64,000 nt of DNA from a virus (IMGVR_UViG_3300035698_002820:7302-71301), one strand, 5' to 3'; counted from the first letter of the stretch, positions 1-64,000 are shown. Notes: a model not told the origin generated them from the sequence alone. Numbers and translations are program-made.

Positions 1-583
1 CATTGCCTTCAGCATCCATTTTGCCAGTTGCCACAGCAAAGGCTGATGCATATGCCTCTTCAATAGTCAATCGAACTGGTATCCAGTCATCTGCTGGACA
101 AATTGACATATCAAATGGGCCCAAACCCTGGTCAATTGCCCACTTCAATGCTACAGGCACCACCACTGTGGCAATGCCTGCGGCACGCATAAGCCGTGCA
201 CACGTAGTACAGTAGAACCCAGGCACCTTGTTGATGAATCGTTTTGTAGTACCAGCATACAAGCCTGCAATGTACATTGTCCCACCAAGGCAACTCTCAC
301 CAAGGTTAAGGGTCCTAATCATAGCAACTTGTTCTGCATGAACACCATAGCACAGTTCATGTTGTGTACCAGATGGGACATCCTTACGCAGGCAAGTGCC
401 ACAAGATACTGGTATTTCTTCATCAGCTGGCCCAACCAATTTGCCATTGATGCCCCCAATTTGTCTGCCACCTGTTGTTACTAAAAAAGCACCATATTGC
501 ATCTTCTGACATGGTGATGCTGCTGACAGAAGTACACACCAAGTAAGTATCATTCTGTCTTCTGCTTTGCCTATGGTAGCCAT
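1..583 (-). CDS. dCMP deaminase (ComEB/deoxycytidylate deaminase family), runs off window edge
   Basis: Not in the ORF track; translated by hand from ATG 583: MATIGKAEDR...SPCQKMQYGAFLV...CGTCLRKDVPSGTQHELCYGVHAEQVAM...FYCTTCARLMRAAGIATVVV. Has the HAE and CxxC zinc motifs and an AAGGAG RBS. Confidence 0.85.
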   Translation of the reverse strand, partial: MATIGKAEDRMILTWCVLLSAASPCQKMQYGAFLVTTGGRQIGGINGKLVGPADEEIPVSCGTCLRKDVPSGTQHELCYGVHAEQVAMIRTLNLGESCLGGTMYIAGLYAGTTKRFINKVPGFYCTTCARLMRAAGIATVVVPVALKWAIDQGLGPFDMSICPADDWIPVRLTIEEAYASAFAVATGKMDAEGN

Positions 584-585
584 GT

Positions 586-1041
586 TCACTCCTTGTGGTG
601 AAGACTTTGCTTGACATCATAGCCGTCTGGATAACGTGCTTGTAGTTTGTCAATGTTGAGTGCCATGACTGTTTCAAATGGCATGCCCATAGCTGCAAGG
701 ACAACTGCTATGTACCACAACACATCTCCTATTTCATCCAGAACCTTCATCCAGTCCAATGGTTCAGTGTCACCATGAAACAGAAACTTCTTGGCAATGT
801 CTGATAACTCACCAGCCTCAGAAGCAATACCAAGCAGGCCGTGCATTATCTGTGTCTCATTATCAGTCAATTCTCTGATATCATAAGGAGACAGTGTGCG
901 CACTACTTCTTTGATGTATTCAGCTGGAGCAGATATTGAGCTGAGAATCTGTGTAGAACCTCTACGGATTCCTTTACAGAATGGGCAACTCTTTCTACCC
1001 TCCTGCCAATCTCTACCACAGTCAATGCAAATCTTTCCCAC
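586..1041 (-). CDS. MazG-like nucleotide pyrophosphohydrolase with N-terminal Zn ribbon
   Basis: GIASEAGELSDIAKK...DEIGDVLWYIA...NIDKLQARYPDG; N-terminal CxxC...CxxC. Confidence 0.85.
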   Translation of the reverse strand: MGKICIDCGRDWQEGRKSCPFCKGIRRGSTQILSSISAPAEYIKEVVRTLSPYDIRELTDNETQIMHGLLGIASEAGELSDIAKKFLFHGDTEPLDWMKVLDEIGDVLWYIAVVLAAMGMPFETVMALNIDKLQARYPDGYDVKQSLHHKE

Positions 1042-1052
1042 ACCAGCCTCCT

Positions 1053-1074
1053 CTTAACAGTCGTCAGGCAGTCA
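1053..1074 (-). promoter_or_regulatory. Conserved phage motif TGACTG-N4-ACGACYGWTARG, copy 1
   Basis: TGACTGCCTGACGACTGTTAAG overlaps the dnaE stop; the GAGGAGG RBS of the MazG gene follows immediately. Confidence 0.7.
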
Positions 1075-4000
1075 CGGCTGTTTGCTTCTGCCATCGTTTA
1101 TACATGGTTGATAGCTTGTATGCCTTGCAGCCTCTGTGGATATCAAGTGCCCAATCATCATCATTCAACCTAGCAAGCTGCAAGATAATGTCTTTGCCCA
1201 TGCGCAGCACTGTCTGTTTGTGGTAGAACTGTTTGTGCCCGGCTGCCCATACAATAAATGGGATGGAACCACTTCCATCCTCAATCATGCAGAATGACAT
1301 TTCGTGATTATTCTTGTCAATGTTGGTTCTGATGCTACGCACTGTGCCTAGAATGCTGATGTTTTCTTGGCCTGATGCCACAGCATCTGCAATAGTCATG
1401 ATGTGCATTGCTTCTCTGAATTCACCATACTTATCCAGAGGATGGACATACAGTGCTTGTTCAAATTCATTTAAGGGCTGGTGTGCTTCTAGTTTGGCTT
1501 GCAATTCATCTAGTCCACACAAGCCAACTGCCCATAGCAACTTCATATATGGGTTGGATTCTACCTTCACAATGAGTGGTACACCTACACCATTGTTGAT
1601 AATATCAGCATTGGCATCATATAGCTTGGTTACAACACGTACTCTCTGGGAGCCAGTTGCATCTCCCACATCCAGGTCAACATACCTAGCATTCCACGGT
1701 GCTTGCATCATGCGTTCCACTTGTTTCATGCGGTCTTCTGTAACATCACCTACTTCAAACTGCCCTACCCTATTGTATTTGATTTCAACAACTGTGCCCT
1801 TGAGCATCATTATTTGGCTTTTGCCGCTGAAGTCAATGTCTCCAATAGAAGCAAAATTCACATGTGGGCCAAAGCCTGCACACAGTGGCTCATAATGAGT
1901 TATCAAGTGCTCTTGAAGTGGTAGTGGATAAACTGAGGCAGCCATTCTGGCCTTTTGTAGTGCGTCCCATTCAGCTGGTTCCTTGGTAAACTGTGTCCAC
2001 AGCACATCTCTTGCACCAAAACAATCAAATGCACCTACCTTGATAAGTGATTTGATGACTCTGGCATTGCACTTTCTACGTACTATTTTATCCAGGAAAT
2101 CTTGGAATGAAATATATGGTCGGTGGGCCACTATCTCTTCCAGTGCCTTGTCCCCACAGAATTTGATGTCTGCCAGACTTGCTCTGATGCCCTTTGGTGT
2201 AGGCAAGAATTGGTCAGCACTTTCATTGATGTCTGGTGGCAGTAATTTCATTCCATTTCTGGTCATTGCTGCAATGTATTCTCTTACCCTATCCAGGTCC
2301 TTCTCACCTGATAGCCAAGCTGCCCAGAACTGCTGTGGGTAGTGAACACGTAGCCACATACACCAATAAGAAATGTGTGAGTAAGCAGTAGCATGCCCAA
2401 GATTGAATCCATAACTGCCAAAGTGTAGAATGCTGGTGTACAAAGTATCAGCCATCTTTTCACCCATCTTGCGTTCCAGACAACCATCAATGAAATAACG
2501 TCTGTGCATCTCCAGTGACTCTACACCTGTGGATTTAGCTATCTTCTTCCTCATTTTGTCTACTTCAACAGCCGGGAAGCCAGCTAACTGCCTAAACAAA
2601 GCCATCACCTGTTCCTGGAAGATGACAATGCCCATGGTATTCTTGGTAATTTCATCATAGATAGGGTGCAGTTTTCTGATTTCTTCTGTGCCCTTACGTC
2701 TGCGTAGATACCTGGCACACAATCCAGAACGCATACCAGAAGGCCTGTACAGTGCATTCAAGTTTATAACATCTATGAAGTTCTCAACAGGTGCTTCTTG
2801 ACAAACACGCATCATGCCACGGCTGTCAAACTGAAAGATGCCTGCTAGATTGCCTGCATCAAATTGTTCATACACTTCTGGACTATCCAGAGGCACATTG
2901 TACAGGTCAAGGTCTTCATCATCTATCAGTGCCAGTGCATATTGTAGTTGAGTCAGCGTAGATAGTCCTAGAACATCCAATTTGAGCAGTCCTATTTTAT
3001 CATCATCACGGTGGTCCGTGGCTGTGACAATATTGTCTTTGCGTCGTTCCAGTGGCACATATTCTACTACTGGTTTGGGTGTCACAATGAGGCCTGCTGC
3101 ATGAATGCCACCATGCCTAAACAAACCTTCCAGTTTCTTGCACAATGGTATCACCTGTGGATGTCGTTTTGCATACTCTTGAGCTTCTTTGAATTCAGAC
3201 AAAGTATCAAGAGCAGTCAAAGAAGCACGGGCATCACCACTGCTGCGAGTAAATACCAGTTTAGTGACCCTGTTTGTCTCATCATAGGAGATGCCCAATA
3301 CTCTGCCAATATCCTTGAGTACCATCCTGCCCTTCATGCTGCCATAGGTACCAATGTGAGCAACATGGTCATCACCATATGTCTCACGCAGATACTGTTC
3401 AATTCTACCACGGTCACAGTCTGGGTAATCCATGTCAATATCTGGACTTGTTACCCGCTGTGGTGCAATGAATCTGTCAAAATCCAACCCATGATAGATA
3501 GGGTCAACCTGAGTAATGTCCAGCAGGTAGCACACCAGACTGGATGCTGATGAGCCTCTGCCTGGGCCAGCCAGAATGCCCTGGCTCTGTACCCACTGAT
3601 ACAAGTCCCATACAATCAACAGATAATTGACAAAGTCCAGTTCCTTGATACGTCCTAGCTCATATCTGAGACGGTCAATATACAGCTGCCTGGTGGTTTG
3701 TATATCAAGTCCAAGATGCTTGGCTGTTTTGCTGACTTGCAGCTTCTGCCAGTTGCCTTTAACAAGATTATACATGAAAGCAAAAGGAGGCATGCCATCA
3801 GGCACCTGCTTGCACAAAGGTGTAATATTGTGTCCAAGTGCCAGCCGTCCATCAATATCTTCAGCAATGCGTATAGTCTCATCCAGCATCTGATTGACAA
3901 AAGACAGTGGTATATCTGCATAGTATTGCTGGAATGAGACAAGCATCTGTGCTCTATTTTTGGGGCACAGCTGCACCAAATCAGATTGCATTTTGGGCTT

Positions 4001-4699
4001 GGCCAGGGTTGATTTTGTCTGTATGCATAGAAGCACATCGTGAGCAAACCAATCATCCATGCCTGGATAGTGAGCATCAGTCGTACAGATGGCCTTGATG
4101 CCTGTTTTATGGGCAATGGACATCAGCCCCATATTGACAGCTACTTGCTGGCGATAAAATGCCCGACCATCAGCTGTGTCTCTGGGCACTAGTGGCATCA
4201 GCTCCAGATAGAAGTTGTCTGCAAACCTATCATAGAACTTCAAAGCTACCTGGGTTGCTTCATCATGTTGCCCATCAATTATCAGCCGTGGTATCTCACC
4301 ACTAGCACAAGCTGAGCTGATAAGTAGGCCGTCCCCATAACGGTCAAGTAAGCTCCAATTGATGGTTGGTTTGTAGTAGAACCCTTCAGTATGGGCTGTA
4401 GATGATAACCTCATCAGGTTACGAAGGCCTGCATCAGTCTGAGCCAGCACTAGCAAGTGGAATTTGGTACGTTGCCGTTCAGGTGCCATGTACATTTCAC
4501 AACCAAGTATGGACTTAATACCAGCCTCATCAGCTGCAACTTGCATCTGATAAATGCCACCCATTGCTCCATGGTCAGTGATAGCAATAGCAGACTGTTC
4601 CAATTCAACAGCCTTTGCTACCAGCTGCTGTGGGGTCTGCATTCCATCAAGTAGACTGTAATGGGTGTGATTGTGTAGTGAAACATACTGGTCAGTCAT
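1064..4699 (-). CDS. dnaE: DNA polymerase III alpha subunit (family C)
   Basis: PHP domain LHNHTHYSLLDG/AITDHG, GPGRGSSASSLV, SPDIDMD, GLLKLDVLGL, YGFNLGHA; probable start MTDQY at 4699. Confidence 0.97.
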   Translation of the reverse strand: MTDQYVSLHNHTHYSLLDGMQTPQQLVAKAVELEQSAIAITDHGAMGGIYQMQVAADEAGIKSILGCEMYMAPERQRTKFHLLVLAQTDAGLRNLMRLSSTAHTEGFYYKPTINWSLLDRYGDGLLISSACASGEIPRLIIDGQHDEATQVALKFYDRFADNFYLELMPLVPRDTADGRAFYRQQVAVNMGLMSIAHKTGIKAICTTDAHYPGMDDWFAHDVLLCIQTKSTLAKPKMQSDLVQLCPKNRAQMLVSFQQYYADIPLSFVNQMLDETIRIAEDIDGRLALGHNITPLCKQVPDGMPPFAFMYNLVKGNWQKLQVSKTAKHLGLDIQTTRQLYIDRLRYELGRIKELDFVNYLLIVWDLYQWVQSQGILAGPGRGSSASSLVCYLLDITQVDPIYHGLDFDRFIAPQRVTSPDIDMDYPDCDRGRIEQYLRETYGDDHVAHIGTYGSMKGRMVLKDIGRVLGISYDETNRVTKLVFTRSSGDARASLTALDTLSEFKEAQEYAKRHPQVIPLCKKLEGLFRHGGIHAAGLIVTPKPVVEYVPLERRKDNIVTATDHRDDDKIGLLKLDVLGLSTLTQLQYALALIDDEDLDLYNVPLDSPEVYEQFDAGNLAGIFQFDSRGMMRVCQEAPVENFIDVINLNALYRPSGMRSGLCARYLRRRKGTEEIRKLHPIYDEITKNTMGIVIFQEQVMALFRQLAGFPAVEVDKMRKKIAKSTGVESLEMHRRYFIDGCLERKMGEKMADTLYTSILHFGSYGFNLGHATAYSHISYWCMWLRVHYPQQFWAAWLSGEKDLDRVREYIAAMTRNGMKLLPPDINESADQFLPTPKGIRASLADIKFCGDKALEEIVAHRPYISFQDFLDKIVRRKCNARVIKSLIKVGAFDCFGARDVLWTQFTKEPAEWDALQKARMAASVYPLPLQEHLITHYEPLCAGFGPHVNFASIGDIDFSGKSQIMMLKGTVVEIKYNRVGQFEVGDVTEDRMKQVERMMQAPWNARYVDLDVGDATGSQRVRVVTKLYDANADIINNGVGVPLIVKVESNPYMKLLWAVGLCGLDELQAKLEAHQPLNEFEQALYVHPLDKYGEFREAMHIMTIADAVASGQENISILGTVRSIRTNIDKNNHEMSFCMIEDGSGSIPFIVWAAGHKQFYHKQTVLRMGKDIILQLARLNDDDWALDIHRGCKAYKLSTMYKRWQKQTAVTA

Positions 4700-5309
4700 T
4701 AAGGTACTCCCATGCAAGTCTTCTGTACTTCTCTCTGTCCCAGCCGTCCTGTTCTGTCTCATACATAATGATAATCAGAAAAGCATAGACTGCCATATCA
4801 ATGAGTGTTTCTTCTACTGTTTCGTTAACTTTGTGGCACCCTTTGTGTTTGATGGAGCGTAGCCGTTCCTTCTTGCTGATTGAGATGATGATGCCAGCAT
4901 AGTATAGAGGCATATCAAATGGTGCACAATAAGCCATGAAATTGGATAGGGGATGTTCAGAGGCATAGTCATGGTTCTTAATGCTGTGTGTATTGTCCAT
5001 CTTATCCAGCCATTCAAGCATGCCATCTATCAGTGTAGGGATGTTTACTAGATGATTTGCTTTGTGGCATATGGCAGCTGCCATAGCCAGGCTGGCAATC
5101 CACAGACATTGAATCTCTATGGTTCTCATGTCAGATAGGCTGTGTAGGTGCTCTGTTATCAGTTCAACTGCTGCATCATAAGCAGAACATTCTTCCACAG
5201 TCATGATTACTGTGAGACGTTCGTGCACGTGCTTGGCCACTTCTTCGATGTTAGAACGCATGGACTGTGTCAACTTGTAAAATCGTGGTGAACCGTGCCT
5301 CTCTGTCAT
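4692..5309 (-). CDS. DUF1599 / nucleotide-modification-associated domain 1-like protein
   Basis: C-terminal KNHDYA...NF...K.ERL...ETVEETLIDMAVYAFL pattern of this all-alpha NTP-pyrophosphatase-like family. Confidence 0.65.
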   Translation of the reverse strand: MTERHGSPRFYKLTQSMRSNIEEVAKHVHERLTVIMTVEECSAYDAAVELITEHLHSLSDMRTIEIQCLWIASLAMAAAICHKANHLVNIPTLIDGMLEWLDKMDNTHSIKNHDYASEHPLSNFMAYCAPFDMPLYYAGIIISISKKERLRSIKHKGCHKVNETVEETLIDMAVYAFLIIIMYETEQDGWDREKYRRLAWEYLND

Positions 5310-6091
5310 TCTCTATCTCCTGCCCAAAAAGTGCCGGCCTGTTCTGCTCCATCCATCCTGATACAGCTGCCACTCAAATATGCCCCACGCTCCAACAAGG
5401 ATAGAATAACCCAAGCCACTTCGCGTGTACTAGCAAACCGGTTGGCAGGCACAAGAGCACGGCGCATTTTCTTCCATTCTTCTATGGTGCTACCACGTTG
5501 TTCAACCAGACATGTATTTACTAGCTTGTCCATTGGGGTATCTTCCACAACACCCAGGTCTAACTGAATAACAGAAAAACGACGTGGTGCCAATTCACGT
5601 GCCAAGCACTGGGTCAAGGCCTGCAGGCCACGTTTGGATGCAGCATAAGCAAATGTTTTGGTGCGTGGGATATCAGCAGCATTGGAGCCAATGTTGACAA
5701 TCATCTTGGTGCCAAATTGATTGCCACACGTAGCCACAAATGCCTTGATGCAGATGAACGGTGCAAGCAGGTTATTTCTCAGTGTGTGTTCAAACTGCCC
5801 CATGGTATACCCATCAAGGCTGCCTAGAACATTGACACCCATACAATTGACAAGGCCATGAATGTCCCCATATTCTTGTTGTACCTGCCAGAAGATGGCC
5901 ATCATGGAGTCCCAGTCAGCACAATCAGCCAGGTATGTTTTGACACCATTTGGAGGTACTTGCATCAAACTGCCATTCTGGTTATCAACTGCTGCCACAT
6001 TGTACTTACCAGCATGCAATGCCTGAACAACAGCAGCACCAATATTGCCGTAGTTAGCTGCTCCCATCACAATTACGGTCTTTCTGTCCAT
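5306..6091 (-). CDS. Short-chain dehydrogenase/reductase (SDR)
   Basis: VIVMGAANYGNIG Rossmann motif, LVNCMG, IVNIGS, YAASK catalytic motif, IRMDGA; start MDRK at 6091. Confidence 0.9.
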   Translation of the reverse strand: MDRKTVIVMGAANYGNIGAAVVQALHAGKYNVAAVDNQNGSLMQVPPNGVKTYLADCADWDSMMAIFWQVQQEYGDIHGLVNCMGVNVLGSLDGYTMGQFEHTLRNNLLAPFICIKAFVATCGNQFGTKMIVNIGSNAADIPRTKTFAYAASKRGLQALTQCLARELAPRRFSVIQLDLGVVEDTPMDKLVNTCLVEQRGSTIEEWKKMRRALVPANRFASTREVAWVILSLLERGAYLSGSCIRMDGAEQAGTFWAGDRE

Positions 6092-6645
6092 TAGTCCTCC
6101 AATAGTGCTTCTATTTGACCATGACATGATTGACACAAGCACACTAGATTATCCAAGCTGTTATCCTGACTAATTCTAAATGGAACTTTGTGATGCACAT
6201 CTGGTTCTTGCCCCATTTCTTCTTGAGTCAAGCCACAATTCTGACAAGTGTGATTGTCTCTTTCAAGTGCTAGTTTACGTTGCTTGTGCCAATCTGAGCC
6301 ATAATTGAATGATGTGCCTCCTTTCCAATTACCATTAAGTGCACCGCTTCTCTTGGCTATTTCTTCTTGTGTATGAACACGTCTTGTTTGTGCAGCACCT
6401 ATTCTGTCCTTGGCCTCTTGTGTATGGGTGCATGTGTGGCCCAATGCACGTTGGTTGCCTATCATAACAGTGTGTATTGCCATCTTGTGCTTCTCAGACA
6501 ATGTACGGCCTGTCAATGCAGCACTTATTGTGGCCCCTTGTTCCAGTGTGCGGTGGCTGCCTGTATTGGCCTGCCATGCAATGACTTGTGCCTTGGCCAA
6601 AATAATCTTGTGTTTTTCAGTTCTTGGGTATACACCTGAAGGCAT
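6091..6645 (-). CDS. HNH homing endonuclease with NUMOD3-like repeats
   Basis: HTQEAKDRIG-type repeats, NWKGG, RDNHTCQNCG...DVHHKVP...NSLDNLVCLCQSCH. Confidence 0.9.
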   Translation of the reverse strand: MPSGVYPRTEKHKIILAKAQVIAWQANTGSHRTLEQGATISAALTGRTLSEKHKMAIHTVMIGNQRALGHTCTHTQEAKDRIGAAQTRRVHTQEEIAKRSGALNGNWKGGTSFNYGSDWHKQRKLALERDNHTCQNCGLTQEEMGQEPDVHHKVPFRISQDNSLDNLVCLCQSCHGQIEALLED

Positions 6646-7601
6646 TATTCTTCTAGTAACATTCTTATATCCGCAGTGATAGTGCGATAGATTTCATCCC
6701 AATCTTGTACCCTGGCAATATTAGGATGTTTCAAGTTTCCATTGTATGGCTGCTCCAACAGCAAGACAGGAGTGCCATCAGATGCCAATTCAAAGGCATA
6801 TTTGTCATGGTCTTCAACAAAGAACAGACATTTAGCAGGATATATGTTGCGTCGTAGGGCATCTGATTTGTCCCTGCTGAACAACAGCATATCATAGGGT
6901 ATGCCATATGTCTTCAACCATTCTGATGTATCATAGAAGATGCGATGTGCACGGGTCTGCCGTCTGGATGTGATAATGACAATCTTGTAACCCAGACGTT
7001 GTAACTTGCGTAGTATCTCAGCAGCCCTGGGATAAATAGGCAGCGTAATAAACCCACCTGATTCTTCAAATGCTTCCTTCAGCTGCTCCAAAGTGTGCTG
7101 GTCAATGTCAAATGCTTCAGCAAAATTGTAGGCAAGAGGCACACTGGTTCGCATTGTGTATCCTTGCTGTCTAACATAATCCCTGAAACCAGTGACATAA
7201 TCAGCTACACACCCATCCAAGTCGATGCCGATGATTTTAGTTCCCTCTTGTAGAACCATTTGTTCTGCCAACCATCTAGCATCTACACGGTCAGATTTGG
7301 CCATGAATTGCTCAAAGAACTCTTCTGGTGTGATATCATAAAGCAAAGCAATTGACAGGATGTATTTGAAGGCATCTACCAGTTCTTCAAGCATGTTGCC
7401 CCGGATAAACGGCTGTCTTGATAGATGGTGTAACTTGAAATTGGTGCACCTGATGATGCCCATGACTTCATCAATCATGGCCATCACATATTCCTTTACC
7501 AGCTGTTCAGTATCTAGTTGGGCATGACTTGTCGCCAGGTTCTGCTGCTGTCTCTTTTGCCTGGCCCATAGAGCAGATAGTTCATTGTTATATTGACTCA
7601 T
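6645..7601 (-). CDS. Fusion: dimeric dUTPase/MazG-like domain + HAD-family 5'(3')-deoxyribonucleotidase
   Basis: N-terminal DEV...EELVDAFKYILSI; C-terminal IGIDLDGCVAD, IVIITSR, DKS, FVEDH, QPYN; start MSQY at 7601. Confidence 0.8.
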   Translation of the reverse strand: MSQYNNELSALWARQKRQQQNLATSHAQLDTEQLVKEYVMAMIDEVMGIIRCTNFKLHHLSRQPFIRGNMLEELVDAFKYILSIALLYDITPEEFFEQFMAKSDRVDARWLAEQMVLQEGTKIIGIDLDGCVADYVTGFRDYVRQQGYTMRTSVPLAYNFAEAFDIDQHTLEQLKEAFEESGGFITLPIYPRAAEILRKLQRLGYKIVIITSRRQTRAHRIFYDTSEWLKTYGIPYDMLLFSRDKSDALRRNIYPAKCLFFVEDHDKYAFELASDGTPVLLLEQPYNGNLKHPNIARVQDWDEIYRTITADIRMLLEE

Positions 7602-8577
7602 GTGGTATCTCCCCATTCTGTTTTTCATACATCCGTGCAACAAGAGTATCTGCCCTGACATTGTGCCGCCACTCTGCCATTCTACCCCATGGCCTGTAGC
7701 CCATGCCATACAGCTTATCAATGTACTCATCAGCAAGTGCTCTGTGCTGTGGCATCTCTACGATATGGCCCAGTTTTGTATGCTGGGTGCTGATGATGGT
7801 AGTCTGTTCCCCAAACATTGCTCCATAAGCTGCTGTCATTGTTGGGTGTAGTTCTGGTTGTCTGGATGATGTTTCCATCACAGCCAGATGTGCTCTACCC
7901 ATGGGCCATGATACTCTATAAAATGGGATATCAGGTTCTGGGAAGTAAACGTAGTCCCATGTATGCTGCAAGTGTGTCCTGCTGTATGCTACATAGGTAT
8001 TTACTAGTACAGCTGGCAACCCACTCACATCTATATCCAGCACTTGCTGCATCACATGGGGCAATGGCACAGTCAGATAGCACTGGTCAAAGTAAACCGG
8101 TGGACTATCCTTGAATACTATTGTGTGGTCCTGGAAACCAATAACCTGCTTATTCCATTGAATGTGTGTCCACATCATTTGTAGCAGGTGATTGTATATT
8201 GTGTACCAGGGATAGCCTCTGTGCATTGGGACATTGTTCTGTGAGGCACGATTCATCAGACTTGCTTGGACTTCTGGTGCCAGTGATGTAGTCCACAGGT
8301 GTCTAGTCTTAAGCAGGTGAGCAGCTATCATTTCTGGTGTTGCTTTGCAATGAGCCACAGTTTCACCCTGCCAGGAGATGCCACCTTGTACTGGCACCAT
8401 TGTTGTTTCCAGGCCCAGCTGCTTCACCCAATCATCAACATGTTTAGTGCTGTGTAAATAGTGCAGGCCTGATTGCTGCCTAACAGGCCCAGAAGTCATG
8501 TCATATACAGTAGCATCCTTGTGAAAGTAAGCAGCAATCAGGCCACTCATACCTGCCCCAACAATTATCCTTTTCAC
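7588..8577 (-). CDS. FAD-dependent oxidoreductase, UDP-galactopyranose-mutase/protoporphyrinogen-oxidase-like fold
   Basis: GTG start VKRIIVGAGMSGLIAA (GxGxxG), GLHYLH, WDYVYFPEPDIPFYRV, GRMAEWRH. Confidence 0.75.
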   Translation of the reverse strand: MKRIIVGAGMSGLIAAYFHKDATVYDMTSGPVRQQSGLHYLHSTKHVDDWVKQLGLETTMVPVQGGISWQGETVAHCKATPEMIAAHLLKTRHLWTTSLAPEVQASLMNRASQNNVPMHRGYPWYTIYNHLLQMMWTHIQWNKQVIGFQDHTIVFKDSPPVYFDQCYLTVPLPHVMQQVLDIDVSGLPAVLVNTYVAYSRTHLQHTWDYVYFPEPDIPFYRVSWPMGRAHLAVMETSSRQPELHPTMTAAYGAMFGEQTTIISTQHTKLGHIVEMPQHRALADEYIDKLYGMGYRPWGRMAEWRHNVRADTLVARMYEKQNGEIPHESI

Positions 8578-8578
8578 A

Positions 8579-8776
8579 CTATTCTCCTTCCGTTTGCACC
8601 TGTGCCATGAAGTTATCAATGGCAGTTCGGACTGAAGGAACAGCACCATCACAGCTTGTTTCGTGAAGTCGCCATCCTCTACCATGCTGTGATGTCCGCA
8701 GAATCACTGTGCCTGTGTATTCAGCACCATCAGTTAGTTTCTGCAGAAAGTCCAGCCGTTCTTTATCTGTCGGCAC
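8579..8776 (-). CDS. Hypothetical protein
   Basis: GGAG RBS, tightly packed in the operon. Confidence 0.6.
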   Translation of the reverse strand: MPTDKERLDFLQKLTDGAEYTGTVILRTSQHGRGWRLHETSCDGAVPSVRTAIDNFMAQVQTEGE

Positions 8777-8780
8777 TATT

Positions 8781-9143
8781 CTACTCCACCAGTCCTTTTG
8801 CTTTCAGTTCGGTGTGTGTGGCTGCTGCTGCCTTCACTGCCTGCTTCAGTTTCTTGTCGTGTGCTAGCAGTGTCTTGGCAATCAACTTCATCTGTTCAGA
8901 CAGAGCACCGGCTGTTGTTTCATCTGATGCTGAACCCAGTGCCTCACCCAGTTTCAGCTCCATCACCTGACTGGCTCCATCCCACACCTGGATGACTGTC
9001 TGCATAGCAGACTGCATCTGGGCATCAACGTCCCCATCTACTTCGATGCCTTGGATGCTGATAGTAGGTTTGATGAATTCGTGGCTATTGGGACCACCAA
9101 TAGCAACTGTCAATCCAATGTCTACACCTATTGTGACTGACAT
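8781..9143 (-). CDS. Hypothetical protein
   Basis: GGAGG RBS, operon packing. Confidence 0.65.
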   Translation of the reverse strand: MSVTIGVDIGLTVAIGGPNSHEFIKPTISIQGIEVDGDVDAQMQSAMQTVIQVWDGASQVMELKLGEALGSASDETTAGALSEQMKLIAKTLLAHDKKLKQAVKAAAATHTELKAKGLVE

Positions 9144-9145
9144 GT

Positions 9146-9922
9146 TTAGTCCTCCTCTTCCTCATCAAAGAACGTATCAAGAGATGACAATTGAGCCAGC
9201 AATGCATTGACGTCCTGTATGCCAGCAGCTGCCTTTACTGGTGCAGCAGCTACTTCTTCTTTCTTCGCTGCCACAGTTGTCTTGAAGGCTGCCTGAGATG
9301 TGCCATCCATCATGACTTCATCCAACATTGCACCCCAGATTGGAGGCAGTTCAGGTATGTCTTCATTGAAGACAGAAGGGTCATCAGGGTCAAATGTGTA
9401 GGTAGTGTTCTGGGACTTGCCCTTCCTACTGACATCATAGTCACGGTCACTCAACGTCCCACGCTTATCGAAGTAGGCAGTCAAAGTGCAACTGACACGC
9501 CAGCCCTGGGAGAACAGCATCGGGCCATCAACTTCCTCTTTGAATAGGGTGGTCTGACCAACTACTACTGCTTCCCACCCATCGTCCTTCTGCTGTGTGT
9601 GCAAGACATAGTGTACCCACAGCCACATGCCAAACCTGAAACCAGGGCTGTTGCCTGCATCACAGTGTTCACATGCACCAGAATCTTTAGTGCAAGCAAA
9701 CATTTTCCACCATCTACGTCCTGTCTTACTGACTTGTGGCATGCTATGGAAGTCTCCTGATACCACAGCAGTTTCAAAGTCAGTGATGAACCGCACCTTG
9801 GCACTCTCACCGTCCTTTAGGAACAACTTGGGAACGAATGTACCAAAGCCAGCTACGGCCTCATCAATTTCAGACTGCCGTTCACGCATAGCAGCCAAGC
9901 CTGTTAGCATACTCATTTTCAA
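9146..9922 (-). CDS. gp32-like single-stranded DNA-binding protein
   Basis: LKDGESAKVRF, H...C...CEHC zinc site, DRDYDVSRKG...TTYTF, acidic C-terminal tail DTFFDEEEED. Confidence 0.75.
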   Translation of the reverse strand: MKMSMLTGLAAMRERQSEIDEAVAGFGTFVPKLFLKDGESAKVRFITDFETAVVSGDFHSMPQVSKTGRRWWKMFACTKDSGACEHCDAGNSPGFRFGMWLWVHYVLHTQQKDDGWEAVVVGQTTLFKEEVDGPMLFSQGWRVSCTLTAYFDKRGTLSDRDYDVSRKGKSQNTTYTFDPDDPSVFNEDIPELPPIWGAMLDEVMMDGTSQAAFKTTVAAKKEEVAAAPVKAAAGIQDVNALLAQLSSLDTFFDEEEED

Positions 9923-10482
9923 TCCTCCTCTGTATTATTGTTGATAAAGTGCTTGCGCCGCACTTCTTCCAGTACTTCAGCAATTAAGGAAGTATACAAG
10001 ATGCCAGGTGCCTGTGATGCTACTGCAATATCTTCAGCCGTTGCCCTTGCTATAAATAGTTCTGCTGCGTGCACATGAGCAGTACTCAGCTGTGTAGCCT
10101 CATCCAGTAGAATCTGACGCCAGTTTGTCACATTACGTACACTCATAGCATCATTGACTGTACACAACATCCTGTCCAGCTTATCTCCGTGGTTGTCACT
10201 GCCGAAAAGGTCAGTAAAGGTGAATGTGTTTCTACGTCCATCATTATAGCCATAGCGCAGTAATGATGTAGCTTTATACTTGAGGCACACTCTGAGGTAA
10301 TTCTCAAATGGGCCTTCTTCTGGTTTATATGAACCCCAGGCCATCACAAATGTCATCAGAAGTTCTTGTTCAACATCTTCTGCTTCCATGCCTGGGACAT
10401 ATATTTTGGTGGCCATCTTGTGTATGACTGATTGCCATTCTATCAGAACAGCCTCAATGCTCTGGCCATCAATTACTTGCAC
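9919..10482 (-). CDS. Sigma-70-like factor (region 2 recognisable)
   Basis: IHKMATK...EAEDVEQELLMTFVMAWGSYKPEEGPFENYLRVCLK matches the sigma region 2 pattern; region 4 unclear. Confidence 0.7.
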   Translation of the reverse strand: MQVIDGQSIEAVLIEWQSVIHKMATKIYVPGMEAEDVEQELLMTFVMAWGSYKPEEGPFENYLRVCLKYKATSLLRYGYNDGRRNTFTFTDLFGSDNHGDKLDRMLCTVNDAMSVRNVTNWRQILLDEATQLSTAHVHAAELFIARATAEDIAVASQAPGILYTSLIAEVLEEVRRKHFINNNTEED

Positions 10483-11434
10483 TGTTTACCTCACATTGCT
10501 GCATGAGCCAAAGACTATACCACATAGCATTTGTCAATGCATATCGCACCTGACTTACTGACAAATCTGCAGGGTCACAACCTGTACTGTCTGGAGGATA
10601 CTTGGCAATGAATACTGCCATCTTGTCCTGCAACTGCGTAGCAATTTTGTCTGTGGCTATGGCACCTGCCTCATCATTGTCAAAAAACAGAGTTACTGTA
10701 TGGGCACGCTGTAGTACCATCCTTATCTGAACTGCTGATATGGATGAGCCAAAGACTGCTACTGCATTATCAAACCCATACTGGTGTAGCCTCAGGCAGC
10801 TTGTTGGTCCTTCAGTCAAGATGAGCACCCTGCTATTGCCTGCTCTGTGTAGGCCAAATAAGATGCTGTTACGTGGTGTTCCATGGTCATGGTGGTATTT
10901 GTTTTCACCCTCAAGAGGATGAATCAAACGTCTGGTAGCTCCAACAACCATCCCCCATGGGTCACGAACTGGAATGACAACTGCACGTCGCATCTTATCA
11001 TAGCCAACGTCCCACTCCCTAGAGAAAGGTTCATCAAATCCCCTAGTTTCTGTCCAATAAGGATGGATGTAGGCAGGGTCATAATTCTCAAGCACCACCT
11101 GGCGGTACTTTGTGGTTGGCTGAAAAGCCTGAGTATTGAGTAGCTTGAGCATTTCTGTCTGACTATAAGCTGATGCCAGCTGCAGCAGCTGTCTCACAGA
11201 TGCCATCATGTTATCACCTGTCATCAGGTGCCACAGTTGAGTGATGTTACCTGCTCCACAGCCCTTGTGACACATCCACAACCCGGTCTTTTTGTTGACA
11301 GCAAAGCTGGGGTTGGTGTCAGTGTGAAATGGACAATGAGCATAGTACTCACTGGATGTTGCTTGTGAGATACGAATGCCCAATGCATTTAACACCCGTT
11401 TGACTTGCAACTGCTTACCATGGTAGTTCATCAT
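10469..11434 (-). CDS. dnaG: DNA primase (CHC2 Zn finger + TOPRIM)
   Basis: CPFHTDTNPSFAVN...WMCHKGCG, VVIPVRD, ILTEG, LFFDNDEAG, DPAD; start MMNY at 11434. Confidence 0.9.
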   Translation of the reverse strand: MMNYHGKQLQVKRVLNALGIRISQATSSEYYAHCPFHTDTNPSFAVNKKTGLWMCHKGCGAGNITQLWHLMTGDNMMASVRQLLQLASAYSQTEMLKLLNTQAFQPTTKYRQVVLENYDPAYIHPYWTETRGFDEPFSREWDVGYDKMRRAVVIPVRDPWGMVVGATRRLIHPLEGENKYHHDHGTPRNSILFGLHRAGNSRVLILTEGPTSCLRLHQYGFDNAVAVFGSSISAVQIRMVLQRAHTVTLFFDNDEAGAIATDKIATQLQDKMAVFIAKYPPDSTGCDPADLSVSQVRYALTNAMWYSLWLMQQCEVNSASN

Positions 11435-11984
11435 CTTCTCCGTGGTGTGGTAAGTCAATGCCGTACAATGCTGCACGTTTTTTGGACAAGAACTTAAACA
11501 TCCCAGCACCACATACAGGACAACTGCCTTTAGCTGCCAAGCGGCCATTCTTCATGGTTACTTCTTTGGCATCTTTTATGACTCTCTTCTCCCTGCACTT
11601 AACACAGTAGCCTTCCACTTCCATAGCCACATTCAATAGCAGGTCAAAATGGCCACCCAATATGTCTTGCTTTTTCTTGCGCCAGTCTGCTTCTTGCTGC
11701 TCTAATTCTCTACGTGCCTCTGCATGGCCTGTGGTTGCCTCTTGTTCTTCATCAAAGATGGTGAAGGTTTTGCCGCAGTCATTACAGAGACAGTGTGTGG
11801 CCCACCCAACTTGACTACAGTGTGTACGAGTCAATATGGTGTGTGATAAGTGGGGACAGACAGGCTTTTTATCTGTCAACTGCTCATCGAAAACAAGTGA
11901 AGCTGTGCCACACATCGGGCATGTGTAAGACGTTATCCATCCTGCCTGATTATCGTGCCACCGTTTGATTACTATGGTTTTCAC
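11415..11984 (-). CDS. Zn-ribbon protein with C-terminal DUF5679-like domain
   Basis: YCVKCREKRVIKDAKEVTMKNGRLAAKGSCPVCGAGMFK; further CxxC pairs N-terminal. Confidence 0.65.
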   Translation of the reverse strand: MKTIVIKRWHDNQAGWITSYTCPMCGTASLVFDEQLTDKKPVCPHLSHTILTRTHCSQVGWATHCLCNDCGKTFTIFDEEQEATTGHAEARRELEQQEADWRKKKQDILGGHFDLLLNVAMEVEGYCVKCREKRVIKDAKEVTMKNGRLAAKGSCPVCGAGMFKFLSKKRAALYGIDLPHHGEDDELPW

Positions 11985-12078
11985 AGCTTCTCCTATTCTT
12001 CAGGTATTTCAGAAAAGTACCAAGTACTATGCCACACAGCACAGCCAAAAAGCCCATCAGTATATCTACAGTACCCAC
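11950..12078 (-). CDS. Small membrane protein (42 aa)
   Basis: Hand translation from GTG: VGTVDILMGFLAVLCGIVLGTFLKYLKNRRS...; GGGAGG RBS directly after motif copy 2. Confidence 0.5.
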   Translation of the reverse strand: MGTVDILMGFLAVLCGIVLGTFLKYLKNRRSCENHSNQTVAR

Positions 12079-12091
12079 AGCACACCTCCCA

Positions 12092-12113
12092 CTTAACAGT
12101 CGTTATGCAGTCA
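12092..12113 (-). promoter_or_regulatory. Conserved phage motif, copy 2
   Basis: TGACTGCATAACGACTGTTAAG overlaps the clpP stop. Confidence 0.7.
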
Positions 12114-12771
12114 CCACTTTGTCAATCAAACCGTATTCCAGTGCTTCTTCCAGGTTGAACCACAAGTCCTTTTTCCAGATGTGTTGCTCTACTTCTTCTT
12201 GTGTCCTGCCAGTAGCCTCAGCTAGAATACCTGATAAGACAGCCTGCAGCTTTTTCATTTCTACTACTTGCTCTGCCAAATCAGAAGTTGTTTCATTGGA
12301 GAAGAATTTGAATTGACTGACTTCATGGATAAGCAAGCGTGCATTGGGCATCATCTCACGTGTACTGCCGGCCTGCAAGACAATACAGGCCATACTGGCG
12401 GCTGTGCCACTTGCCATAGTTGTGACATGTATGCCCTTAGCACGTGCCAGCATAATGTAGTCATAGATGGCCAATCCAGCTTGGACTTCACCGCCCTGGC
12501 TGTGGATAATGATTTTGATGGGGGTGGTGTCCTGATTTATCAGGTATTCTAGTTCTTCATTGAAACGTGCAGCATCTGATGAATAGATTTCACCTTCAAT
12601 GGACACAACCCTGCGCTCCAATCTGTGCTGGCGCAGCCGGTCATAGAACCCTAAACCTAACATCCTAGATGCCTCCGCATCACTTATCTGGGCCAGTTCT
12701 TCAGGGCACTTATCTGCTCTCATGATTCTCTCCTTTGGGTGGAATTTTTTGGAACCCTTTTCATCTCTCAT
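12103..12771 (-). CDS. clpP: ClpP-family serine protease
   Basis: IIIHSQGGEVQAGLAIYD, AASMA (Ser), LLIHEV (His), KDLWFNLEEALEYGLIDKV. Confidence 0.9.
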   Translation of the reverse strand: MRDEKGSKKFHPKERIMRADKCPEELAQISDAEASRMLGLGFYDRLRQHRLERRVVSIEGEIYSSDAARFNEELEYLINQDTTPIKIIIHSQGGEVQAGLAIYDYIMLARAKGIHVTTMASGTAASMACIVLQAGSTREMMPNARLLIHEVSQFKFFSNETTSDLAEQVVEMKKLQAVLSGILAEATGRTQEEVEQHIWKKDLWFNLEEALEYGLIDKVVTA

Positions 12772-12785
12772 AAAATGCGTTGTTT

Positions 12786-13226
12786 TTATCCAATACCTGG
12801 GTTGGCATCCATTATTTGTTCACCAGCCTCATCAGGTGCCGTGTTCTCCCAGTCAATCTCACCAATTGCAGTTATCCAGTCTTGCAGACCATCAATGCGT
12901 TCTTGTAACAGCATACCTGCATCACTTGAATCTTGCAATTGATATGGCATGTTGTCATAACTGCACTGACACTCATCTGCCATTTCTTCCAGTCCTGCCG
13001 TCAGCTCACCAGCATCATCTTCATTCATTATTTCACCACCCAGGATACTATCTTCAAGAGCATACAGGCTTGATAGAAATGCTGACCCAGTCAACTGTGA
13101 ACGGGATGGCCTGGATGTGCTGTAGCGTTTGGCACCATATCTGAATTTCCACCACCAGTAAGACTCACCTGCCTTGACTGCTGGGTTGTCCTTACGTGCC
13201 TTTTTTACGAAATGTGCTCTCGCCAT
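12786..13226 (-). CDS. Hypothetical phage protein (basic N-terminus, acidic helical C-terminus)
   Basis: GGAGG RBS; MARAHFVKKARKD...GESYWWWKFRYG. Confidence 0.7.
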   Translation of the reverse strand: MARAHFVKKARKDNPAVKAGESYWWWKFRYGAKRYSTSRPSRSQLTGSAFLSSLYALEDSILGGEIMNEDDAGELTAGLEEMADECQCSYDNMPYQLQDSSDAGMLLQERIDGLQDWITAIGEIDWENTAPDEAGEQIMDANPGIG

Positions 13227-13597
13227 GATATAGCCTCCTCTTCATTTCTTGTACCACGTGCAGGGCAGTAATCTGGCCACTGTGGGTCACTTGCACATTG
13301 GCTGCGGTATTCACATTCAAAACATACGTCAGGTATTGAACCTTGTTGCTTTTTCATTGCCAGCACTTTCAGTATGTCCTGTCTGGCAGCAGAGTACAGA
13401 AGCACATTAGGCACATCTCCACGCCTAACAGTCTCAACTAGAGGACCATGTAATATCTTCATAGTTTCTCTACGTACTGTGAGATTCTCTGCATACTTTA
13501 CTACGTGTGCTGCTGCTCCCTGGATAGTATAGGCTGTAATGTGGTAAGTGCGTTTTACCAGTTCTACACTGACAGTAGTTACTTTGAAACCAGGCAT
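13205..13597 (-). CDS. Hypothetical protein, C-terminal Cys cluster
   Basis: GAGGAGG RBS; CFECEYRSQC...CP. Confidence 0.6.
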   Translation of the reverse strand: MPGFKVTTVSVELVKRTYHITAYTIQGAAAHVVKYAENLTVRRETMKILHGPLVETVRRGDVPNVLLYSAARQDILKVLAMKKQQGSIPDVCFECEYRSQCASDPQWPDYCPARGTRNEEEAISWREHIS

Positions 13598-13625
13598 TTT
13601 GCCCTCCTCTTTTATCTGCGGATGA

Positions 13626-13775
13626 CTAGCAGTAAGGAATATAGAATGTGCGGAATCGAACCGCTTCTCTCAGTTAAGTCTGCGGATCAAGCAGACACGC
13701 CAAGCGCATGGAGCCGCCATATCAGGTATACCAGTATGATCGCACATGCTGGTATTCTATACTCCTTATTGCCAG
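13626..13775 (-). ncRNA. Candidate structured RNA with tRNA T-arm (element A)
   Basis: 22-bp closing stem (13754-13775 with 13626-13647; two G-U, one mismatch), internal hairpins ACCAGCATG/CATACTGGT and GTCTGC/GCAGAC, T-arm GCGG-TTCGATT-CCGC; fills the whole intergenic gap. Confidence 0.6.
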
Positions 13776-13779
13776 CTAT

Positions 13780-14130
13780 CTAGCTACTGCGCAACTTGAT
13801 TGTTACAGATGGTGCTGATTTTGTGAATGGTATTTCTTTAACACCTACACACTCACAGACTGCCTTCCAATCTATTGCTTCTGCCTGTGGTATGATGGTT
13901 GTGAATTTCTCAACAGTAGCTACATCAAACCACGGAGGATTGTTGGCAGCAGTCTTGTAATCGAACTTCCTGCGTCCTCCACTGTAGGATGCTGTTACAT
14001 TGCCTACCTTCTGTGTTGCACCAAGTTCTATCACAGCACCCTTGATTTGCCTAGCAAGTATATCAAGTGCACGCCTGAGCTTCTCCCATTCAAGCATTTT
14101 GAAAGCCAGTTCTGATGCATCCATTTTCAT
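13780..14130 (-). CDS. Hypothetical protein
   Basis: AGGAG RBS, overlaps the helicase stop. Confidence 0.65.
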   Translation of the reverse strand: MKMDASELAFKMLEWEKLRRALDILARQIKGAVIELGATQKVGNVTASYSGGRRKFDYKTAANNPPWFDVATVEKFTTIIPQAEAIDWKAVCECVGVKEIPFTKSAPSVTIKLRSS

Positions 14131-15389
14131 TCTCCTAATAAGGTTAATGCTTCATCAAATATATCCGTAACTTCACCGATTTTGCCACGGTCAATACCAA
14201 ATGAGATAACAAATGGTTTAGCTACACCACTACGTCGTGCTGCCTGTACCCCAATTTGCCTGAATTTTGGGTCACCCTGGGGCATTGCCATGCTGATGAC
14301 ATAATCACAAGCTTGTCCAACTGCGTCACCCAAAACAATGTCCTGTAGTTTGGGCAGTTTAGCAACCTTTACCTGGCGGCCTGCCTGGGATGTTACAATG
14401 ATAGGCACATTGCAGTTGATAGCCACACTTTTCAGACCATATGCAATATGGTACATTTTCATCCAACTTTGCTCAGCACCTTCAACATCTTGCAGCAGTG
14501 GCATGCCATCCACACACACCAGGTCTGGCTTATGCCTTTGAATGAATGCCTCAACTGCAGGTACAGAAAAAGGCTTGCCCTCATCACAGCTTGCTGTCAC
14601 CCAATCTTTACGTTTGGCAGCATTAGTCAAGAATTCCCTATACTGCTGGACATTGATGTCCTTGCCTTGACCTAAACCTGTGTTGCTGAAACCACCCATC
14701 AGGGTATCCCAGCGGGCATTGACTTCTTCTACAGGCATTTCTGGTGATAAAAATAAAATGCGTTGTCCTGCTCTGTATGCTGTGCACCCTATGTGCATAA
14801 GTAACCAACTTTTGCCCAATTTAGGTCTGCCGATAATGCCTACAAGCATACCAGGACGCCAGCCACCAAACAAGGCATCCAATGTATCAAAGCCAGTTGG
14901 GATACCTACAAGTCCTTTTTGACTTACAGTCAATGCACGCTCAACATATTCATCAGCACGCTCAAGTGCATTGCCATCTGTATGGCTGATAGCATTGAAA
15001 GGCATCCTGATGCAGCCCTTCAGTTCTTCACTCATGAGGGCAATTGTTTCAGCAGGCAAGGCCATCAAATTGGGAATGTGCTTAACCATCACTTGCTGAG
15101 CTGACAAATACATTGTGTGCTCAAGCAACAAATCTATGTAATAACCCAGAGCATAGTCTGATTCTGATAAAACTAATTCAGGCCAACGTCCAGCCAGCAC
15201 CTGTGCTGATGGTACGGTTTGATAGCGTTTGGAGTACTCATAGACAAATTCCAGCACATCAGCATAAACATGAAAATCTTCTGGTGTAACATTGGCTCCT
15301 TTTAACCTGGCAATATCACCTGCATCGTGGACACAGGATAGAATGCCCAATTCAATAGTGCTGGTGACTGCTACTTGACTATCTGGCAC
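14127..15389 (-). CDS. dnaB: DnaB-like replicative helicase
   Basis: GIPTGFDTLD, GRPKLGKS Walker A, SPEM, LVCVDG, IIVTSQ, QACD. Confidence 0.92.
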   Translation of the reverse strand: MPDSQVAVTSTIELGILSCVHDAGDIARLKGANVTPEDFHVYADVLEFVYEYSKRYQTVPSAQVLAGRWPELVLSESDYALGYYIDLLLEHTMYLSAQQVMVKHIPNLMALPAETIALMSEELKGCIRMPFNAISHTDGNALERADEYVERALTVSQKGLVGIPTGFDTLDALFGGWRPGMLVGIIGRPKLGKSWLLMHIGCTAYRAGQRILFLSPEMPVEEVNARWDTLMGGFSNTGLGQGKDINVQQYREFLTNAAKRKDWVTASCDEGKPFSVPAVEAFIQRHKPDLVCVDGMPLLQDVEGAEQSWMKMYHIAYGLKSVAINCNVPIIVTSQAGRQVKVAKLPKLQDIVLGDAVGQACDYVISMAMPQGDPKFRQIGVQAARRSGVAKPFVISFGIDRGKIGEVTDIFDEALTLLGE

Positions 15390-15876
15390 GTTCTACCTCT
15401 GGGTGGCACACTACACACAGACACACAAGATTACTTAGGTTGTTGTCCTGTGTTTCATTGAATGAGATTTTGTGATGAACATCCAATTCTCTACCCAGCT
15501 TTTCTTCAGTCACACTGCATTTCTGACAAGTATAATTATCTCTTGCACGTGCCAGCTTACGCTGTCCAGGCCAATCTGGGCCATAGTGGTGTGGTTTGCC
15601 ACCCTTCCAGAAACAACTATTTTTACCACTTTTTGCTTCTATCTGCTCTTGTGACTGCTTATAACCCAATGCATATTGGTTGCCCAATAACCTAGTGCTC
15701 ATTGCACCTTTCTGTTCTGGTGTCATTCCACTACTACCTGCAGCATTCTGATTGCCCATTCTTGAGATGCTCATCCTGGCCTTTGTTTCTTCAGAATGCT
15801 TCATGTCTGTATGAGTAACACTCATTTTATTCTTAGATGCTTGTGAATGTTTGAATCCCTTTTTAGGCACGTCCAA
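15379..15876 (-). CDS. HNH homing endonuclease with NUMOD3-like repeats
   Basis: KHSEETKARMS repeats, WKGG, RDNYTCQKC...DVHHKISF...NNLSNLVCLCVVCH. Confidence 0.9.
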   Translation of the reverse strand: MDVPKKGFKHSQASKNKMSVTHTDMKHSEETKARMSISRMGNQNAAGSSGMTPEQKGAMSTRLLGNQYALGYKQSQEQIEAKSGKNSCFWKGGKPHHYGPDWPGQRKLARARDNYTCQKCSVTEEKLGRELDVHHKISFNETQDNNLSNLVCLCVVCHPEVERAR

Positions 15877-16447
15877 GCTCCTTCTCCCACTTCTTTACTA
15901 ATGCATTTAGCAGTTTCTGTGCTTCATCATTGTCACTATCGGCCATTACACACAAGTGCTTGAAAATTCTGAGCTGCTCTGGGTCTTGGATAAACTGCAT
16001 GATGAACCGTGCCTTTGCAGTCTTTATGGTGATGCCCAAATCAGCAAGCCAGCCAGTGATGAATCCGCTGTTAAGCATGTTAATGGTAATGTCATCTACA
16101 GTCTGTACTACGTAGCCCAGTAAGTGATATAGCATATATGGGTCACCAGCCATCTGGAGTACTCTTTTCATCATGCCTGCGTCCTTCACCAGGCTGTGAG
16201 GCATCATACGCTTATGAATAGTATAGAACAGGTCATACAGCAAAAAACACCACTCGTGAAGATTAAGTTCATCAGGCCACTTGCCATGGTAGTTGATGTA
16301 CTGTTTACGCATTCTTGGCCCAACATCACCCAGACTGGGTATGTTTGCTATGTCTTTTTTAGGCTTTGGTTTGACTTCAGACACAAGCTTAGTTTCAATC
16401 TGCTTGGATTGAGTCAGCCTGAATGCCCACCCTGTTGCTGTTCCCAT
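15863..16447 (-). CDS. Hypothetical protein (replication module)
   Basis: GGGAG RBS before MGTATG; upstream of the helicase. Confidence 0.6.
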   Translation of the reverse strand: MGTATGWAFRLTQSKQIETKLVSEVKPKPKKDIANIPSLGDVGPRMRKQYINYHGKWPDELNLHEWCFLLYDLFYTIHKRMMPHSLVKDAGMMKRVLQMAGDPYMLYHLLGYVVQTVDDITINMLNSGFITGWLADLGITIKTAKARFIMQFIQDPEQLRIFKHLCVMADSDNDEAQKLLNALVKKWEKELGRA

Positions 16448-16589
16448 CAACTTTCTCCCTGAGCAAACGTATCTCTGCAATCAGTTCTGGCACATCTTGA
16501 TATAGCCAGTTTAGAATCTCTTCATTTGACAGTGGATAGGAAGGTGCTAACACAGCTTCAATTTCTTGTAACTTTTCTTCAGTTATCAT
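16395..16589 (-). CDS. Hypothetical protein
   Basis: DVPELIAEIRLLR motif common in small phage proteins. Confidence 0.55.
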   Translation of the reverse strand: MITEEKLQEIEAVLAPSYPLSNEEILNWLYQDVPELIAEIRLLREKVDGNSNRVGIQADSIQAD

Positions 16590-17616
16590 AAAGACTTTCC
16601 AAATTCACTGCCAACTCAAGATACCCAGCACTCCAGAATTTAAGTTCCTCAACCATCTGCTCAATGTCCTCTACACTCATGGCATTCTTAAGTGCCTCTG
16701 GTTGGCTGATGAACCGTTCAAGTGCCCGATTGCCACGCATTAGCTTAAGCCACTTGTTCTGTGTCTTTCTGGCTATACTGATTCTTGCTTTTGATTGTTC
16801 AACTACCTTCATGCGCTTGGACAATTTGAATACCAGCCATGTAGTATCATAGCTGTATTCAATCAACTCACGTACAGTACTGATGATAGCATTTTCATAT
16901 TCTTGCTGTGTTAATAGGCCTGCTACAACCTGCTTGTGACCGTCCCTAGCAACTTCAACCAGCATCTTCAAGTTGGCCTCAGAAACCCTGCCTGCTATGA
17001 TGTCTGGCCATATTGGCTGTGGCAGCTTGCTGATGCTATGGTAATAGTCTACTTTGTCCTTACTGATGCCTAGCAAGGCAGCTACAACATCTCTGGTCTG
17101 TCCATAATCCAGCCGTTTTCCAGCTGCTTTTCTGGGTCTTCCTCTTGGCTTAGCATGCAATTCCCACAATGCATCAATGAGTATTGCCATCTCCCATGAA
17201 GACAACCGTCTGCGCAACGCATTATCCAAGACACCCAGTTCATATGCATCACGTTCATCCACTATCTCTGGCAGCACATGGCATTCAACTGTCTTCCACC
17301 CTAGTTCCTGTGCGATGCGCAGACGGTGTTTGCCACCCACAACTGTCTTTTCATCGTGCATAACCAGAAGTGGGTCACGCATGCCGTCACGTACAATGTT
17401 CTTCTTCAATGCATGATAAAGTAAATCAGGCATGCCGACAAAAGTAGCCTCAATATTTGCAAGTATCTGCAATTGATTGGTTGGAAGCTCTTTGTCTTCA
17501 CATGCCTGAAATACTTTCAATGCCTGGGTATTATCCAATGTACTCCTACACAGATGTGCTTTACTGTGGGGAAATGTCTCCCAAATCTCTAACAATCTGG
17601 TCAATGGCTTCCTCAA
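16579..17616 (-). CDS. ParB/Srx N-terminal domain protein with HTH
   Basis: LKKNIVRDGMRDPLLV...VVGGKHRLRIAQELG...DNALRRRLS; TRDVVAALLGIS HTH. Confidence 0.8.
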   Translation of the reverse strand: MRKPLTRLLEIWETFPHSKAHLCRSTLDNTQALKVFQACEDKELPTNQLQILANIEATFVGMPDLLYHALKKNIVRDGMRDPLLVMHDEKTVVGGKHRLRIAQELGWKTVECHVLPEIVDERDAYELGVLDNALRRRLSSWEMAILIDALWELHAKPRGRPRKAAGKRLDYGQTRDVVAALLGISKDKVDYYHSISKLPQPIWPDIIAGRVSEANLKMLVEVARDGHKQVVAGLLTQQEYENAIISTVRELIEYSYDTTWLVFKLSKRMKVVEQSKARISIARKTQNKWLKLMRGNRALERFISQPEALKNAMSVEDIEQMVEELKFWSAGYLELAVNLESLYDN

Positions 17617-17770
17617 GGTCAGTCAATTTATCCAGTGCTTTGCTGACCAGTGTAGTAGCCTCATCAAGTTTCTCTATGCACGTCTCAGCATCATCAGTTG
17701 TGTTATTGTAACTCAGGTCAACAATGCTTTCAAGTATACTACGTACTTCTTCAATAATGACTGCCATCAC
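17561..17770 (-). CDS. Small acidic coiled-coil protein
   Basis: GGAGG RBS, operon packing. Confidence 0.55.
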   Translation of the reverse strand: MMAVIIEEVRSILESIVDLSYNNTTDDAETCIEKLDEATTLVSKALDKLTDLEEAIDQIVRDLGDISPQ

Positions 17771-17964
17771 GCCTCCAATTGATGAACATCTACTTTAGCC
17801 GTTTGCACCGCAATACCACCAGCCTGTCCACACTTAGGACAGACCATCTGGTCAAGTGGTTTTAGCTTATCACCAGAATGAATGTCCTCATATTCAGCTG
17901 TGAAACGTGCCTGGCAGTGAACACATACCACAGCAACAGTTATAGCTGCAGTAATAGTGAACAT
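17767..17964 (-). CDS. Small Zn-ribbon protein
   Basis: CVHC...CPKCG; GGAGG RBS. Confidence 0.6.
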   Translation of the reverse strand: MFTITAAITVAVVCVHCQARFTAEYEDIHSGDKLKPLDQMVCPKCGQAGGIAVQTAKVDVHQLEA

Positions 17965-18509
17965 TAGAAGGGAACCTCCCCGGCATTATAGTACGAGCAT
18001 TCATCTGTGTGCCCAATAAGACATCCACATTCAGGACAAGCAGCTGCTGTATTATCAGTGTCCCGCTGCTTCAGCCGGTCAACATCACGCACTATGTCCT
18101 TCTGCGCAGCAGTCAGGTTATCAATCCGCTTTGCCAGTAATTCATAAGCGTGCCGGTTCTGTCGCTGAACAGCAGCTTGAGCATTGATTCTGCCTTCGAG
18201 TGCTCTAGTGGCATTCTTCCAGGTCAGTGTGTCCCGCAACAGCTGGGCAACCAGTTTGAAGAATGGCTGCAGTTCTTCCATCTTCTGTTCCAGTCCTGCC
18301 ATTGCTTGCACAGCCTTTTCTGCACTGTCAACGCAGCCAATGTCAACAAGCATGCTGTTACTGCGTTCACTCACTGATGTACGATAGTCAGTGAAACACC
18401 GCAATATTAGCTGCCATCGCAGAGCATCTACATTGCCACTGAATGGAACATGAATGGTGACATGATTTAGGCCAAGTTTGATGTTGTCTATCCTTGATGT
18501 GATATACAT
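17964..18509 (-). CDS. Hypothetical coiled-coil protein with C-terminal Zn finger
   Basis: AAGGAG RBS; CPECG...H...C. Confidence 0.65.
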   Translation of the reverse strand: MYITSRIDNIKLGLNHVTIHVPFSGNVDALRWQLILRCFTDYRTSVSERSNSMLVDIGCVDSAEKAVQAMAGLEQKMEELQPFFKLVAQLLRDTLTWKNATRALEGRINAQAAVQRQNRHAYELLAKRIDNLTAAQKDIVRDVDRLKQRDTDNTAAACPECGCLIGHTDECSYYNAGEVPF

Positions 18510-18544
18510 CCGATTACTCCTTTTTTTCTATCTGATATTGATTG

Positions 18545-18690
18545 ACCAGGGATGACTGTCCAACTTCTGCTGGATAGCCATCAACGTATAAGTGATTTGT
18601 CATCACCAGCCCATTCTCAATATGTTGTCCATACGTTCTTTCGGCGCATGGCTTAAAAACCATTCAACATAATACGCAGTCATCCCTGGT
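18545..18690 (-). ncRNA. Candidate structured RNA (element B)
   Basis: Perfect 14-bp closing stem ACCAGGGATGACTG/CAGTCATCCCTGGT; internal AGCCAT/ATGGCT and AACGTAT/ATACGTT helices. Confidence 0.55.
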
Positions 18691-18691
18691 G

Positions 18692-18847
18692 AAAGACTGC
18701 TGCTTGTGCCTCCCTGGGCGAATTGTCTGCCGAAGTCTGGTAACTGGTTTATCATCCCTTGTTGGGCCGGATCGTGCCCATCCAGGCTACACAGGCCAAT
18801 TCACAATCTATTCGGGACCAGCATCCACTTGTTAACCAGCAGTCCTC
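18692..18847 (-). ncRNA. Candidate structured RNA (element C)
   Basis: Closing stem GAGGACTGCTG/CAGCAGTCTTT; nested TCCC/GGGA, GTGAATTG/CAATTCGC, CTGG/CCAG, TGGGC/GCCCA; begins 3 nt after motif copy 3. Confidence 0.55.
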
Positions 18848-18849
18848 TG

Positions 18850-18871
18850 CTTAACAGTCGTACAACAGTCA
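18850..18871 (-). promoter_or_regulatory. Conserved phage motif, copy 3
   Basis: TGACTGTTGTACGACTGTTAAG, intergenic. Confidence 0.7.
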
Positions 18872-18960
18872 TCACATTTAAAATGCGTTGACGGCATGTT
18901 TTGTATCAATATTGCTGGGTGATGGATGAAATGCGTTTTTTTCATTGCAAAATAACTTAT

Positions 18961-19014
18961 ATACTTTATACTATAACTAAAGTATCTATTAGTATCATTA
19001 GTACTAATAGATAC
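18961..19014. repeat. AT-rich overlapping palindromes
   Basis: GTATCTATTAGTA-N7-TACTAATAGATAC (18982-19014) and ATACTTTA-N9-TAAAGTAT (18961-18985). Confidence 0.8.
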
Positions 19015-19047
19015 CTTATAGTCCGTACATAGTTCTTTGGAATCGTG

Positions 19048-19350
19048 TTAAAATGTGGGTGGTATTGGTCCGTGCACTCTGGCAACTGGAGAAGCAGTTG
19101 GTGCAGGTACCATGGCCAATGCAAAGGCTGCCAGCAGGTTCTGTGCCAGCTCGGAGTGTTCCATAGTGAAGTCAATGAATCTTTTGTTCATCAGATGCAA
19201 GGCCAGTTCATTGGCAACTACGATTATGGTTCCCTTGCCTTCTCTGTCTGTGGTCATGATGACAGCAGCAGTATCACCATCCAGCTGCATGCTCTGATAC
19301 TCACCATCTGCCCAGGTGATGTCTATTTTCTTGATTTGCTTTCTGTCCAT
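19048..19350 (-). CDS. Hypothetical early-region protein
   Basis: GGAGG RBS. Confidence 0.6.
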   Translation of the reverse strand: MDRKQIKKIDITWADGEYQSMQLDGDTAAVIMTTDREGKGTIIVVANELALHLMNKRFIDFTMEHSELAQNLLAAFALAMVPAPTASPVARVHGPIPPTF

Positions 19351-19550
19351 TGTTCCTCCATATTTTGTGAATTTGTGTTGCTTTGTGCTTCCAGAAGAGG
19401 CAGAAGTTCCTTGTATGTCAAAGGCTTTTCACACTCTTCAACAGGATGGTACCTGGTGCATGGCCAGTATCCAGAACTCTGTACAGGGTGACCCAGCTGG
19501 CATCTGTTAAGTGAGAATGCTCTGCATCCAGCACAGGTTCTTTTCATCAT
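19323..19550 (-). CDS. Small Cys-rich protein
   Basis: MMKRTCAGCRA...CQLGH...PVEECEKP; C-terminal part of the track ORF. Confidence 0.55.
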   Translation of the reverse strand: MMKRTCAGCRAFSLNRCQLGHPVQSSGYWPCTRYHPVEECEKPLTYKELLPLLEAQSNTNSQNMEEQWTESKSRK

Positions 19551-19551
19551 C

Positions 19552-20172
19552 TTACATTTCCTCTGTCTCTTCTTCCAGGCCGGCATTGTCTTTCCACTCT
19601 CTGATGACTTTTCTGTAATGCTTGCCTGCTGCCTTTTTCGATGTGAAAACAGTGAAATCAAGCACTTCATTGCATCTGACCACAACTTGATATGGTTTGC
19701 TTTTGGGCCTGGCATCACTATTGTGCAGCCAATACACCCAGCAGTTGTTGTGTGTGAATGTGACATCATAAACTTTCCACTCAGGTGGGTCAACCCATGT
19801 GGTAGTGTTCTTTATGATGTCTTGAATCTGTGCCTGGCATTGAGTATCTGTCAGGACACCTGTGTGGACAACCCTACTGGGTTTGCCTTTCAGGCATTCT
19901 AGCAGTTCAGCTGCTCCATCCCTGTCCCTAATGCCTTGAATGTAAGTGCCAGCATGGGTATGCCAGGTGTGCTTGATACACCGCCAGCCCATTTCACGAC
20001 ACAGTAGCTTGTGGAACTCTTTGAGTATAACTGCAGGGTCATTGCCATCCAGTTTCATTGATTCTGTTACCTCCCTACGTATTTGTGGTGATATGAATAA
20101 AACAGTAGACCTGCCACACTTGCTACATGTGTCCAGGCCACTGAACCTTCTGCATTTAGGACATAGATTCAT
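19552..20172 (-). CDS. Hypothetical protein, N-terminal Zn ribbon
   Basis: MNLCPKCRR...CSKCG; AGGGG RBS. Confidence 0.55.
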   Translation of the reverse strand: MNLCPKCRRFSGLDTCSKCGRSTVLFISPQIRREVTESMKLDGNDPAVILKEFHKLLCREMGWRCIKHTWHTHAGTYIQGIRDRDGAAELLECLKGKPSRVVHTGVLTDTQCQAQIQDIIKNTTTWVDPPEWKVYDVTFTHNNCWVYWLHNSDARPKSKPYQVVVRCNEVLDFTVFTSKKAAGKHYRKVIREWKDNAGLEEETEEM

Positions 20173-20437
20173 TGTTCCCCTGTGGTGCTGTTTTCTGCTG
20201 TGGCTTCCCATCTTTGTTAAGCACCTGGTATGGTACGTTAGTGAAGGCAAATTCTGTGGATGTGCCCCACCCACACGCATTGCAGTAAGCCCAGTAATCA
20301 CTGGTAACACCGTAGCCCTCATGCTTACCGCATTTTGGACAGGGTTCAGTGAGTGCTTGAAATGGCATCACAGCTATGGCACCTGGCTTCTGGAGGAAGT
20401 CTTTCCACTCTTCATAAACTGTTGGTCTGGCCATCAT
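20156..20437 (-). CDS. Small Zn-ribbon protein
   Basis: CPKCG...CNACG; GGGGAG RBS. Confidence 0.6.
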   Translation of the reverse strand: MMARPTVYEEWKDFLQKPGAIAVMPFQALTEPCPKCGKHEGYGVTSDYWAYCNACGWGTSTEFAFTNVPYQVLNKDGKPQQKTAPQGNNESMS

Positions 20438-20823
20438 TACTCCCCTATGGCTTCAGATATCACGGTGTCTATAGCCTGGGCCCAACCACTCAGTTTGCTT
20501 ACACAGTCAGGACAGAACTGGATGTTGTCTGGGGGAATCCCTATTAGGCAATCTTGGCAGAATTTGACAGAGCAGCCTTCACACTCCTCAAGCTCAGCAC
20601 CATTCACACCTTCAGCGACATTGCAGCAGTTGCATTCAGGGATGGATTCGTATTCAATCGGGTTACTGTTCTCTGAGACAAATTGCATAGCACAGTCGTT
20701 GTCGTCACACAGATGAACACCACTGACTAGCGTTGACCTGGTGGCCACATTGCTGCAATAAGAGCATATGGGCTCCTCATTGACTTCCCAGATGTAGCCC
20801 ATTGAAACTGCTTGTTTAGCCAT
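20437..20823 (-). CDS. Cys-rich multi-Zn-finger protein
   Basis: Six CxxC-like pairs. Confidence 0.65.
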   Translation of the reverse strand: MAKQAVSMGYIWEVNEEPICSYCSNVATRSTLVSGVHLCDDNDCAMQFVSENSNPIEYESIPECNCCNVAEGVNGAELEECEGCSVKFCQDCLIGIPPDNIQFCPDCVSKLSGWAQAIDTVISEAIGE

Positions 20824-20831
20824 GGTGCCTT

Positions 20832-21068
20832 CTATCTTCTGATTCTACGCCTACGCTTGGATTGACGTACAGCACGGGCAGCACGCCACTCACGGTTGCG
20901 GCTAGATGCTTCCATGTGTCGTTCAGGATGCTTGACACGGTCTGCCGCCTGCCATTTGCGATTTCTATCACGTTCTGCATCTGTAGGCAGCACATTATGT
21001 ATCACAATGTCTTTTATGCCTGAATTGTGTGATGGGCCAGTGACTGGACCACGCATTTTGTGTACCAT
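20832..21068 (-). CDS. Small basic protein
   Basis: Arg-rich C-terminus RQSKRRRRIRR; GAGG RBS. Confidence 0.5.
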   Translation of the reverse strand: MVHKMRGPVTGPSHNSGIKDIVIHNVLPTDAERDRNRKWQAADRVKHPERHMEASSRNREWRAARAVRQSKRRRRIRR

Positions 21069-21086
21069 TAGTTCTTCCTCTTTATG

Positions 21087-21338
21087 TCATCTTTGGTCTG
21101 GTGCAGCAACAAGGGCAAGGCTGGGGAACAATGCTTCACAAACTGCCTGTTCACCGAGAATGCGGCTGCCTTGAGGTATACTGCTGTGTCCAATGTTATT
21201 GGCAGGGTCATATGGGCAGCGGTACAACCTATACACACCTGGATGTACCATTATTGCCTTGATGACGTAGAGCATCACATCACCATGACGAATGTCATCT
21301 GGGCAAATCTCGTAAGCATCAACTATTCTTGGCATCAT
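21087..21338 (-). CDS. Hypothetical protein
   Basis: AAGGAG RBS. Confidence 0.6.
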   Translation of the reverse strand: MMPRIVDAYEICPDDIRHGDVMLYVIKAIMVHPGVYRLYRCPYDPANNIGHSSIPQGSRILGEQAVCEALFPSLALVAAPDQR

Positions 21339-21377
21339 CTCTCCTTTGTGGTAGTATCTCTGCTTGTTAAGTGAAGC

Positions 21378-22010
21378 TCATGACTCATGCTCATTGAACG
21401 CTTCAATGGCCTTGTCTAAGTTGTCGCCAGCATAGGTGAGGGAGCCTGCTTGGCTGAACACTACCCACTCACATTGGTCATTGCATGCCAGCATAGCATG
21501 ATTGCCACGCACTCTTGTATTGGCCATTTGGAGCATCCCCTTGACGTTGTCCAGCGTCCTACTGGCAGCAATCAACTTGATAGCCGTCTCTGAATGCATG
21601 ATGGTGGTGGTGCGGTGCTTCTTGTACACGGTAGGCCTGGGTAGGCTTGCCTCTGGGCAATGAAGGGCAACAGCCCTGCCACCAATGTCAATCTCATTGG
21701 GCAGTGGATTCACTCGCATAGTCACTTCCATGTCGCAGTGGAGGCAACGCATGGATGATACCAGGACATTGCCACCTTTGACTGGGCCCATGACGTGTCC
21801 CCTAAAGTTAGTTGCCTCAAATGCTTGTCGTGTGAGCTCCAGGTGCTTGTCAAAGTCGGCTATGGTGGGGAAGTCGGCCTGCCCAAATGAAGCAGGCTTC
21901 TTACGTGCTGCCTCATATGCTTCAGGGTCAAAGTGATAGTGCTTCTCAGGGTCATAGGGCAGCAGTGTTTCTTCTTCTTGTTGACGACCATGGTGCTTTT
22001 CAGGTAACAT
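21378..22010 (-). CDS. Hypothetical protein
   Basis: AAGGAG RBS. Confidence 0.6.
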   Translation of the reverse strand: MLPEKHHGRQQEEETLLPYDPEKHYHFDPEAYEAARKKPASFGQADFPTIADFDKHLELTRQAFEATNFRGHVMGPVKGGNVLVSSMRCLHCDMEVTMRVNPLPNEIDIGGRAVALHCPEASLPRPTVYKKHRTTTIMHSETAIKLIAASRTLDNVKGMLQMANTRVRGNHAMLACNDQCEWVVFSQAGSLTYAGDNLDKAIEAFNEHES

Positions 22011-22021
22011 AGGTCTCCTTC

Positions 22022-22336
22022 CTATCTGTCTGTGAGCTCAAGTATCCACTCTTTTCGCCACATCTCACCAGTGCTCATGTGCTCATACAAGCCAGTGCGT
22101 GAGATGCGGCAAAAACAATGTGTGGCACCTGTGCTCTTGATTTGTATGGAGTACCAACGCATTGTGTCACGCTGTGTGAAGCACATCCGCTGGCATACTG
22201 TCCCGTGTGTTGGAGCACTTGGAGCATCTGGAACAAGGCCCAGAGCATCCAGCATGATGTGTGGAGCATCCTTTGGCATTGTGAGCAGCATCAGAGCAAG
22301 CAAGATGCCCCATGCCAGCACTTGACGTTTTGTCAT
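22022..22336 (-). CDS. Hypothetical protein with signal peptide/TM segment
   Basis: MTKRQVLAWGILLALMLLT. Confidence 0.55.
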   Translation of the reverse strand: MTKRQVLAWGILLALMLLTMPKDAPHIMLDALGLVPDAPSAPTHGTVCQRMCFTQRDTMRWYSIQIKSTGATHCFCRISRTGLYEHMSTGEMWRKEWILELTDR

Positions 22337-22581
22337 GACGTGCTCTTCTTCATGCGTCTACGTCTACGCTTGGCATTGTGCTTGCGTCGGCGCACTCTCT
22401 TCTTGTCCTTACGCATCTTCTTACGTCGGATACGCAGCGACTTCTTTCTGCGGTCACGATGCTTGAGCCAGCCAGCAGTCTTCTTGGCAGGGTTGGTGCG
22501 CTTGATGGACTGTTGCAGCCTGCGTACTTTATCTGCGAAACTGAAGTCGTCACCAATCCTGGGTGTGTTATCTATAGTCAT
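22333..22581 (-). CDS. Very basic (protamine-like) small protein
   Basis: RRKKSLRIRRKKMRKDKKRVRRRKHNAKRRRRRMKK; AAAGGAG RBS. Confidence 0.6.
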   Translation of the reverse strand: MTIDNTPRIGDDFSFADKVRRLQQSIKRTNPAKKTAGWLKHRDRRKKSLRIRRKKMRKDKKRVRRRKHNAKRRRRRMKKSTS

Positions 22582-22617
22582 TCTCCTTTCTCAAATGCAG
22601 CCGTAAATCGGCTGATA

Positions 22618-22932
22618 TTATGGTTTCAGTCCAGTGTCGAGTAGGTCTTCATCAAGCCAGCGGTGACATGTCAGACACCACCACTCTGCTCCAATCTCAC
22701 CATGCGTCTTCAAGCTGCTGCGAAGCAACTTGCCTTCACAATACGGGCACACTGACGCAATGCCGTCACGTCGTTCATCTTCTTCTGGGTTGACGTTGAC
22801 AATGGTTCCAGCAGTGATGATGTTGCCACCAAAAGCACTGTCAATAGCATGGCGCACTGCATCATATGTGCCAGGCAAGGTGATTCTTTCATCGTCAACC
22901 ATCATGCTGATTCTCAGAGTCAATTTGCGCAT
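22618..22932 (-). CDS. Hypothetical protein with Zn ribbon
   Basis: CPYCEG...WCLTC; AAGGAG RBS. Confidence 0.6.
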   Translation of the reverse strand: MRKLTLRISMMVDDERITLPGTYDAVRHAIDSAFGGNIITAGTIVNVNPEEDERRDGIASVCPYCEGKLLRSSLKTHGEIGAEWWCLTCHRWLDEDLLDTGLKP

Positions 22933-22940
22933 GCTTCTCC

Positions 22941-23330
22941 TTATGTGGGTCTGCCAGGGCTGGTGAGGTACTTGTCTTTCATGTCCTTACGGTACCACTT
23001 ATAGCTAGTCAGTGCATCCACTAGCTTGACGTGTGAGCCAATTCTGATAGCTGGAAATTTCTCTGGCATAGGTTGGACTGCTCTGACATATGCTCTGCCT
23101 ATTGGCACATTCACACGTGCTATGAAAATGCGTGGTCCTGGGGTGCCATCTCGTAGCTTGAATCCGTGTGTTTCAACAATCCAATCCCACCCGTGCAGGT
23201 CAGCTATGCTGCCTTCTATACATCTACCTGCTGTGGTAAAGTTCTCCACAGTTCCATTCCATCGCAGGTTGAATCGTCTGTTGCTGTTGAACCTGCCACT
23301 GTTTGGGTTGACATACAATTCATTTGGCAT
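22941..23330 (-). CDS. Hypothetical protein
   Basis: AAAGGAG RBS just after element D. Confidence 0.6.
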   Translation of the reverse strand: MPNELYVNPNSGRFNSNRRFNLRWNGTVENFTTAGRCIEGSIADLHGWDWIVETHGFKLRDGTPGPRIFIARVNVPIGRAYVRAVQPMPEKFPAIRIGSHVKLVDALTSYKWYRKDMKDKYLTSPGRPT

Positions 23331-23347
23331 TGTTACTACTCCTTTGT

Positions 23348-23483
23348 GATTGATTCCTACTGCCTGCTACTCTGGTGGGTGTGACACCCCGATGGGGCAG
23401 AGTGGCTACCTGGCTGAAAAGGAACGGATGAACAGGCAGGTAGCAGCTGTGCTGAACAGAGTAGCAGGCAGCAGGAATCAGTC
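23348..23483 (-). ncRNA. Candidate structured RNA (element D)
   Basis: 27-bp terminal inverted repeat (23457-23483 with 23348-23374; one G-U, one mismatch on minus), inner GCTACCTG/CAGGTAGC stem with CU-rich loop, and CCCC/GGGG or GGGTG/CACCC hairpins. Confidence 0.6.
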
Positions 23484-23498
23484 CTGCTGCGCCCTATA

Positions 23499-23945
23499 CT
23501 ACACACCAAACCATTTGGCAACATCACACCAGGTGCCGGCCACCAGTGCTTCACTGAAGTCATTTTCTTTGCCATATACCTGGGCACGTTCATCTTCAGG
23601 TGTGACATCATATCCATCACGCGGTGTGATGCAGTAGATGACATCTCTTGATTCGATATCACAGAACCTGAAGTCATCATACAGCTCACCACACACTGGG
23701 CAGTTGTTCTTGAAGAACACATACATGGTGTCTTGGTTGACTCTGGGTGACTGAGCCAGCTGCTTTACCAGGCTGCCCAGGCACTGTGTCTTTGCAACCA
23801 GTTCTCTGTCTTCACAGAACCAGTCGTACCAGCCTGCCTCACACTGGGTGTGCACATCAGCAGCATCATAGTCACCATTGTTGAAGTGTTCAATCCATTC
23901 ACGTAGTGTCATCCGTTTTTTATCCACCGTGCTCCTTCCATTCAC
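23499..23945 (-). CDS. Conserved-looking phage hypothetical protein
   Basis: AGWYDWFC...YVFFKNNCP...LYDDFRFCD. Confidence 0.7.
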   Translation of the reverse strand: MNGRSTVDKKRMTLREWIEHFNNGDYDAADVHTQCEAGWYDWFCEDRELVAKTQCLGSLVKQLAQSPRVNQDTMYVFFKNNCPVCGELYDDFRFCDIESRDVIYCITPRDGYDVTPEDERAQVYGKENDFSEALVAGTWCDVAKWFGV

Positions 23946-24510
23946 TAACTTGCTGTGTGATGATGGTTTGTGGCTCTTCTACTACTTCTTCAAGCAAGAC
24001 AAAGCTCAATGCTTCAGCACCAGAACCTCTGACCCACCTGCCTTCGTACTGGTAGTACCACGGTCCTTCATCAGGCACATCTGTATCAAGTTCACGCACC
24101 ACAAGGTAGCTTTGATAGCCATATTCATTCTCATCCTGCTTGGCCTCAAGCTGCTTGGGTGTACTGACGTCCTCAGCACTCATCAGTTCCTTGAGGCTTT
24201 GGAACTTGACACCACCTTTGCCGTATGATTCGTCCCAGCCAGTGAAACCCAGCACTTCACATACGTCAACACCATTGTTGTAGTGGGCATATCCTGCAAG
24301 TACTACCATGCCTGCTTTCAGTTCGGTCTGCTGAATGCGCCTGATGCCACGAAACATACTGCCATTCGTAGCTCTGATGGTATCACCTTTAGCAATACAC
24401 CTGATGAGATAACGGGTATCAGTATTATCACCCGTCCAAAATTCTCTCTGGTCAAAAACAGTCATGGCATTCCTTCCTTTCAGTATATGAAGTCGCTCTC
24501 GAATGGCCAT
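23920..24510 (-). CDS. Hypothetical protein
   Basis: Operon packing; likely start MTVFDQ. Confidence 0.6.
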   Translation of the reverse strand: MAIRERLHILKGRNAMTVFDQREFWTGDNTDTRYLIRCIAKGDTIRATNGSMFRGIRRIQQTELKAGMVVLAGYAHYNNGVDVCEVLGFTGWDESYGKGGVKFQSLKELMSAEDVSTPKQLEAKQDENEYGYQSYLVVRELDTDVPDEGPWYYQYEGRWVRGSGAEALSFVLLEEVVEEPQTIITQQVSEWKEHGG

Positions 24511-24755
24511 TCATCAAGGGCACGGGTGTCTGCGTAAGCATCCCTGATGTTGTTGATTGCACGCAGGATGTCAGCAGTATAGCCATTCAGGCCCAAACTT
24601 TTGAGGTACGTGTTGAACAGATGGTCAGGTGTGATGTGCTTGATTGCTTCGTCCTCTGATGAATCACCACCATCTATCCCCAGTGATATTCTTGCAGCAG
24701 CCAACACATCAGTGGATTCAATTGCCTCAAAATCTTTCATTCCAGTTTCAGCCAT
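24480..24755 (-). CDS. Hypothetical acidic protein
   Basis: GGGAGG RBS. Confidence 0.6.
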   Translation of the reverse strand: MAETGMKDFEAIESTDVLAAARISLGIDGGDSSEDEAIKHITPDHLFNTYLKSLGLNGYTADILRAINNIRDAYADTRALDEWPFESDFIY

Positions 24756-25059
24756 TGAATTGTGCCTCCCATATTTCTACACGTGCTATGTCTGCCCCCA
24801 TCCAGGAACCAAAGTCCAGGTCAGTATCACGGTTGAGGTAGAGCATCAGCCATTCAACAAGTAGAGTAGCTGATGCCTTGGAACTGAATGTGCCCAGCCA
24901 CACAGCTTCTTCAGAATTGTACCATGCCCGTATCTCTGTTTGGTCAGGACGCACTTCAGTTGGCCGGTCATACATGACTACGTCACGAATCTTCGTGAAC
25001 TGAATCATGTGGTTGGTGCCTGGCACTAGAAGAAATGTGCGATTCTTGGGGACTGCCAT
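24748..25059 (-). CDS. Hypothetical protein
   Basis: AGGAGG RBS. Confidence 0.6.
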   Translation of the reverse strand: MAVPKNRTFLLVPGTNHMIQFTKIRDVVMYDRPTEVRPDQTEIRAWYNSEEAVWLGTFSSKASATLLVEWLMLYLNRDTDLDFGSWMGADIARVEIWEAQFNG

Positions 25060-25062
25060 TGG

Positions 25063-25341
25063 CTACCTCCTACCAATTGATGGTGGCCTGCCGTGCGTCT
25101 GTGCCATGATGAATTGCCGCTTTGCACCGCAGCAACTGCACGTAGCCACACCCAGGTCAATGTGCTCACCCACTCTGGCACGTGCCACTTGATTCAGGGT
25201 GGCTGGTATCAGGAATGCTCCACCAGGGATGTACTTCATTCTGTTGGCACTGGGACATCCAGTCCCCCGCTTGCCAGGAATTGGGTTATGGCCGAACGCA
25301 CCATACCCACCGTCTTGAACACCTATTACAACTTGCTGCAT
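25063..25341 (-). CDS. Hypothetical protein with Zn ribbon
   Basis: GGGAG RBS; CSCCG. Confidence 0.55.
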   Translation of the reverse strand: MQQVVIGVQDGGYGAFGHNPIPGKRGTGCPSANRMKYIPGGAFLIPATLNQVARARVGEHIDLGVATCSCCGAKRQFIMAQTHGRPPSIGRR

Positions 25342-25377
25342 GTCAAGCTCCCTTCATTCAAAATGTGTGGTTTCTTA

Positions 25378-25399
25378 CTTAACAGTCGTATCACAGTCA
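25378..25399 (-). promoter_or_regulatory. Conserved phage motif, copy 4
   Basis: TGACTGTGATACGACTGTTAAG, inside a ~53-bp repeat (25358-25410) shared with 26178-26229. Confidence 0.7.
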
Positions 25400-25416
25400 A
25401 AATGTGCTGTCAAGCA

Positions 25417-25641
25417 CTAGTAGGTTCCATCACCAACCTGAACACCATCAAAGTCATACAAGCCATCTCCAACAGCATCCAGCACTTCAGTGGTGCCGTA
25501 GTCATCCAGGACGTCCTGCAGCTGTCCTGAGTTCCATAGTTCAACAACTTGTACCTCTGTTCTGTCCAGCAACTGTGCCAGTTCTTCAGTGCTCATAGTG
25601 AAGTTCAAACTGCAGTTGATGCCTGAAATTTTCTGTGCCAT
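25417..25641 (-). CDS. Small acidic protein
   Basis: D/E-rich; GGAAGGA RBS. Confidence 0.6.
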   Translation of the reverse strand: MAQKISGINCSLNFTMSTEELAQLLDRTEVQVVELWNSGQLQDVLDDYGTTEVLDAVGDGLYDFDGVQVGDGTY

Positions 25642-25643
25642 GA

Positions 25644-25916
25644 TTATCCTTCCTCTCTGTTTGCTTGTTCATGCCTTTTGATAGCCTGGCGCATCTCTGC
25701 TTCAAACCATACTCCAGCCCATGAATTGTAGCAGAATCGTATTTCACCCTGGCCTAGCAAGTCTGCATCGAAAACAGCTATGTGTTTGGGTTCCTCAAAT
25801 ACGATGGCTACCATGTGGATGTTTTGTGCTATGTAAGTGAACCTGATGACATAGAACGGTTCACCACTGATGCCATTGCGGTGACGGGCAACCTCAATGA
25901 TGTCACACTTTGACAT
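25644..25916 (-). CDS. Hypothetical protein
   Basis: MSKCDIIEVARHRNGISGEPFYV...; AAGGAGG RBS. Confidence 0.65.
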   Translation of the reverse strand: MSKCDIIEVARHRNGISGEPFYVIRFTYIAQNIHMVAIVFEEPKHIAVFDADLLGQGEIRFCYNSWAGVWFEAEMRQAIKRHEQANREEG

Positions 25917-26166
25917 TTTGTTCCTCCTTTTGAAGATACTTAATTGCATTCTGTAGTAACACACAGCTATCCTTAAATCCACCGAGTGCACGGTTGCACT
26001 TACCACACAGCAGCCCACGCACAGTGCCCAGCCCAATACCCAAAACAGCATAGTGAGCTGGGCACATGTTGGCCCACACCCCTAAGATAGTCATGCCATC
26101 ATACTCTGCTGGTGTTGAGCAGAAGTTGCATTCTGGCAGAGATGAGACAGCTACCTGATTACTCAT
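25903..26166 (-). CDS. Chimeric small protein ending in an endonuclease VII C-terminal half
   Basis: VRGLLCGKCNRALGGFKDS...LQNAIKYL fused to CNFC...YDGMT..GVWANMC..H. Confidence 0.55.
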   Translation of the reverse strand: MSNQVAVSSLPECNFCSTPAEYDGMTILGVWANMCPAHYAVLGIGLGTVRGLLCGKCNRALGGFKDSCVLLQNAIKYLQKEEQNVKV

Positions 26167-26193
26167 GTGAGTTCCTTTCAGAAATGTGTTGTC

Positions 26194-26646
26194 TTACTTA
26201 TCGGTCGTCATACAGTCAAAATGTGCTGTGAGCACACCCACAATCTCTGGCCACGTCATATCCTTGAATTGTTTGCGTAGTCCTCTCAAGGCACAGTGGT
26301 CAGCGTTTGTGGCTTGCCCTAGCATCAAGTTGACTGCTGCCCTCATTCGTCTGGGTGTCGTGATATCAGCTAGAGCAACAAGCAGGCGCACATTCAATGA
26401 ATCATCACTAAATTGCCCTGCTGCGTCACGAAAGGCATCCTGGTCATTGCTAGCCTGCCACCCGTTTTCTTCCATCTCACTCAGACTCAGGCAAGTCACA
26501 TTGTCCTGGCCAAATCGCTGTTGCTGAATGACATTGTTGTGGTCAATGGGTGTCAATCTGTCTTCACGCAACAATGCCTCATACTCTGCAAACAGTAATT
26601 CATTCTTTCTGTATGTTATTGCCCAATATACTCCAATTTCATCCAT
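26194..26646 (-). CDS. Hypothetical protein
   Basis: Operon packing. Confidence 0.55.
   Translation of the reverse strand: MDEIGVYWAITYRKNELLFAEYEALLREDRLTPIDHNNVIQQQRFGQDNVTCLSLSEMEENGWQASNDQDAFRDAAGQFSDDSLNVRLLVALADITTPRRMRAAVNLMLGQATNADHCALRGLRKQFKDMTWPEIVGVLTAHFDCMTTDK
26197..26218 (-). promoter_or_regulatory. Conserved phage motif, copy 5
   Basis: TGACTGTATGACGACCGATAAG at the 3' end of the 26194..26646 ORF. Confidence 0.65.
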
Positions 26647-26648
26647 AC

Positions 26649-27023
26649 TTAGTCACCATCCTTTTCGTGCCAATTTATCTCTTGGCATTCCATGACATAC
26701 AGTTCAGCATCTTTGCCATCTCTCAACCATTCAACCAGGCTATCAGTGCGTGCTGTCTGGCTGAACGGACGCCATGGGCTGCTCCAGTTGTTGGCACGTT
26801 CTACGTGCGTTTTGAAATCACCAGGTTCTGGGTCATCATCATCATATTCCCAGTCGCTGATGTGTGGGTTGCCCCATTCATACAGCTGGTCTTTGATAGT
26901 ATCTTCAAACGTAGTCTTGATGCTCTCCAGCCGGTCAAACTCAGCCAGTAGTGCTTGATAGTCTTGGTTGGCAGCACACACTTCATCAGCAATCATCTGG
27001 GTGGCAATCGGCACTCCAGGCAT
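26649..27023 (-). CDS. Hypothetical acidic protein
   Basis: Operon packing. Confidence 0.55.
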   Translation of the reverse strand: MPGVPIATQMIADEVCAANQDYQALLAEFDRLESIKTTFEDTIKDQLYEWGNPHISDWEYDDDDPEPGDFKTHVERANNWSSPWRPFSQTARTDSLVEWLRDGKDAELYVMECQEINWHEKDGD

Positions 27024-27065
27024 CCATGTGTGTCAGCATTGTGATGACTAAGAAGTAAGCAAACC

Positions 27066-27326
27066 TCATTGATGCACTACCTCCCTCTGGCAGTTCATAG
27101 ATGGCCTTTTGCTGGTGCGCTGCAGGTACTCTTCTTCAGAGTGTGGTATATAAAATGCACGGCACTCACCACCATAGTTCTGAGGACAATCTGCACACAC
27201 TTCTTGTGATACCTTTGCTATCTTGCTAGTTGTAAGCACAATCAGCGGTTTGGTCACAAGCTGGTCAAAGTCCCTGTCAGCAGGCAGATGTCCACCTTCT
27301 CTTCTGTCCTGATAGAAGTCGCTCAT
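27066..27326 (-). CDS. Small Cys-containing protein
   Basis: AAGGAG RBS before MSDFY; CADCP...C. Confidence 0.55.
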   Translation of the reverse strand: MSDFYQDRREGGHLPADRDFDQLVTKPLIVLTTSKIAKVSQEVCADCPQNYGGECRAFYIPHSEEEYLQRTSKRPSMNCQREVVHQ

Positions 27327-27547
27327 TTGTCTCCTTCCTGACCGGTGTAGTTCATACACCATTGGTCAAATGCTTGGATTTTGCTCCAGATGCCATCATC
27401 CTTGTACTGGTGGTCATAGTACTTGTTCCTGAGTGCACGTACCTCTGCCTGGCCAAAGTTCTCACAGATGCCTTGCTGGGATACTCTCAGTATCAGATGG
27501 TCTTTTGTTCTTGCGATGATGCGTGAGATTCTTCCTCTGTCATCCAT
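27323..27547 (-). CDS. Hypothetical protein
   Basis: ENFGQAEVRAL...FDQWCMNY. Confidence 0.6.
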   Translation of the reverse strand: MDDRGRISRIIARTKDHLILRVSQQGICENFGQAEVRALRNKYYDHQYKDDGIWSKIQAFDQWCMNYTGQEGDK

Positions 27548-27551
27548 TACA

Positions 27552-27929
27552 TTATCCTCTTCTGCCTGTTAAGGCAACAACTAGATGGTCATGGGTAAAT
27601 TGCTGACGCAGTGTGCTGTGGTTGTCATCATTAGCATTGTGCCAGTACGTAACTGCCCAACCTTTGAGATTGAAAGAAAAGACGTCACATCCAGAGCGCA
27701 CAACAACACGTATTTCTCTCCATCTATTGCTGTCGTGGACTTCAATCACCAGGCCAGAACGCAGCACTTCTTTAGCAGTAAAATGTGCTGTTTGACCATT
27801 TTGTGCTTTGGCTGTAAACTGGTTATAGCAGTGGTGAGTGAGTGCTTGGAATGATGCTCTGACGGTCTGCTTGAGCTGATGGGCTTTGTGCTTATCTGCC
27901 TTGTCCCACGTGCTTCTATGGGTTCTCAT
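27552..27929 (-). CDS. Hypothetical protein
   Basis: GGAGG RBS. Confidence 0.6.
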   Translation of the reverse strand: MRTHRSTWDKADKHKAHQLKQTVRASFQALTHHCYNQFTAKAQNGQTAHFTAKEVLRSGLVIEVHDSNRWREIRVVVRSGCDVFSFNLKGWAVTYWHNANDDNHSTLRQQFTHDHLVVALTGRRG

Positions 27930-28351
27930 GCTGCCTCCAGCTGCGCAATGAAGTCACGCATGTCATCTTTGTCTACATACCACCCGATGAGGTAGTGCTG
28001 GGTCATGCCAATGTGCCCATAGTAGCTGCTTGCAGCTGGTAATGGAACGATGAACAAGTGACGGCTGAGCATGAGTGCCTCACGTGCTATGCCGGCCATC
28101 AGACATCTGCCGTAGCCAGTAGCACAGGTAGCAAGGTGAAAAACATCCACACACTGCCCCACCAGCAACACATCATTCAAGTGGAAACTGGCTATGCCTA
28201 CAACAGTGTCATCACCTGTTCGCAGCGTTATACCACAGGAGCCTTCTGCGATGTCCAAATAGGCATCTGTTCCCATCTCACGTCTGTCACCTTCAGGCCA
28301 CTGCCTGATAGTTGCTTCATCTTCCAGTCTAGCATCTTGTTCAATCTTCAT
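27926..28351 (-). CDS. GNAT-fold acetyltransferase-like protein
   Basis: VVGIASF beta strand, HLATCATGYGRCLM (motif A-like), AASSYYGHIGM (motif B-like). Confidence 0.6.
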   Translation of the reverse strand: MKIEQDARLEDEATIRQWPEGDRREMGTDAYLDIAEGSCGITLRTGDDTVVGIASFHLNDVLLVGQCVDVFHLATCATGYGRCLMAGIAREALMLSRHLFIVPLPAASSYYGHIGMTQHYLIGWYVDKDDMRDFIAQLEAA

Positions 28352-28953
28352 AGCTGCTGTACCTCTGCAAGTGGAAAGAGCACCTGAAGTTCTTGAACGT
28401 GCCCTGCCCAATACTTATTGTGGACTGAGCGGTACCACCGCTCACCATTAGCTCTCTGTATGACGTGGGCAAATTCATGGATGACTAGTTCCCATACTCC
28501 ACGCAGGCCGGTGTGGGATAGATAGCCACCGTCATGCCACTCAGTCCATAGATACCTGTAAGTGGCGTATTCATAGAATCCCTTTTCATATGCTCTGCGC
28601 ACTGACTCATACTTGAAGTTGATGTTGGTGCCTGCAGTGGAGATTCTGCCATTGCGGAAGATTGGCTTGCCTGAATACCCATACTCAGCAAAAAGCTTCT
28701 CTGCAAACCTGTAGGCAAATCGGGTGATTGGGTCAGCCAGTATCTTGTTGAGCACCGCAGCTGGTGCCTTCTTCAGCTTTGGCCCAATTGGTTTGACTGG
28801 TGCTTGAACCTTGTCATCCTTTGGATCCTGAAAGTCTTCTGGACGTTTGCCACACTTTGGGCAGTAGTGGAAACTGCCTTGACTTGGTGTCCAGTTGTCT
28901 TCAAAGTACACGTGGCAGTCAGGACATCTTTTCAGTGCTGATGACTTGGTCAT
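28348..28953 (-). CDS. Zn ribbon + HExxH (SprT-like) metallopeptidase
   Basis: CPDC...CPKCG; LVIHEFAHVIQ...SVHNKYW. Confidence 0.65.
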   Translation of the reverse strand: MTKSSALKRCPDCHVYFEDNWTPSQGSFHYCPKCGKRPEDFQDPKDDKVQAPVKPIGPKLKKAPAAVLNKILADPITRFAYRFAEKLFAEYGYSGKPIFRNGRISTAGTNINFKYESVRRAYEKGFYEYATYRYLWTEWHDGGYLSHTGLRGVWELVIHEFAHVIQRANGERWYRSVHNKYWAGHVQELQVLFPLAEVQQL

Positions 28954-29471
28954 TTCACCACCTTCTGGTGTGCTGCGCGGGTGCAGTCCCCACACACTTT
29001 GCCCATCATTGCTTCGACAGGATTCATCGGACGGTAGCACACTTCACATTCAGCTGCTGCTGCTGCCCTGTCCAGTTCTGGATGTGATGGTAGTGGAGCA
29101 GGTGATTCACTCTTTGGGTCGTGCGGGCACCTGTCACAGATGCCAGGGCAGATGTCACGGATGGGACAAGTTGATCTGTTTGCCTCAAAGTCATCATACA
29201 GTGCCTGTGTTGCGCTGTTCATTTTATCTCCCTGCTGCACCAGTGTTTTGGGCACGCCATCAACTGCAATGTAAAACGGTCTGCCCTTCTCTATGCGCTG
29301 CCAGATGGTCAGTTGGTGGTGCTGCACAACGTAACGCATCTTTTCAACAGCCTCCTCTTCAGGCATGGTTCTGCCATCAACTGAAATCTCTTTTTTACGT
29401 GGGTATCTGGTGGCTGTTCTGCCTGTTTGCTCATACTGCTCAATGAGGTTATTGATATTGCTATCTGCCAT
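28950..29471 (-). CDS. Hypothetical Cys-rich protein
   Basis: Several CxxC; AGAGGA RBS. Confidence 0.6.
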   Translation of the reverse strand: MADSNINNLIEQYEQTGRTATRYPRKKEISVDGRTMPEEEAVEKMRYVVQHHQLTIWQRIEKGRPFYIAVDGVPKTLVQQGDKMNSATQALYDDFEANRSTCPIRDICPGICDRCPHDPKSESPAPLPSHPELDRAAAAAECEVCYRPMNPVEAMMGKVCGDCTRAAHQKVVK

Positions 29472-29533
29472 TTGCTTATTCCTCTTTGGCCTGTACTCTC
29501 ACCCCAGGCCTGAATTCTCTGATGAACGGATGC

Positions 29534-29866
29534 CTATTTGTTGCGGTTGATTTGAGGCACTACTGAGCTGCTCATTGGATCACAGTCGCTGTAGTCAGCA
29601 TCGTCCTCTATGGTATCACCCAGCGTAAAGCCCATCATCATCTTCTTCTCTTCCATTTCGGCATGCTCTTGCATAGCCTTCAGTTCTTCATTCAGCTTGC
29701 TGACATTCAGTCGTTCGCCTAGTGGGCAGCGAACATAGCCCATAGCTTGGTGAGCAAATGGGCAGCCTACACAATAGTCCTGATGGAGTGTGCCTTTCAC
29801 TATTCTAGCCAATCGGCATTGTTCCATCCGTCGTCTTACCACGATCCTCTTCCTATCGTGCTTCAT
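29534..29866 (-). CDS. First gene of the early block, hypothetical
   Basis: GGGAGG RBS; CVGCPF...CP. Confidence 0.6.
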   Translation of the reverse strand: MKHDRKRIVVRRRMEQCRLARIVKGTLHQDYCVGCPFAHQAMGYVRCPLGERLNVSKLNEELKAMQEHAEMEEKKMMMGFTLGDTIEDDADYSDCDPMSSSVVPQINRNK

Positions 29867-30128
29867 TCTATTTGCCTCCCTTCATAGTGCGGTGGGTTCA
29901 GCACTAGTGCTTGCCTTCATTATATATAAGGGCAAACAGCAGTGCCGAAACACCGCTGTCTCATCATATAGCCTATTCTCTTTGAAAGAGTTCCAGCAGC
30001 CTTCTGATTCCCTTTGGTCTCAGGTGAAGAATCTGGCCAGACAACAACCCAGCCAGGTGAAGTGAAGTGATGCCTATGACGGGTGATTGATAGTGAAGGT
30101 GAGTGCCTACTGCCCTTTGCTCTTGAGT

Positions 30129-30193
30129 TTTTAAGGTTCAGACTAGATTTACTTTCACCTATAAGTATAGTCCATATCCATTTTCTTGGCTAA
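30129..30193 (-). promoter_or_regulatory. Putative host sigma70-type early promoter with boxA-like element
   Basis: TTAGCC-N18-TATACT followed downstream by GAACCTTAAAAAC; heads the small-gene block. Confidence 0.45.
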
Positions 30194-30195
30194 TC

Positions 30196-30611
30196 GAAAA
30201 CCCAGAGAAACCAACTGAAACGTGATGAATATAATATTCGTCACGCTTCAAGCAGATTCTCATGACTTCAAGCATATTCTTATCGTTTCAAGGGGATCAT
30301 AAGCGTGGTTGACGTTTCAGGCGATTCTATATGATTCCAACGGCCTAAAAAGACCCACTAGAATGGGTTCTGCCGGGCAAGCTCACTCATAGAATCGCTT
30401 GCGTGGGCTAGATCACCTTGATTTCTCAAAATTGCTTGAAACCAAGAGAAACCAGGCGAAACAAAAAGAATAGCGCAAACGTAAAACGCCATTTTTGACT
30501 CATAAAATTGCCCCCTAGAAACCAACTGAAACAAAGAGAAGCCCAGAGAAGTCCATTGAAATGAGTGAGCCTTGAAACAAAGAGAAACCGCTTGAATAGA
30601 TAGTGCTTGAA
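30196..30611. repeat. 10-bp-phased GAA/TTC decamer array
   Basis: GAA at 30207/17/27, TTC at 30237-30287 every 10 bp, GAA at 30438-30468 and 30518-30558 every 10 bp. Confidence 0.8.
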
Positions 30612-30668
30612 TAGCGTGCTTTGCCCGATAAAATGATTTGTGTGTATTACTTTATTTTTCACGCCTGC

Positions 30669-30825
30669 CCTATACATTTTATTATGGCCGTTCTATACAT
30701 TTTGTCAAGGCACACCATAAGATAATCGCAAGGTTACCCATAGAACAGACGTAAAGGCAGCCATAAGATAATGTTATGGCCATCCTTGTCATTTTGTTCT
30801 GGTGAGCCTATACAAAATGTTATGG
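30669..30825. repeat. Seven 19-bp imperfect palindromes at exact 23-bp period (iteron/operator array)
   Basis: Starts at 30669, 30692, 30715, 30738, 30761, 30784, 30807; e.g. CCATAAGATAATGTTATGG, CCTATACAAAATGTTATGG. Confidence 0.85.
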
Positions 30826-30940
30826 CTTGCCTTGGAGCCTGCTTGGTGGGCGAGTCGCTTTTCGTGTGTGCGCCCACTAGTGGTGTACCGTCATGCATTA
30901 TAGGTACAGAAAACAACCCTACTCCTAAAATATAGAAATA

Positions 30941-30987
30941 AAAAAAAGTACACCAGTCCCAGCAAAGGCCACTGAATGTACTTTTTT
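30941..30987. terminator. Putative bidirectional terminator-like hairpin
   Basis: AAAAAAGTACA...TGTACTTTTTT downstream of the late/tRNA transcription unit. Confidence 0.5.
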
Positions 30988-31093
30988 ATGAGGGAGATAG
31001 AAAAACTACTCCCCCTATCGCGTTAAGTGTATGGGTGGGACGGAGAATAAGCACGCCGGGGTGTCGCCGCCACCATTTCTTATGTTAAGGGTC

Positions 31094-31402
31094 TTATGGC
31101 TTTTCAGGTTGTGGTAATGTCTGGCCACAAGCTCTGCAACGTCTACGCTCTGGAGGAGGTTCGCTACGCAGCTCTGAAACAGCTACGTGTGGCACAGCAC
31201 CGTTTAACGCACGTACTGTTACCATTTTGCCTTGAGGGGAGAATTCTGCTCTACAGGCCCATCCTACACGTCTTCTGTCTGGATGCCAGAGAATATCACC
31301 GTAGTAAACTGGTGTACCGTCCTTCAACTTGAATAGAATGTCTTGCCTGTACTTCTGTGCTGTAGTTGGGAATCCTCTATTGGGCATCTTTGATAACCTC
31401 AC
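31094..31402 (-). CDS. Hypothetical protein
   Basis: C-terminal CRACG. Confidence 0.55.
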   Translation of the reverse strand: MRLSKMPNRGFPTTAQKYRQDILFKLKDGTPVYYGDILWHPDRRRVGWACRAEFSPQGKMVTVRALNGAVPHVAVSELRSEPPPERRRCRACGQTLPQPEKP

Positions 31403-31562
31403 TTATTCTGGCAAGGATTTCACGCCAGATACCATCATTCTTTGTTTCCTTTGACTCGATGATGTCCCAGTAGAAGTCTGATTCTAGCCAGCCATGTAGT
31501 TCTAAATCATCTTGCAGCTGTTTTATATTTTCTGGGTCACCCTCAATTATCAATAGGGACAT
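31377..31562 (-). CDS. Small hypothetical protein
   Basis: GGAGG RBS before MSLLIIEG. Confidence 0.5.
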   Translation of the reverse strand: MSLLIIEGDPENIKQLQDDLELHGWLESDFYWDIIESKETKNDGIWREILARISEVIKDAQ

Positions 31563-31740
31563 CTTCATCCTCCAAATTATCCAACATTTTAAATGTAAGG
31601 CCAGCCTCCTTGACAAAGGGAAGGTGTTTTGCACAGGCCCCATATTCATCTCCATCATCATTCCAGTAAGTAGCAACAGCAAACCGTGTTATCCCATTCG
31701 CTAAACACATATCACAGCAAGCTACAAGTTGATAACTCAT
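31543..31740 (-). CDS. Small Zn-finger protein
   Basis: CCDMC...ACAKH. Confidence 0.55.
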   Translation of the reverse strand: MSYQLVACCDMCLANGITRFAVATYWNDDGDEYGACAKHLPFVKEAGLTFKMLDNLEDEDVPIDN

Positions 31741-31883
31741 CGTGTTTTCCCTTTCTGAAAGAACTTGAAACCAATGCCCAGCACTTCTTCCTTGAATGGC
31801 TTGAGTCCCTTCTTTTTCTTGGTCAGCCCGGCACGCCTTTGGTATTTCTTTTTGTCATGCTTAACTTTGGTCTTAGAAGCCAT
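31737..31883 (-). CDS. Small Lys-rich protein
   Basis: MASKTKVKHDKKKYQRRAGLTKKKKG. Confidence 0.45.
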   Translation of the reverse strand: MASKTKVKHDKKKYQRRAGLTKKKKGLKPFKEEVLGIGFKFFQKGKTR

Positions 31884-31884
31884 T

Positions 31885-32271
31885 TTAAATGCCTGTTTTC
31901 CATCCTTTTGAGATTTCTGCAAGTTTGAGAGCCGCCTGGGTAGCAGATATACCCCATACTTCGTTCTGGCACCTACTAGTATTTGGGTCACCAGTGCTGG
32001 TTGTAGTGAAATAAGTGACATCTTCACCACTCATATTGAGCTTAGAAATGACTAAATCCAGCTGTTTTGCGGCTGCTTTTGCTGGAATCTCTGTCCACTG
32101 CTGCCACTCACGCTCTCCCTGTATCACCGTAAAACTGCATATACGTGCACCAGGAACTTCCAGTGCCTCATCCTGGTCAAAAGAATGTCCGCACCATAGG
32201 CAGATTCTGTCCCCATTTCTATCTGGAGCAGTTAAGTCTGTATTCTCACACTGTGGGCATGCTGCTTCCAT
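31885..32271 (-). CDS. Zn-ribbon protein
   Basis: CPQC...CLWCG. Confidence 0.6.
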   Translation of the reverse strand: MEAACPQCENTDLTAPDRNGDRICLWCGHSFDQDEALEVPGARICSFTVIQGEREWQQWTEIPAKAAAKQLDLVISKLNMSGEDVTYFTTTSTGDPNTSRCQNEVWGISATQAALKLAEISKGWKTGI

Positions 32272-32590
32272 GAGTTCCCCTTTCTGCTATTTCAGTAAAG
32301 TCTGATTCTTGTAGGGCTGCCAATAGTTCATTGAAATCCTTGAGGATGGGCTTGCGTTTCATACCACAGTTTGGGCACTTGTATCTGCCATCAGCACACT
32401 TAGAATGTAGCTGACTGGTGTGGCATTGAAAGCAGTATAGCATTTTCTCTTCTTCATCTTCAGAAGCTTGGATGAGCAGCTTAATCTTCTGTGCTGCTAA
32501 GCGTTCTTCTTCTGCTGCTGCACGGTCAACCCTGCCTGCCCATTCGTGGTCTGAATGCTCAAAGCCTTCCTCATCATTTACGTACTTCAT
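32246..32590 (-). CDS. Zn-ribbon protein
   Basis: CFQC...CPNCG; GGGAGG RBS. Confidence 0.55.
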   Translation of the reverse strand: MKYVNDEEGFEHSDHEWAGRVDRAAAEEERLAAQKIKLLIQASEDEEEKMLYCFQCHTSQLHSKCADGRYKCPNCGMKRKPILKDFNELLAALQESDFTEIAERGTHGSSMPTV

Positions 32591-32795
32591 TATGATACAT
32601 TTCCTCCCACTCTTGTGCGTCCTTGTTCCAGAAATAAATCGCACCATCTAGTCTGAATGTCGGCCAGATTGTGTGTGTTTCTTTGTATATCTGGTGCCAG
32701 ATGTTTACAAGTATGAGTCCCATCAGTACAAGCCATATAGCCAGAGCATAGAACAGGTGTGTGACCCATGTGATGAGCAAGGCTGTATTTATCAC
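32574..32795 (-). CDS. Small membrane protein
   Basis: N-terminal hydrophobic helix. Confidence 0.55.
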   Translation of the reverse strand: MINTALLITWVTHLFYALAIWLVLMGLILVNIWHQIYKETHTIWPTFRLDGAIYFWNKDAQEWEEMYHNEVRK

Positions 32796-33655
32796 CCTAT
32801 TGCTCCTGTGCCATCACCTGGCATAATCACACCAGCTGTTGTTGCTGCTAGCATATCTGCTTCTTGCTGCAGCATATTGGCCTTGTGCATCTTCCCACTG
32901 CAGTGTCCTGCCCACTCATGTCTGTTCATGGCCACAAAGTCACATGGTTCACAGAATTTGTACTGCTCAAGAATCACACCAGGAGTATCTTGTGGAACAT
33001 CTTCTACAGGTGTGTGTAGAGCATCTTGGGGTGTGTGTGAAGTAAGGTCAATATGTGGAGCATTATCCACATACTCTGGCAGCATCTCACCTTCCACTGC
33101 TTCTACTGTGAGCACTTGCTCAGCATCCAATGCTTCCATGCTCTGCTTTACCTGCAAGTTCCAGAACACACGCTGCCCATGCAAGCCGATGATGAGCACA
33201 CCAATCAGCGACAGAACATATCCCAGAGCAACAAGCAGCGCAGTGTCTTGGATGTTCAGTTGCTCCAGCAGCACAAGAGGCGTGCTGTGTTCAGTCATGT
33301 ATGCCCAGATGATGAAACCTTCCATGAGTACTGAGATGGCAATTGCTATCTGGCAAAGAGCAACTGGCAAATGCCACTTCTTGGCAGTGGCCATATTGTC
33401 CTTCTTTCTACGCTGCAGTTCCCAGGCAGCATACCCACCTGCTGTTTCCACAGCAGTGGTGAAGAGTATTGCAGCTACTCCATTACCCACCATCTTTTTG
33501 AAGAACCAGTATGTACAGGGCGCACTCATTACCTGGGACACAATGAACAAGATGGAATTTGTGATGAAGAAGAATGCATCTTGAATATCTGATAGCCAGC
33601 CGGCAATCTTCTGGCTGGATGTAATGACAACGTTCCTTCCTACTGTTTTAGCCAT
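32792..33655 (-). CDS. Multi-pass membrane protein with C-terminal C2H2-like Zn finger
   Basis: Four hydrophobic segments; FCEPCD...GHCSGKMH; AAGGAG RBS. Confidence 0.7.
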   Translation of the reverse strand: MAKTVGRNVVITSSQKIAGWLSDIQDAFFFITNSILFIVSQVMSAPCTYWFFKKMVGNGVAAILFTTAVETAGGYAAWELQRRKKDNMATAKKWHLPVALCQIAIAISVLMEGFIIWAYMTEHSTPLVLLEQLNIQDTALLVALGYVLSLIGVLIIGLHGQRVFWNLQVKQSMEALDAEQVLTVEAVEGEMLPEYVDNAPHIDLTSHTPQDALHTPVEDVPQDTPGVILEQYKFCEPCDFVAMNRHEWAGHCSGKMHKANMLQQEADMLAATTAGVIMPGDGTGAIG

Positions 33656-33685
33656 ATAGCTCCTTGTTTATTTACTGACCGTTGA

Positions 33686-34102
33686 TTACGGTTCAACGGC
33701 CAACACCTTGAAGTGCCACCTACTTTGAGTAGAAGGCTCATCTAGTTTTTCTGGCCATCTGTGATATAGATGAAGTTGGTATGTGCCTGAGCCATAAACA
33801 ATGTCACCAGGTCTGAATCCTAGCTGCACCCTGTCTTGCTGTGATAGGGCATACAAACACCCATCAGTTGGGTCTTCTCTAATGAAAATTCCATAAGCCA
33901 GGCCAATGTACTTATCAGTCGCATCTGCCCACCCATAGAATCCTTGTTCAATGACTGCTGCATAAGTATTGGGGAATTGAGTAGAGGCAACACGGTTCTT
34001 GATGACAAAGCCAATTGCTGTGGCTGCATCTGCATCATCAAGTATACCAACCTCACCTATCATTATGCTGGCAATCAGTATCAGTATCTGTACAAAAGAC
34101 AT
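33686..34102 (-). CDS. SleB/CwlJ-like cell wall hydrolase (Hydrolase_2)
   Basis: ASIMIGEV...AIGFVIKNRV...FPNT...VI.Q.F, DPTDGCLY, terminal HLY. Confidence 0.7.
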   Translation of the reverse strand: MSFVQILILIASIMIGEVGILDDADAATAIGFVIKNRVASTQFPNTYAAVIEQGFYGWADATDKYIGLAYGIFIREDPTDGCLYALSQQDRVQLGFRPGDIVYGSGTYQLHLYHRWPEKLDEPSTQSRWHFKVLAVEP

Positions 34103-34125
34103 GACACACTCCTTTCTTCTTCAAA

Positions 34126-34197
34126 CAGGCCAGAGTGGATTCGAACCACCATCGGTGCTTTTGGAGAGCACTATCCTACCAATTGGAAGACTGGCCT
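34126..34197 (-). tRNA. tRNA-Trp(CCA)
   Basis: AGGCCAG/CTGGCCT acceptor, GTGCT-CTCCAAA-AGCAC anticodon arm, GGTTCGAATCC; no encoded CCA tail. Confidence 0.9.
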
Positions 34198-34416
34198 GTG
34201 TGTTTCAGTTAATCACTGGTGAATTGATGAGAACATCTTTAAGGGACGCTGAAGTGTTCACCCCATTGTTGCACATATTCTGTGTATGGTGGTGGCAGTG
34301 TCCATATGCTGGCATAGCCTGCGGCTTCGAAGGATTCTTCGGCACTGACGATGAATTCAACGGCCTTGTAGTCATTTGTCCCGAAATATGTCCACACCGT
34401 TCTTCTGGTGTGCCAG

Positions 34417-34490
34417 TCGGGTGAGCAGGATTTGAACCTGCGGCCACTTGCGTCCAAGGCAAGGATGCTACCTGACTACACCACCACCCG
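34417..34490 (-). tRNA. tRNA-Pro(TGG)
   Basis: CGGGTGG/TCACCCG acceptor, CTTGC-CTTGGAC-GCAAG, GGTTCAAATCC. Confidence 0.9.
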
Positions 34491-34499
34491 ACAGAATCT

Positions 34500-35528
34500 T
34501 TACTTCGATTCCAGTACTGAATTCACATGCTTGTCCAGGTTGTTAATGAAGTAGGCCAAGTCATCTAACACTAGAGTCTGGCCCCACTCTATCAATTGCA
34601 GCTTGGGAGTGATGTAGGGTGGGCTGGACACTGTGCTGGCATACAGGGTGTATGGGACTGCACCGTAGCTCCTGATGATGTATTCCAATTCATCCTGTTT
34701 GTTTGCCCAATATCGCCTGGATTTTGCTACACGGGCACGTTCTTCAAAAGTTGTATTGATAGTCAGATGCTTCCACAGTTTGAAAACTGGGTAGAGGGGA
34801 GTATCTATCAATTCAGCCTCAACGTAACTCAGTGAACTGTCTCGCAACTCTTTGACTAATGGCCTGACAGCATAGTGATTGCCGTGATTGGCCATAGCTG
34901 CTAGTATTTCAAAGGTGAGCACCTGGTTCGATGCTTCCATGTATCCCACTGGCTCACCGCACACTCCCTGTACATGCCCTAGTTCATGAACCAGGGTGGC
35001 CAAGATGGATGTAGCATCGTTCCAAGGTGATGCATAGTTTTGAGAACGGTAGTTGAGTATTGCATAATGACCGGCACAACTTGCCCTTCCCAAGATGTGG
35101 AAGTGGTACTGCCCATCACCAGGGATAAAGGCTATTGAAGCAGGCCAGACTGCATCATTCTCACCGTGCAATCCTTCGTAGTAGTAGTAGGGCAGAACTT
35201 CCAGAGTGAACTTGCAGAGAAGTTCGCTGTTAGTTTTTATCCCCCAGCATTGGAACGAACCCCCATAATCTTCTGTGTTCAGGTCTTTTACTTCACCATC
35301 TGGTATGAGAGGTATCAGTGGCAGCTTATCGTAGGCCTTGTCCATTGTAGCTGCCATCTCTGCTGCAGTCCACAGCACTCTTCCCTGCCCCAGTGCAGAA
35401 GATACTGCTGGAGCAACTATGACAGAAGCTACAATGCCTGCAATGATAAGCAGGGGCAATATCCCTCTGACTTGCCATACAATGTAGCGTTTAAGCAGAC
35501 TGCCTAATGTGACCAAAAAGTCTTTCAT
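34500..35528 (-). CDS. Membrane-anchored/secreted HExxH zincin-like protein
   Basis: N-terminal TM; LATLVHELGHVQG...E. Confidence 0.65.
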   Translation of the reverse strand: MKDFLVTLGSLLKRYIVWQVRGILPLLIIAGIVASVIVAPAVSSALGQGRVLWTAAEMAATMDKAYDKLPLIPLIPDGEVKDLNTEDYGGSFQCWGIKTNSELLCKFTLEVLPYYYYEGLHGENDAVWPASIAFIPGDGQYHFHILGRASCAGHYAILNYRSQNYASPWNDATSILATLVHELGHVQGVCGEPVGYMEASNQVLTFEILAAMANHGNHYAVRPLVKELRDSSLSYVEAELIDTPLYPVFKLWKHLTINTTFEERARVAKSRRYWANKQDELEYIIRSYGAVPYTLYASTVSSPPYITPKLQLIEWGQTLVLDDLAYFINNLDKHVNSVLESK

Positions 35529-35576
35529 GGTGCCTCCTTATTTCTATGTTCTTCTTTCCATCACCAGACTGCACAG

Positions 35577-35750
35577 TTACAGTCCAAAATACTTACACAG
35601 TATCATGATTGGGATAGCAATTAGTGCAGCACCAGACAGAATACCAATGAGAATGCCAATACTGATGACCAGGCCTGCTATTGCTTCTGCTGTGCTTTCA
35701 TCTGTAGAACAATGATTTGGCAGTATTGGATTGTGAGATTTACGATGCAT
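35577..35750 (-). CDS. Small membrane protein (57 aa)
   Basis: Hand translation MHRKSH...AIAGLVISIGILIGILSGAALIAIPIMILC; GAGGAGG RBS. Confidence 0.5.
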   Translation of the reverse strand: MHRKSHNPILPNHCSTDESTAEAIAGLVISIGILIGILSGAALIAIPIMILCKYFGL

Positions 35751-35765
35751 TATGTTCCTCCTCAG

Positions 35766-35839
35766 TACAGGAGACAGGATTCGAACCTGCAGTGAAGTGG
35801 GTCTAAGCCACTTGCCTTTGCCATTTAGGCCACTCCTGC
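35766..35839 (-). tRNA. tRNA-Leu(TAG), short variable loop
   Basis: GCAGGAG/CTCCTGT acceptor, AGTGG-CTTAGAC-CCACT, 5-nt variable region. Confidence 0.85.
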
Positions 35840-35842
35840 TTA

Positions 35843-35916
35843 AGCTGATGAGTGGAATCGAACCACTGACAAGTGCCTTACAAGGACACTGCTCTACCTG
35901 GCTGAGCTACACCAGC
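35843..35916 (-). tRNA. tRNA-Thr(TGT)
   Basis: GCTGGTG/CATCAGC acceptor, GTGTC-CTTGTAA-GGCAC, GGTTCGATTCC. Confidence 0.9.
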
Positions 35917-35919
35917 AAG

Positions 35920-35994
35920 AGGGATGGGCTGGAATCGAACCAGCAATATTCCTGGGTCACAGCCAAGTGCGTTACCATTTACGCTCACCATCCC
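35920..35994 (-). tRNA. tRNA-His(GTG)
   Basis: GGGATGG/CCATCCC acceptor, CTTGG-CTGTGAC-CCAGG, GGTTCGATTCC. Confidence 0.85.
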
Positions 35995-35998
35995 ATAG

Positions 35999-36072
35999 TA
36001 GCGGGAGCCAGATTCGAACTGGCATTCTCTGGATTATGAGACCAGTGTGCTGACCAATTGCACTATCCCGCA
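35999..36072 (-). tRNA. tRNA-Met(CAT), initiator-like 1:72 mismatch
   Basis: TGCGGGA/TCCCGCT acceptor, CTCATAA loop, AGTTCGAATCT. Confidence 0.85.
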
Positions 36073-36285
36073 GTGTACTATGTCTGCTATTATTGCAACA
36101 GCAAATGGCACACCTTCACGTAGGCATGCCCATAGGTAAATGGCTGTTTTCATAAATGTGGCACTCCTTTATGAGAAGATGTGCTGTAGTATCCAGCTAC
36201 CAAAACAGATAGCAGACAAGATTACTAAACATCCTACAAAAAGTGAAGCCTCATTGAATGGGAATTTTTTCACCTAAACTCCTTA

Positions 36286-36362
36286 TGGTGGAAGCAGTGG
36301 GATTCGAACCCACGACTTTCTCCGTGCAAAAGAGATACTCTCCCAGATTGAGTTATGCCCCC
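36286..36362 (-). tRNA. tRNA-Ala(TGC)
   Basis: G3:U70 pair, TCTCT-TTTGCAC-GGAGA, encoded CCA. Confidence 0.92.
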
Positions 36363-36370
36363 ACCTTCTA

Positions 36371-36392
36371 CCTATCAGTCGTTACTCAGTCA
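36371..36392 (-). promoter_or_regulatory. Conserved phage motif, copy 6
   Basis: TGACTGAGTAACGACTGATAGG overlapping the stop of the 36382 ORF, 9 nt before tRNA-Ala. Confidence 0.65.
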
Positions 36393-36864
36393 CTTTGAGC
36401 TGTACTTCAATTCTGAAACTGAATCTGCCCCGACCACAGGTTGGCCGCCATGAGCCAGGCTTGACACCACCCCTGGGATATTCGTTCCTCAGGTTTGTTA
36501 TGATGTTGGTGATATCCAGCATGCCATCTTCAAAGAGTATTTCATAGGACGTTGGAATGCCTAGATGCTGCCATTCCAAGTATCCATTCTCATCTGTAGT
36601 ACCCCATGCATTGGGGTGCTCATAGGCCTGCCCTTCAGATGGCATGGTGGTGAATGCAATCTTCAAGCCATGCACAGGATTGCCTTCTGCATTTTCCACC
36701 CATATTTTGAACATCCTGTAGCCTGGTGAAGGACCATTTTCATCAGATGTTAGCCGGTGAAGTTTTGTGACTGTGAGTGTATCACTGTCACCAACTAAAG
36801 GCATCTCATCTTCAATCTCACGCTCATACCATTCTTCTTGCCACTTTTCCATTTGTACCTCCAT
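36382..36864 (-). CDS. Beta-sandwich (Ig/prealbumin-like) hypothetical protein
   Basis: IWVENAEGNPVHGLKI...WGTTDENGYLE. Confidence 0.55.
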   Translation of the reverse strand: MEVQMEKWQEEWYEREIEDEMPLVGDSDTLTVTKLHRLTSDENGPSPGYRMFKIWVENAEGNPVHGLKIAFTTMPSEGQAYEHPNAWGTTDENGYLEWQHLGIPTSYEILFEDGMLDITNIITNLRNEYPRGGVKPGSWRPTCGRGRFSFRIEVQLKVTE

Positions 36865-37294
36865 TATTTGATGTATAGATTATCCAACCCAGCAGTGCAG
36901 TAATCAACCCAATCACAAGGAAGGACAGGCCCACACTGGCAGTCTGCATGAGTGCGTGCATACGGTCTTGACGGGTCAGGGCATTGGCTACAGAGGCCAG
37001 GAGCCTACTTCTAGCCACAGCATATTCCATTTCCACATCTCTGCCAGCCAATATCTCTTTTTCACGCCAGATGTCCAGTTCTGCCAATGTCTGAGTCGTC
37101 AGTTCCTTTTGTGATGCCAGTTCAGTCTGGGCAGTTGTCAGCTCCAATTGGGCAATCCTGACATCTTCACTATTGAAGATGTCAAAGTCAGATATGATGT
37201 TTCTAGCTGTGAATACAACACACCCAGCAGCCATCAACACTCCCAGAAGGAGTAGAACAATGCCTACCAGTTTGAATACAGTCTTCTTCTTCAT
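36824..37294 (-). CDS. Putative lipoprotein/membrane protein, coiled coil plus C-terminal TM
   Basis: MKKKTVFKLVGIVLLLLGVLMAAGC lipobox-like; C-terminal hydrophobic helix. Confidence 0.6.
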   Translation of the reverse strand: MKKKTVFKLVGIVLLLLGVLMAAGCVVFTARNIISDFDIFNSEDVRIAQLELTTAQTELASQKELTTQTLAELDIWREKEILAGRDVEMEYAVARSRLLASVANALTRQDRMHALMQTASVGLSFLVIGLITALLGWIIYTSNNGGTNGKVARRMV

Positions 37295-37728
37295 TGCTTT
37301 CTCCTGAGTGGGCCATTGGGTGATTCCAATACCCAGGCAATCAACAGACCAAGACCAAAGAGTAATATGCCGGCAATCAGTACCCAGACAATCTGCAGAA
37401 TGATGTGCCCTACTGTCTGCCACTCAATTGTCTTGGCTGCTGCATCTTTGAGAATGTTATCACCCTTAACCTGCTCTAGTTCAACTTCCTTTTCTGTTCC
37501 CAAGCGATTCTCTTCTGCTGTTTTGAAGTCATAGTAGGACTGTTCTGTTTTCTTTTCTTGTGTTGCCAGCCCAACCTTTGCTGTTTCAGTTTCTTGTACT
37601 GCTATGCGTTCTTTGGCTCCACAGCTGACAGCACCACCTAGTAGAGTAAGTGATGCCAACAGCACAAGAACCAAAGTGCTTACCAGTCCACGTTCATCAT
37701 TACATAGGGACAAGTTCTCCCTCCTCAT
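37291..37728 (-). CDS. Putative lipoprotein/membrane protein, coiled coil plus C-terminal TM
   Basis: LVLVLLASLTLLGGAVSC lipobox-like; C-terminal hydrophobic helix. Confidence 0.6.
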   Translation of the reverse strand: MRRENLSLCNDERGLVSTLVLVLLASLTLLGGAVSCGAKERIAVQETETAKVGLATQEKKTEQSYYDFKTAEENRLGTEKEVELEQVKGDNILKDAAAKTIEWQTVGHIILQIVWVLIAGILLFGLGLLIAWVLESPNGPLRRKQ

Positions 37729-38401
37729 TCACAATGTACTTATGTTGTCCACTTGATGGAGCAAGATACTGGGCCCAGGCACCATTATAGTCCTTAAAGG
37801 CCATTTTACCATGCCCTTCTCCAGTTATAATGCCACGGTTTCTGAATTGTTTCATGACTGCCTTCCATTCAGTTTCAGTACAGATTTCACAGTCACGTAC
37901 AATGTTGGCTCTGCTCCAGCTTGCACCATCAGTATAGAACATCTTCATGATAGTAGTAGCAACAGCCGAAAGTCTGTTTTCTGTATAGGTTGGACGTTCA
38001 TAAGGCACATTGACATCAATGTCCTCATCATCTGCAAATAAACCTTCAAGCTGGTCAAGCATACGCATAGACCACTTTTCTTGTTGGTGGAATGGCCACC
38101 AAACTTCAATCAGAAAGTTAAGACCACCGACACCACATGCTGCTAGTGGCCCTGGCCACCAGCAAATGGTTAATGCTGACCAGATGTAGTTGAACAGTCC
38201 ACCACCATCATAATAGCCAATGGCCAGTCTGACAAGGTGCAGCACAATGAAGCACACAATATCAATCATAAGTGCTGCAGCTGCCAGCAATCGCACAGGC
38301 AAAGCGAAGTCAACAGGTATGCCTCTAGTTGATGTTTCTTTTGTCTGTGGGAAGATTCGGGCAAGCAACCATCCCATCCAGCCACGCCTGCCACCCATCA
38401 T
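37700..38401 (-). CDS. Membrane protein with possible C-terminal winged helix
   Basis: Two TM segments; WSRANIV...EWKAVMKQFRNRGII. Confidence 0.6.
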   Translation of the reverse strand: MMGGRRGWMGWLLARIFPQTKETSTRGIPVDFALPVRLLAAAALMIDIVCFIVLHLVRLAIGYYDGGGLFNYIWSALTICWWPGPLAACGVGGLNFLIEVWWPFHQQEKWSMRMLDQLEGLFADDEDIDVNVPYERPTYTENRLSAVATTIMKMFYTDGASWSRANIVRDCEICTETEWKAVMKQFRNRGIITGEGHGKMAFKDYNGAWAQYLAPSSGQHKYIVNEEGELVPM

Positions 38402-38416
38402 GGTTGCACTCCTTTA

Positions 38417-38623
38417 CTACATATTGCCTGCGATAGTTATCAAGCCACTGATGAGACGTTCACCAACTGCGATGACAGCAATTGTCTTGATGAGCAGGGC
38501 CATGTGCTCCTGTTCGTTGCCGATGATTTTATCTAGCTTGGTACAGATGTGAGTGTATTGCTCACTCAGTTTTGCCTGACCTATCTCAAGACTGGTCAGG
38601 CGGTTCTCCGTTGTCTCCCCCAT
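38417..38623 (-). CDS. Holin/XhlA-like small protein
   Basis: ENRLTSLE...coiled coil then hydrophobic tail; downstream of the tail fibre. Confidence 0.5.
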   Translation of the reverse strand: MGETTENRLTSLEIGQAKLSEQYTHICTKLDKIIGNEQEHMALLIKTIAVIAVGERLISGLITIAGNM

Positions 38624-38936
38624 TCTCTTCTACCTCTTCTTCTGGGATAGGTGGCATCATTGCCATCTGTAATGCTTGTTCTGTGAATTGGCGAGCAATT
38701 GTAGATAATACATCACTGATTTGCTGCGCCGCTTGTGAAGTAGTTGGTACACCAAGTACAGCTACTTGCTGTGAACCTGGAATGCCTGGTTTCCACATGA
38801 TTGTGACACCCCATAGTGGTTCAGTGATTATCTTAAGTAATCGGGCAATACCAACCTCTAACTGTGTATAGTCTTCAATACCAAGTTGCTCACAGAGAAT
38901 GTTGACTACCTTACCTTTTGAAAGTTTGTCTGCCAT
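38586..38936 (-). CDS. Hypothetical protein
   Basis: AAGGAGG RBS. Confidence 0.6.
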   Translation of the reverse strand: MADKLSKGKVVNILCEQLGIEDYTQLEVGIARLLKIITEPLWGVTIMWKPGIPGSQQVAVLGVPTTSQAAQQISDVLSTIARQFTEQALQMAMMPPIPEEEVEENGGDNGEPPDQS

Positions 38937-38996
38937 TGTTCTTCCTCCTTATATTTTTATGGTGCTCCATCATGCCTCCTTGAGTTAAACTTTGTT

Positions 38997-41900
38997 TTAC
39001 GGCTCTATTGCTAGTTGTGTCCATGTTGAACCTCCGTTACACGAAGCAGCCCACACATATTTTGAGCCATTGTAGTAAAAACGTAAGATGCCAAACCCAT
39101 CGGCCACTCCGCCTGTTGCATAGGCGCGGTAATCGGCCAAAGCCCCGGCCTTACCATAATTGATGTGTGCATTATTAGCGTCAAGGCGCAAGTTTTCTGT
39201 GCCGTTTACCGCAAAGCGAAGGAAGTTTGATTCGCTCCAAATAACCTCATGTTCGTCAGTGTCAAAGGCGATGCCTTGTGCCTCATCACCTCCTTTGAGA
39301 CGAATAGCATGGCTCAAAGTACTTGTTTGTAGGTCTTCCAGGTCTATACCATACTTAAACCTTGCGGTGAGTACAATGCCAGCGTATTCACGATAAGTGC
39401 CCCAGCCTTGCATCCAAAGGCCGACTGAGTTGAAGTGCCCTGCATAATTAGTTTGCCCCCCAGCAGAACCTGGATTTTTACCAAACCAAGCTGAGGCTTC
39501 ACTGTTTTCTTCTTTGTACATTTGAATCATCAAGCCACGGTTTCGGCAGGTTGCATTTCGGTTGATGATTATTTCGTTGGTAATCTGGCTGTCTACAACA
39601 CCAGATATGAGTCTAATCTCTATCCCACTCATGTCCTTTACATGACCAGAAGTTGGAGCGCTGCCATCAATTTCGCCATGAACACCGTAGCCATGTATTG
39701 AACCCATATCAGATAGTGCTAAACGAGCATGAAAGGCTTCAGCGTATGTCCAACTCACGGGGTCGCCATGTTCGTCCCCAAATCCATCATCTAAATCAAC
39801 AGTTCCCACAATGGCACGTCCTTCACCATTGTATGCTGAGGCTATTGCATGTTTAATTTCTACATGATGACTGTTAATAGGAGCTTGTGCAGTAATTTTA
39901 AGAGGCCCATCAGTGTCATAGATTCTAAACGCCGTCCAGTTATCGGGGTAAATATACGTTCCCTGGTCAGTCCACAAGCCACCTCCACCAGCTGCCAACT
40001 GTGTTAAAGTCTTTTCAGCAGTGTTTGGGTCTTTGAACACAAGGTCGTTGCCATCTATTTCTATATAATAACCCGTATCAAACTTAACGGTGTGGTTGGT
40101 AGTACCTGACAGGTCTATCCCGCCAATGCCCTTAAAGTATGTGTGGGCAGTACTAACGACCATCCGGCTGTTAGTGCCAATCACGAAATCAAAATAATCA
40201 TTCGCTACGTTATACTCTATGTAATCGTCCGCAGCAAACCTGATACGACGCTGAGTGCCAGCCAAAGTAATATCGCCAAGACTAATTGTGGCCTCACCTT
40301 CAACAGCAGCTATTGCTTCAGAATTCAGATATTTGGTATGGTGTGCACTTGTAGGGGCATCTGAAAGATTGCTATGTGCTCTGGTGGCCAAATCAGCTAG
40401 ACTACTACCAGTCTTATTCAAATTAGACCACGGCAGAGTTCCTGTGTGAGGGCCAGTAGCAGTTGCTAAAACATGGGCAGATGGAGAACCTTTAGATTCA
40501 AAAACAAATTCAGTTCCTGTATAAACAAGAATCTTGTCACTACCAATAGCGGCAACGTTGACTGTCTTATTTACAATTCGGCTAGCATCTCGAAGCTGTC
40601 CTATTGCAACAAGCCCACTAATCTGTGCCCAGGCCACTGTACTTGTTACTTCATCAAAAGCGGGCCATCTAACTGCATAATCAGGTTTACTTGTAATATC
40701 TGCCCAAGCAGTGGTGTGTGATTGGACTTGTACCTTTGTTGAACCTTCAAGTTTTGCTGAATCTGCTGCTTGGCCTGTTAAAGTAAGAAAGTCAGGATCA
40801 TGATATTCATTGCCATGCTCTTCCATCCCACCAGCAGAAGTGGCCCACACCATTGAAGTGCCATTGTATTTTAGATATTTGTTAGTTTCAGGAGCAGCTA
40901 TTGTTTTGCCCATGATACGACTGGCATCACGCAATTGTCCAAGTGAAACAAGTCCACTGATTTGTGCCCAAGTTGCTGCTCCTGTCACTTCACTAAAAGC
41001 AGGCCATCTTATAGTATATGTTGGTTCATCCGTGATATCTGCCCAGGCAGTACTGTGTGCTTTTGGGTTGTGGAGCTGTGCACCTGATAGAGCATTGTGA
41101 AGCAATTCTTCAGTCAAATCACCATGTAATTCAGTGACTACATATTTGGCATCAGTAGGTGCACCACTGCCTCCCGCAGCAGCCAGCTGAGTTAGTGTTT
41201 TTTCAGCAGTATTTGCGTCTTTGAATAATAAATCACCACTAACACCTTTCTTGATATAGTATCCAGTATCAAATAAGATTTGACGATTTAAGGCACCAAG
41301 AAGACTAAGGCCATCATGATTCAGTTCTGCTACTGCTGTAGGGCCACCACCAGAATATAGTCTCCATTCAAATTTGGCCCCACCAGCAGTATCAGCATTA
41401 AGAATCCCAAATGTCATAATGTCAGTATTTACAGTGTGGACTATGTAGTCATTGACATCAAAAGTGATTAATCCTGTATCATAGGGGTTCTCATCGGCTG
41501 CCCAAAAAAGATTAAGGTCTTCATATTCTTCAGTATCCTTGTCATATCGTCTCCACCTTAAGGTGTGGTAACCGCTTGTTTCATCAAAATCAAGAAAGTA
41601 CCTGTAGTCTTCATTCTCATATAGGACAACTTCACCATCGGTGTTGACTGTAAGATTATTGACTACAAGTGGGTCAGTATCACCAATATCTCCCCATTGT
41701 AATTCTGCCCAAGCAAATGTTGTAATATCAGTAGCACGAACAACATGACCTATTGTTAAGTTTGATGCTGTGTGATAGCTATTGACTAGTGTATGTGGGT
41801 CTGGTGCGCCGCCACCACCCTTAGTTTCAAAAACAAATTTAGTGCCATCGGCCTTGTAAACAAGAACCTTATCATCACCAATGTCAGTAATGTCAATTGT

Positions 41901-42527
41901 CTTGTTTACAATTCGACTTGCATCTCGTAATTTGCCTACATCTACAAGCCCACTAATCTGTGCCCAGGCTACTGTACTTGTTACTTCGTCAAAAGCGGGC
42001 CAACGAGTTGCATAATCAGGCTTACTTGTAACTTCAGCATGTGTGGGCCAGCGGGCTGCATAGTCAGGCAAGTCTGCGATGTCACTCCAAGGCAATGTGC
42101 TAGTGTGTGGCCCAGATGTTCCTAATATGTGTGCAGTAGGTGTGCGTTCTGCACTACTATCATCTAGTGTGGCATCTGAAACTTTTAAGTTGAGATTGGC
42201 AAGAGTATCAGTAGTATGTTTTGCACCACCCAATGTGTGGGCAGATGGAGTAAATATTTCTGGTTTGTCAACAACTTCAGTCCAATCAGGCCATCTAATT
42301 GCATAATCAGGTTTGCTGCCAATGTCTCCCCATTGTAGCTCTGCCCAGGCAAATGATCCTGCACCAATGGCACGAATGACATGTCCTACTGTTAAGCCTG
42401 TTGCTGTGTGATAACCACTACTAAGGGCATGTTGTACAAGTGCACCTATGAGACTGCCACTGGTAGCACTACCACTACTAAGTGCAGGTGATTGTAAATT
42501 GACTTCTCTCACAATACGGCGTTTCAT
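38997..42527 (-). CDS. Tail fibre / receptor-binding protein
   Basis: Repeated KPDYAxRWPxFxEV, WAQISGLV..G.LRDASRI and His-containing modules; last gene of the tail module. Confidence 0.8.
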   Translation of the reverse strand: MKRRIVREVNLQSPALSSGSATSGSLIGALVQHALSSGYHTATGLTVGHVIRAIGAGSFAWAELQWGDIGSKPDYAIRWPDWTEVVDKPEIFTPSAHTLGGAKHTTDTLANLNLKVSDATLDDSSAERTPTAHILGTSGPHTSTLPWSDIADLPDYAARWPTHAEVTSKPDYATRWPAFDEVTSTVAWAQISGLVDVGKLRDASRIVNKTIDITDIGDDKVLVYKADGTKFVFETKGGGGAPDPHTLVNSYHTASNLTIGHVVRATDITTFAWAELQWGDIGDTDPLVVNNLTVNTDGEVVLYENEDYRYFLDFDETSGYHTLRWRRYDKDTEEYEDLNLFWAADENPYDTGLITFDVNDYIVHTVNTDIMTFGILNADTAGGAKFEWRLYSGGGPTAVAELNHDGLSLLGALNRQILFDTGYYIKKGVSGDLLFKDANTAEKTLTQLAAAGGSGAPTDAKYVVTELHGDLTEELLHNALSGAQLHNPKAHSTAWADITDEPTYTIRWPAFSEVTGAATWAQISGLVSLGQLRDASRIMGKTIAAPETNKYLKYNGTSMVWATSAGGMEEHGNEYHDPDFLTLTGQAADSAKLEGSTKVQVQSHTTAWADITSKPDYAVRWPAFDEVTSTVAWAQISGLVAIGQLRDASRIVNKTVNVAAIGSDKILVYTGTEFVFESKGSPSAHVLATATGPHTGTLPWSNLNKTGSSLADLATRAHSNLSDAPTSAHHTKYLNSEAIAAVEGEATISLGDITLAGTQRRIRFAADDYIEYNVANDYFDFVIGTNSRMVVSTAHTYFKGIGGIDLSGTTNHTVKFDTGYYIEIDGNDLVFKDPNTAEKTLTQLAAGGGGLWTDQGTYIYPDNWTAFRIYDTDGPLKITAQAPINSHHVEIKHAIASAYNGEGRAIVGTVDLDDGFGDEHGDPVSWTYAEAFHARLALSDMGSIHGYGVHGEIDGSAPTSGHVKDMSGIEIRLISGVVDSQITNEIIINRNATCRNRGLMIQMYKEENSEASAWFGKNPGSAGGQTNYAGHFNSVGLWMQGWGTYREYAGIVLTARFKYGIDLEDLQTSTLSHAIRLKGGDEAQGIAFDTDEHEVIWSESNFLRFAVNGTENLRLDANNAHINYGKAGALADYRAYATGGVADGFGILRFYYNGSKYVWAASCNGGSTWTQLAIEP

Positions 42528-43483
42528 ACTGTAATATCCTCATAGGCACATGCCAGTTCAAAAGTGGAATCTTCAAACCTACGGTCATAGATTTCACCAG
42601 GTGTACGTTCAGTCTCGATGTAATAAAGTGCACCATATGGCAACCATTGTAGCTCATTCAAATCAAGAGTGCCCCATTCAGTCATGGGACTGCCAGGATT
42701 GACATCTGCAAAAGCATGGCTGAATCCCATGAATATGATAGTGCCTGCACCAAGATGATACAGCCAGCGTGATTTGTGCATGATACCATAGCTACAAAAG
42801 CATCCATCAATTTTGTTAGCTTGGAAGCCAGGTTTGCGTACAGCCCAGTTAGCAGAATGTAGATGGCCCTTTAACCACAATAGGTTCTGAGAGAAGGTAT
42901 AGAATTGTGGATACTCTGTTGCTGTGTTACCCCTGCCTGGATCTAAATGCTCCCATGCAAGAAGCTCTTGCCAAGTTCCTGTGTTATTTGGTATGGGAAT
43001 GTCAGCTTCATAAATGAAATAGCATCGGCCTGTGTTCTCATGATAATCTTCGCTACTTTTGTGTCTGACCTGAATAGGATAATGGTTGCCAATTACCAGC
43101 CCTTGAGCAGTCAGGTCAATTGGACTGGACATGCTTACCCAACCTTGTGGTGGTTCAGTGCTTTGGGCTGAACCAATAATCACCTCATTGTAGAGTAGTT
43201 CAATATATCCTATACGGCCTAGCTTGCCTTTTACTTGGATATCAACATACAGAGTATTTGACTTGTGTCTAATGTAGCCAAGCCACAGATCTTTCCATGT
43301 AGCTGCTTCAGCAACGTGATGGATGTGCTCATCACCACCAAAGGGCATATTTGGCATGCCATACCAGCTTTGTAGGAATGCCAGATTATTGACAACGGCA
43401 TTTAGTTGTCTGGCTGCACAGTATTCATCATCCATGAAGTTGCTGTCAGGCTCCCATAATTGCATTTTAGATTTCACTCTCAC
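42524..43483 (-). CDS. Minor tail/baseplate protein
   Basis: Position; shares W.G.I.H motif with the adjacent 43467..43964 gene. Confidence 0.6.
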   Translation of the reverse strand: MRVKSKMQLWEPDSNFMDDEYCAARQLNAVVNNLAFLQSWYGMPNMPFGGDEHIHHVAEAATWKDLWLGYIRHKSNTLYVDIQVKGKLGRIGYIELLYNEVIIGSAQSTEPPQGWVSMSSPIDLTAQGLVIGNHYPIQVRHKSSEDYHENTGRCYFIYEADIPIPNNTGTWQELLAWEHLDPGRGNTATEYPQFYTFSQNLLWLKGHLHSANWAVRKPGFQANKIDGCFCSYGIMHKSRWLYHLGAGTIIFMGFSHAFADVNPGSPMTEWGTLDLNELQWLPYGALYYIETERTPGEIYDRRFEDSTFELACAYEDITV

Positions 43484-43964
43484 TGACGGCCTTTACTTCT
43501 AGCAAATATCCACTCCAGTCGTCTGGAGCTGCTTTTGTTTCCACTTGCACCGTATACCATTCATATACAGGCAGGCTTAGGCCACTGATATCAATTGGAC
43601 TATCAATTGAATACCATTGACCACCTTCAACAGGGTTGTGTGTAGCTGTCTTGGTATCAATTACATTGCCATCTACAAGCAATCTGATCATGGCATCATT
43701 GCCAACGTCTGTTGCTTGAATTCGAACATTGGAATATATCAAATCAAATTGATGAAGAATTCGACCTGCCCAACAAATTCTCCAGTCTTGTGCTTTTGTA
43801 TAGGGATCACCTATGGTATATTCCTCATAGTATCCCCAAAAAGCATGACCACCACACAAATCTAACTGTGTTTTAATCCAGTTCAAATCAGTTAGAATAT
43901 CTAACATATCTTGGTGGTCACTTACACCACCATCTGTGAAAACGGGAGGAGTTACCCAACTCAT
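43467..43964 (-). CDS. Minor tail protein
   Basis: MSWVTPPVFTDG...DLNWIK N-terminus typical of siphovirus tail-tip proteins. Confidence 0.65.
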   Translation of the reverse strand: MSWVTPPVFTDGGVSDHQDMLDILTDLNWIKTQLDLCGGHAFWGYYEEYTIGDPYTKAQDWRICWAGRILHQFDLIYSNVRIQATDVGNDAMIRLLVDGNVIDTKTATHNPVEGGQWYSIDSPIDISGLSLPVYEWYTVQVETKAAPDDWSGYLLEVKAVSESEI

Positions 43965-43976
43965 AAAATTTGTCTC

Positions 43977-45410
43977 CTAATACCAAAGGTGTCCATGATT
44001 TTCTTGTGAAGCATTTCCATATTTTGATGTTCCCCATAGAAAATAATCATCTACCTGAAACAAATCTGATTCGAGTAATTCAAATGTCATTGTGAATTTG
44101 TTTACTAGTGACCAAGTTATGCGTGTAATGAAGCAGTCCAAACTGGAGCCTGAATGGGCCTCTACCAGTGTGACCCTGTCTCCTAGTGTCAGACCTGTTA
44201 CTCCAGGTACACTATCTAAGCGGTATCGCAAACGTGGTGTGCTTAATCGGTCACACATCATATTGGCAATTGATTGGGCATGAGCTTCAGTTTGAACGTA
44301 TATATTAACAGGCAATGTTCTGACAACTCTGCCATATGTGTCAATGCTGCTTTGATTAAGAGCAAATACCTTGCGAGATAGCCTGCCCAGTACTGGTATG
44401 CCACGCACAACAAAGTGAGTAATGAATAGACCATAAGTTGCGTGATTGTTGGTTATCTCATAGGTTAATGTTTGTGCAGTAGTAGATATGAGTTCCCAAC
44501 TTATCTGGCCGTTGACATCCAGACCATAGCTACTAGATGCGAGAATATCTACACCTACGACCAGATCAGCTACACTAACAGCAGGATTCATCAAACGACA
44601 TGTGACAATGCGCACTTCACCTGGTTTGAGCAAATATGGTTCACCACCAGACCATATTTGCTGAGTACGGCTTGCTGCTCTGGGTGTGTATTCTATACGA
44701 ACATCATTGGCAAATCCTTGCCAGTCATAGCCTAATAGACAACTGCCAAAATTGGCCACGGTGAAAGTATGCTGGCTGGATGCGTGCTTAAGCCAATGGA
44801 CTGCATTCTCAATGTGCAGAATGCCTGCCGCATCATAGAACATTCTGCCCATTTCAGCATCGACAATTGCACGCAATTCTTGATAAATACTTTCATCATC
44901 CATCCAGGTAAATGGCAGGTGATATAAACCTGGGTCAACTACAGCACTGACATCTCCTATTAATGCAAGCAAAATAGCAATGTATTGGTCTGTACGTTTA
45001 TTGCAGTATAATGCTGTACTAGTTGCAAAATCTATTGCTACATGACTTCCATCAAGACAGGCAAGAGTAGTGATGTGTGCTTTGGTATCTTCGTCCCAGC
45101 CATCAATGGCACCAGAAAACATGTGAGTGGCAGCCTCATCTACACCAATCTTGAGACGTACTGAAACAGTACGCATTTTACCACTGCCTATGTATGCATA
45201 CAATGCTCCAGCAGCATACTCAGCTGAGAATCGTTTGGTGCTATTATTCAGCCGTATTCGGACTGAATTAGCCTGGGCAGTACCAATAAGTGCACTGCTA
45301 GAACCACCAACCAGCAGGATGTCTCCAGAAGCTCCTTCAAGGTAGGCAGTTTCATCAATCCAGTCTGTGCCATTCCATCTGATTTCTAGCTGCTTGTTGA
45401 TAGTTCTCAT
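43977..45410 (-). CDS. Baseplate hub / Tal-like tail protein
   Basis: FSGAIDGW, AEMGRMFYDAAGILH, SIDTYG, LTLGDRVTL. Confidence 0.75.
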   Translation of the reverse strand: MRTINKQLEIRWNGTDWIDETAYLEGASGDILLVGGSSSALIGTAQANSVRIRLNNSTKRFSAEYAAGALYAYIGSGKMRTVSVRLKIGVDEAATHMFSGAIDGWDEDTKAHITTLACLDGSHVAIDFATSTALYCNKRTDQYIAILLALIGDVSAVVDPGLYHLPFTWMDDESIYQELRAIVDAEMGRMFYDAAGILHIENAVHWLKHASSQHTFTVANFGSCLLGYDWQGFANDVRIEYTPRAASRTQQIWSGGEPYLLKPGEVRIVTCRLMNPAVSVADLVVGVDILASSSYGLDVNGQISWELISTTAQTLTYEITNNHATYGLFITHFVVRGIPVLGRLSRKVFALNQSSIDTYGRVVRTLPVNIYVQTEAHAQSIANMMCDRLSTPRLRYRLDSVPGVTGLTLGDRVTLVEAHSGSSLDCFITRITWSLVNKFTMTFELLESDLFQVDDYFLWGTSKYGNASQENHGHLWY

Positions 45411-45748
45411 TTTTCTTCCAATACAAGAGAAATATGGAAACGTATAGGGTCAGTACTGTCTGTCAGTTCAATGCTCAGTGGTTCAATCATTTCAACATCA
45501 TGTTGGGCTGCATCAAAATCAATCAGGGACAGTGTAACACACTGGGCTTGTGTGATGATAGCGTTCTTCTGTGTGGCTGTCAACCAACGCCAGCTGATGC
45601 GCCATGACCACTTGCGGGCTATTAGGTCATATTCTATGCTGCCATCTTGCAGTTCATGTTTTGCACCCTTAGCCTTTAGAGTAGGGCTGAATGTTTTTGG
45701 CCGTTCCAGTGTGACTTCAGAATTCTTTACTCCTAACTTGATACTCAT
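45407..45748 (-). CDS. Distal tail protein-like
   Basis: Directly follows the tape measure; KWSWRISWRWLT...LVLEE. Confidence 0.65.
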   Translation of the reverse strand: MSIKLGVKNSEVTLERPKTFSPTLKAKGAKHELQDGSIEYDLIARKWSWRISWRWLTATQKNAIITQAQCVTLSLIDFDAAQHDVEMIEPLSIELTDSTDPIRFHISLVLEEK

Positions 45749-48700
45749 TCTACTGGTCCCCCAAATTCCTGGTTGCCTGTTGCCCGCTTGTCTTCCTGGA
45801 TACGTCTGGTGATATCAGCCAGAACCAGTGTGACATCTACCATTCCTAATTCAACACCAATATGGAATGTTGCTCCTTCAATCTCCTCTGCAATGCCCTG
45901 GATGATTTTTGCACCCAATTCAGCACCTGTCTCAAACACATCTGCACCAAGGTCTTCATTGTCCCTGATGTCCTGACGTAATCGGTGCTTGACTTCTTCA
46001 CCTACATCTGCTTGTTCTAAACCAAGATTGAATCCGCCAGACATATGGCCAGCAAGCAATTCTCCCTGGAACAAGGCATCTGGCCCAAGTTCAATATCAA
46101 ACTGGCCAAAAGTATTCATGATGTTCTGCTTAATGGCTGTCCAGTCTACTGCGCCAGGGACGTTCTCACCAGCAAAGATGCTGGCAAAGAATTTAGATAC
46201 CCACTGCCGTCTCACTTCAGGTGAGCCAGCTACAACTTCAGCAGGCATGTACTTCTCCCAAGCACTACCTGCAAATTGAGCAGTCCGTTGCACAGTGGTG
46301 ATAATGCCTTTCTGAATAGCAGCCCAGTCAATCTCTTCTGGCATCAGGCCTGCATAGAAGACTTTCAGTTGTTCATCAACCCACTGCTGCCTGGCACCTT
46401 CACCCTTGCCACGCACTGCCTCAGGTATCATAGATTCCCACATGTTCCCTGGGATAACTGCAGCCCTTAACCGTCTGGCATATTCGTCCCATTTCTCTAC
46501 GTAGTCACCAACATAGGTAAGCTGTACATCTAACCAGGTAACATCTGTTTCTTCCAGTCCCAGGCCTGCTCTGAGTGCATTAGACATATCTGTCTGGATA
46601 CGTTCCATCTCACGCGCTGCTTGTTCCTGTTCACGCACCCAGGATTCATGAGCACGCGCTGCTTCTCTTGCTGCTGTTTCTTCTTCATTAGCCAGAGTAA
46701 TCATGGCAGAATATTGGCCAGGATTCTCTGCGGCCCAGGTAGCAAGCTCTTGTGCATCAGCCAGACCAATCTGTGTGCTTAGGTTATACAAATCCCACAT
46801 GCGGCCTGGGATACCACCAAATTCACTTACAAGGTGAGGGAACATACGTAAGAATGCTTCTTGCTCACGTAGAAAATCTTCATGTGCCTGTTCTGAATCC
46901 TTCTGTGCTTGTTCTTCTTGTTTAGCCAGAGCAACTAGAGCAACATATTCTCCAGGGTGTTCTTCTATCCAAGCAGTAAGTTCCTGGGCTTCTGCCATGC
47001 CAAGTTCTGTCTGCTTGATGTATAGGTCCCACATGCGTTCAGGAATATCACCGAACTCCCCAACCAGCTGTGGGAATCTCTGTAGGAACATCTGTTGCTG
47101 ACGTAGAAAGTTTTGATTTGCCTGCTCTGAATCTCTTGCTGCTTGTTCTTGTTGCTTGACCATAACAGTCATTGCTGTTGCTTCCATGGGGTGTGTTTCC
47201 ACCCATGTAGCCAGTTCAACAACCTGTTCCAAACTGAGTTCACTCTGGTGTGTGAACATGTCCCATATATTTGACGACATGTTGACAAATGTTTCTGCTA
47301 TCTGCGGATACTGACGTATCAGTCCTATCTGTGTTTGTAACCAGGTAGCATGCTTACGTTCTGCTTCTTTTTGTTCTTGCTCTTCTTCTCTGGACAGAGC
47401 AATCATAGCAGAATACTGGGCTGGATGGGCAGTTATCCATGTAGCAAGTTCATTTGCCTGGGACAAACCAAGCTCTGTCTGTTTGTTGTATAGGTCCCAG
47501 ATGCGTTTAGGGATTTCACCAAATTCATCAGCCAGGTGTGGGAATTGACGTAAGAAGGTGGTGAGACTGCGACCACTCTGTGTCATATCCAGCACAACCT
47601 GATATGCAGCACCACTTATTCCTTCAAGTGAGATGCCCATCTTTTCTGCTGTTATTGATAATCTCTGATACTGTTCTTCCAGGCTTGCAGCCATTTCATC
47701 AGAAGCTTGTGCCATCTGTGCATTTTCAGACAGTGCCTGTGTAACTACTGCTACCTGTCCTGCAAATGCTCTGTATACTTCTATGTTCTCCATGACAATC
47801 TGGCCTGTGGCTGTGCCGGCCTCAACTTGGTTCCATTGTTCTTCTGTCAAGGCTGGTACGGCCCATTGTAGCCGGTCTAGCAAGTCCAGATACTCATCAT
47901 AGGAACCTGTCATATCCATAAGGATACGTTGCTGCTGTGTCCACTGGAAGGCCATGTTACTATCTGCTTCAGTCCATACCTGCATCATTGCTGTTGCATG
48001 TTTGATTGCAGGAACTAGATAGTCTTGAATAGCAGGACTCATAGCAAGGTCAAAGAACTTGCCCATCTCGATGCGTGCTTCTGCTGTTGATGCTGACAAT
48101 TCATTGTAGACATCTGAGGCAAAGTCAACTTCACCACCCATATCCTTAACAATTTGATTGCCTCTGGCTAACACTTCATTGACACGTACCTGCAGCTTTT
48201 CTTCTTCAGACAATTCATCTGATGCTATGCCAATACTGTCAGCATATTCATCATAAGCCTTCTTGAAGTCAACCATCAGTCCTAATCGGCGCAGGCCTAG
48301 ACTGTAGCCAGATGCCATGTTGCGTGCAATGGTTGTGTAAACATCATTGATTGTACGGCCAGTCAACAGTGCTTCTGCACGTGCAATTTGCATCAGCTCA
48401 CCAGTTCTGTCACCAATCTTCCCTTCAGTCATCATCAGTGCCAGTGCTGCTAACTGTGCAGCCTGATATTGGTTGACTGTATCGTGGGACAGGTCAATCA
48501 TATCTGCAGTAATAGCAGCAGCATTCTGATGGAAATTTACTGCTAACTGATTGAAACCACGCACCAGGTCTTCTGCACGTGTGCCGGTGGCAGCTAGTTC
48601 TATGGCCTGATTGATACCAGATATGACATCTGTTATTGCCCTCTTCAAGAAGAACCAAGTTGCAGCATACTCACCCAGGGCTATGTCAGCAATGCGAGTA

Positions 48701-49059
48701 CCACGTGCAATACCTCCCATGCCTTTGTCTGCAACTTCTCCTGTTTCTTTGGCCAGTGGGATGAGTTCTTGAAACTTCATGACTGTTGCTTTCAAAGCTT
48801 CTGCTGAAGTTTTGCCACCCTTCAGCATTTTGTCAAAGAACTCCTGGACTTTTGGCCCACCCTTATCCACAATAGCCAGGAAGGCAATCATTGGTGCGGG
48901 CATACCTTTCATCTCATCCTTGGCTGTCTTTGCTGCATCTTTACAGACATCCTTGAATGTACGCAAAGCCTTAACTGCATTTTCTACAGCACTTGATGTT
49001 TCTGCAGAAGCAGTAATCTGTATGCCTACTTTTTTGGCTACTTCATCCATCTGGCCCAT
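45745..49059 (-). CDS. Tape measure protein
   Basis: 1104 aa, helical and Ala/Glu-rich, downstream of the chaperones; internal 78-aa repeats. Confidence 0.85.
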   Translation of the reverse strand: MGQMDEVAKKVGIQITASAETSSAVENAVKALRTFKDVCKDAAKTAKDEMKGMPAPMIAFLAIVDKGGPKVQEFFDKMLKGGKTSAEALKATVMKFQELIPLAKETGEVADKGMGGIARGTRIADIALGEYAATWFFLKRAITDVISGINQAIELAATGTRAEDLVRGFNQLAVNFHQNAAAITADMIDLSHDTVNQYQAAQLAALALMMTEGKIGDRTGELMQIARAEALLTGRTINDVYTTIARNMASGYSLGLRRLGLMVDFKKAYDEYADSIGIASDELSEEEKLQVRVNEVLARGNQIVKDMGGEVDFASDVYNELSASTAEARIEMGKFFDLAMSPAIQDYLVPAIKHATAMMQVWTEADSNMAFQWTQQQRILMDMTGSYDEYLDLLDRLQWAVPALTEEQWNQVEAGTATGQIVMENIEVYRAFAGQVAVVTQALSENAQMAQASDEMAASLEEQYQRLSITAEKMGISLEGISGAAYQVVLDMTQSGRSLTTFLRQFPHLADEFGEIPKRIWDLYNKQTELGLSQANELATWITAHPAQYSAMIALSREEEQEQKEAERKHATWLQTQIGLIRQYPQIAETFVNMSSNIWDMFTHQSELSLEQVVELATWVETHPMEATAMTVMVKQQEQAARDSEQANQNFLRQQQMFLQRFPQLVGEFGDIPERMWDLYIKQTELGMAEAQELTAWIEEHPGEYVALVALAKQEEQAQKDSEQAHEDFLREQEAFLRMFPHLVSEFGGIPGRMWDLYNLSTQIGLADAQELATWAAENPGQYSAMITLANEEETAAREAARAHESWVREQEQAAREMERIQTDMSNALRAGLGLEETDVTWLDVQLTYVGDYVEKWDEYARRLRAAVIPGNMWESMIPEAVRGKGEGARQQWVDEQLKVFYAGLMPEEIDWAAIQKGIITTVQRTAQFAGSAWEKYMPAEVVAGSPEVRRQWVSKFFASIFAGENVPGAVDWTAIKQNIMNTFGQFDIELGPDALFQGELLAGHMSGGFNLGLEQADVGEEVKHRLRQDIRDNEDLGADVFETGAELGAKIIQGIAEEIEGATFHIGVELGMVDVTLVLADITRRIQEDKRATGNQEFGGPVE
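46621..47556 (-). repeat. Four 234-bp (78-aa) tandem repeats in the tape measure gene
   Basis: F.R.FP.L..EFG.IP.R.WDLY...ELA.W...HP units; W-D codons recur every 234 bp. Confidence 0.85.
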
Positions 49060-49083
49060 AACTTACCTCAAAAGCAGAACGCA

Positions 49084-49745
49084 CTAACTAGTGGATGCCA
49101 CATGCTGTGCCTGAACCATCTCAAAATAATCTCTGTAATCACTCAGGCTCAATTCCTCTTGTACTTTATTGAGTAATAGCATGTGAAGCAATCGTTGCCA
49201 TGTCAACTGGAATAGACTGACATTCAGAGGAATCTCTTCTCCCTCTTTACGGCCGAAAGCACCTACCAACTGTATAATGCGTTCTGCTTCTCTGTCTTCA
49301 TCTAGCTTTTTTTTTCATCAGCATCTGGTGTAGATGCCAGCATGGAACATGAACCACCCAGAGCAATACTGAATGTGCCCCATTCTGTTATGATGTCTTC
49401 ATTGCCCAGTTTCAGCTGGGTGACTAAACTTGCAAACAGTAGAAGCACACCCTTATCAAGCTTCTTTTCATATCCATCATCATCATGTGGCAGAGGCAGT
49501 TCTATTGCTACTCCATCATCATCTGCAATACTCAGCTGCCACTTGATTATTTGGCATTTGAAAAGTTCACGCAGCCATTGTGCTGTGCTCTTTTGGATGT
49601 CTGTCTTCAGTATGCCTGCTAATTCATCTGCTTTTGCCATAGACAGACTGTGACGTGGTAGTATCTCGATGAATTCGTTCTCATCAAAGGTGTGGGATGG
49701 AATACTGATGGTGCCCAGCTTGATGTGGATGATTCTACGCTGCAT
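49084..49745 (-). CDS. Tail assembly chaperones G / GT via -1 frameshift
   Basis: G = 49302..49745 ends GAA AAA AAA AGC TAG (A9 run at 49307-49315); the -1 frame is open into the 49084..49269 ORF. Confidence 0.8.
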
Positions 49746-49759
49746 TTGTCCTCCTTAGA

Positions 49760-50977
49760 TTATGCGGCCCAGTTTTTCACTCCAGCAACGATTACAACAG
49801 ATGCTGCAGCCTTTAGTACAGTGTCTCTCATGGCCTTGAAAGTGATGTTAGCCACCTTGAAAGCACCCAGTTTTTGTACTTCCAGTACCTGATAGTCTAC
49901 CACTGGCAGATTCATTGTGAATGAACGATATTGTGCAGGACTAGTGCCTGCGATTGCAACAGGGTCAGTTGCTACTATCTGCCATACAGTCTGTGTGCCT
50001 GCTTCCCAACGGTCATACTCCACCATGTTTCTGAACAAGATGACCATGCGGCCTGACACAAGTGCTTCACCATATGCCCTATCACTTGGAGCATTTGCAC
50101 CAATGGCAGTCTTGACCATCTCTGCATTGTTTTCCCATGTGCTAGACAACCGAACAACATCGTTGAATTCTGCTGGTGAACTACCAAACTCAGCCATTTT
50201 GATAGCCACATTCCAAGATGGGATGGGTTTGAATAGTGGGTCAGTATAGCTGGCATATTTGTCAACCATGGTTGGTGCTTTGGCCACTAGCTCAAAGGTA
50301 TTGTCCAGGATGCCATCATCAGCACTTGCGTCCCATTCCAGGGTTGCACTGCCTACAACACCACCTGTAAGCTGCTTCATTTTCTCTGTAGCAGCCTTGT
50401 CTCCCTCATATGCTTGTATTGAAACTGATGGTGGGATGACATACAGTGATGTTGCATTATCCAGATAGGTGATTGTGTGTTTCCATGCTGCAGCACGGCA
50501 CGTCCAAACAACAGTGCCATCTGCAACAGTCAAGCCAGGAGTTGTAGGCCATTCAGGCTCACCAACAGCAGCATCACCAGCAGTTGTACACTCATAGATG
50601 TGCAGAAGTTCACCACCTATTGGTGTAACAAAGTCAAGTAATTCATATGCAGCCTCAGCCACATACGCAGTAGGACTCTGTTCAACTGTGACTTTGTTGC
50701 TGCCAATTGCTGCCCACCACAGTAATGTGCTGATATCAGCCAAGAATGCACCAGGTAGGGTCAGTGCTCCAAGTTTGCGGCCAACAGTTACCAAGTTGGA
50801 GGCCCACCTGTCTCCTACCCCTGCCTTGGCGTAGATTTTAGTTAAGTCGTGAGTGATGCGCCATCTGTCCGTATCAATAGGTAGCTCCACCATTTTAGCT
50901 GATAGAGTGCCCCATTCTGTCTCTTCACGGCCAAGTAGGGCAAATCCCTCAAGTGCACTAGAAATTTCGTTTGCCAT
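49760..50977 (-). CDS. Major tail tube protein
   Basis: LGREETEWGT N-terminus, WKHTIT, position between terminator and chaperones. Confidence 0.8.
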   Translation of the reverse strand: MANEISSALEGFALLGREETEWGTLSAKMVELPIDTDRWRITHDLTKIYAKAGVGDRWASNLVTVGRKLGALTLPGAFLADISTLLWWAAIGSNKVTVEQSPTAYVAEAAYELLDFVTPIGGELLHIYECTTAGDAAVGEPEWPTTPGLTVADGTVVWTCRAAAWKHTITYLDNATSLYVIPPSVSIQAYEGDKAATEKMKQLTGGVVGSATLEWDASADDGILDNTFELVAKAPTMVDKYASYTDPLFKPIPSWNVAIKMAEFGSSPAEFNDVVRLSSTWENNAEMVKTAIGANAPSDRAYGEALVSGRMVILFRNMVEYDRWEAGTQTVWQIVATDPVAIAGTSPAQYRSFTMNLPVVDYQVLEVQKLGAFKVANITFKAMRDTVLKAAASVVIVAGVKNWAA

Positions 50978-50986
50978 TTTTACCTC

Positions 50987-51400
50987 TCATTCAGTTTTGT
51001 AAAAACACATCAGCATGTTATCAACATACCGGTATGTTTCTCCTATGATTTTACGAACACCTGCATCCCCGTCAGTCAGAACTGCAGCTGTAACAGTGCC
51101 ATTGAGTGATTTGTTGTCAGCAAATGCAGGTGCCAATTCTTCTTCCAGAATGGTAAGCAGCTGAGTTTCACACAGGGCTTCGTTGTCTTGCCATTTGACG
51201 TACAATGTTACAACAAAGGAATACGTCTCAGTAGCCTGCTTATTGGCTATTGGATGGTGTGTGTACCTGCCCAGTTTGATAGTGAGAGTAGGACTCTGAC
51301 CATTGAAAGTCTTGGGTTCACCCTTTACTACTGCTTGAATGGATGGGCATCCTGCTAGTGCTATATTTTTGACTTGCTCAAAGGCTGCTAATAGGTTCAT
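50987..51400 (-). CDS. Tail terminator-like protein
   Basis: Position; DNKSLNGTV motif. Confidence 0.65.
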   Translation of the reverse strand: MNLLAAFEQVKNIALAGCPSIQAVVKGEPKTFNGQSPTLTIKLGRYTHHPIANKQATETYSFVVTLYVKWQDNEALCETQLLTILEEELAPAFADNKSLNGTVTAAVLTDGDAGVRKIIGETYRYVDNMLMCFYKTE

Positions 51401-51919
51401 GATAGTCCTTGTTTCAGTGCCTCAGTTACTGCTGTCATAAAGAACAATGTCAGCTTGTTGATATCAACACTTTTGGATAAGAAGTGAGTGCCAGGCACGC
51501 CTGGATGTTTGTGTACTGCTCCTACAATGATTGTGCCTTCAACTCCGTCCATTTGAAATGCTAATGCCTTTTTGACTCTGGGCAGGATTGTGATGTAGCC
51601 ACCACCTGGGACATGAAGACCAGAACCAAATTCTTGGGCTGGAGCATAATTCTTCTCTGAGAATACCTCTCCGTACACACTTTGTTTACTCACATCATCC
51701 CCAGACACCTGGCATCTCTTCATATACTGCTCTTTGAATGCTGGCGGCCATTTCTCCTGTTAATTTGGGAGCATTGATAACTGCTGTACGTTGAACATCT
51801 GCTGTTCCTAGCTCCATGCCTTGTACTAGACCAATGTGAGTTAGAAGATCAAAGTCTGTGTTCTCTAGTTTACGGATGTATCTTTCAAGCACTTCAACAT
51901 CGATGGTAATTTCAATCAT
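51397..51919 (-). CDS. HK97 gp10-like tail completion protein split over two frames
   Basis: APKLTGEMAASI in ORF 51695..51934; YAPAQEFG...KALAF...HPG...FL in ORF 51397..51723. Confidence 0.65.
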
Positions 51920-52236
51920 CAGTGGATGAGCCATGCAAATACTTCAAGTGTTTCTTCGTCCCACTGGTCAACACCCTCTATGTGCCATTCTGTCCCATCT
52001 GGGCCAGTAAGCACATCTCCTTCTAGTATGCCCAGTTCTGTTGTGTAGGCTACTTTCACTTCATACGGTGTGTTTGGTGCTTTGGCAAGGCGCAGCATAG
52101 GCACTAAGGGCCAGAACCGAGTCATTAGTACACCAGATTTCCAAACAACTGGCACACCAATCTTGCCACTTTCATCTGCAACAGGATTACGTTTGACTAC
52201 ATATGCAGTATCATAGAAGTATTTGCCGGTTCTCAT
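51919..52236 (-). CDS. Head closure / head-tail adaptor
   Basis: ILEGDVL...EWHIEGV; position. Confidence 0.6.
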   Translation of the reverse strand: MRTGKYFYDTAYVVKRNPVADESGKIGVPVVWKSGVLMTRFWPLVPMLRLAKAPNTPYEVKVAYTTELGILEGDVLTGPDGTEWHIEGVDQWDEETLEVFAWLIH

Positions 52237-52658
52237 TCAACATCAGCAAGACTCATTTCACCACCAGCACCGAATGTAGTGCCAGGGTAATCATATTCAA
52301 TGACATCAGAAACCAGCACTGCTTCAGTACCACTCATGTTCTTGATGCGTCGTGCTATATTGGATGCAATCTGGGATAGGAACTCACGCTTTGGCCCCAT
52401 GGTTGTATCTACCAGCAAAGCAAAGTGGTTATATAGTTTAGTCAGCATGAAATATGTGACACGGGACACCATGCGGTTGATATTTGCTTCATCAACATCT
52501 TCAGTCAGTGCATAGCCTAGTTCACGCCACGCCATGTCAATGCAAAATGTCATGTCACCTTCAGTCTTGGTGCCATCAGGTCTGACATTCCACTCTGCAT
52601 CAGTCATCAAGCCTGATAACTGGTCTTCAACAACCTGTGCGATTTGGCTTCTATCCAT
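52233..52658 (-). CDS. Head-tail connector protein
   Basis: Helical, directly after the capsid gene. Confidence 0.55.
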   Translation of the reverse strand: MDRSQIAQVVEDQLSGLMTDAEWNVRPDGTKTEGDMTFCIDMAWRELGYALTEDVDEANINRMVSRVTYFMLTKLYNHFALLVDTTMGPKREFLSQIASNIARRIKNMSGTEAVLVSDVIEYDYPGTTFGAGGEMSLADVE

Positions 52659-52671
52659 ATTTATTCAGGAA

Positions 52672-52704
52672 GTAGGAGGGAGACGTGATGTGTCTCCCTC
52701 CTAC
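52672..52704 (-). terminator. 13-bp hairpin after the major capsid gene
   Basis: GTAGGAGGGAGAC-N7-GTCTCCCTCCTAC; weak U-tract. Confidence 0.6.
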
Positions 52705-52713
52705 CATATTTGT

Positions 52714-53853
52714 TTATGCTAGTGGGTCATACACAAGGTCAGGCACTACGTATGCAGCTGCCCCACCTGCAAAGTACATGACAGCACCATTACCACGTTG
52801 CTGAATACCCATCCCATAGTAGCGGTGGAACTCAGCACCCAGGAATGGGTACAGATAGAGATTGTCACGGATGATGCGTAGTCCCTTGAATGCTGCATCA
52901 GCAGGCTCAAGGTAGGCCATAGGCATTTTGTCAGGTGTACCCTCTGCAGACCAGCAAACAACGTAGTTGTCAGGCATCTCCCAGCTGCGCACTACAATAG
53001 CACCGTAGTACATCCCTACCTGAGTCATGAATGCGTTGAGTGGCACTTCTGCTGTCAGAGTTGCCTGTGTTGTACCTGTGGTAGAATATCCAGGTTGACC
53101 AAAGCCTGACACTGCGATAATCTTCTGTGCGGCTGTGAAGGCCATGATGGTAGCGACTGTGGTTGGGCTGGCTAGAATGAACACCTTATTGACAAAGCCG
53201 TGTTCCTTGACAGTATCAATTTGTGCCTTTAGTTCAACCTCAGTTACAGTTGCTGAGTCTTTGAAAGTGAAGTGATTGTGGCCAGGAGCAAACGTATGTT
53301 GTCCCCTGCGTGGTGGCTTATCGTTGTCCGCATCCCCATAGTAGAATGGGTAGTTGGTGTATGTTCTGCGGTCAAGTGGGTCAACGACAGTTGCTGGTGC
53401 ATTATCGAAAAAGCGAGCCAACATAGCAAAGTAACGCTGTCTGGCATCAGCCTCAAGAATAGCATTGAAACGGTTCACGATGGCTCCAGCACTCTTGTTA
53501 ACCATCTGGAACAACTTTGTCCAGCCGAACGATGCTTGGAAACCTTCAAGACCAACTTCCACGATATTCCATTTGACTTTGCCATAAGCATCAGCCTTAC
53601 CGAACTCACCTATCGGTGTGAAGACTGCGCCACCGCCCTCAATAACCTCCTTAACTTTTTCAGAAGTACGGGTACAGAATGTGCTGAGTATAGTCAGTTC
53701 TTTCTTGTTCCATTCAGCAGTTGCAAGAACAACTTTGTCCCACAGCTCCAGCATGGTAACTTGCTGACCATCAGGATACGTAAACTTGTACTCAATTGCA
53801 TCTGAGGCCCATACGCCTGATTCATAAACTTGCGTTTGGTTTGGGTATGCCAT
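52714..53853 (-). CDS. Major capsid protein
   Basis: 379 aa after scaffold and decoration genes, followed by a strong hairpin; FTPIGEFG, TVKEHGF, YYGMGIQQRGNGAV. Confidence 0.8.
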   Translation of the reverse strand: MAYPNQTQVYESGVWASDAIEYKFTYPDGQQVTMLELWDKVVLATAEWNKKELTILSTFCTRTSEKVKEVIEGGGAVFTPIGEFGKADAYGKVKWNIVEVGLEGFQASFGWTKLFQMVNKSAGAIVNRFNAILEADARQRYFAMLARFFDNAPATVVDPLDRRTYTNYPFYYGDADNDKPPRRGQHTFAPGHNHFTFKDSATVTEVELKAQIDTVKEHGFVNKVFILASPTTVATIMAFTAAQKIIAVSGFGQPGYSTTGTTQATLTAEVPLNAFMTQVGMYYGAIVVRSWEMPDNYVVCWSAEGTPDKMPMAYLEPADAAFKGLRIIRDNLYLYPFLGAEFHRYYGMGIQQRGNGAVMYFAGGAAAYVVPDLVYDPLA

Positions 53854-53893
53854 AGTTTTTTTCAGTTCAGGGCTTTGATGGCCCTATGTTATA

Positions 53894-54673
53894 TTATGCT
53901 GCTTGAATGGTGTGGTATCCTTTTTCAAGACATGCTCTTGCAATGGTTGCAGACAACTGATAGGCAACCACTTGAATCAGGTCACCAGCAGTATCTGGGG
54001 CAGTCTCAGTAAGCAGGCCAGTGCCAGCTTCATCCAGATAGGATACGAAGCCAGGTGTCTGGGCTACTACTGTCCACTCGAATTCAATTTCGTTCGGGTT
54101 GGTAATGAGTCCAACAGTTAGAGCATCATCACCCACCACAATTGAATCTGCCACTCCGATTGCTCCAAGTGCAGTACCAGTAGCTGCATTGGCTATGACT
54201 GCCTTACCACCACTGATAGCCAGTAGCATGCCAACCGAAGTTGTCACGCCATTATTGACTATGATGGTAATGCCTTGAATCAGAACAGAGTTATAGATGT
54301 CCACACTCACACGGACTTTCTTCGTTGCGTAGCATGTCCCAACTTTCTGGATAAGCCACCCAACCAATGCAGGCTTGGTATATACCATTGCACCAGCCAG
54401 GCCCAAGTACATCTGGGCACCAACTGTTGCGCCAGTGACACCACCCACACGAATCTCCTTGAAGAGTTCACACCCCTTTTCGTGGGCCTGGTATGAGCGT
54501 GCTACAATGCCCACTGCAGGAACGATAGTGGCTGCTGGGTCAGCGTTTGCTGCTACGACTTTTGAGGCTACAATTCCAACTAGCATACCTTCCTTGAGTG
54601 CTACAGTACCTACCTGTAGTTCACGCAGTAGGGTATCTGAGAATTGGATTACCATGTATGTTGTTGCTGCCAT
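53894..54673 (-). CDS. Head decoration/cement protein (two related domains)
   Basis: Duplicated V.AN...A.G...YL...G....P...G.LIQ.V units. Confidence 0.7.
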   Translation of the reverse strand: MAATTYMVIQFSDTLLRELQVGTVALKEGMLVGIVASKVVAANADPAATIVPAVGIVARSYQAHEKGCELFKEIRVGGVTGATVGAQMYLGLAGAMVYTKPALVGWLIQKVGTCYATKKVRVSVDIYNSVLIQGITIIVNNGVTTSVGMLLAISGGKAVIANAATGTALGAIGVADSIVVGDDALTVGLITNPNEIEFEWTVVAQTPGFVSYLDEAGTGLLTETAPDTAGDLIQVVAYQLSATIARACLEKGYHTIQAA

Positions 54674-54689
54674 TAGTTTTTACCTCACA

Positions 54690-55418
54690 TTAGTATTGAG
54701 TAGCCAGCGCAGGAACCAACTTTTGCAAGTCGCTTTTCTCAGTAGTTGTGCTTACCTTTCTACTGTCCTGGCCCTTACTCTTTGTTGATTTTGGTGTACC
54801 TTGGGGCTTTGGTTCTACCTCAAATGCCTTCATATAGCCTGTAATTTCGTCCTTGATGGACTGCTCAACCTGTGTAGTCCGTGCTGTTTCGTACTCCTCC
54901 TTTTCCATCAGCTCCAGTTCTTCTGGAGCAATGTTTAGAGTAGCACTGATTAATGGACGTACATACTTGAATGCCACGCCTGCATCTTCCTTAGTAAGTG
55001 TCTCATAGAGTGCAGCACGTAGTGCATTATCAACCTGCAGTCCTTCATTTACGAGTTTCTCAGTTATCAGAGAAGCATTCAGTTCTGCTACAACCCTTTC
55101 CCAGTCCGCCTCATCATCAGTATCTGTGTCACTACCAGGTTTCTTCTTGGCAGCTTCTGCCAGTTGCGCATTCAAGTCAGCAACTTCTGCCTTGAGTCTG
55201 CGCACATACTTTGTATGAACGTCCTGCCTAGCTGTATCACTAGCAGATTGCAGTAGACGTTTGATAGCGTCAGTGTCAGCCAATGCTGCTACTCCTACTT
55301 CCCCAACCAGTTCCATGAAGGCTGCATAGTCCAGCCCATTTTCACCCACCAGTAACTTGGCCAGGTCTTCAACAGTAACAACAATAGGTGTCTCCTCACC
55401 ACTCTTTGGTTCTGTCAT
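54690..55418 (-). CDS. Capsid scaffolding protein
   Basis: Acidic coiled coil upstream of decoration/capsid; GGGAGG RBS. Confidence 0.7.
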   Translation of the reverse strand: MTEPKSGEETPIVVTVEDLAKLLVGENGLDYAAFMELVGEVGVAALADTDAIKRLLQSASDTARQDVHTKYVRRLKAEVADLNAQLAEAAKKKPGSDTDTDDEADWERVVAELNASLITEKLVNEGLQVDNALRAALYETLTKEDAGVAFKYVRPLISATLNIAPEELELMEKEEYETARTTQVEQSIKDEITGYMKAFEVEPKPQGTPKSTKSKGQDSRKVSTTTEKSDLQKLVPALATQY

Positions 55419-55807
55419 TCTTCCTCCCTAGTTTTGTGTGAACAATCAGCATTGGTGGGCTGATGTTCTGCCACAGGTCTTACTACGCTTCTACAACTAC
55501 CCAGGCCAGCTAAACAACGTAGCCATCGAAAGAACTGTTTAGCGTTCCCAGGATATTCCATGCCTTCACCACAAAACCAACCGGCGTCCTGCAGTTTGGC
55601 ATTGCGGATTCGGCATGGCTGGTGTTCAGGTGTTTTGAAAACAATATGTCCTCTTGTTCTTTCACTGACGTACATCCTGATGACAAGATTGAAACCAGCA
55701 CGCACATCATACATGTACAGTACATCACGCAGGCACACTACGCCATAGCACATGAATTGCATGTTCCTGCTTTCTAAAACATAAAACTTGTGAGTGTCAA
55801 ATTTCAC
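55415..55807 (-). CDS. Hypothetical protein (3' half overlaps a structured leader)
   Basis: AGGGAG RBS before GTG; coding status of the 3' half uncertain. Confidence 0.4.
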   Translation of the reverse strand: MKFDTHKFYVLESRNMQFMCYGVVCLRDVLYMYDVRAGFNLVIRMYVSERTRGHIVFKTPEHQPCRIRNAKLQDAGWFCGEGMEYPGNAKQFFRWLRCLAGLGSCRSVVRPVAEHQPTNADCSHKTREEE

Positions 55808-55843
55808 GTGATGTGCTCCCTGCTATTATACTATACGTTGTAC

Positions 55844-56746
55844 TCACTTCTTTGATTTTGCACGTTGCTTCTTTTCAACCCTAGCTGCTTTACGCAGTGC
55901 TTTGGTACTTGTGCCGTGTGGGTCAAGCAGCTTGTGCCAGGTCACAATTGTAGTGCGGCACCTGACATGGAAGGGTGGAAATAGAAAGTTGCCGTACACT
56001 GTCTTAAATGGCCTGCCAACATCCACAATCTTGCCATGAATGGCCAAGCAACAGTCAGTTGTTCTTTCATCAATGGCTGCAATAGCCTGCTTGCGTATTG
56101 CTGGAACACGTTTCTGAGTCTGGGTCATGCCTATCTGCTTGGACATGTTGTGTGCTTTCAGCAGTACCATCCTGGTCAGTATCTCACAGCCACTGCGGCT
56201 TCTCTGCCAGATACTCTGTGGCACAAGTGTTTCTGAAAGTAGCAGTCTGGTGATTGTGCTTACATCCTTGCCCTGGATAGCTGCAGTTCTGAAAGTAAAT
56301 AGCACTTTGTTTCTGAGGTTTTCTGTGAAATATTCAACTTCATCTATGACAGATTCCAGAGTAAGTTCAACCATTACTGGGTCAAAACGTCCAAATGTAA
56401 TGCCCAGGCCAATTGAATTCAACTCGATGACATAGTTATCCAAAGTAAGTTCAATGATTTCACTACGTCCTGCACTGATGATGTTTACCAACTCACCTTT
56501 GAGTATGGCTATTCTCTGCTCAATTTGCTGAATAATGCCAGCATGGCGTGCCAGTGTGATTCTCTGAGCAGCATTTTTAGGCATGCCAAGTTGGGCCCAC
56601 CTATCTAAAATGGCTTGCAGTTCTGTTCGCATTGTGGTGCGAGCATCTTCATATGCCAAGAGTGTCTGGGCTGTAGTGGCATCTTCAATGCTCCATATTC
56701 GTTGCTGGTGTTCTTCAACTAATTTCAGTAGCTCATCTAAAGTCAT
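55844..56746 (-). CDS. Minor head protein (Mu gpF / SPP1 gp7-like)
   Basis: DERTTDCCLAIHGK...PPFHVRCRT. Confidence 0.85.
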   Translation of the reverse strand: MTLDELLKLVEEHQQRIWSIEDATTAQTLLAYEDARTTMRTELQAILDRWAQLGMPKNAAQRITLARHAGIIQQIEQRIAILKGELVNIISAGRSEIIELTLDNYVIELNSIGLGITFGRFDPVMVELTLESVIDEVEYFTENLRNKVLFTFRTAAIQGKDVSTITRLLLSETLVPQSIWQRSRSGCEILTRMVLLKAHNMSKQIGMTQTQKRVPAIRKQAIAAIDERTTDCCLAIHGKIVDVGRPFKTVYGNFLFPPFHVRCRTTIVTWHKLLDPHGTSTKALRKAARVEKKQRAKSKK

Positions 56747-56898
56747 GCCTATCTACCTTATAAGATTAGTTGGTGCAAAGAGTCTGAAGATGCGTTGAGC
56801 CAGTTCGTGCTGGTCTGGATAAGACATCTCAATGCCATTCTCTTCACTCCATTCTTCAATCTGCTCTATGATTGCTACCATGATGTCTTTTTTATTCA

Positions 56899-58197
56899 CT
56901 ATCGCTCCTCAACCCCAGCATGGGATTTGGTTATTTCTTTTGGAGTGCTACCAGCCATTTTGGCTTCTTGCATCAGTTCTGCTTCAATCAGCTGCTCAAC
57001 ATCATCAGTCTCACCAAGCACAGGCCGCTCACCAATGGTGTGTTCAGCCAATTCTTCTGCAAAGCTGAAACCTTCAAGATGGTGCATAGTGCCCATTCTC
57101 AAAGCCATCGTCTGGGCTGTCACCAAACCTTCATCATAATTGTCCCTGGCAGTTTGTACTTTAGAAATGACATCACCTAACAGGTACTTCACAGCCTTGC
57201 CAGACAATTCATTCTTTGTCCTGAGAATGTGCCAGGTCAGCTCAGGAAAGTCCTTCTCCAGTTCACCAGTGATATCATTCAGCACACCTTGAAGTTTCTC
57301 AAAATCTACATCAGGTACTAATGCTTCAACCTTGCCCTTGACATCTGGGTGGTGCCAGATTCTATCACCCTTGACAAAACTACCTTTGGTTGTACCGTAT
57401 GAGACAAAGATGGGCTCTGCGTGCTTGTATACCAGTGTCTGAATGTAGCTGGCAATATTGTTCATGCGATTGACTTTATCTTCAGAGATTGACCAGCAGT
57501 TTGTCCCCCACTCTGAACCTATATCCAGGTGCTGTACCAATGCAATAGGCACAAACTCATAACCATTTTTCCATGTAGCTGATGGGTTGCCTTCATATGC
57601 AAATGGCAGTCCATCTTTGAATGTAGTGAAAGATTCAGGGGTGATGATTTCAGAATAGACATAGTAAGTACGCACACCTTCTTCATCAAAATTGTAGGCA
57701 GGCCATTCTAGTTTGGCAAATACTAACTCATCATTAACCCAGTTAGCTGCTATGACATCACCAGGATGAAGTACATCAATTTTGACCTTCTCATCAGATG
57801 CTTGCACATACAGACCAACGTCCCCATACAGAGCACCATCGTGTGCATATAAGGACTTGTTCTTCTGCCATTTTGACCATTTCCATATCTGTCTGATTGC
57901 CTTAGTCATGGGTTCTGCTATATCTTCTTCACCATCTGGTCCCAGAAGAGGCAGTGCTTTAGGCAGTTTACCAGGCATAACATGAGCAGCCCAGAAGTCT
58001 ACCAGACGTTTGATTGGATTGAAAACACTGCTGATAAGTGTGTATAGGTGGTGACTGGTGACGTAGCTATTGCGAGTCACTTTACGCACCTTGCCAACTT
58101 TGACAATGGCAATGTTACCATAGACAGTGTTATCGTAAAATTTGTCGTGTTCTGCATAACGGGCAATACGAGCAGAGTATGATTCTTGTGTACTCAT
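56899..58197 (-). CDS. Portal protein (SPP1 gp6-like)
   Basis: FNPIKRLVD, ALYGD, NGYEFVPI, ELSGKAV; downstream of terminase. Confidence 0.85.
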   Translation of the reverse strand: MSTQESYSARIARYAEHDKFYDNTVYGNIAIVKVGKVRKVTRNSYVTSHHLYTLISSVFNPIKRLVDFWAAHVMPGKLPKALPLLGPDGEEDIAEPMTKAIRQIWKWSKWQKNKSLYAHDGALYGDVGLYVQASDEKVKIDVLHPGDVIAANWVNDELVFAKLEWPAYNFDEEGVRTYYVYSEIITPESFTTFKDGLPFAYEGNPSATWKNGYEFVPIALVQHLDIGSEWGTNCWSISEDKVNRMNNIASYIQTLVYKHAEPIFVSYGTTKGSFVKGDRIWHHPDVKGKVEALVPDVDFEKLQGVLNDITGELEKDFPELTWHILRTKNELSGKAVKYLLGDVISKVQTARDNYDEGLVTAQTMALRMGTMHHLEGFSFAEELAEHTIGERPVLGETDDVEQLIEAELMQEAKMAGSTPKEITKSHAGVEER

Positions 58198-58409
58198 TCA
58201 GCTATTTCCTCTTGAAAATCTGCATCATAAATGGGCATGCCATAATGTGCTGATAATTCTACTGCCTCACCCTGCAAAGTCTGGCCTATGGCAATGAAAT
58301 GCTGGGTGGCTATGTGATTTGCTATTCTATTAGCAAAGACTGCATGCCTGCAGCGTTCATAGAAGCACCGCACTAATGCCAATATCTGCTTCATCATAAA
58401 GGTCAGCAT
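58194..58409 (-). CDS. Small hypothetical protein
   Basis: Fills the terL-portal gap, overlapping both. Confidence 0.35.
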   Translation of the reverse strand: MLTFMMKQILALVRCFYERCRHAVFANRIANHIATQHFIAIGQTLQGEAVELSAHYGMPIYDADFQEEIAE

Positions 58410-59820
58410 CCTCAGTAACTATTGCTCCATGGTCTGTGTACTGTGCCCAGATTAGGTAACGAATGTTATCCATGCTGTGGTTGTCTTTATCTACAGGCTT
58501 GTCCCCACCTGTTTCAGGCATGTGATAGAGTGTGAATTCTATCATAGTCATGGGACAATTTTCACTGTCCACCTTATAGCTGCGATGCCCAGAATTGTCC
58601 CTAATCATTCTACGCATTAGTTGGATACTTTCATCTAATGGACAGACAATGCTTTCTACTGGTATGCCAAGTTGTTCTGACAGTTCTTTATTCTGGCCAG
58701 GCTGACGTGGGTCAGCATAGATGTGCTGGATGAAGTGCCAGTATGGTTTTGCTTTGATGAGATCTGCAATCTGTGTTGATGTTCTGCCTTCTACGTAAAT
58801 CTCGCCAATGTGATGGAGGTCACCATCAGGTGTACGCTGGACAAAATTGAAACTGGCTGGGTCATTATAGCCATAGTCAAATGTCCCATACAAAGGCAGA
58901 TATGGCTCATAAGGCACACACCCACCATTCAACATTGCATCAAAGTTGCCATATACCAGACCACGTGTACCAGGCAGCATACACTCATGTTGTGTTAGCC
59001 ATGCTTCTTCATCTGAGTTCTTAAAGTCCCGTATGACATCTACCTTCTTGCGCCAGCCACGCTTGTAAGGCAGGTGCATTTTGCCTTGACACACATCCCA
59101 CAAAGGGCATTTCTTACCTTCACACGTGTAACAGGATTCTATAACTTCCCAGACATTCCATTGGATGGCGTGCAAATCCATTCGTTGGGCCATCAGCAAC
59201 AGTTTGTTCATTGGCCCATAGATACGCTGTCTGGTGCTACCATAGATGAGCTGCCCTTTGATTTTATCATCAGTCATAGGCATGAAGACAAACTGCTGCA
59301 CAATGTCCCACGACTTGGCCCATTCTACTTCATCAAAGTGTGCTTTGTGTGGGTGTGGCCCACTAGCAGATGTGATAGTGCCAGGTAGAATCTCAGCTCT
59401 GCTTGTATTTGTCCAGATGACTTCTTTAGCTAGACTGTCAACAACTTCATTAGCAAAGAGTGGAATGGTGGTCAATTTCTTCAGATAAGCATGGCATCTG
59501 TCTGCTTGTTTTTCAATAGCACCCAGGTGCGTTGTCCAACATCCAGGCTTATGGGTACTGTTAAGGTGGATAAGAAGACTGAAGTTTCTTGTTTTGCCTG
59601 AGCCTCTGTCTCCCAGTGCAATAATGCTATCATACCTCTCAAAGAAGGCATCAGCAATCATCTGAAATGGTGTACCATGGTCAGGCTGTGAGGGGTGTGG
59701 TAGTCTGGGCACATCAAAGCCATAGACTGTCTTGATGTACATCCACAATTCTTCATCATTTTTTGGGCAGTTGTGAGCGCATGCCCATTTTGCTGCGAAT
59801 TGAGGGTCAGTCTGTGACAT
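58357..59820 (-). CDS. terL: Terminase large subunit
   Basis: GDRGSGKT Walker A, HFDEVE Walker B, TFDYGYNDP nuclease motif, DKDNHSMDNIRY. Confidence 0.93.
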   Translation of the reverse strand: MSQTDPQFAAKWACAHNCPKNDEELWMYIKTVYGFDVPRLPHPSQPDHGTPFQMIADAFFERYDSIIALGDRGSGKTRNFSLLIHLNSTHKPGCWTTHLGAIEKQADRCHAYLKKLTTIPLFANEVVDSLAKEVIWTNTSRAEILPGTITSASGPHPHKAHFDEVEWAKSWDIVQQFVFMPMTDDKIKGQLIYGSTRQRIYGPMNKLLLMAQRMDLHAIQWNVWEVIESCYTCEGKKCPLWDVCQGKMHLPYKRGWRKKVDVIRDFKNSDEEAWLTQHECMLPGTRGLVYGNFDAMLNGGCVPYEPYLPLYGTFDYGYNDPASFNFVQRTPDGDLHHIGEIYVEGRTSTQIADLIKAKPYWHFIQHIYADPRQPGQNKELSEQLGIPVESIVCPLDESIQLMRRMIRDNSGHRSYKVDSENCPMTMIEFTLYHMPETGGDKPVDKDNHSMDNIRYLIWAQYTDHGAIVTEDADLYDEADIGISAVLL

Positions 59821-60361
59821 CGTGGAACTCCCCTTCAACAGTGCTATCATCAGCAATCAATGCTTGGTCCTGTGGCATCTCTGCCAGACCAAATGCTACA
59901 GCATAGAAACCAATAACCTGTTTTGATGGCATTGCTTGCAGCTGATTCAGAATATCTCCTATCTGAGGAATCTGCCTCATATCAACTATGGAATCTGTGG
60001 CCTTAAGCTTGTTCATCTTCAACAGAAAGTCAACATAGTCATTAGTCAACTTCATCTGGCCTTTGATTGCACCTACTGCAACAGCCGGTTGGTTGGCAGG
60101 ACAAGTATCAATGATATGCTGAAAATCAGCCCAGGCTTTGAACATAGATGCTTGGTATTCATCTATGATGTTGCTTGGTGTAATCTCAGCACCTAGCTGA
60201 TGAGCCATTTCAGCCTGAATGTGCTTTAAGTCACCGTAAACTTGCCACCTGGTGATATCTGGGAACTGTGACCGCAAGATGTCACAAATCTCACCAGCTG
60301 TTCCACCCATTACTTCTGCAACTGCTTGCCTGCGTTGTGTCAGTGCTAAAGCAGTTGCCAT
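59807..60361 (-). CDS. Terminase small subunit (putative)
   Basis: N-terminal HTH RRQAV...EICDIL...QVYGDLKHI; directly upstream of terL. Confidence 0.65.
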   Translation of the reverse strand: MATALALTQRRQAVAEVMGGTAGEICDILRSQFPDITRWQVYGDLKHIQAEMAHQLGAEITPSNIIDEYQASMFKAWADFQHIIDTCPANQPAVAVGAIKGQMKLTNDYVDFLLKMNKLKATDSIVDMRQIPQIGDILNQLQAMPSKQVIGFYAVAFGLAEMPQDQALIADDSTVEGEFHDVTD

Positions 60362-60642
60362 CAGTCATATGCCCGGTATATGATGAAAGCAGCTGTTTCA
60401 CCCAGGCCTGCCCAGTCACCTAATGTCAAGCTGGCTTGTAGTTTATATGTTCCATTCTGAGCAAGGTCACCTGCCTGGACTACATACTTGAGATAGTTCT
60501 GCTGGTAGATGACAGCAGTCCAGATGACCAGTGTGCCACCTGGTTTTCTAACTTTCAACTTACAGTTTGATGCACCTACAATGCTGCATCCACAGTTGAC
60601 TACGACAATGGTTCCAACATCACCTACATATGAACGTGTCAT
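60361..60642 (-). CDS. BppU-N-like small beta-sandwich virion protein
   Basis: YVGDVGT...VRKPGG...W.A...YVVQAGDL.Q.GTYKLQA. Confidence 0.65.
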   Translation of the reverse strand: MTRSYVGDVGTIVVVNCGCSIVGASNCKLKVRKPGGTLVIWTAVIYQQNYLKYVVQAGDLAQNGTYKLQASLTLGDWAGLGETAAFIIYRAYD

Positions 60643-60818
60643 TATGCAAATTCCTCAAAGTTCAAACGTGACACCAGGTCTATTTGCTTAGGCAATTGCG
60701 ATTCTATAGCTAAGATGAGAACAACACCAGAATCAAGCCTGATGACTTCGACATAGTAGGCTGTTCTGACGTATCCTCTAGTTATCAGTGTGCACCCAAA
60801 ACCACGGGTGATTATCAT
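60642..60818 (-). CDS. Small protein (58 aa)
   Basis: Hand translation MIITRGFGCTLITRGYVRT...; overlaps both neighbours. Confidence 0.55.
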   Translation of the reverse strand: MIITRGFGCTLITRGYVRTAYYVEVIRLDSGVVLILAIESQLPKQIDLVSRLNFEEFA

Positions 60819-61234
60819 ACTCTTGTACGCTCCGCAATCTCTGTTATAGCAGGCAAACCAGCAGCATCAAACAAGTCAAATCGCATCACTTCAGTGACAT
60901 TATCTGACTCATAAAACAGCATCTGATTGTCTACTATCTTCCATCTGCCACCTTCAACATCCTTCAGAAATTCTACGTCAGCACCAATGGTATCCACACG
61001 TATTGTAGTGAAGACGGTCTTCACACCACCTTCCATGAAGATAACTGGCCAAGCACCTGTGGCATTGAAGTTGTAGTCAATGTAGTAGAGGCCATCTTCA
61101 GCCTCATTCAGGGATTGCTCACTACTCTTGACCAGTGTTGGTGACCAAAAATAGGCAGTGACAGTAAGTCCTGCTTGGAAGTTGTGACTTTTATAGACAA
61201 TGCGTTGTATGCCTTTCTGAAACAGGATTAGCAT
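60815..61234 (-). CDS. Virion accessory protein (Ig-like + GRWKI domain)
   Basis: EAEDGLYY...GAW; EGGRWKIVDNQMLFY...RFDLFD. Confidence 0.6.
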   Translation of the reverse strand: MLILFQKGIQRIVYKSHNFQAGLTVTAYFWSPTLVKSSEQSLNEAEDGLYYIDYNFNATGAWPVIFMEGGVKTVFTTIRVDTIGADVEFLKDVEGGRWKIVDNQMLFYESDNVTEVMRFDLFDAAGLPAITEIAERTRV

Positions 61235-61258
61235 TAGAACCTCCGTATTGATGTTTCA

Positions 61259-61288
61259 CAGAGGAGGGACATTTCTATCCCTCCTCTG
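61259..61288 (-). terminator. 11-bp hairpin
   Basis: CAGAGGAGGGA-N8-TCCCTCCTCTG; same GGAGGGA core as the post-capsid hairpin. Confidence 0.55.
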
Positions 61289-61303
61289 AGTATTGTTCTA
61301 TGC

Positions 61304-62029
61304 TTATCCTACCATAGCTGGTGAGCCTATGGCATCAACTGCATCCTTGATTGCACCCAGACCATCTGTTCCATTGTCCAGGTCTGTTTGAATCGCACCG
61401 ACTTCACTGTCTACCGTTGTCAATGCAGCACCGGTTGCCAAGGCTGCTGTGCCGAGAACGTCAAGTTCTGCCTTGGTTGGGCCGTCATATGTCGCAAGCT
61501 CAGTGGCAACTTCGGTTGGAGTGGCATTAAGTCCAATGGCAGTCTTGAGTGCACCCAAACCATCAGTAACATTATCCAGGTCGGTTTGAATTGCACCAAC
61601 TTCTCCATCAATAGTGGCAATCTCATTGTCCACCGTTGTTAATGCGGCCGCAGTCGCCACACCGGAGACATCGGCCATGAAGTTGGCTGGTGTGCCCAGG
61701 ATGGTCTCAATGTCATCAACATTGCCATCAACGGTAGCCAGAGCAGTGACGATGCCGAACTCATCTGCTGTTTTGACAGTGTACGTTTTGGTGGCCTTGC
61801 CGCCAAGACTAGCAGAAGCAATTTGCACTGACCAGGCACCAGCTGCGTCGGGTGTCCAGGAGTGATAGTATCTGCCTGTATTGGTTTCAAGCTCCACCAT
61901 GGTACCGGATTTTGCTACATCCTTTGCGTATGCTTCATCGTACACGTCACACGCAATGTCCACCAAGTCAGCCGTTGCGTCAGGTGCCTGATAGATAGTT
62001 ACGATTGCTACATCTACTTTGTGAATCAT
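61304..62029 (-). CDS. Virion fibre-like protein (Ig-like + repeated coiled coil)
   Basis: TGRYYHSWTPDAAGAW; ALTTVD.E..AIQTDLDN.TDGLGA.K repeated. Confidence 0.6.
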   Translation of the reverse strand: MIHKVDVAIVTIYQAPDATADLVDIACDVYDEAYAKDVAKSGTMVELETNTGRYYHSWTPDAAGAWSVQIASASLGGKATKTYTVKTADEFGIVTALATVDGNVDDIETILGTPANFMADVSGVATAAALTTVDNEIATIDGEVGAIQTDLDNVTDGLGALKTAIGLNATPTEVATELATYDGPTKAELDVLGTAALATGAALTTVDSEVGAIQTDLDNGTDGLGAIKDAVDAIGSPAMVG

Positions 62030-62063
62030 TCTTTACTCACCTCATGAGATTTTTTATCGGGAA

Positions 62064-62879
62064 TTATCCGATTCGTACCCCTGCCTTTTGAATTTCTGCT
62101 TTCACTTCACTATCGTCTGCAGGGTCAGCTGGTAAATTATCTGTTTTAGCAGCAATTGTATCAACAATTGCATCTAATGTGTCTATCTGATTAATACTGG
62201 TGTAAATTATGTTGATGGCTGTTTTCGCATCTTCAGTTGATGTTTTGGTGATAATAGTGATGACATCAGCATCCATTTCATCGGATGTCAATATCAATTG
62301 ATATATGCCACTTGATTCACTTTCTACTGCTTCATAGGTACAGTCAGTAAATGTATTGCCATCTTTAGAGATTTCACTGTCTAGTGCAGTAGCACCAGTA
62401 ACCAAGTCTCCGTCATTGCCATAGATAGAAAAGACAAGCAGAAAATCTGCATTCTTTTGTGGCGGCCATCCAACAATAGCACCTTCCCAAAAATCAAATT
62501 CATAAACGCGCATATGTTGTGCAGCACCACCATAATTACGGAACGACATTCTAGCCTTAGTTATTGTGCGTGGAGGAAAGACCTTCTCAAGCCAATTGCC
62601 ATCATCATAATAGCCAGTATAAACATCAACCCATTCTTCTTCAACTGAATCCCAAATATCTAAATTGATTTGTTTTTGGATACTTATGTGATAATAAGGC
62701 TTGATTCTTACTTTGTGGCAAAGATGAGCATCACATGTGACATGAAGATATTCTGACCAAGTAAAGGGAGATACTAACGAACGTATTGCTTGTGTGCTCT
62801 CATTATCATCATATACATTAGTTTCATCATCCCATGCTGTTTCAGGGTCTTCAAATCCAGTTGGATTTATCCAAGCCAT
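62064..62879 (-). CDS. Virion accessory protein (jelly-roll-like N-domain + paralogous Ig-like C-domain)
   Basis: C-terminal ~135 aa highly similar to 62892..63317. Confidence 0.6.
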   Translation of the reverse strand: MAWINPTGFEDPETAWDDETNVYDDNESTQAIRSLVSPFTWSEYLHVTCDAHLCHKVRIKPYYHISIQKQINLDIWDSVEEEWVDVYTGYYDDGNWLEKVFPPRTITKARMSFRNYGGAAQHMRVYEFDFWEGAIVGWPPQKNADFLLVFSIYGNDGDLVTGATALDSEISKDGNTFTDCTYEAVESESSGIYQLILTSDEMDADVITIITKTSTEDAKTAINIIYTSINQIDTLDAIVDTIAAKTDNLPADPADDSEVKAEIQKAGVRIG

Positions 62880-62891
62880 AATGATCCTCTG

Positions 62892-63317
62892 TTATCCAAT
62901 GCTTGCACCTATTTCATGAACTTCTGCTTTCACCTCACTATCATCTGCCGGATCTGAAGGTAGGTTGTCAGTCTTTGCTTGAATTGCATCTACAACTGTG
63001 TCTATTGTATCAACCTGATTGGTTGATGTATAGATGACATTGACTGCTGTTTTTGCATCTTCAGTAGAAGTCTTAGTAATGACAGCAATGACATCATGAT
63101 TCATTTCGGCTGCTGTAAGAGTAAGTTTGTACATGCCACTTGATGTGGCAATTTCTGACGCTTCATTGGTGCAATTAGCAAAAGTGCCACTATCATAAGA
63201 ACGTTCACTATCTAGGGCAGCAGCACCAATTACTAAGTCTCCATCATTGTCAAAGATGGGGAAGACAAGTAAGAATTCTGCATTCTTTTTTGGTGGCCAA
63301 CCACCGGCATATGCCAT
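62892..63317 (-). CDS. Virion accessory protein (Ig-like)
   Basis: GWPPKKNAEF...SSGMYKLTLTAAEM...AKTDNLPSDPAD; start MAYAGG. Confidence 0.6.
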   Translation of the reverse strand: MAYAGGWPPKKNAEFLLVFPIFDNDGDLVIGAAALDSERSYDSGTFANCTNEASEIATSSGMYKLTLTAAEMNHDVIAVITKTSTEDAKTAVNVIYTSTNQVDTIDTVVDAIQAKTDNLPSDPADDSEVKAEVHEIGASIG

Positions 63318-63330
63318 GTTTTTATTCCTC

Positions 63331-63993
63331 TCAGAATGGCCCACGCATTGGTGTAGCCATGATTGTAGTCCGTCCTATGCGATGTCGCATTGGCTGGTCG
63401 CTGGGCACGGTGTAGATTATAACCAACTTCGGGCGTTGGGCGGCGGTGGCATGGTCGGAGGAGCTGAACTGGTACATATCATCTGATTCGGCATCTGCTT
63501 TTACCAACCATCCGTTACCCAAATCCAATCCGGCTTTGGTGGTGGGTGTCAAGGTGAACACTTTGAACTCGTTGAGTGTCTCTGTGGCAGTGAAGTCCCG
63601 TGAACCAATATCCGTTTGCTCACAGTCATCAGCACCAAAGCCACCCGCTGTGGCCCAGCTATTGCCCGTGCTGTATATGTTCCATGTGGCTTCTAATTCA
63701 ACCCAGGTTCTCTTTTGCCGATATACGCGGAATGTTCGGGCATTGGTTGACCAGTCAGCGTATGCATAAAGAGAGAACGTTGCCGATGATATTACGGCAG
63801 CAGCAGGCAGCGAGGATAAATTGAATTCAATCAATGCCCGTGCAATGTTGGCGATACCGGACTCCTCGCCCACATCAACATTGTATGTGGTGCCATAGTT
63901 TGCATCGGGTGCATAGGTTTGTATCCGGGCATCAATTCCATCCGTCCCGTCAGGCTGCAGTGTGAGTGTCGGGTCAACTACTGGCCTTGCCAT
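63331..63993 (-). CDS. DNRLRE (CBM96-like) domain protein
   Basis: DARI...PDANYG...RALIEFNLSSLPAAAVISSATFSLY...W.E..ATWN...RPKLVI. Confidence 0.8.
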   Translation of the reverse strand: MARPVVDPTLTLQPDGTDGIDARIQTYAPDANYGTTYNVDVGEESGIANIARALIEFNLSSLPAAAVISSATFSLYAYADWSTNARTFRVYRQKRTWVELEATWNIYSTGNSWATAGGFGADDCEQTDIGSRDFTATETLNEFKVFTLTPTTKAGLDLGNGWLVKADAESDDMYQFSSSDHATAAQRPKLVIIYTVPSDQPMRHRIGRTTIMATPMRGPF

Positions 63994-64000
63994 TCCTGCC

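What the first reader, a model, noticed from the sequence alone, without database searches (positions are those of the whole stretch)
1..8577. Candidate uncharacterised pre-replicative nucleotide-modification pathway wrapped around DnaE
Seen, contiguous: FAD oxidoreductase (UGM-like motifs), dUTPase-like+HAD fusion, SDR, DUF1599-like protein, DnaE, MazG and dCMP deaminase, continuing beyond the window. That amounts to three all-alpha NTP-pyrophosphatase-type domains, a nucleotidase and two redox enzymes. Known: phages that replace a canonical base pair a dNTP-destroying MazG/dUTPase and a dCMP deaminase with their own polymerase, and DUF1599 (Nmad1) was defined by association with base-modification clusters. 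SDR and UGM folds act on NDP-sugars and related small molecules. Inference: the phage makes a modified (possibly sugar-bearing) pyrimidine dNTP that DnaE incorporates. I recall similar gene sets in some DnaE-encoding actinophages, but I know of no defined product.
Basis: partly seen in the sequence, partly recalled or inferred. Interest (0 to 1): 0.75.

Follow-up and report, generated by a model that had tools for sequence, protein, structure and literature searches.

The report
Phage flavoprotein-ThyX pyrimidine cassette around DnaE
An uncultured salt-lake phage carries, wrapped around its own DNA polymerase gene, a tightly packed enzyme set built on a sugar-mutase-like flavoprotein and an unusual thymidylate synthase; the same pair is kept together in hundreds of phages, some of which were recently found to carry sugar-like modified thymine made by unknown genes.

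Summary
The rest of the 71-kb genome adds a ThyX two genes further on.

This ThyX is a distinct subfamily (ThyX*). The His of the RHR motif is never present, and four extra cysteines are conserved in 79 of 81 sequences.

F is a true but truncated relative of UDP-galactopyranose mutase (Z 27.6; profile E 3e-10). It keeps the residues that align with A. fumigatus UGM Y317, R327 and R447.

F lies upstream of ThyX* on the same strand in 72 of 80 viral contigs, and the other 8 are cut upstream. Genus counts of F and ThyX* among isolated phages match almost exactly. These phages include Pbunavirus, which carries a sugar-like thymidine by LC-MS with no genes assigned in the preprint, and Wifcevirus, which has unexplained restriction resistance.

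My best reading (0.5) is a thymidine-type modification pathway. The pre-replicative route and the product are inferred. The main rival is plain dTMP supply with F as a redox helper. This is a further member of an uncharacterised but widespread cassette.

The parts
7588..8577 (-). Flavoprotein F, 329 aa: a truncated UDP-galactopyranose-mutase-like FAD protein
   Evidence: GxGxxG motif and C-terminal GR..W motif. AF2 model made with a 21-row alignment: pLDDT 85. Foldseek top hits are UGM at E 2e-17. VIA Z 27.6 with 326 residues aligned to T. cruzi UGM, against about 21 for protoporphyrinogen oxidase. The A3 profile hits UGM chains at 3e-10, and Y211/R221/R299 align with A. fumigatus UGM Y317/R327/R447. 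Pfam gives only NAD_binding_8 below its cutoff.
6645..7601 (-). Fusion of an all-alpha NTP-pyrophosphatase-like N-domain with a HAD 5'(3')-deoxyribonucleotidase-like C-domain
   Evidence: NT5C 35.7 bits. dUTPase_2 21.8 bits (cutoff 22.9). phrog_173 3.5e-6 and phrog_420 5.5e-26. DLDGC and EELVD motifs are seen in the translation. A HAD gene follows F in related loci; only 6 of 29 of this HAD type carry the N-domain.
6091..6645 (-). HNH homing-type endonuclease, inserted in the cassette and not part of the pathway
   Evidence: PF01844 at 1.5e-8; phrog_8446 at 1.7e-24. Homing endonucleases are common inside the cassette in relatives.
5306..6091 (-). Classical short-chain dehydrogenase/reductase (FabG-like)
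   Evidence: adh_short 99.5 bits; phrog_3142. PDB relatives are classical SDRs. YAASK is seen in the translation. 27% identical to the Carpasina SDR at the same position. An SDR is found in 47 of 80 related loci.
4692..5309 (-). DUF1599 (Nmad1) protein
   Evidence: PF07659 27.5 bits, cutoff 25. Atlas neighbours are viral DUF1599 clusters. One homologue at 46% identity.
1064..4762 (-). DnaE-type DNA polymerase III alpha
   Evidence: PHP, DNA_pol3_alpha, finger and HHH_6 domains. phrog_405 at 3e-285. About 31-36% identical to phage DnaE proteins.
586..1041 (-). MazG-type nucleotide pyrophosphohydrolase with an N-terminal CxxC..CxxC ribbon
   Evidence: PF03819 30.3 bits; phrog_229 at 2.4e-29. Translation.
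1..589 (-). dCMP/cytidine deaminase-family protein (198 aa; its end lies just outside the window)
   Evidence: PF00383 30.9 bits; phrog_174. HAEQ and CTTC zinc-binding motifs in the translation. The operon continues outside the window (G000:C1 coordinates): a 114-aa ORF at 6926-7270, ThyX* at 6235-6948 and RecA at 5318-6247.

Best explanation
The region is this phage's copy of a widespread phage-only cassette whose fixed core is a UGM-like flavoprotein (F) plus a distinct ThyX subfamily (ThyX*: RHR changed to RTR or RQR, four extra conserved cysteines). The cassette sits in the replication operon beside DnaE.

I read it as a pathway that makes a thymidine-type nucleotide other than, or in addition to, plain dTMP. 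The proposed steps are:
1. dCMP deaminase and MazG supply dUMP.
2. ThyX* and F, both flavin enzymes whose relatives work through flavin-N5 adducts, put a carbon substituent on C5 of the uracil nucleotide. The substituent is possibly sugar-derived.
3. The SDR tailors it.
4. The pyrophosphatase-nucleotidase fusion removes a competing or intermediate pyrimidine nucleotide.
5. DnaE polymerises the product.

Shown: the identity of each gene, operon packing, the UGM relationship of F, the ThyX* signature, and the strict F-ThyX* linkage.
Inferred: that the DNA is modified at all in this phage, the chemistry, and that the step is pre-replicative. I put nucleotide-level against DNA-level at roughly 2:1 within this reading.
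For: - Gene identities and coupling.
- F is a UGM homologue that keeps the YFPE..PFYR and GR..W active-site motifs.
- ThyX* keeps the residues that align with the dUMP- and FAD-binding motif of M. tuberculosis ThyX (R78, R80, R91, R142, R169) but forms its own subfamily. Position 79 is T 44, Q 34, S 3 and His 0 of 81 sequences. C171, C205, C211 and C221 are present in 79 of 81.
- Among the 80 IMG/VR loci fetched through ThyX*, F lies upstream on the same strand in 72. The 8 without it have 0 to 3,451 nt of upstream DNA, or (L012) start inside the HAD gene that follows F.
- In isolated phages the genus counts of ThyX* and F match: Pseudomonas 291/292, Escherichia 27/27, Serratia 9/9, Rhizobium 8/8, Xanthomonas 6/6, Gordonia 46/46, Microbacterium 36/36, Mycobacterium 32/32, Streptomyces 9/9. 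DnaE relatives occur in 1449 records.
- The F profile hits Pbunavirus NH-4 gp67 at 2.5e-24 and Carpasina at 1.6e-27.
- Pbunavirus F8 and 14-1 carry new thymidine-derived nucleosides of 362 and 390 Da, read as sugar-like derivatives. The word 'thymidylate' does not occur in the preprint (PMC12191111, passages).
- Relatives carry variable tailoring-type genes inside the cassette: Methyltransf_11 in 5, radical SAM/SPASM in 1, weak VOC in 2, DUF4406 in 2 and UDG in 2 of 87 proteins scanned. A fixed core with variable tailoring enzymes is the pattern of hypermodification clusters.
Against: - There are no chemical data for this phage. It is known only from salt-lake metagenome contigs.
- dCMP deaminase, ThyX and a dUTPase-like enzyme are also the textbook dTMP-supply set, and ThyX* keeps the core catalytic motif.
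- No glycosyltransferase, kinase or methyltransferase was found anywhere in this genome.
- The SDR is the classical type, not the NDP-sugar type.
- The Pbunavirus modification replaces only about a quarter of T and is reported in a TG context. That fits a sequence-reading enzyme on DNA better than incorporation of a modified dNTP.
- The link between the cassette and the Pbunavirus modification is by co-occurrence only.
- Many phages with the cassette (cluster D mycobacteriophages and others) have no reported modification that I know of (recalled, not searched).
Confidence: 0.5

Rival explanations
1. Ordinary dTMP supply and pool sanitation. dCMP deaminase and MazG (acting as a dUTPase) feed dUMP to a working thymidylate synthase (ThyX*). 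F is its dedicated NAD(P)H-dependent flavin or redox helper, perhaps needed because of the lost His and the Cys4 site. The HAD fusion and SDR tune nucleotide pools. No modified base is made.
For: - The textbook enzyme set is present.
- ThyX* keeps the residues aligned with the M. tuberculosis ThyX motif.
- No other thymidylate synthase is present in the genome.
- Eukaryotic UGMs bind NAD(P)H directly (PDB titles 5vwt and 5vwu), so a UGM-like reductase is conceivable.
- Most T in Pbunavirus is canonical (PMC12191111).
- Strict F-ThyX* linkage is exactly what an obligate two-component synthase would show.
Against: - Canonical ThyX needs no partner (established knowledge).
- F keeps the UGM substrate-site Tyr/Arg motif rather than looking like a flavin reductase.
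- The SDR, HAD and variable methyltransferase and radical-SAM genes travel with the pair.
- Pbunavirus and Wifcevirus show modification or unexplained RM resistance, with no other candidate genes named in the texts I read.
Confidence: 0.28
2. Post-replicative DNA modification. The cassette makes an activated (sugar) donor, with F acting as an NDP-sugar mutase and the SDR and HAD as sugar-tailoring enzymes. A separate, still unrecognised transferase attaches it to thymine or a precursor base in DNA at a sequence motif. ThyX*, deaminase and MazG only supply nucleotides.
For: - F is closest to UGM, an NDP-sugar enzyme.
- The Pbunavirus modification is partial and reported at TG (PMC12191111; bioRxiv 10.64898/2026.09.21.753257, passages).
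- SDR and HAD enzymes are common in sugar-nucleotide pathways (general knowledge).
Against: - No glycosyltransferase or DNA-binding transferase was found in this genome by Pfam.
- F is linked to ThyX* far more tightly than to any candidate transferase.
- No route from unmodified thymine in DNA to a C5-methyl-substituted product is known without an oxidase or a 5-hmdU precursor, and neither is seen here.
Confidence: 0.17
3. A loose collection of unrelated auxiliary metabolic genes that merely share the early or replication operon.
For: Phage replication modules often gather nucleotide-metabolism genes. The accessory members (MazG, dCMP deaminase, DUF1599) are rare among the related loci: MazG in 3 of 80, and dCMP deaminase and DUF1599 once each among the scanned ORFs.
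Against: The order and strand of F, HAD, SDR, DnaE and ThyX* are conserved across 8 ThyX* clusters at 50% identity and across hosts from Actinobacteria to Proteobacteria.
Confidence: 0.05

Closest known systems
Pbunavirus / Wifcevirus / Carpasinavirus replication module (e.g. Pseudomonas phage NH-4 gp67 - gp61 ThyX - gp59 - gp58 - gp57 DnaE; Escherichia phage vB_Eco4M-7 gp82-gp75; Xanthomonas phage Carpasina)
   Same: Same core. The F homologue is hit by the profile at 2.5e-24 (NH-4) and 1.6e-27 (Carpasina). ThyX* is 29-30% identical with the same RTR motif and four cysteines. A HAD phosphatase, an SDR (Carpasina, Wifcevirus) and DnaE lie on one strand.
   Different: The order there is F-ThyX-HAD-SDR-exonuclease-DnaE. 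In the window it is F-HAD-SDR-DUF1599-DnaE-MazG-deaminase-ThyX. The window has no separate DEDD exonuclease, its HAD carries an N-terminal pyrophosphatase-like domain, and it adds MazG and dCMP deaminase. Chemistry is known only for Pbunavirus, and its genes are unassigned in the preprint.
Actinophage 'oxidoreductase - nucleotidase/hydrolase - FabG-like - DnaE - (MazG) - ThyX-like' block (Mycobacterium phage Hawkeye gp70-78, Gordonia phage MoiGyank gp72-86)
   Same: Same gene order as the window. ThyX is 29-33% identical and the SDR 35% over its C-terminal half.
   Different: The actinophage F is shorter (about 265-282 aa) and matches the window's F profile only at the two ends (E 3e-4 and 4e-3). 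There is no dCMP deaminase. The function is unassigned in the annotations.
UDP-galactopyranose mutase (Glf/UGM; T. cruzi 4dsg, A. fumigatus 3ute, K. pneumoniae 1wam)
   Same: Shared fold: Z 27.6, rmsd 3.1, 326 residues aligned. Profile E 3e-10. The YFPE..PFYR and GR..W motifs align with A. fumigatus UGM Y317, R327, R447 and W451.
   Different: F has 329 aa against 367-517. Identity is 12-18%. No Pfam GLF match. A. fumigatus UGM Y453 is His in the window protein. The context is nucleotide metabolism, not glycan synthesis. F is linked to ThyX*, not to a galactofuranosyltransferase.
Canonical flavin-dependent thymidylate synthase ThyX (M. tuberculosis 3gwc/2af6, T. maritima 1kq4)
   Same: Thy1 domain, 98.5 bits. 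The profile aligns to M. tuberculosis ThyX at 2e-16 with the R-x-R...S-x-R, Q/D-A-R..LP and N-x-R...R motifs conserved.
   Different: The single sequence finds no PDB ThyX at E<=0.001. His of RHR is absent in 81 of 81 sequences. Four subfamily-specific cysteines are present in 79 of 81. It is always accompanied by F.
5-hmdU-based thymidine hypermodification (phages M6, ViI, SP10, PhiW-14; Lee et al. 2018, 2021: PMC8989533, search listing only)
   Same: It is a phage strategy of replacing part of T with a bulky C5 derivative, and its genes sit next to replication genes.
   Different: That pathway needs a ThyA-type dUMP hydroxymethylase, a 5-hmdU DNA kinase and aGPT-Pplase transferases (recalled). 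None was detected in this genome by Pfam or PHROGs.

Membership tests
UDP-galactopyranose mutase superfamily | N-terminal FAD Rossmann GxGxxG | tested here: met
   IVGAGMSG in the translation. G7, G9 and G12 are invariant or nearly invariant in 21- and 45-row alignments.
UDP-galactopyranose mutase superfamily | UGM three-domain fold | tested here: met
   The AF2 model (pLDDT 85) matches UGM best. Foldseek E 2e-17, TM 0.75. VIA Z 27.6-24 for eukaryotic UGM and 19-21 for bacterial UGM, against about 21 for PPO and about 18.6 for L-amino-acid oxidase.
UDP-galactopyranose mutase superfamily | Active-site Tyr and Arg of the YFPE..PFYR motif (A. fumigatus UGM Y317, R327) and Arg of the GR..W motif (R447) | tested here: met
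   In the profile-to-PDB alignment, Y211, R221 and R299 of the window protein fall on these residues. R221 and R299 are invariant in 45 rows. The numbering was derived from the alignment offsets and the PDB mutant titles.
UDP-galactopyranose mutase superfamily | Second phosphate-binding Arg on the mobile loop (A. fumigatus UGM R182), uridine-binding residues, Tyr453 | tested here: inconclusive
   A. fumigatus UGM Y453 aligns with His305 of the window protein. The R182 region was not aligned by the profile, and I had no coordinates to superpose.
UDP-galactopyranose mutase superfamily | Match to the curated family model | tested here: not met
   Pfam returns only NAD_binding_8 at 17.2 bits, under its 21.9 cutoff. 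The single-sequence PDB search finds nothing.
ThyX (PF02511) | Thy1 domain above the curated cutoff | tested here: met
   98.5 bits against 24.8.
ThyX (PF02511) | ThyX motif RHR(x)7S and downstream Arg residues | tested here: inconclusive
   R78, R80, S/T89, R91, R142, R160 and R169 are conserved and align with M. tuberculosis ThyX. The His is replaced (T 44, Q 34, S 3 of 81). The effect on catalysis is unknown.
ThyX (PF02511) | dUMP to dTMP activity with CH2-THF and NADPH | not testable with these tools
   Needs an enzyme assay or thyA complementation.
dCMP/cytidine deaminase (PF00383) | Domain above cutoff and H-A-E / C-x-x-C zinc motifs | tested here: met
   30.9 bits against 25. HAEQ and CTTC in the translation. 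The substrate (dCMP, dCTP or cytidine) was not tested.
MazG / all-alpha NTP pyrophosphatase | Curated model match | tested here: met
   The protein at 586-1041 scores PF03819 30.3 bits against 22. The N-domain of the HAD fusion scores dUTPase_2 21.8 bits against 22.9, just below the cutoff, and is supported by phrog_173 at 3.5e-6. For DUF1599, hhalign shows no link to MazG (probability under 10%, shallow alignments).
HAD 5'(3')-deoxyribonucleotidase (NT5C, PF06941) | Model above cutoff and DxDx(T/V) motif | tested here: met
   35.7 bits against 24.8. DLDGC in the translation.
Classical SDR | adh_short above cutoff, YxxxK | tested here: met
   99.5 bits. YAASK is present. The Gly-rich motif reads GAANYGNIG instead of TGxxxGxG. 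There is no Epimerase (extended SDR) match in the window protein.
5-hmdU-based thymidine hypermodification system | ThyA-type hydroxymethylase, 5-hmdU DNA kinase, aGPT-Pplase | tested here: not met
   No such family appears among the Pfam or PHROG hits for any ORF of the genome scanned (22 + 12 + 64 proteins). The list of defining components is recalled.
Pbunavirus-type F-ThyX* cassette | F homologue upstream of ThyX* on the same strand, with HAD and DnaE | tested here: met
   The window genome has F-H-S-E-M-T on one strand. The same holds for 72 of 80 related loci, and the other 8 are cut upstream.
Pbunavirus-type F-ThyX* cassette | Modified thymidine in virion DNA | not testable with these tools
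   Only assembled metagenome contigs hold this DNA.

The most novel reading that the evidence does not exclude
ThyX* and the UGM-like flavoprotein together form a new kind of 'thymidylate synthase'. It would transfer a sugar-derived carbon chain, rather than a methylene, to C5 of dUMP. UGM chemistry makes a flavin-N5 iminium with an opened sugar. ThyX chemistry passes a flavin-N5 iminium carbon to C5 of dUMP. Joined, the two would give 5-(polyhydroxyalkyl)- or C-glycosyl-dUMP. Added to deoxyuridine (228 Da), a deoxypentityl chain gives 362 Da and an anhydrohexosyl group gives 390 Da, the masses reported for Pbunavirus F8 and 14-1. This arithmetic and the mechanism are my inference, and no call tests them. 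The SDR, the HAD phosphatase and the variable methyltransferases or radical SAM enzymes would tailor the chain, and the phage DnaE would accept the product.
Probability: 0.15. Interest if true: 0.9.

Novelty: new variant of a known kind. Interest (0 to 1): 0.62.

Why it matters
Phage DNA hypermodifications decide whether restriction enzymes, CRISPR and modification-dependent nucleases can stop a phage. They also supply new enzymes for DNA chemistry.

Pbunaviruses, which are widely used in therapy, were only recently found to carry a sugar-like thymidine, and no genes are assigned in the text I could read. This work shows that a UGM-like flavoprotein and a cysteine-rich ThyX subfamily form an essentially obligate pair across hundreds of phages of Actinobacteria and Proteobacteria. 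It also gives residue-level handles on both proteins: Y211, R221 and R299 in F, and the four cysteines in ThyX*.

That makes a concrete, cheap test possible: knock out or co-express the pair and analyse nucleotides by LC-MS. If the pair makes the modified base, a large and well-sampled set of phages (cluster D mycobacteriophages, Gordonia and Microbacterium phages, Wifcevirus, Carpasinavirus) would be predicted to have modified DNA. If it does not, the pair is a new two-component thymidylate synthase.

The window itself is one more, rather divergent, member: its closest ThyX* is 41% identical.

Tried and rejected
- Megablast of 1-8700 against phages: no match.
- Word-indexed homologue search for F: only F itself among 1264 candidates. 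The full HMMER search then gave 21 proteins including F itself.
- Single-sequence AF2 of F: pLDDT 33.6, unusable.
- Single-sequence PDB searches for F, DUF1599 and ThyX: nothing significant.
With F itself it found no pattern match. With its best homologue P0009 it gave 11 pattern matches, none confirmed. I then used ThyX* as the bait instead.
- Complex prediction of two ThyX* chains plus F: score 0.00, no verdict, controls not run. This is no evidence either way.
- hhalign of DUF1599 against MazG, the fusion's N-domain and the positionally equivalent 169-aa proteins of Hawkeye and Carpasina: best probability 8.7%.
- Sequencing runs: 7 salt-lake metagenome runs hold the DNA, all as contigs, and no RNA holder is listed. 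No raw long reads were available to look for modification signals, and read laying was not used.
- Lee et al. 2026 on 5-hydroxycytosine (PMC13326640, outline and passages): it concerns ThyA homologues and a true UGM in phage RL38J1, not this cassette.
- The journal version of Yee et al. (Nat Microbiol 2026, cited) is not held. It may assign genes that the preprint does not.
- Searches for a published gene assignment found none: 'ThyX, hypermodification, phage', 'galactopyranose mutase, phage, thymidylate synthase, DNA modification', 'Pbunavirus, hypermodified', and 'FabG-like, ThyX, DnaE, oxidoreductase, phage' (which returned only genome announcements).
- I considered and dropped the idea that CpG depletion and TpG excess are tied to the cassette. 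The 80 related loci have a median CpG odds ratio of 1.07.

Full report
**What is there.**
The window is 64,000 of the 71,301 bases of a single-contig phage genome. The contig's two ends share an exact 127-bp overlap, so the assembly is closed or terminally redundant. All genes run on the minus strand.

Reading with transcription from 8577 down to 1, Pfam and PHROGs give:
- Flavoprotein F, 7588-8577.
- A fusion of an all-alpha NTP-pyrophosphatase-like domain with a HAD/NT5C nucleotidase, 6645-7601.
- An HNH endonuclease, 6091-6645.
- A classical SDR, 5306-6091.
- A DUF1599 protein, 4692-5309.
- DnaE, 1064-4762.
- MazG, 586-1041.
- A dCMP-deaminase-family protein, 1-589.

Starts were set from ribosome-binding sites. 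Neighbouring genes overlap by 1-14 nt or more, so this is one operon.

Upstream lie an SSB-like protein, a sigma-like protein, DnaG, a ClpP-like protease, DnaB and ParB. The rest of the window holds small unknown genes and siphovirus-type structural genes. No glycosyltransferase, kinase or methyltransferase was found there.

**Beyond the window.**

**The flavoprotein.**
- Sequence searches with F alone find almost nothing: and only 5 phage records.
- A full HMMER search of 1.84 billion representatives gives 21 proteins, including F itself, at E<=0.001. All are about 300 aa.
- With their alignment, AlphaFold2 gives a confident model (pLDDT 85, pTM 0.85). The single-sequence model had failed.
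- The model's best matches are UDP-galactopyranose mutases. Foldseek gives E 2e-17. VIA-align gives Z 27.6 with 326 of 329 residues aligned to T. cruzi UGM, Z 24-26 for A. fumigatus UGM and Z 19-21 for bacterial UGM. Protoporphyrinogen oxidases reach about 21 and L-amino-acid oxidases about 18.6.
- A 45-row family profile also finds UGM chains first by sequence alone (3e-10).
- In that alignment the family's invariant Y211, R221 and R299 fall on A. fumigatus UGM Y317, R327 and R447, residues whose mutants appear among the PDB titles. A. fumigatus UGM Y453 is His in the window protein.

The language-model atlas places it among virus-only unnamed clusters (for DUF1599; for F).

**The ThyX.**
- Alone, it finds no solved ThyX.
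- A five-phage profile aligns to M. tuberculosis ThyX at 2e-16 with the core motifs in register.
- Across 81 sequences (80 related loci plus this genome), the His of the canonical RHR motif is never present: T 44, Q 34, S 3. Four cysteines, C171 next to the conserved R169 plus C205, C211 and C221, are present in 79 of 81. They are invariant in a 35-row diverse subset.
- The retrieval patterns did not include these positions.

I call this subfamily ThyX*. The cysteines suggest a Zn or Fe-S site, but that is inference.

**Linkage.**
I used ThyX* as bait in IMG/VR. 151 stretches matched, 85 were confirmed and 80 loci were kept. Local profile searches of all ORFs gave these counts:

| Gene | Loci with it (of 80) |
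|---|---|
| F, first pass | 65 |
| F, after one rebuild | 72 |
| DnaE | 68 |
| SDR | 47 |
| HAD phosphatase (either type) | 63 |

- F is always on the ThyX* strand and upstream of it.
- The 8 loci without F have 0 to 3,451 nt of upstream DNA, or (L012) begin inside the HAD gene that follows F. No assessable locus lacks F.
- Two gene orders occur: F-ThyX*-...-DnaE (38 loci) and F-...-DnaE-ThyX* (26 loci). The window has the second order.
- The ThyX* proteins fall into 41 clusters at 70% identity and 8 at 50%. The window's is a singleton, with its best match at 41% (L011).

In isolated phages the genus tallies of ThyX* (506 records) and of F agree almost one for one. The F tallies come from searches with the Pbunavirus protein (362 records) and the Hawkeye protein (126 records).

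| Host genus | ThyX* records | F records |
|---|---|---|
| Pseudomonas | 291 | 292 |
| Escherichia | 27 | 27 |
| Serratia | 9 | 9 |
| Rhizobium | 8 | 8 |
| Xanthomonas | 6 | 6 |
| Gordonia | 46 | 46 |
| Microbacterium | 36 | 36 |
| Mycobacterium | 32 | 32 |
| Streptomyces | 9 | 9 |

DnaE relatives occur in 1449 records, so the tight bond is F with ThyX*, not with DnaE. These are tallies, not a record-by-record table.

Annotated examples show the same blocks: Carpasina, Hawkeye, MoiGyank, Pbunavirus NH-4 and Wifcevirus vB_Eco4M-7. The F profile hits NH-4 gp67 at 2.5e-24 and Carpasina at 1.6e-27. It hits the two actinophage 'oxidoreductases' only weakly.

**What relatives tell us.**
- Yee et al. 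(PMC12191111; abstract and passages read) report new thymidine-derived nucleosides of 362 and 390 Da in Pbunavirus F8 and 14-1. These replace about a quarter of T, are read as sugar-alcohol or aldopentose derivatives, and occur in a TG context.
- The authors note that such phages lack known modification genes. The word 'thymidylate' does not occur in the preprint. The journal version is not held.
- Humolli et al. [quoted passage not shown]
- A 2026 preprint notes that the 14-1 modification does not block the nucleases it tested.
- Inside the cassette, relatives carry variable enzymes: Methyltransf_11 in 5, radical SAM/SPASM in 1, weak VOC in 2, DUF4406 in 2, UDG in 2, dCMP deaminase in 1 and DUF1599 in 1 of 87 proteins scanned. 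They also carry many homing endonucleases and an intein in one ThyX*.

**Interpretation.**
A fixed flavoenzyme pair with HAD and SDR companions and lineage-specific tailoring genes, sitting beside the replicase, looks like a nucleotide-tailoring pathway centred on the C5 position of a uracil nucleotide. In this window dCMP deaminase and MazG would feed dUMP. The pyrophosphatase-nucleotidase fusion could clear a competing pyrimidine dNTP down to the nucleoside.

I give 0.5 to 'makes a non-canonical thymidine'. The rivals are:
- Plain dTMP supply with F as a redox partner of a ThyX that has lost its His (0.28).
- F, SDR and HAD as makers of a sugar donor for an unseen DNA transferase (0.17).
- A loose collection of unrelated genes (0.05).

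Nothing here measures chemistry. This phage is known only from salt-lake metagenome contigs.

**Earlier notes of this scan.**
Look-ups showed 17 earlier AI notes on similar flavoprotein-ThyX-DnaE cassettes and pointed me to the Pbunavirus paper. I tested their main claims here independently:
- The F-ThyX linkage, the UGM-like fold and the Pbunavirus homology all hold.
- I did not test the claim in one note that the ThyX has lost folate-handling residues.

**Limits.**
- The F counts rest on my own ORF calls and on a profile rebuilt once from its own hits.
- Residue equivalences come from profile alignments, not from superposed coordinates.
- The complex prediction gave no verdict.
- DUF1599's fold class was not established.
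- Supplements of the cited papers were not opened.

Noticed in passing
whole genome (window 1-64000 and G000:C1:1-7301): Strong genome-wide CpG depletion (odds ratio 0.37; 0.31-0.63 in 10-kb bins) with TpG/CpA excess (1.53). The closest relative L011 shares it (CpG 0.27), as do four other low-GC loci. The 80 related loci in general do not (median 1.07). It is probably a host or lineage trait and remains unexplained.
   Followed up: partly
G000:C1 ends (window end 64000 and genome start): The last and first 127 bases of the contig are identical, so the assembly is circular or terminally redundant, with a unique length of 71,174 bp. ORFs are cut at both ends, including a protein with a disaggregatase-related repeat at window 63331-63993.
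   Followed up: partly
G000:C1:6235-6948 (outside the window) and L011-L090: The ThyX subfamily linked to F has four conserved cysteines (C171, C205, C211, C221; 79 of 81 sequences) and never has the His of the RHR motif. This may be a metal or Fe-S site beside the catalytic Arg.
   Followed up: partly
window 6091-6645 and 15379-15876; G000:C1:4618-5325: Two HNH endonuclease genes of the same PHROG (phrog_8446) sit inside the nucleotide cassette and next to DnaB. A Vsr/DUF559-like endonuclease sits next to RecA. These are likely homing elements in the replication operon.
   Followed up: no
window 12103-12771: A ClpP-family protease gene (127.8 bits) lies among the replication genes, far from the head genes. 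PHROGs call its relatives head maturation proteases.
   Followed up: no
window 9919-10482 and 11415-11984: A sigma-70 region-2-like protein lies upstream of the primase gene. A DUF5679 zinc-ribbon protein has an ORF that overlaps the primase ORF by about 130 nt.
   Followed up: no
L090:9920-11929; L025, L037, L047, L085: In relatives, one ThyX* carries an intein with HTH domains. In several loci DnaE is split into about 300-aa and 780-aa ORFs; in two of them (L037, L085) an endonuclease gene (EndoVII, HNH_3) lies between the halves.
   Followed up: no
window 586-1041: The MazG protein has an N-terminal CxxC...CxxC zinc-ribbon-like extension of about 50 residues that the MazG model does not cover.
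   Followed up: no
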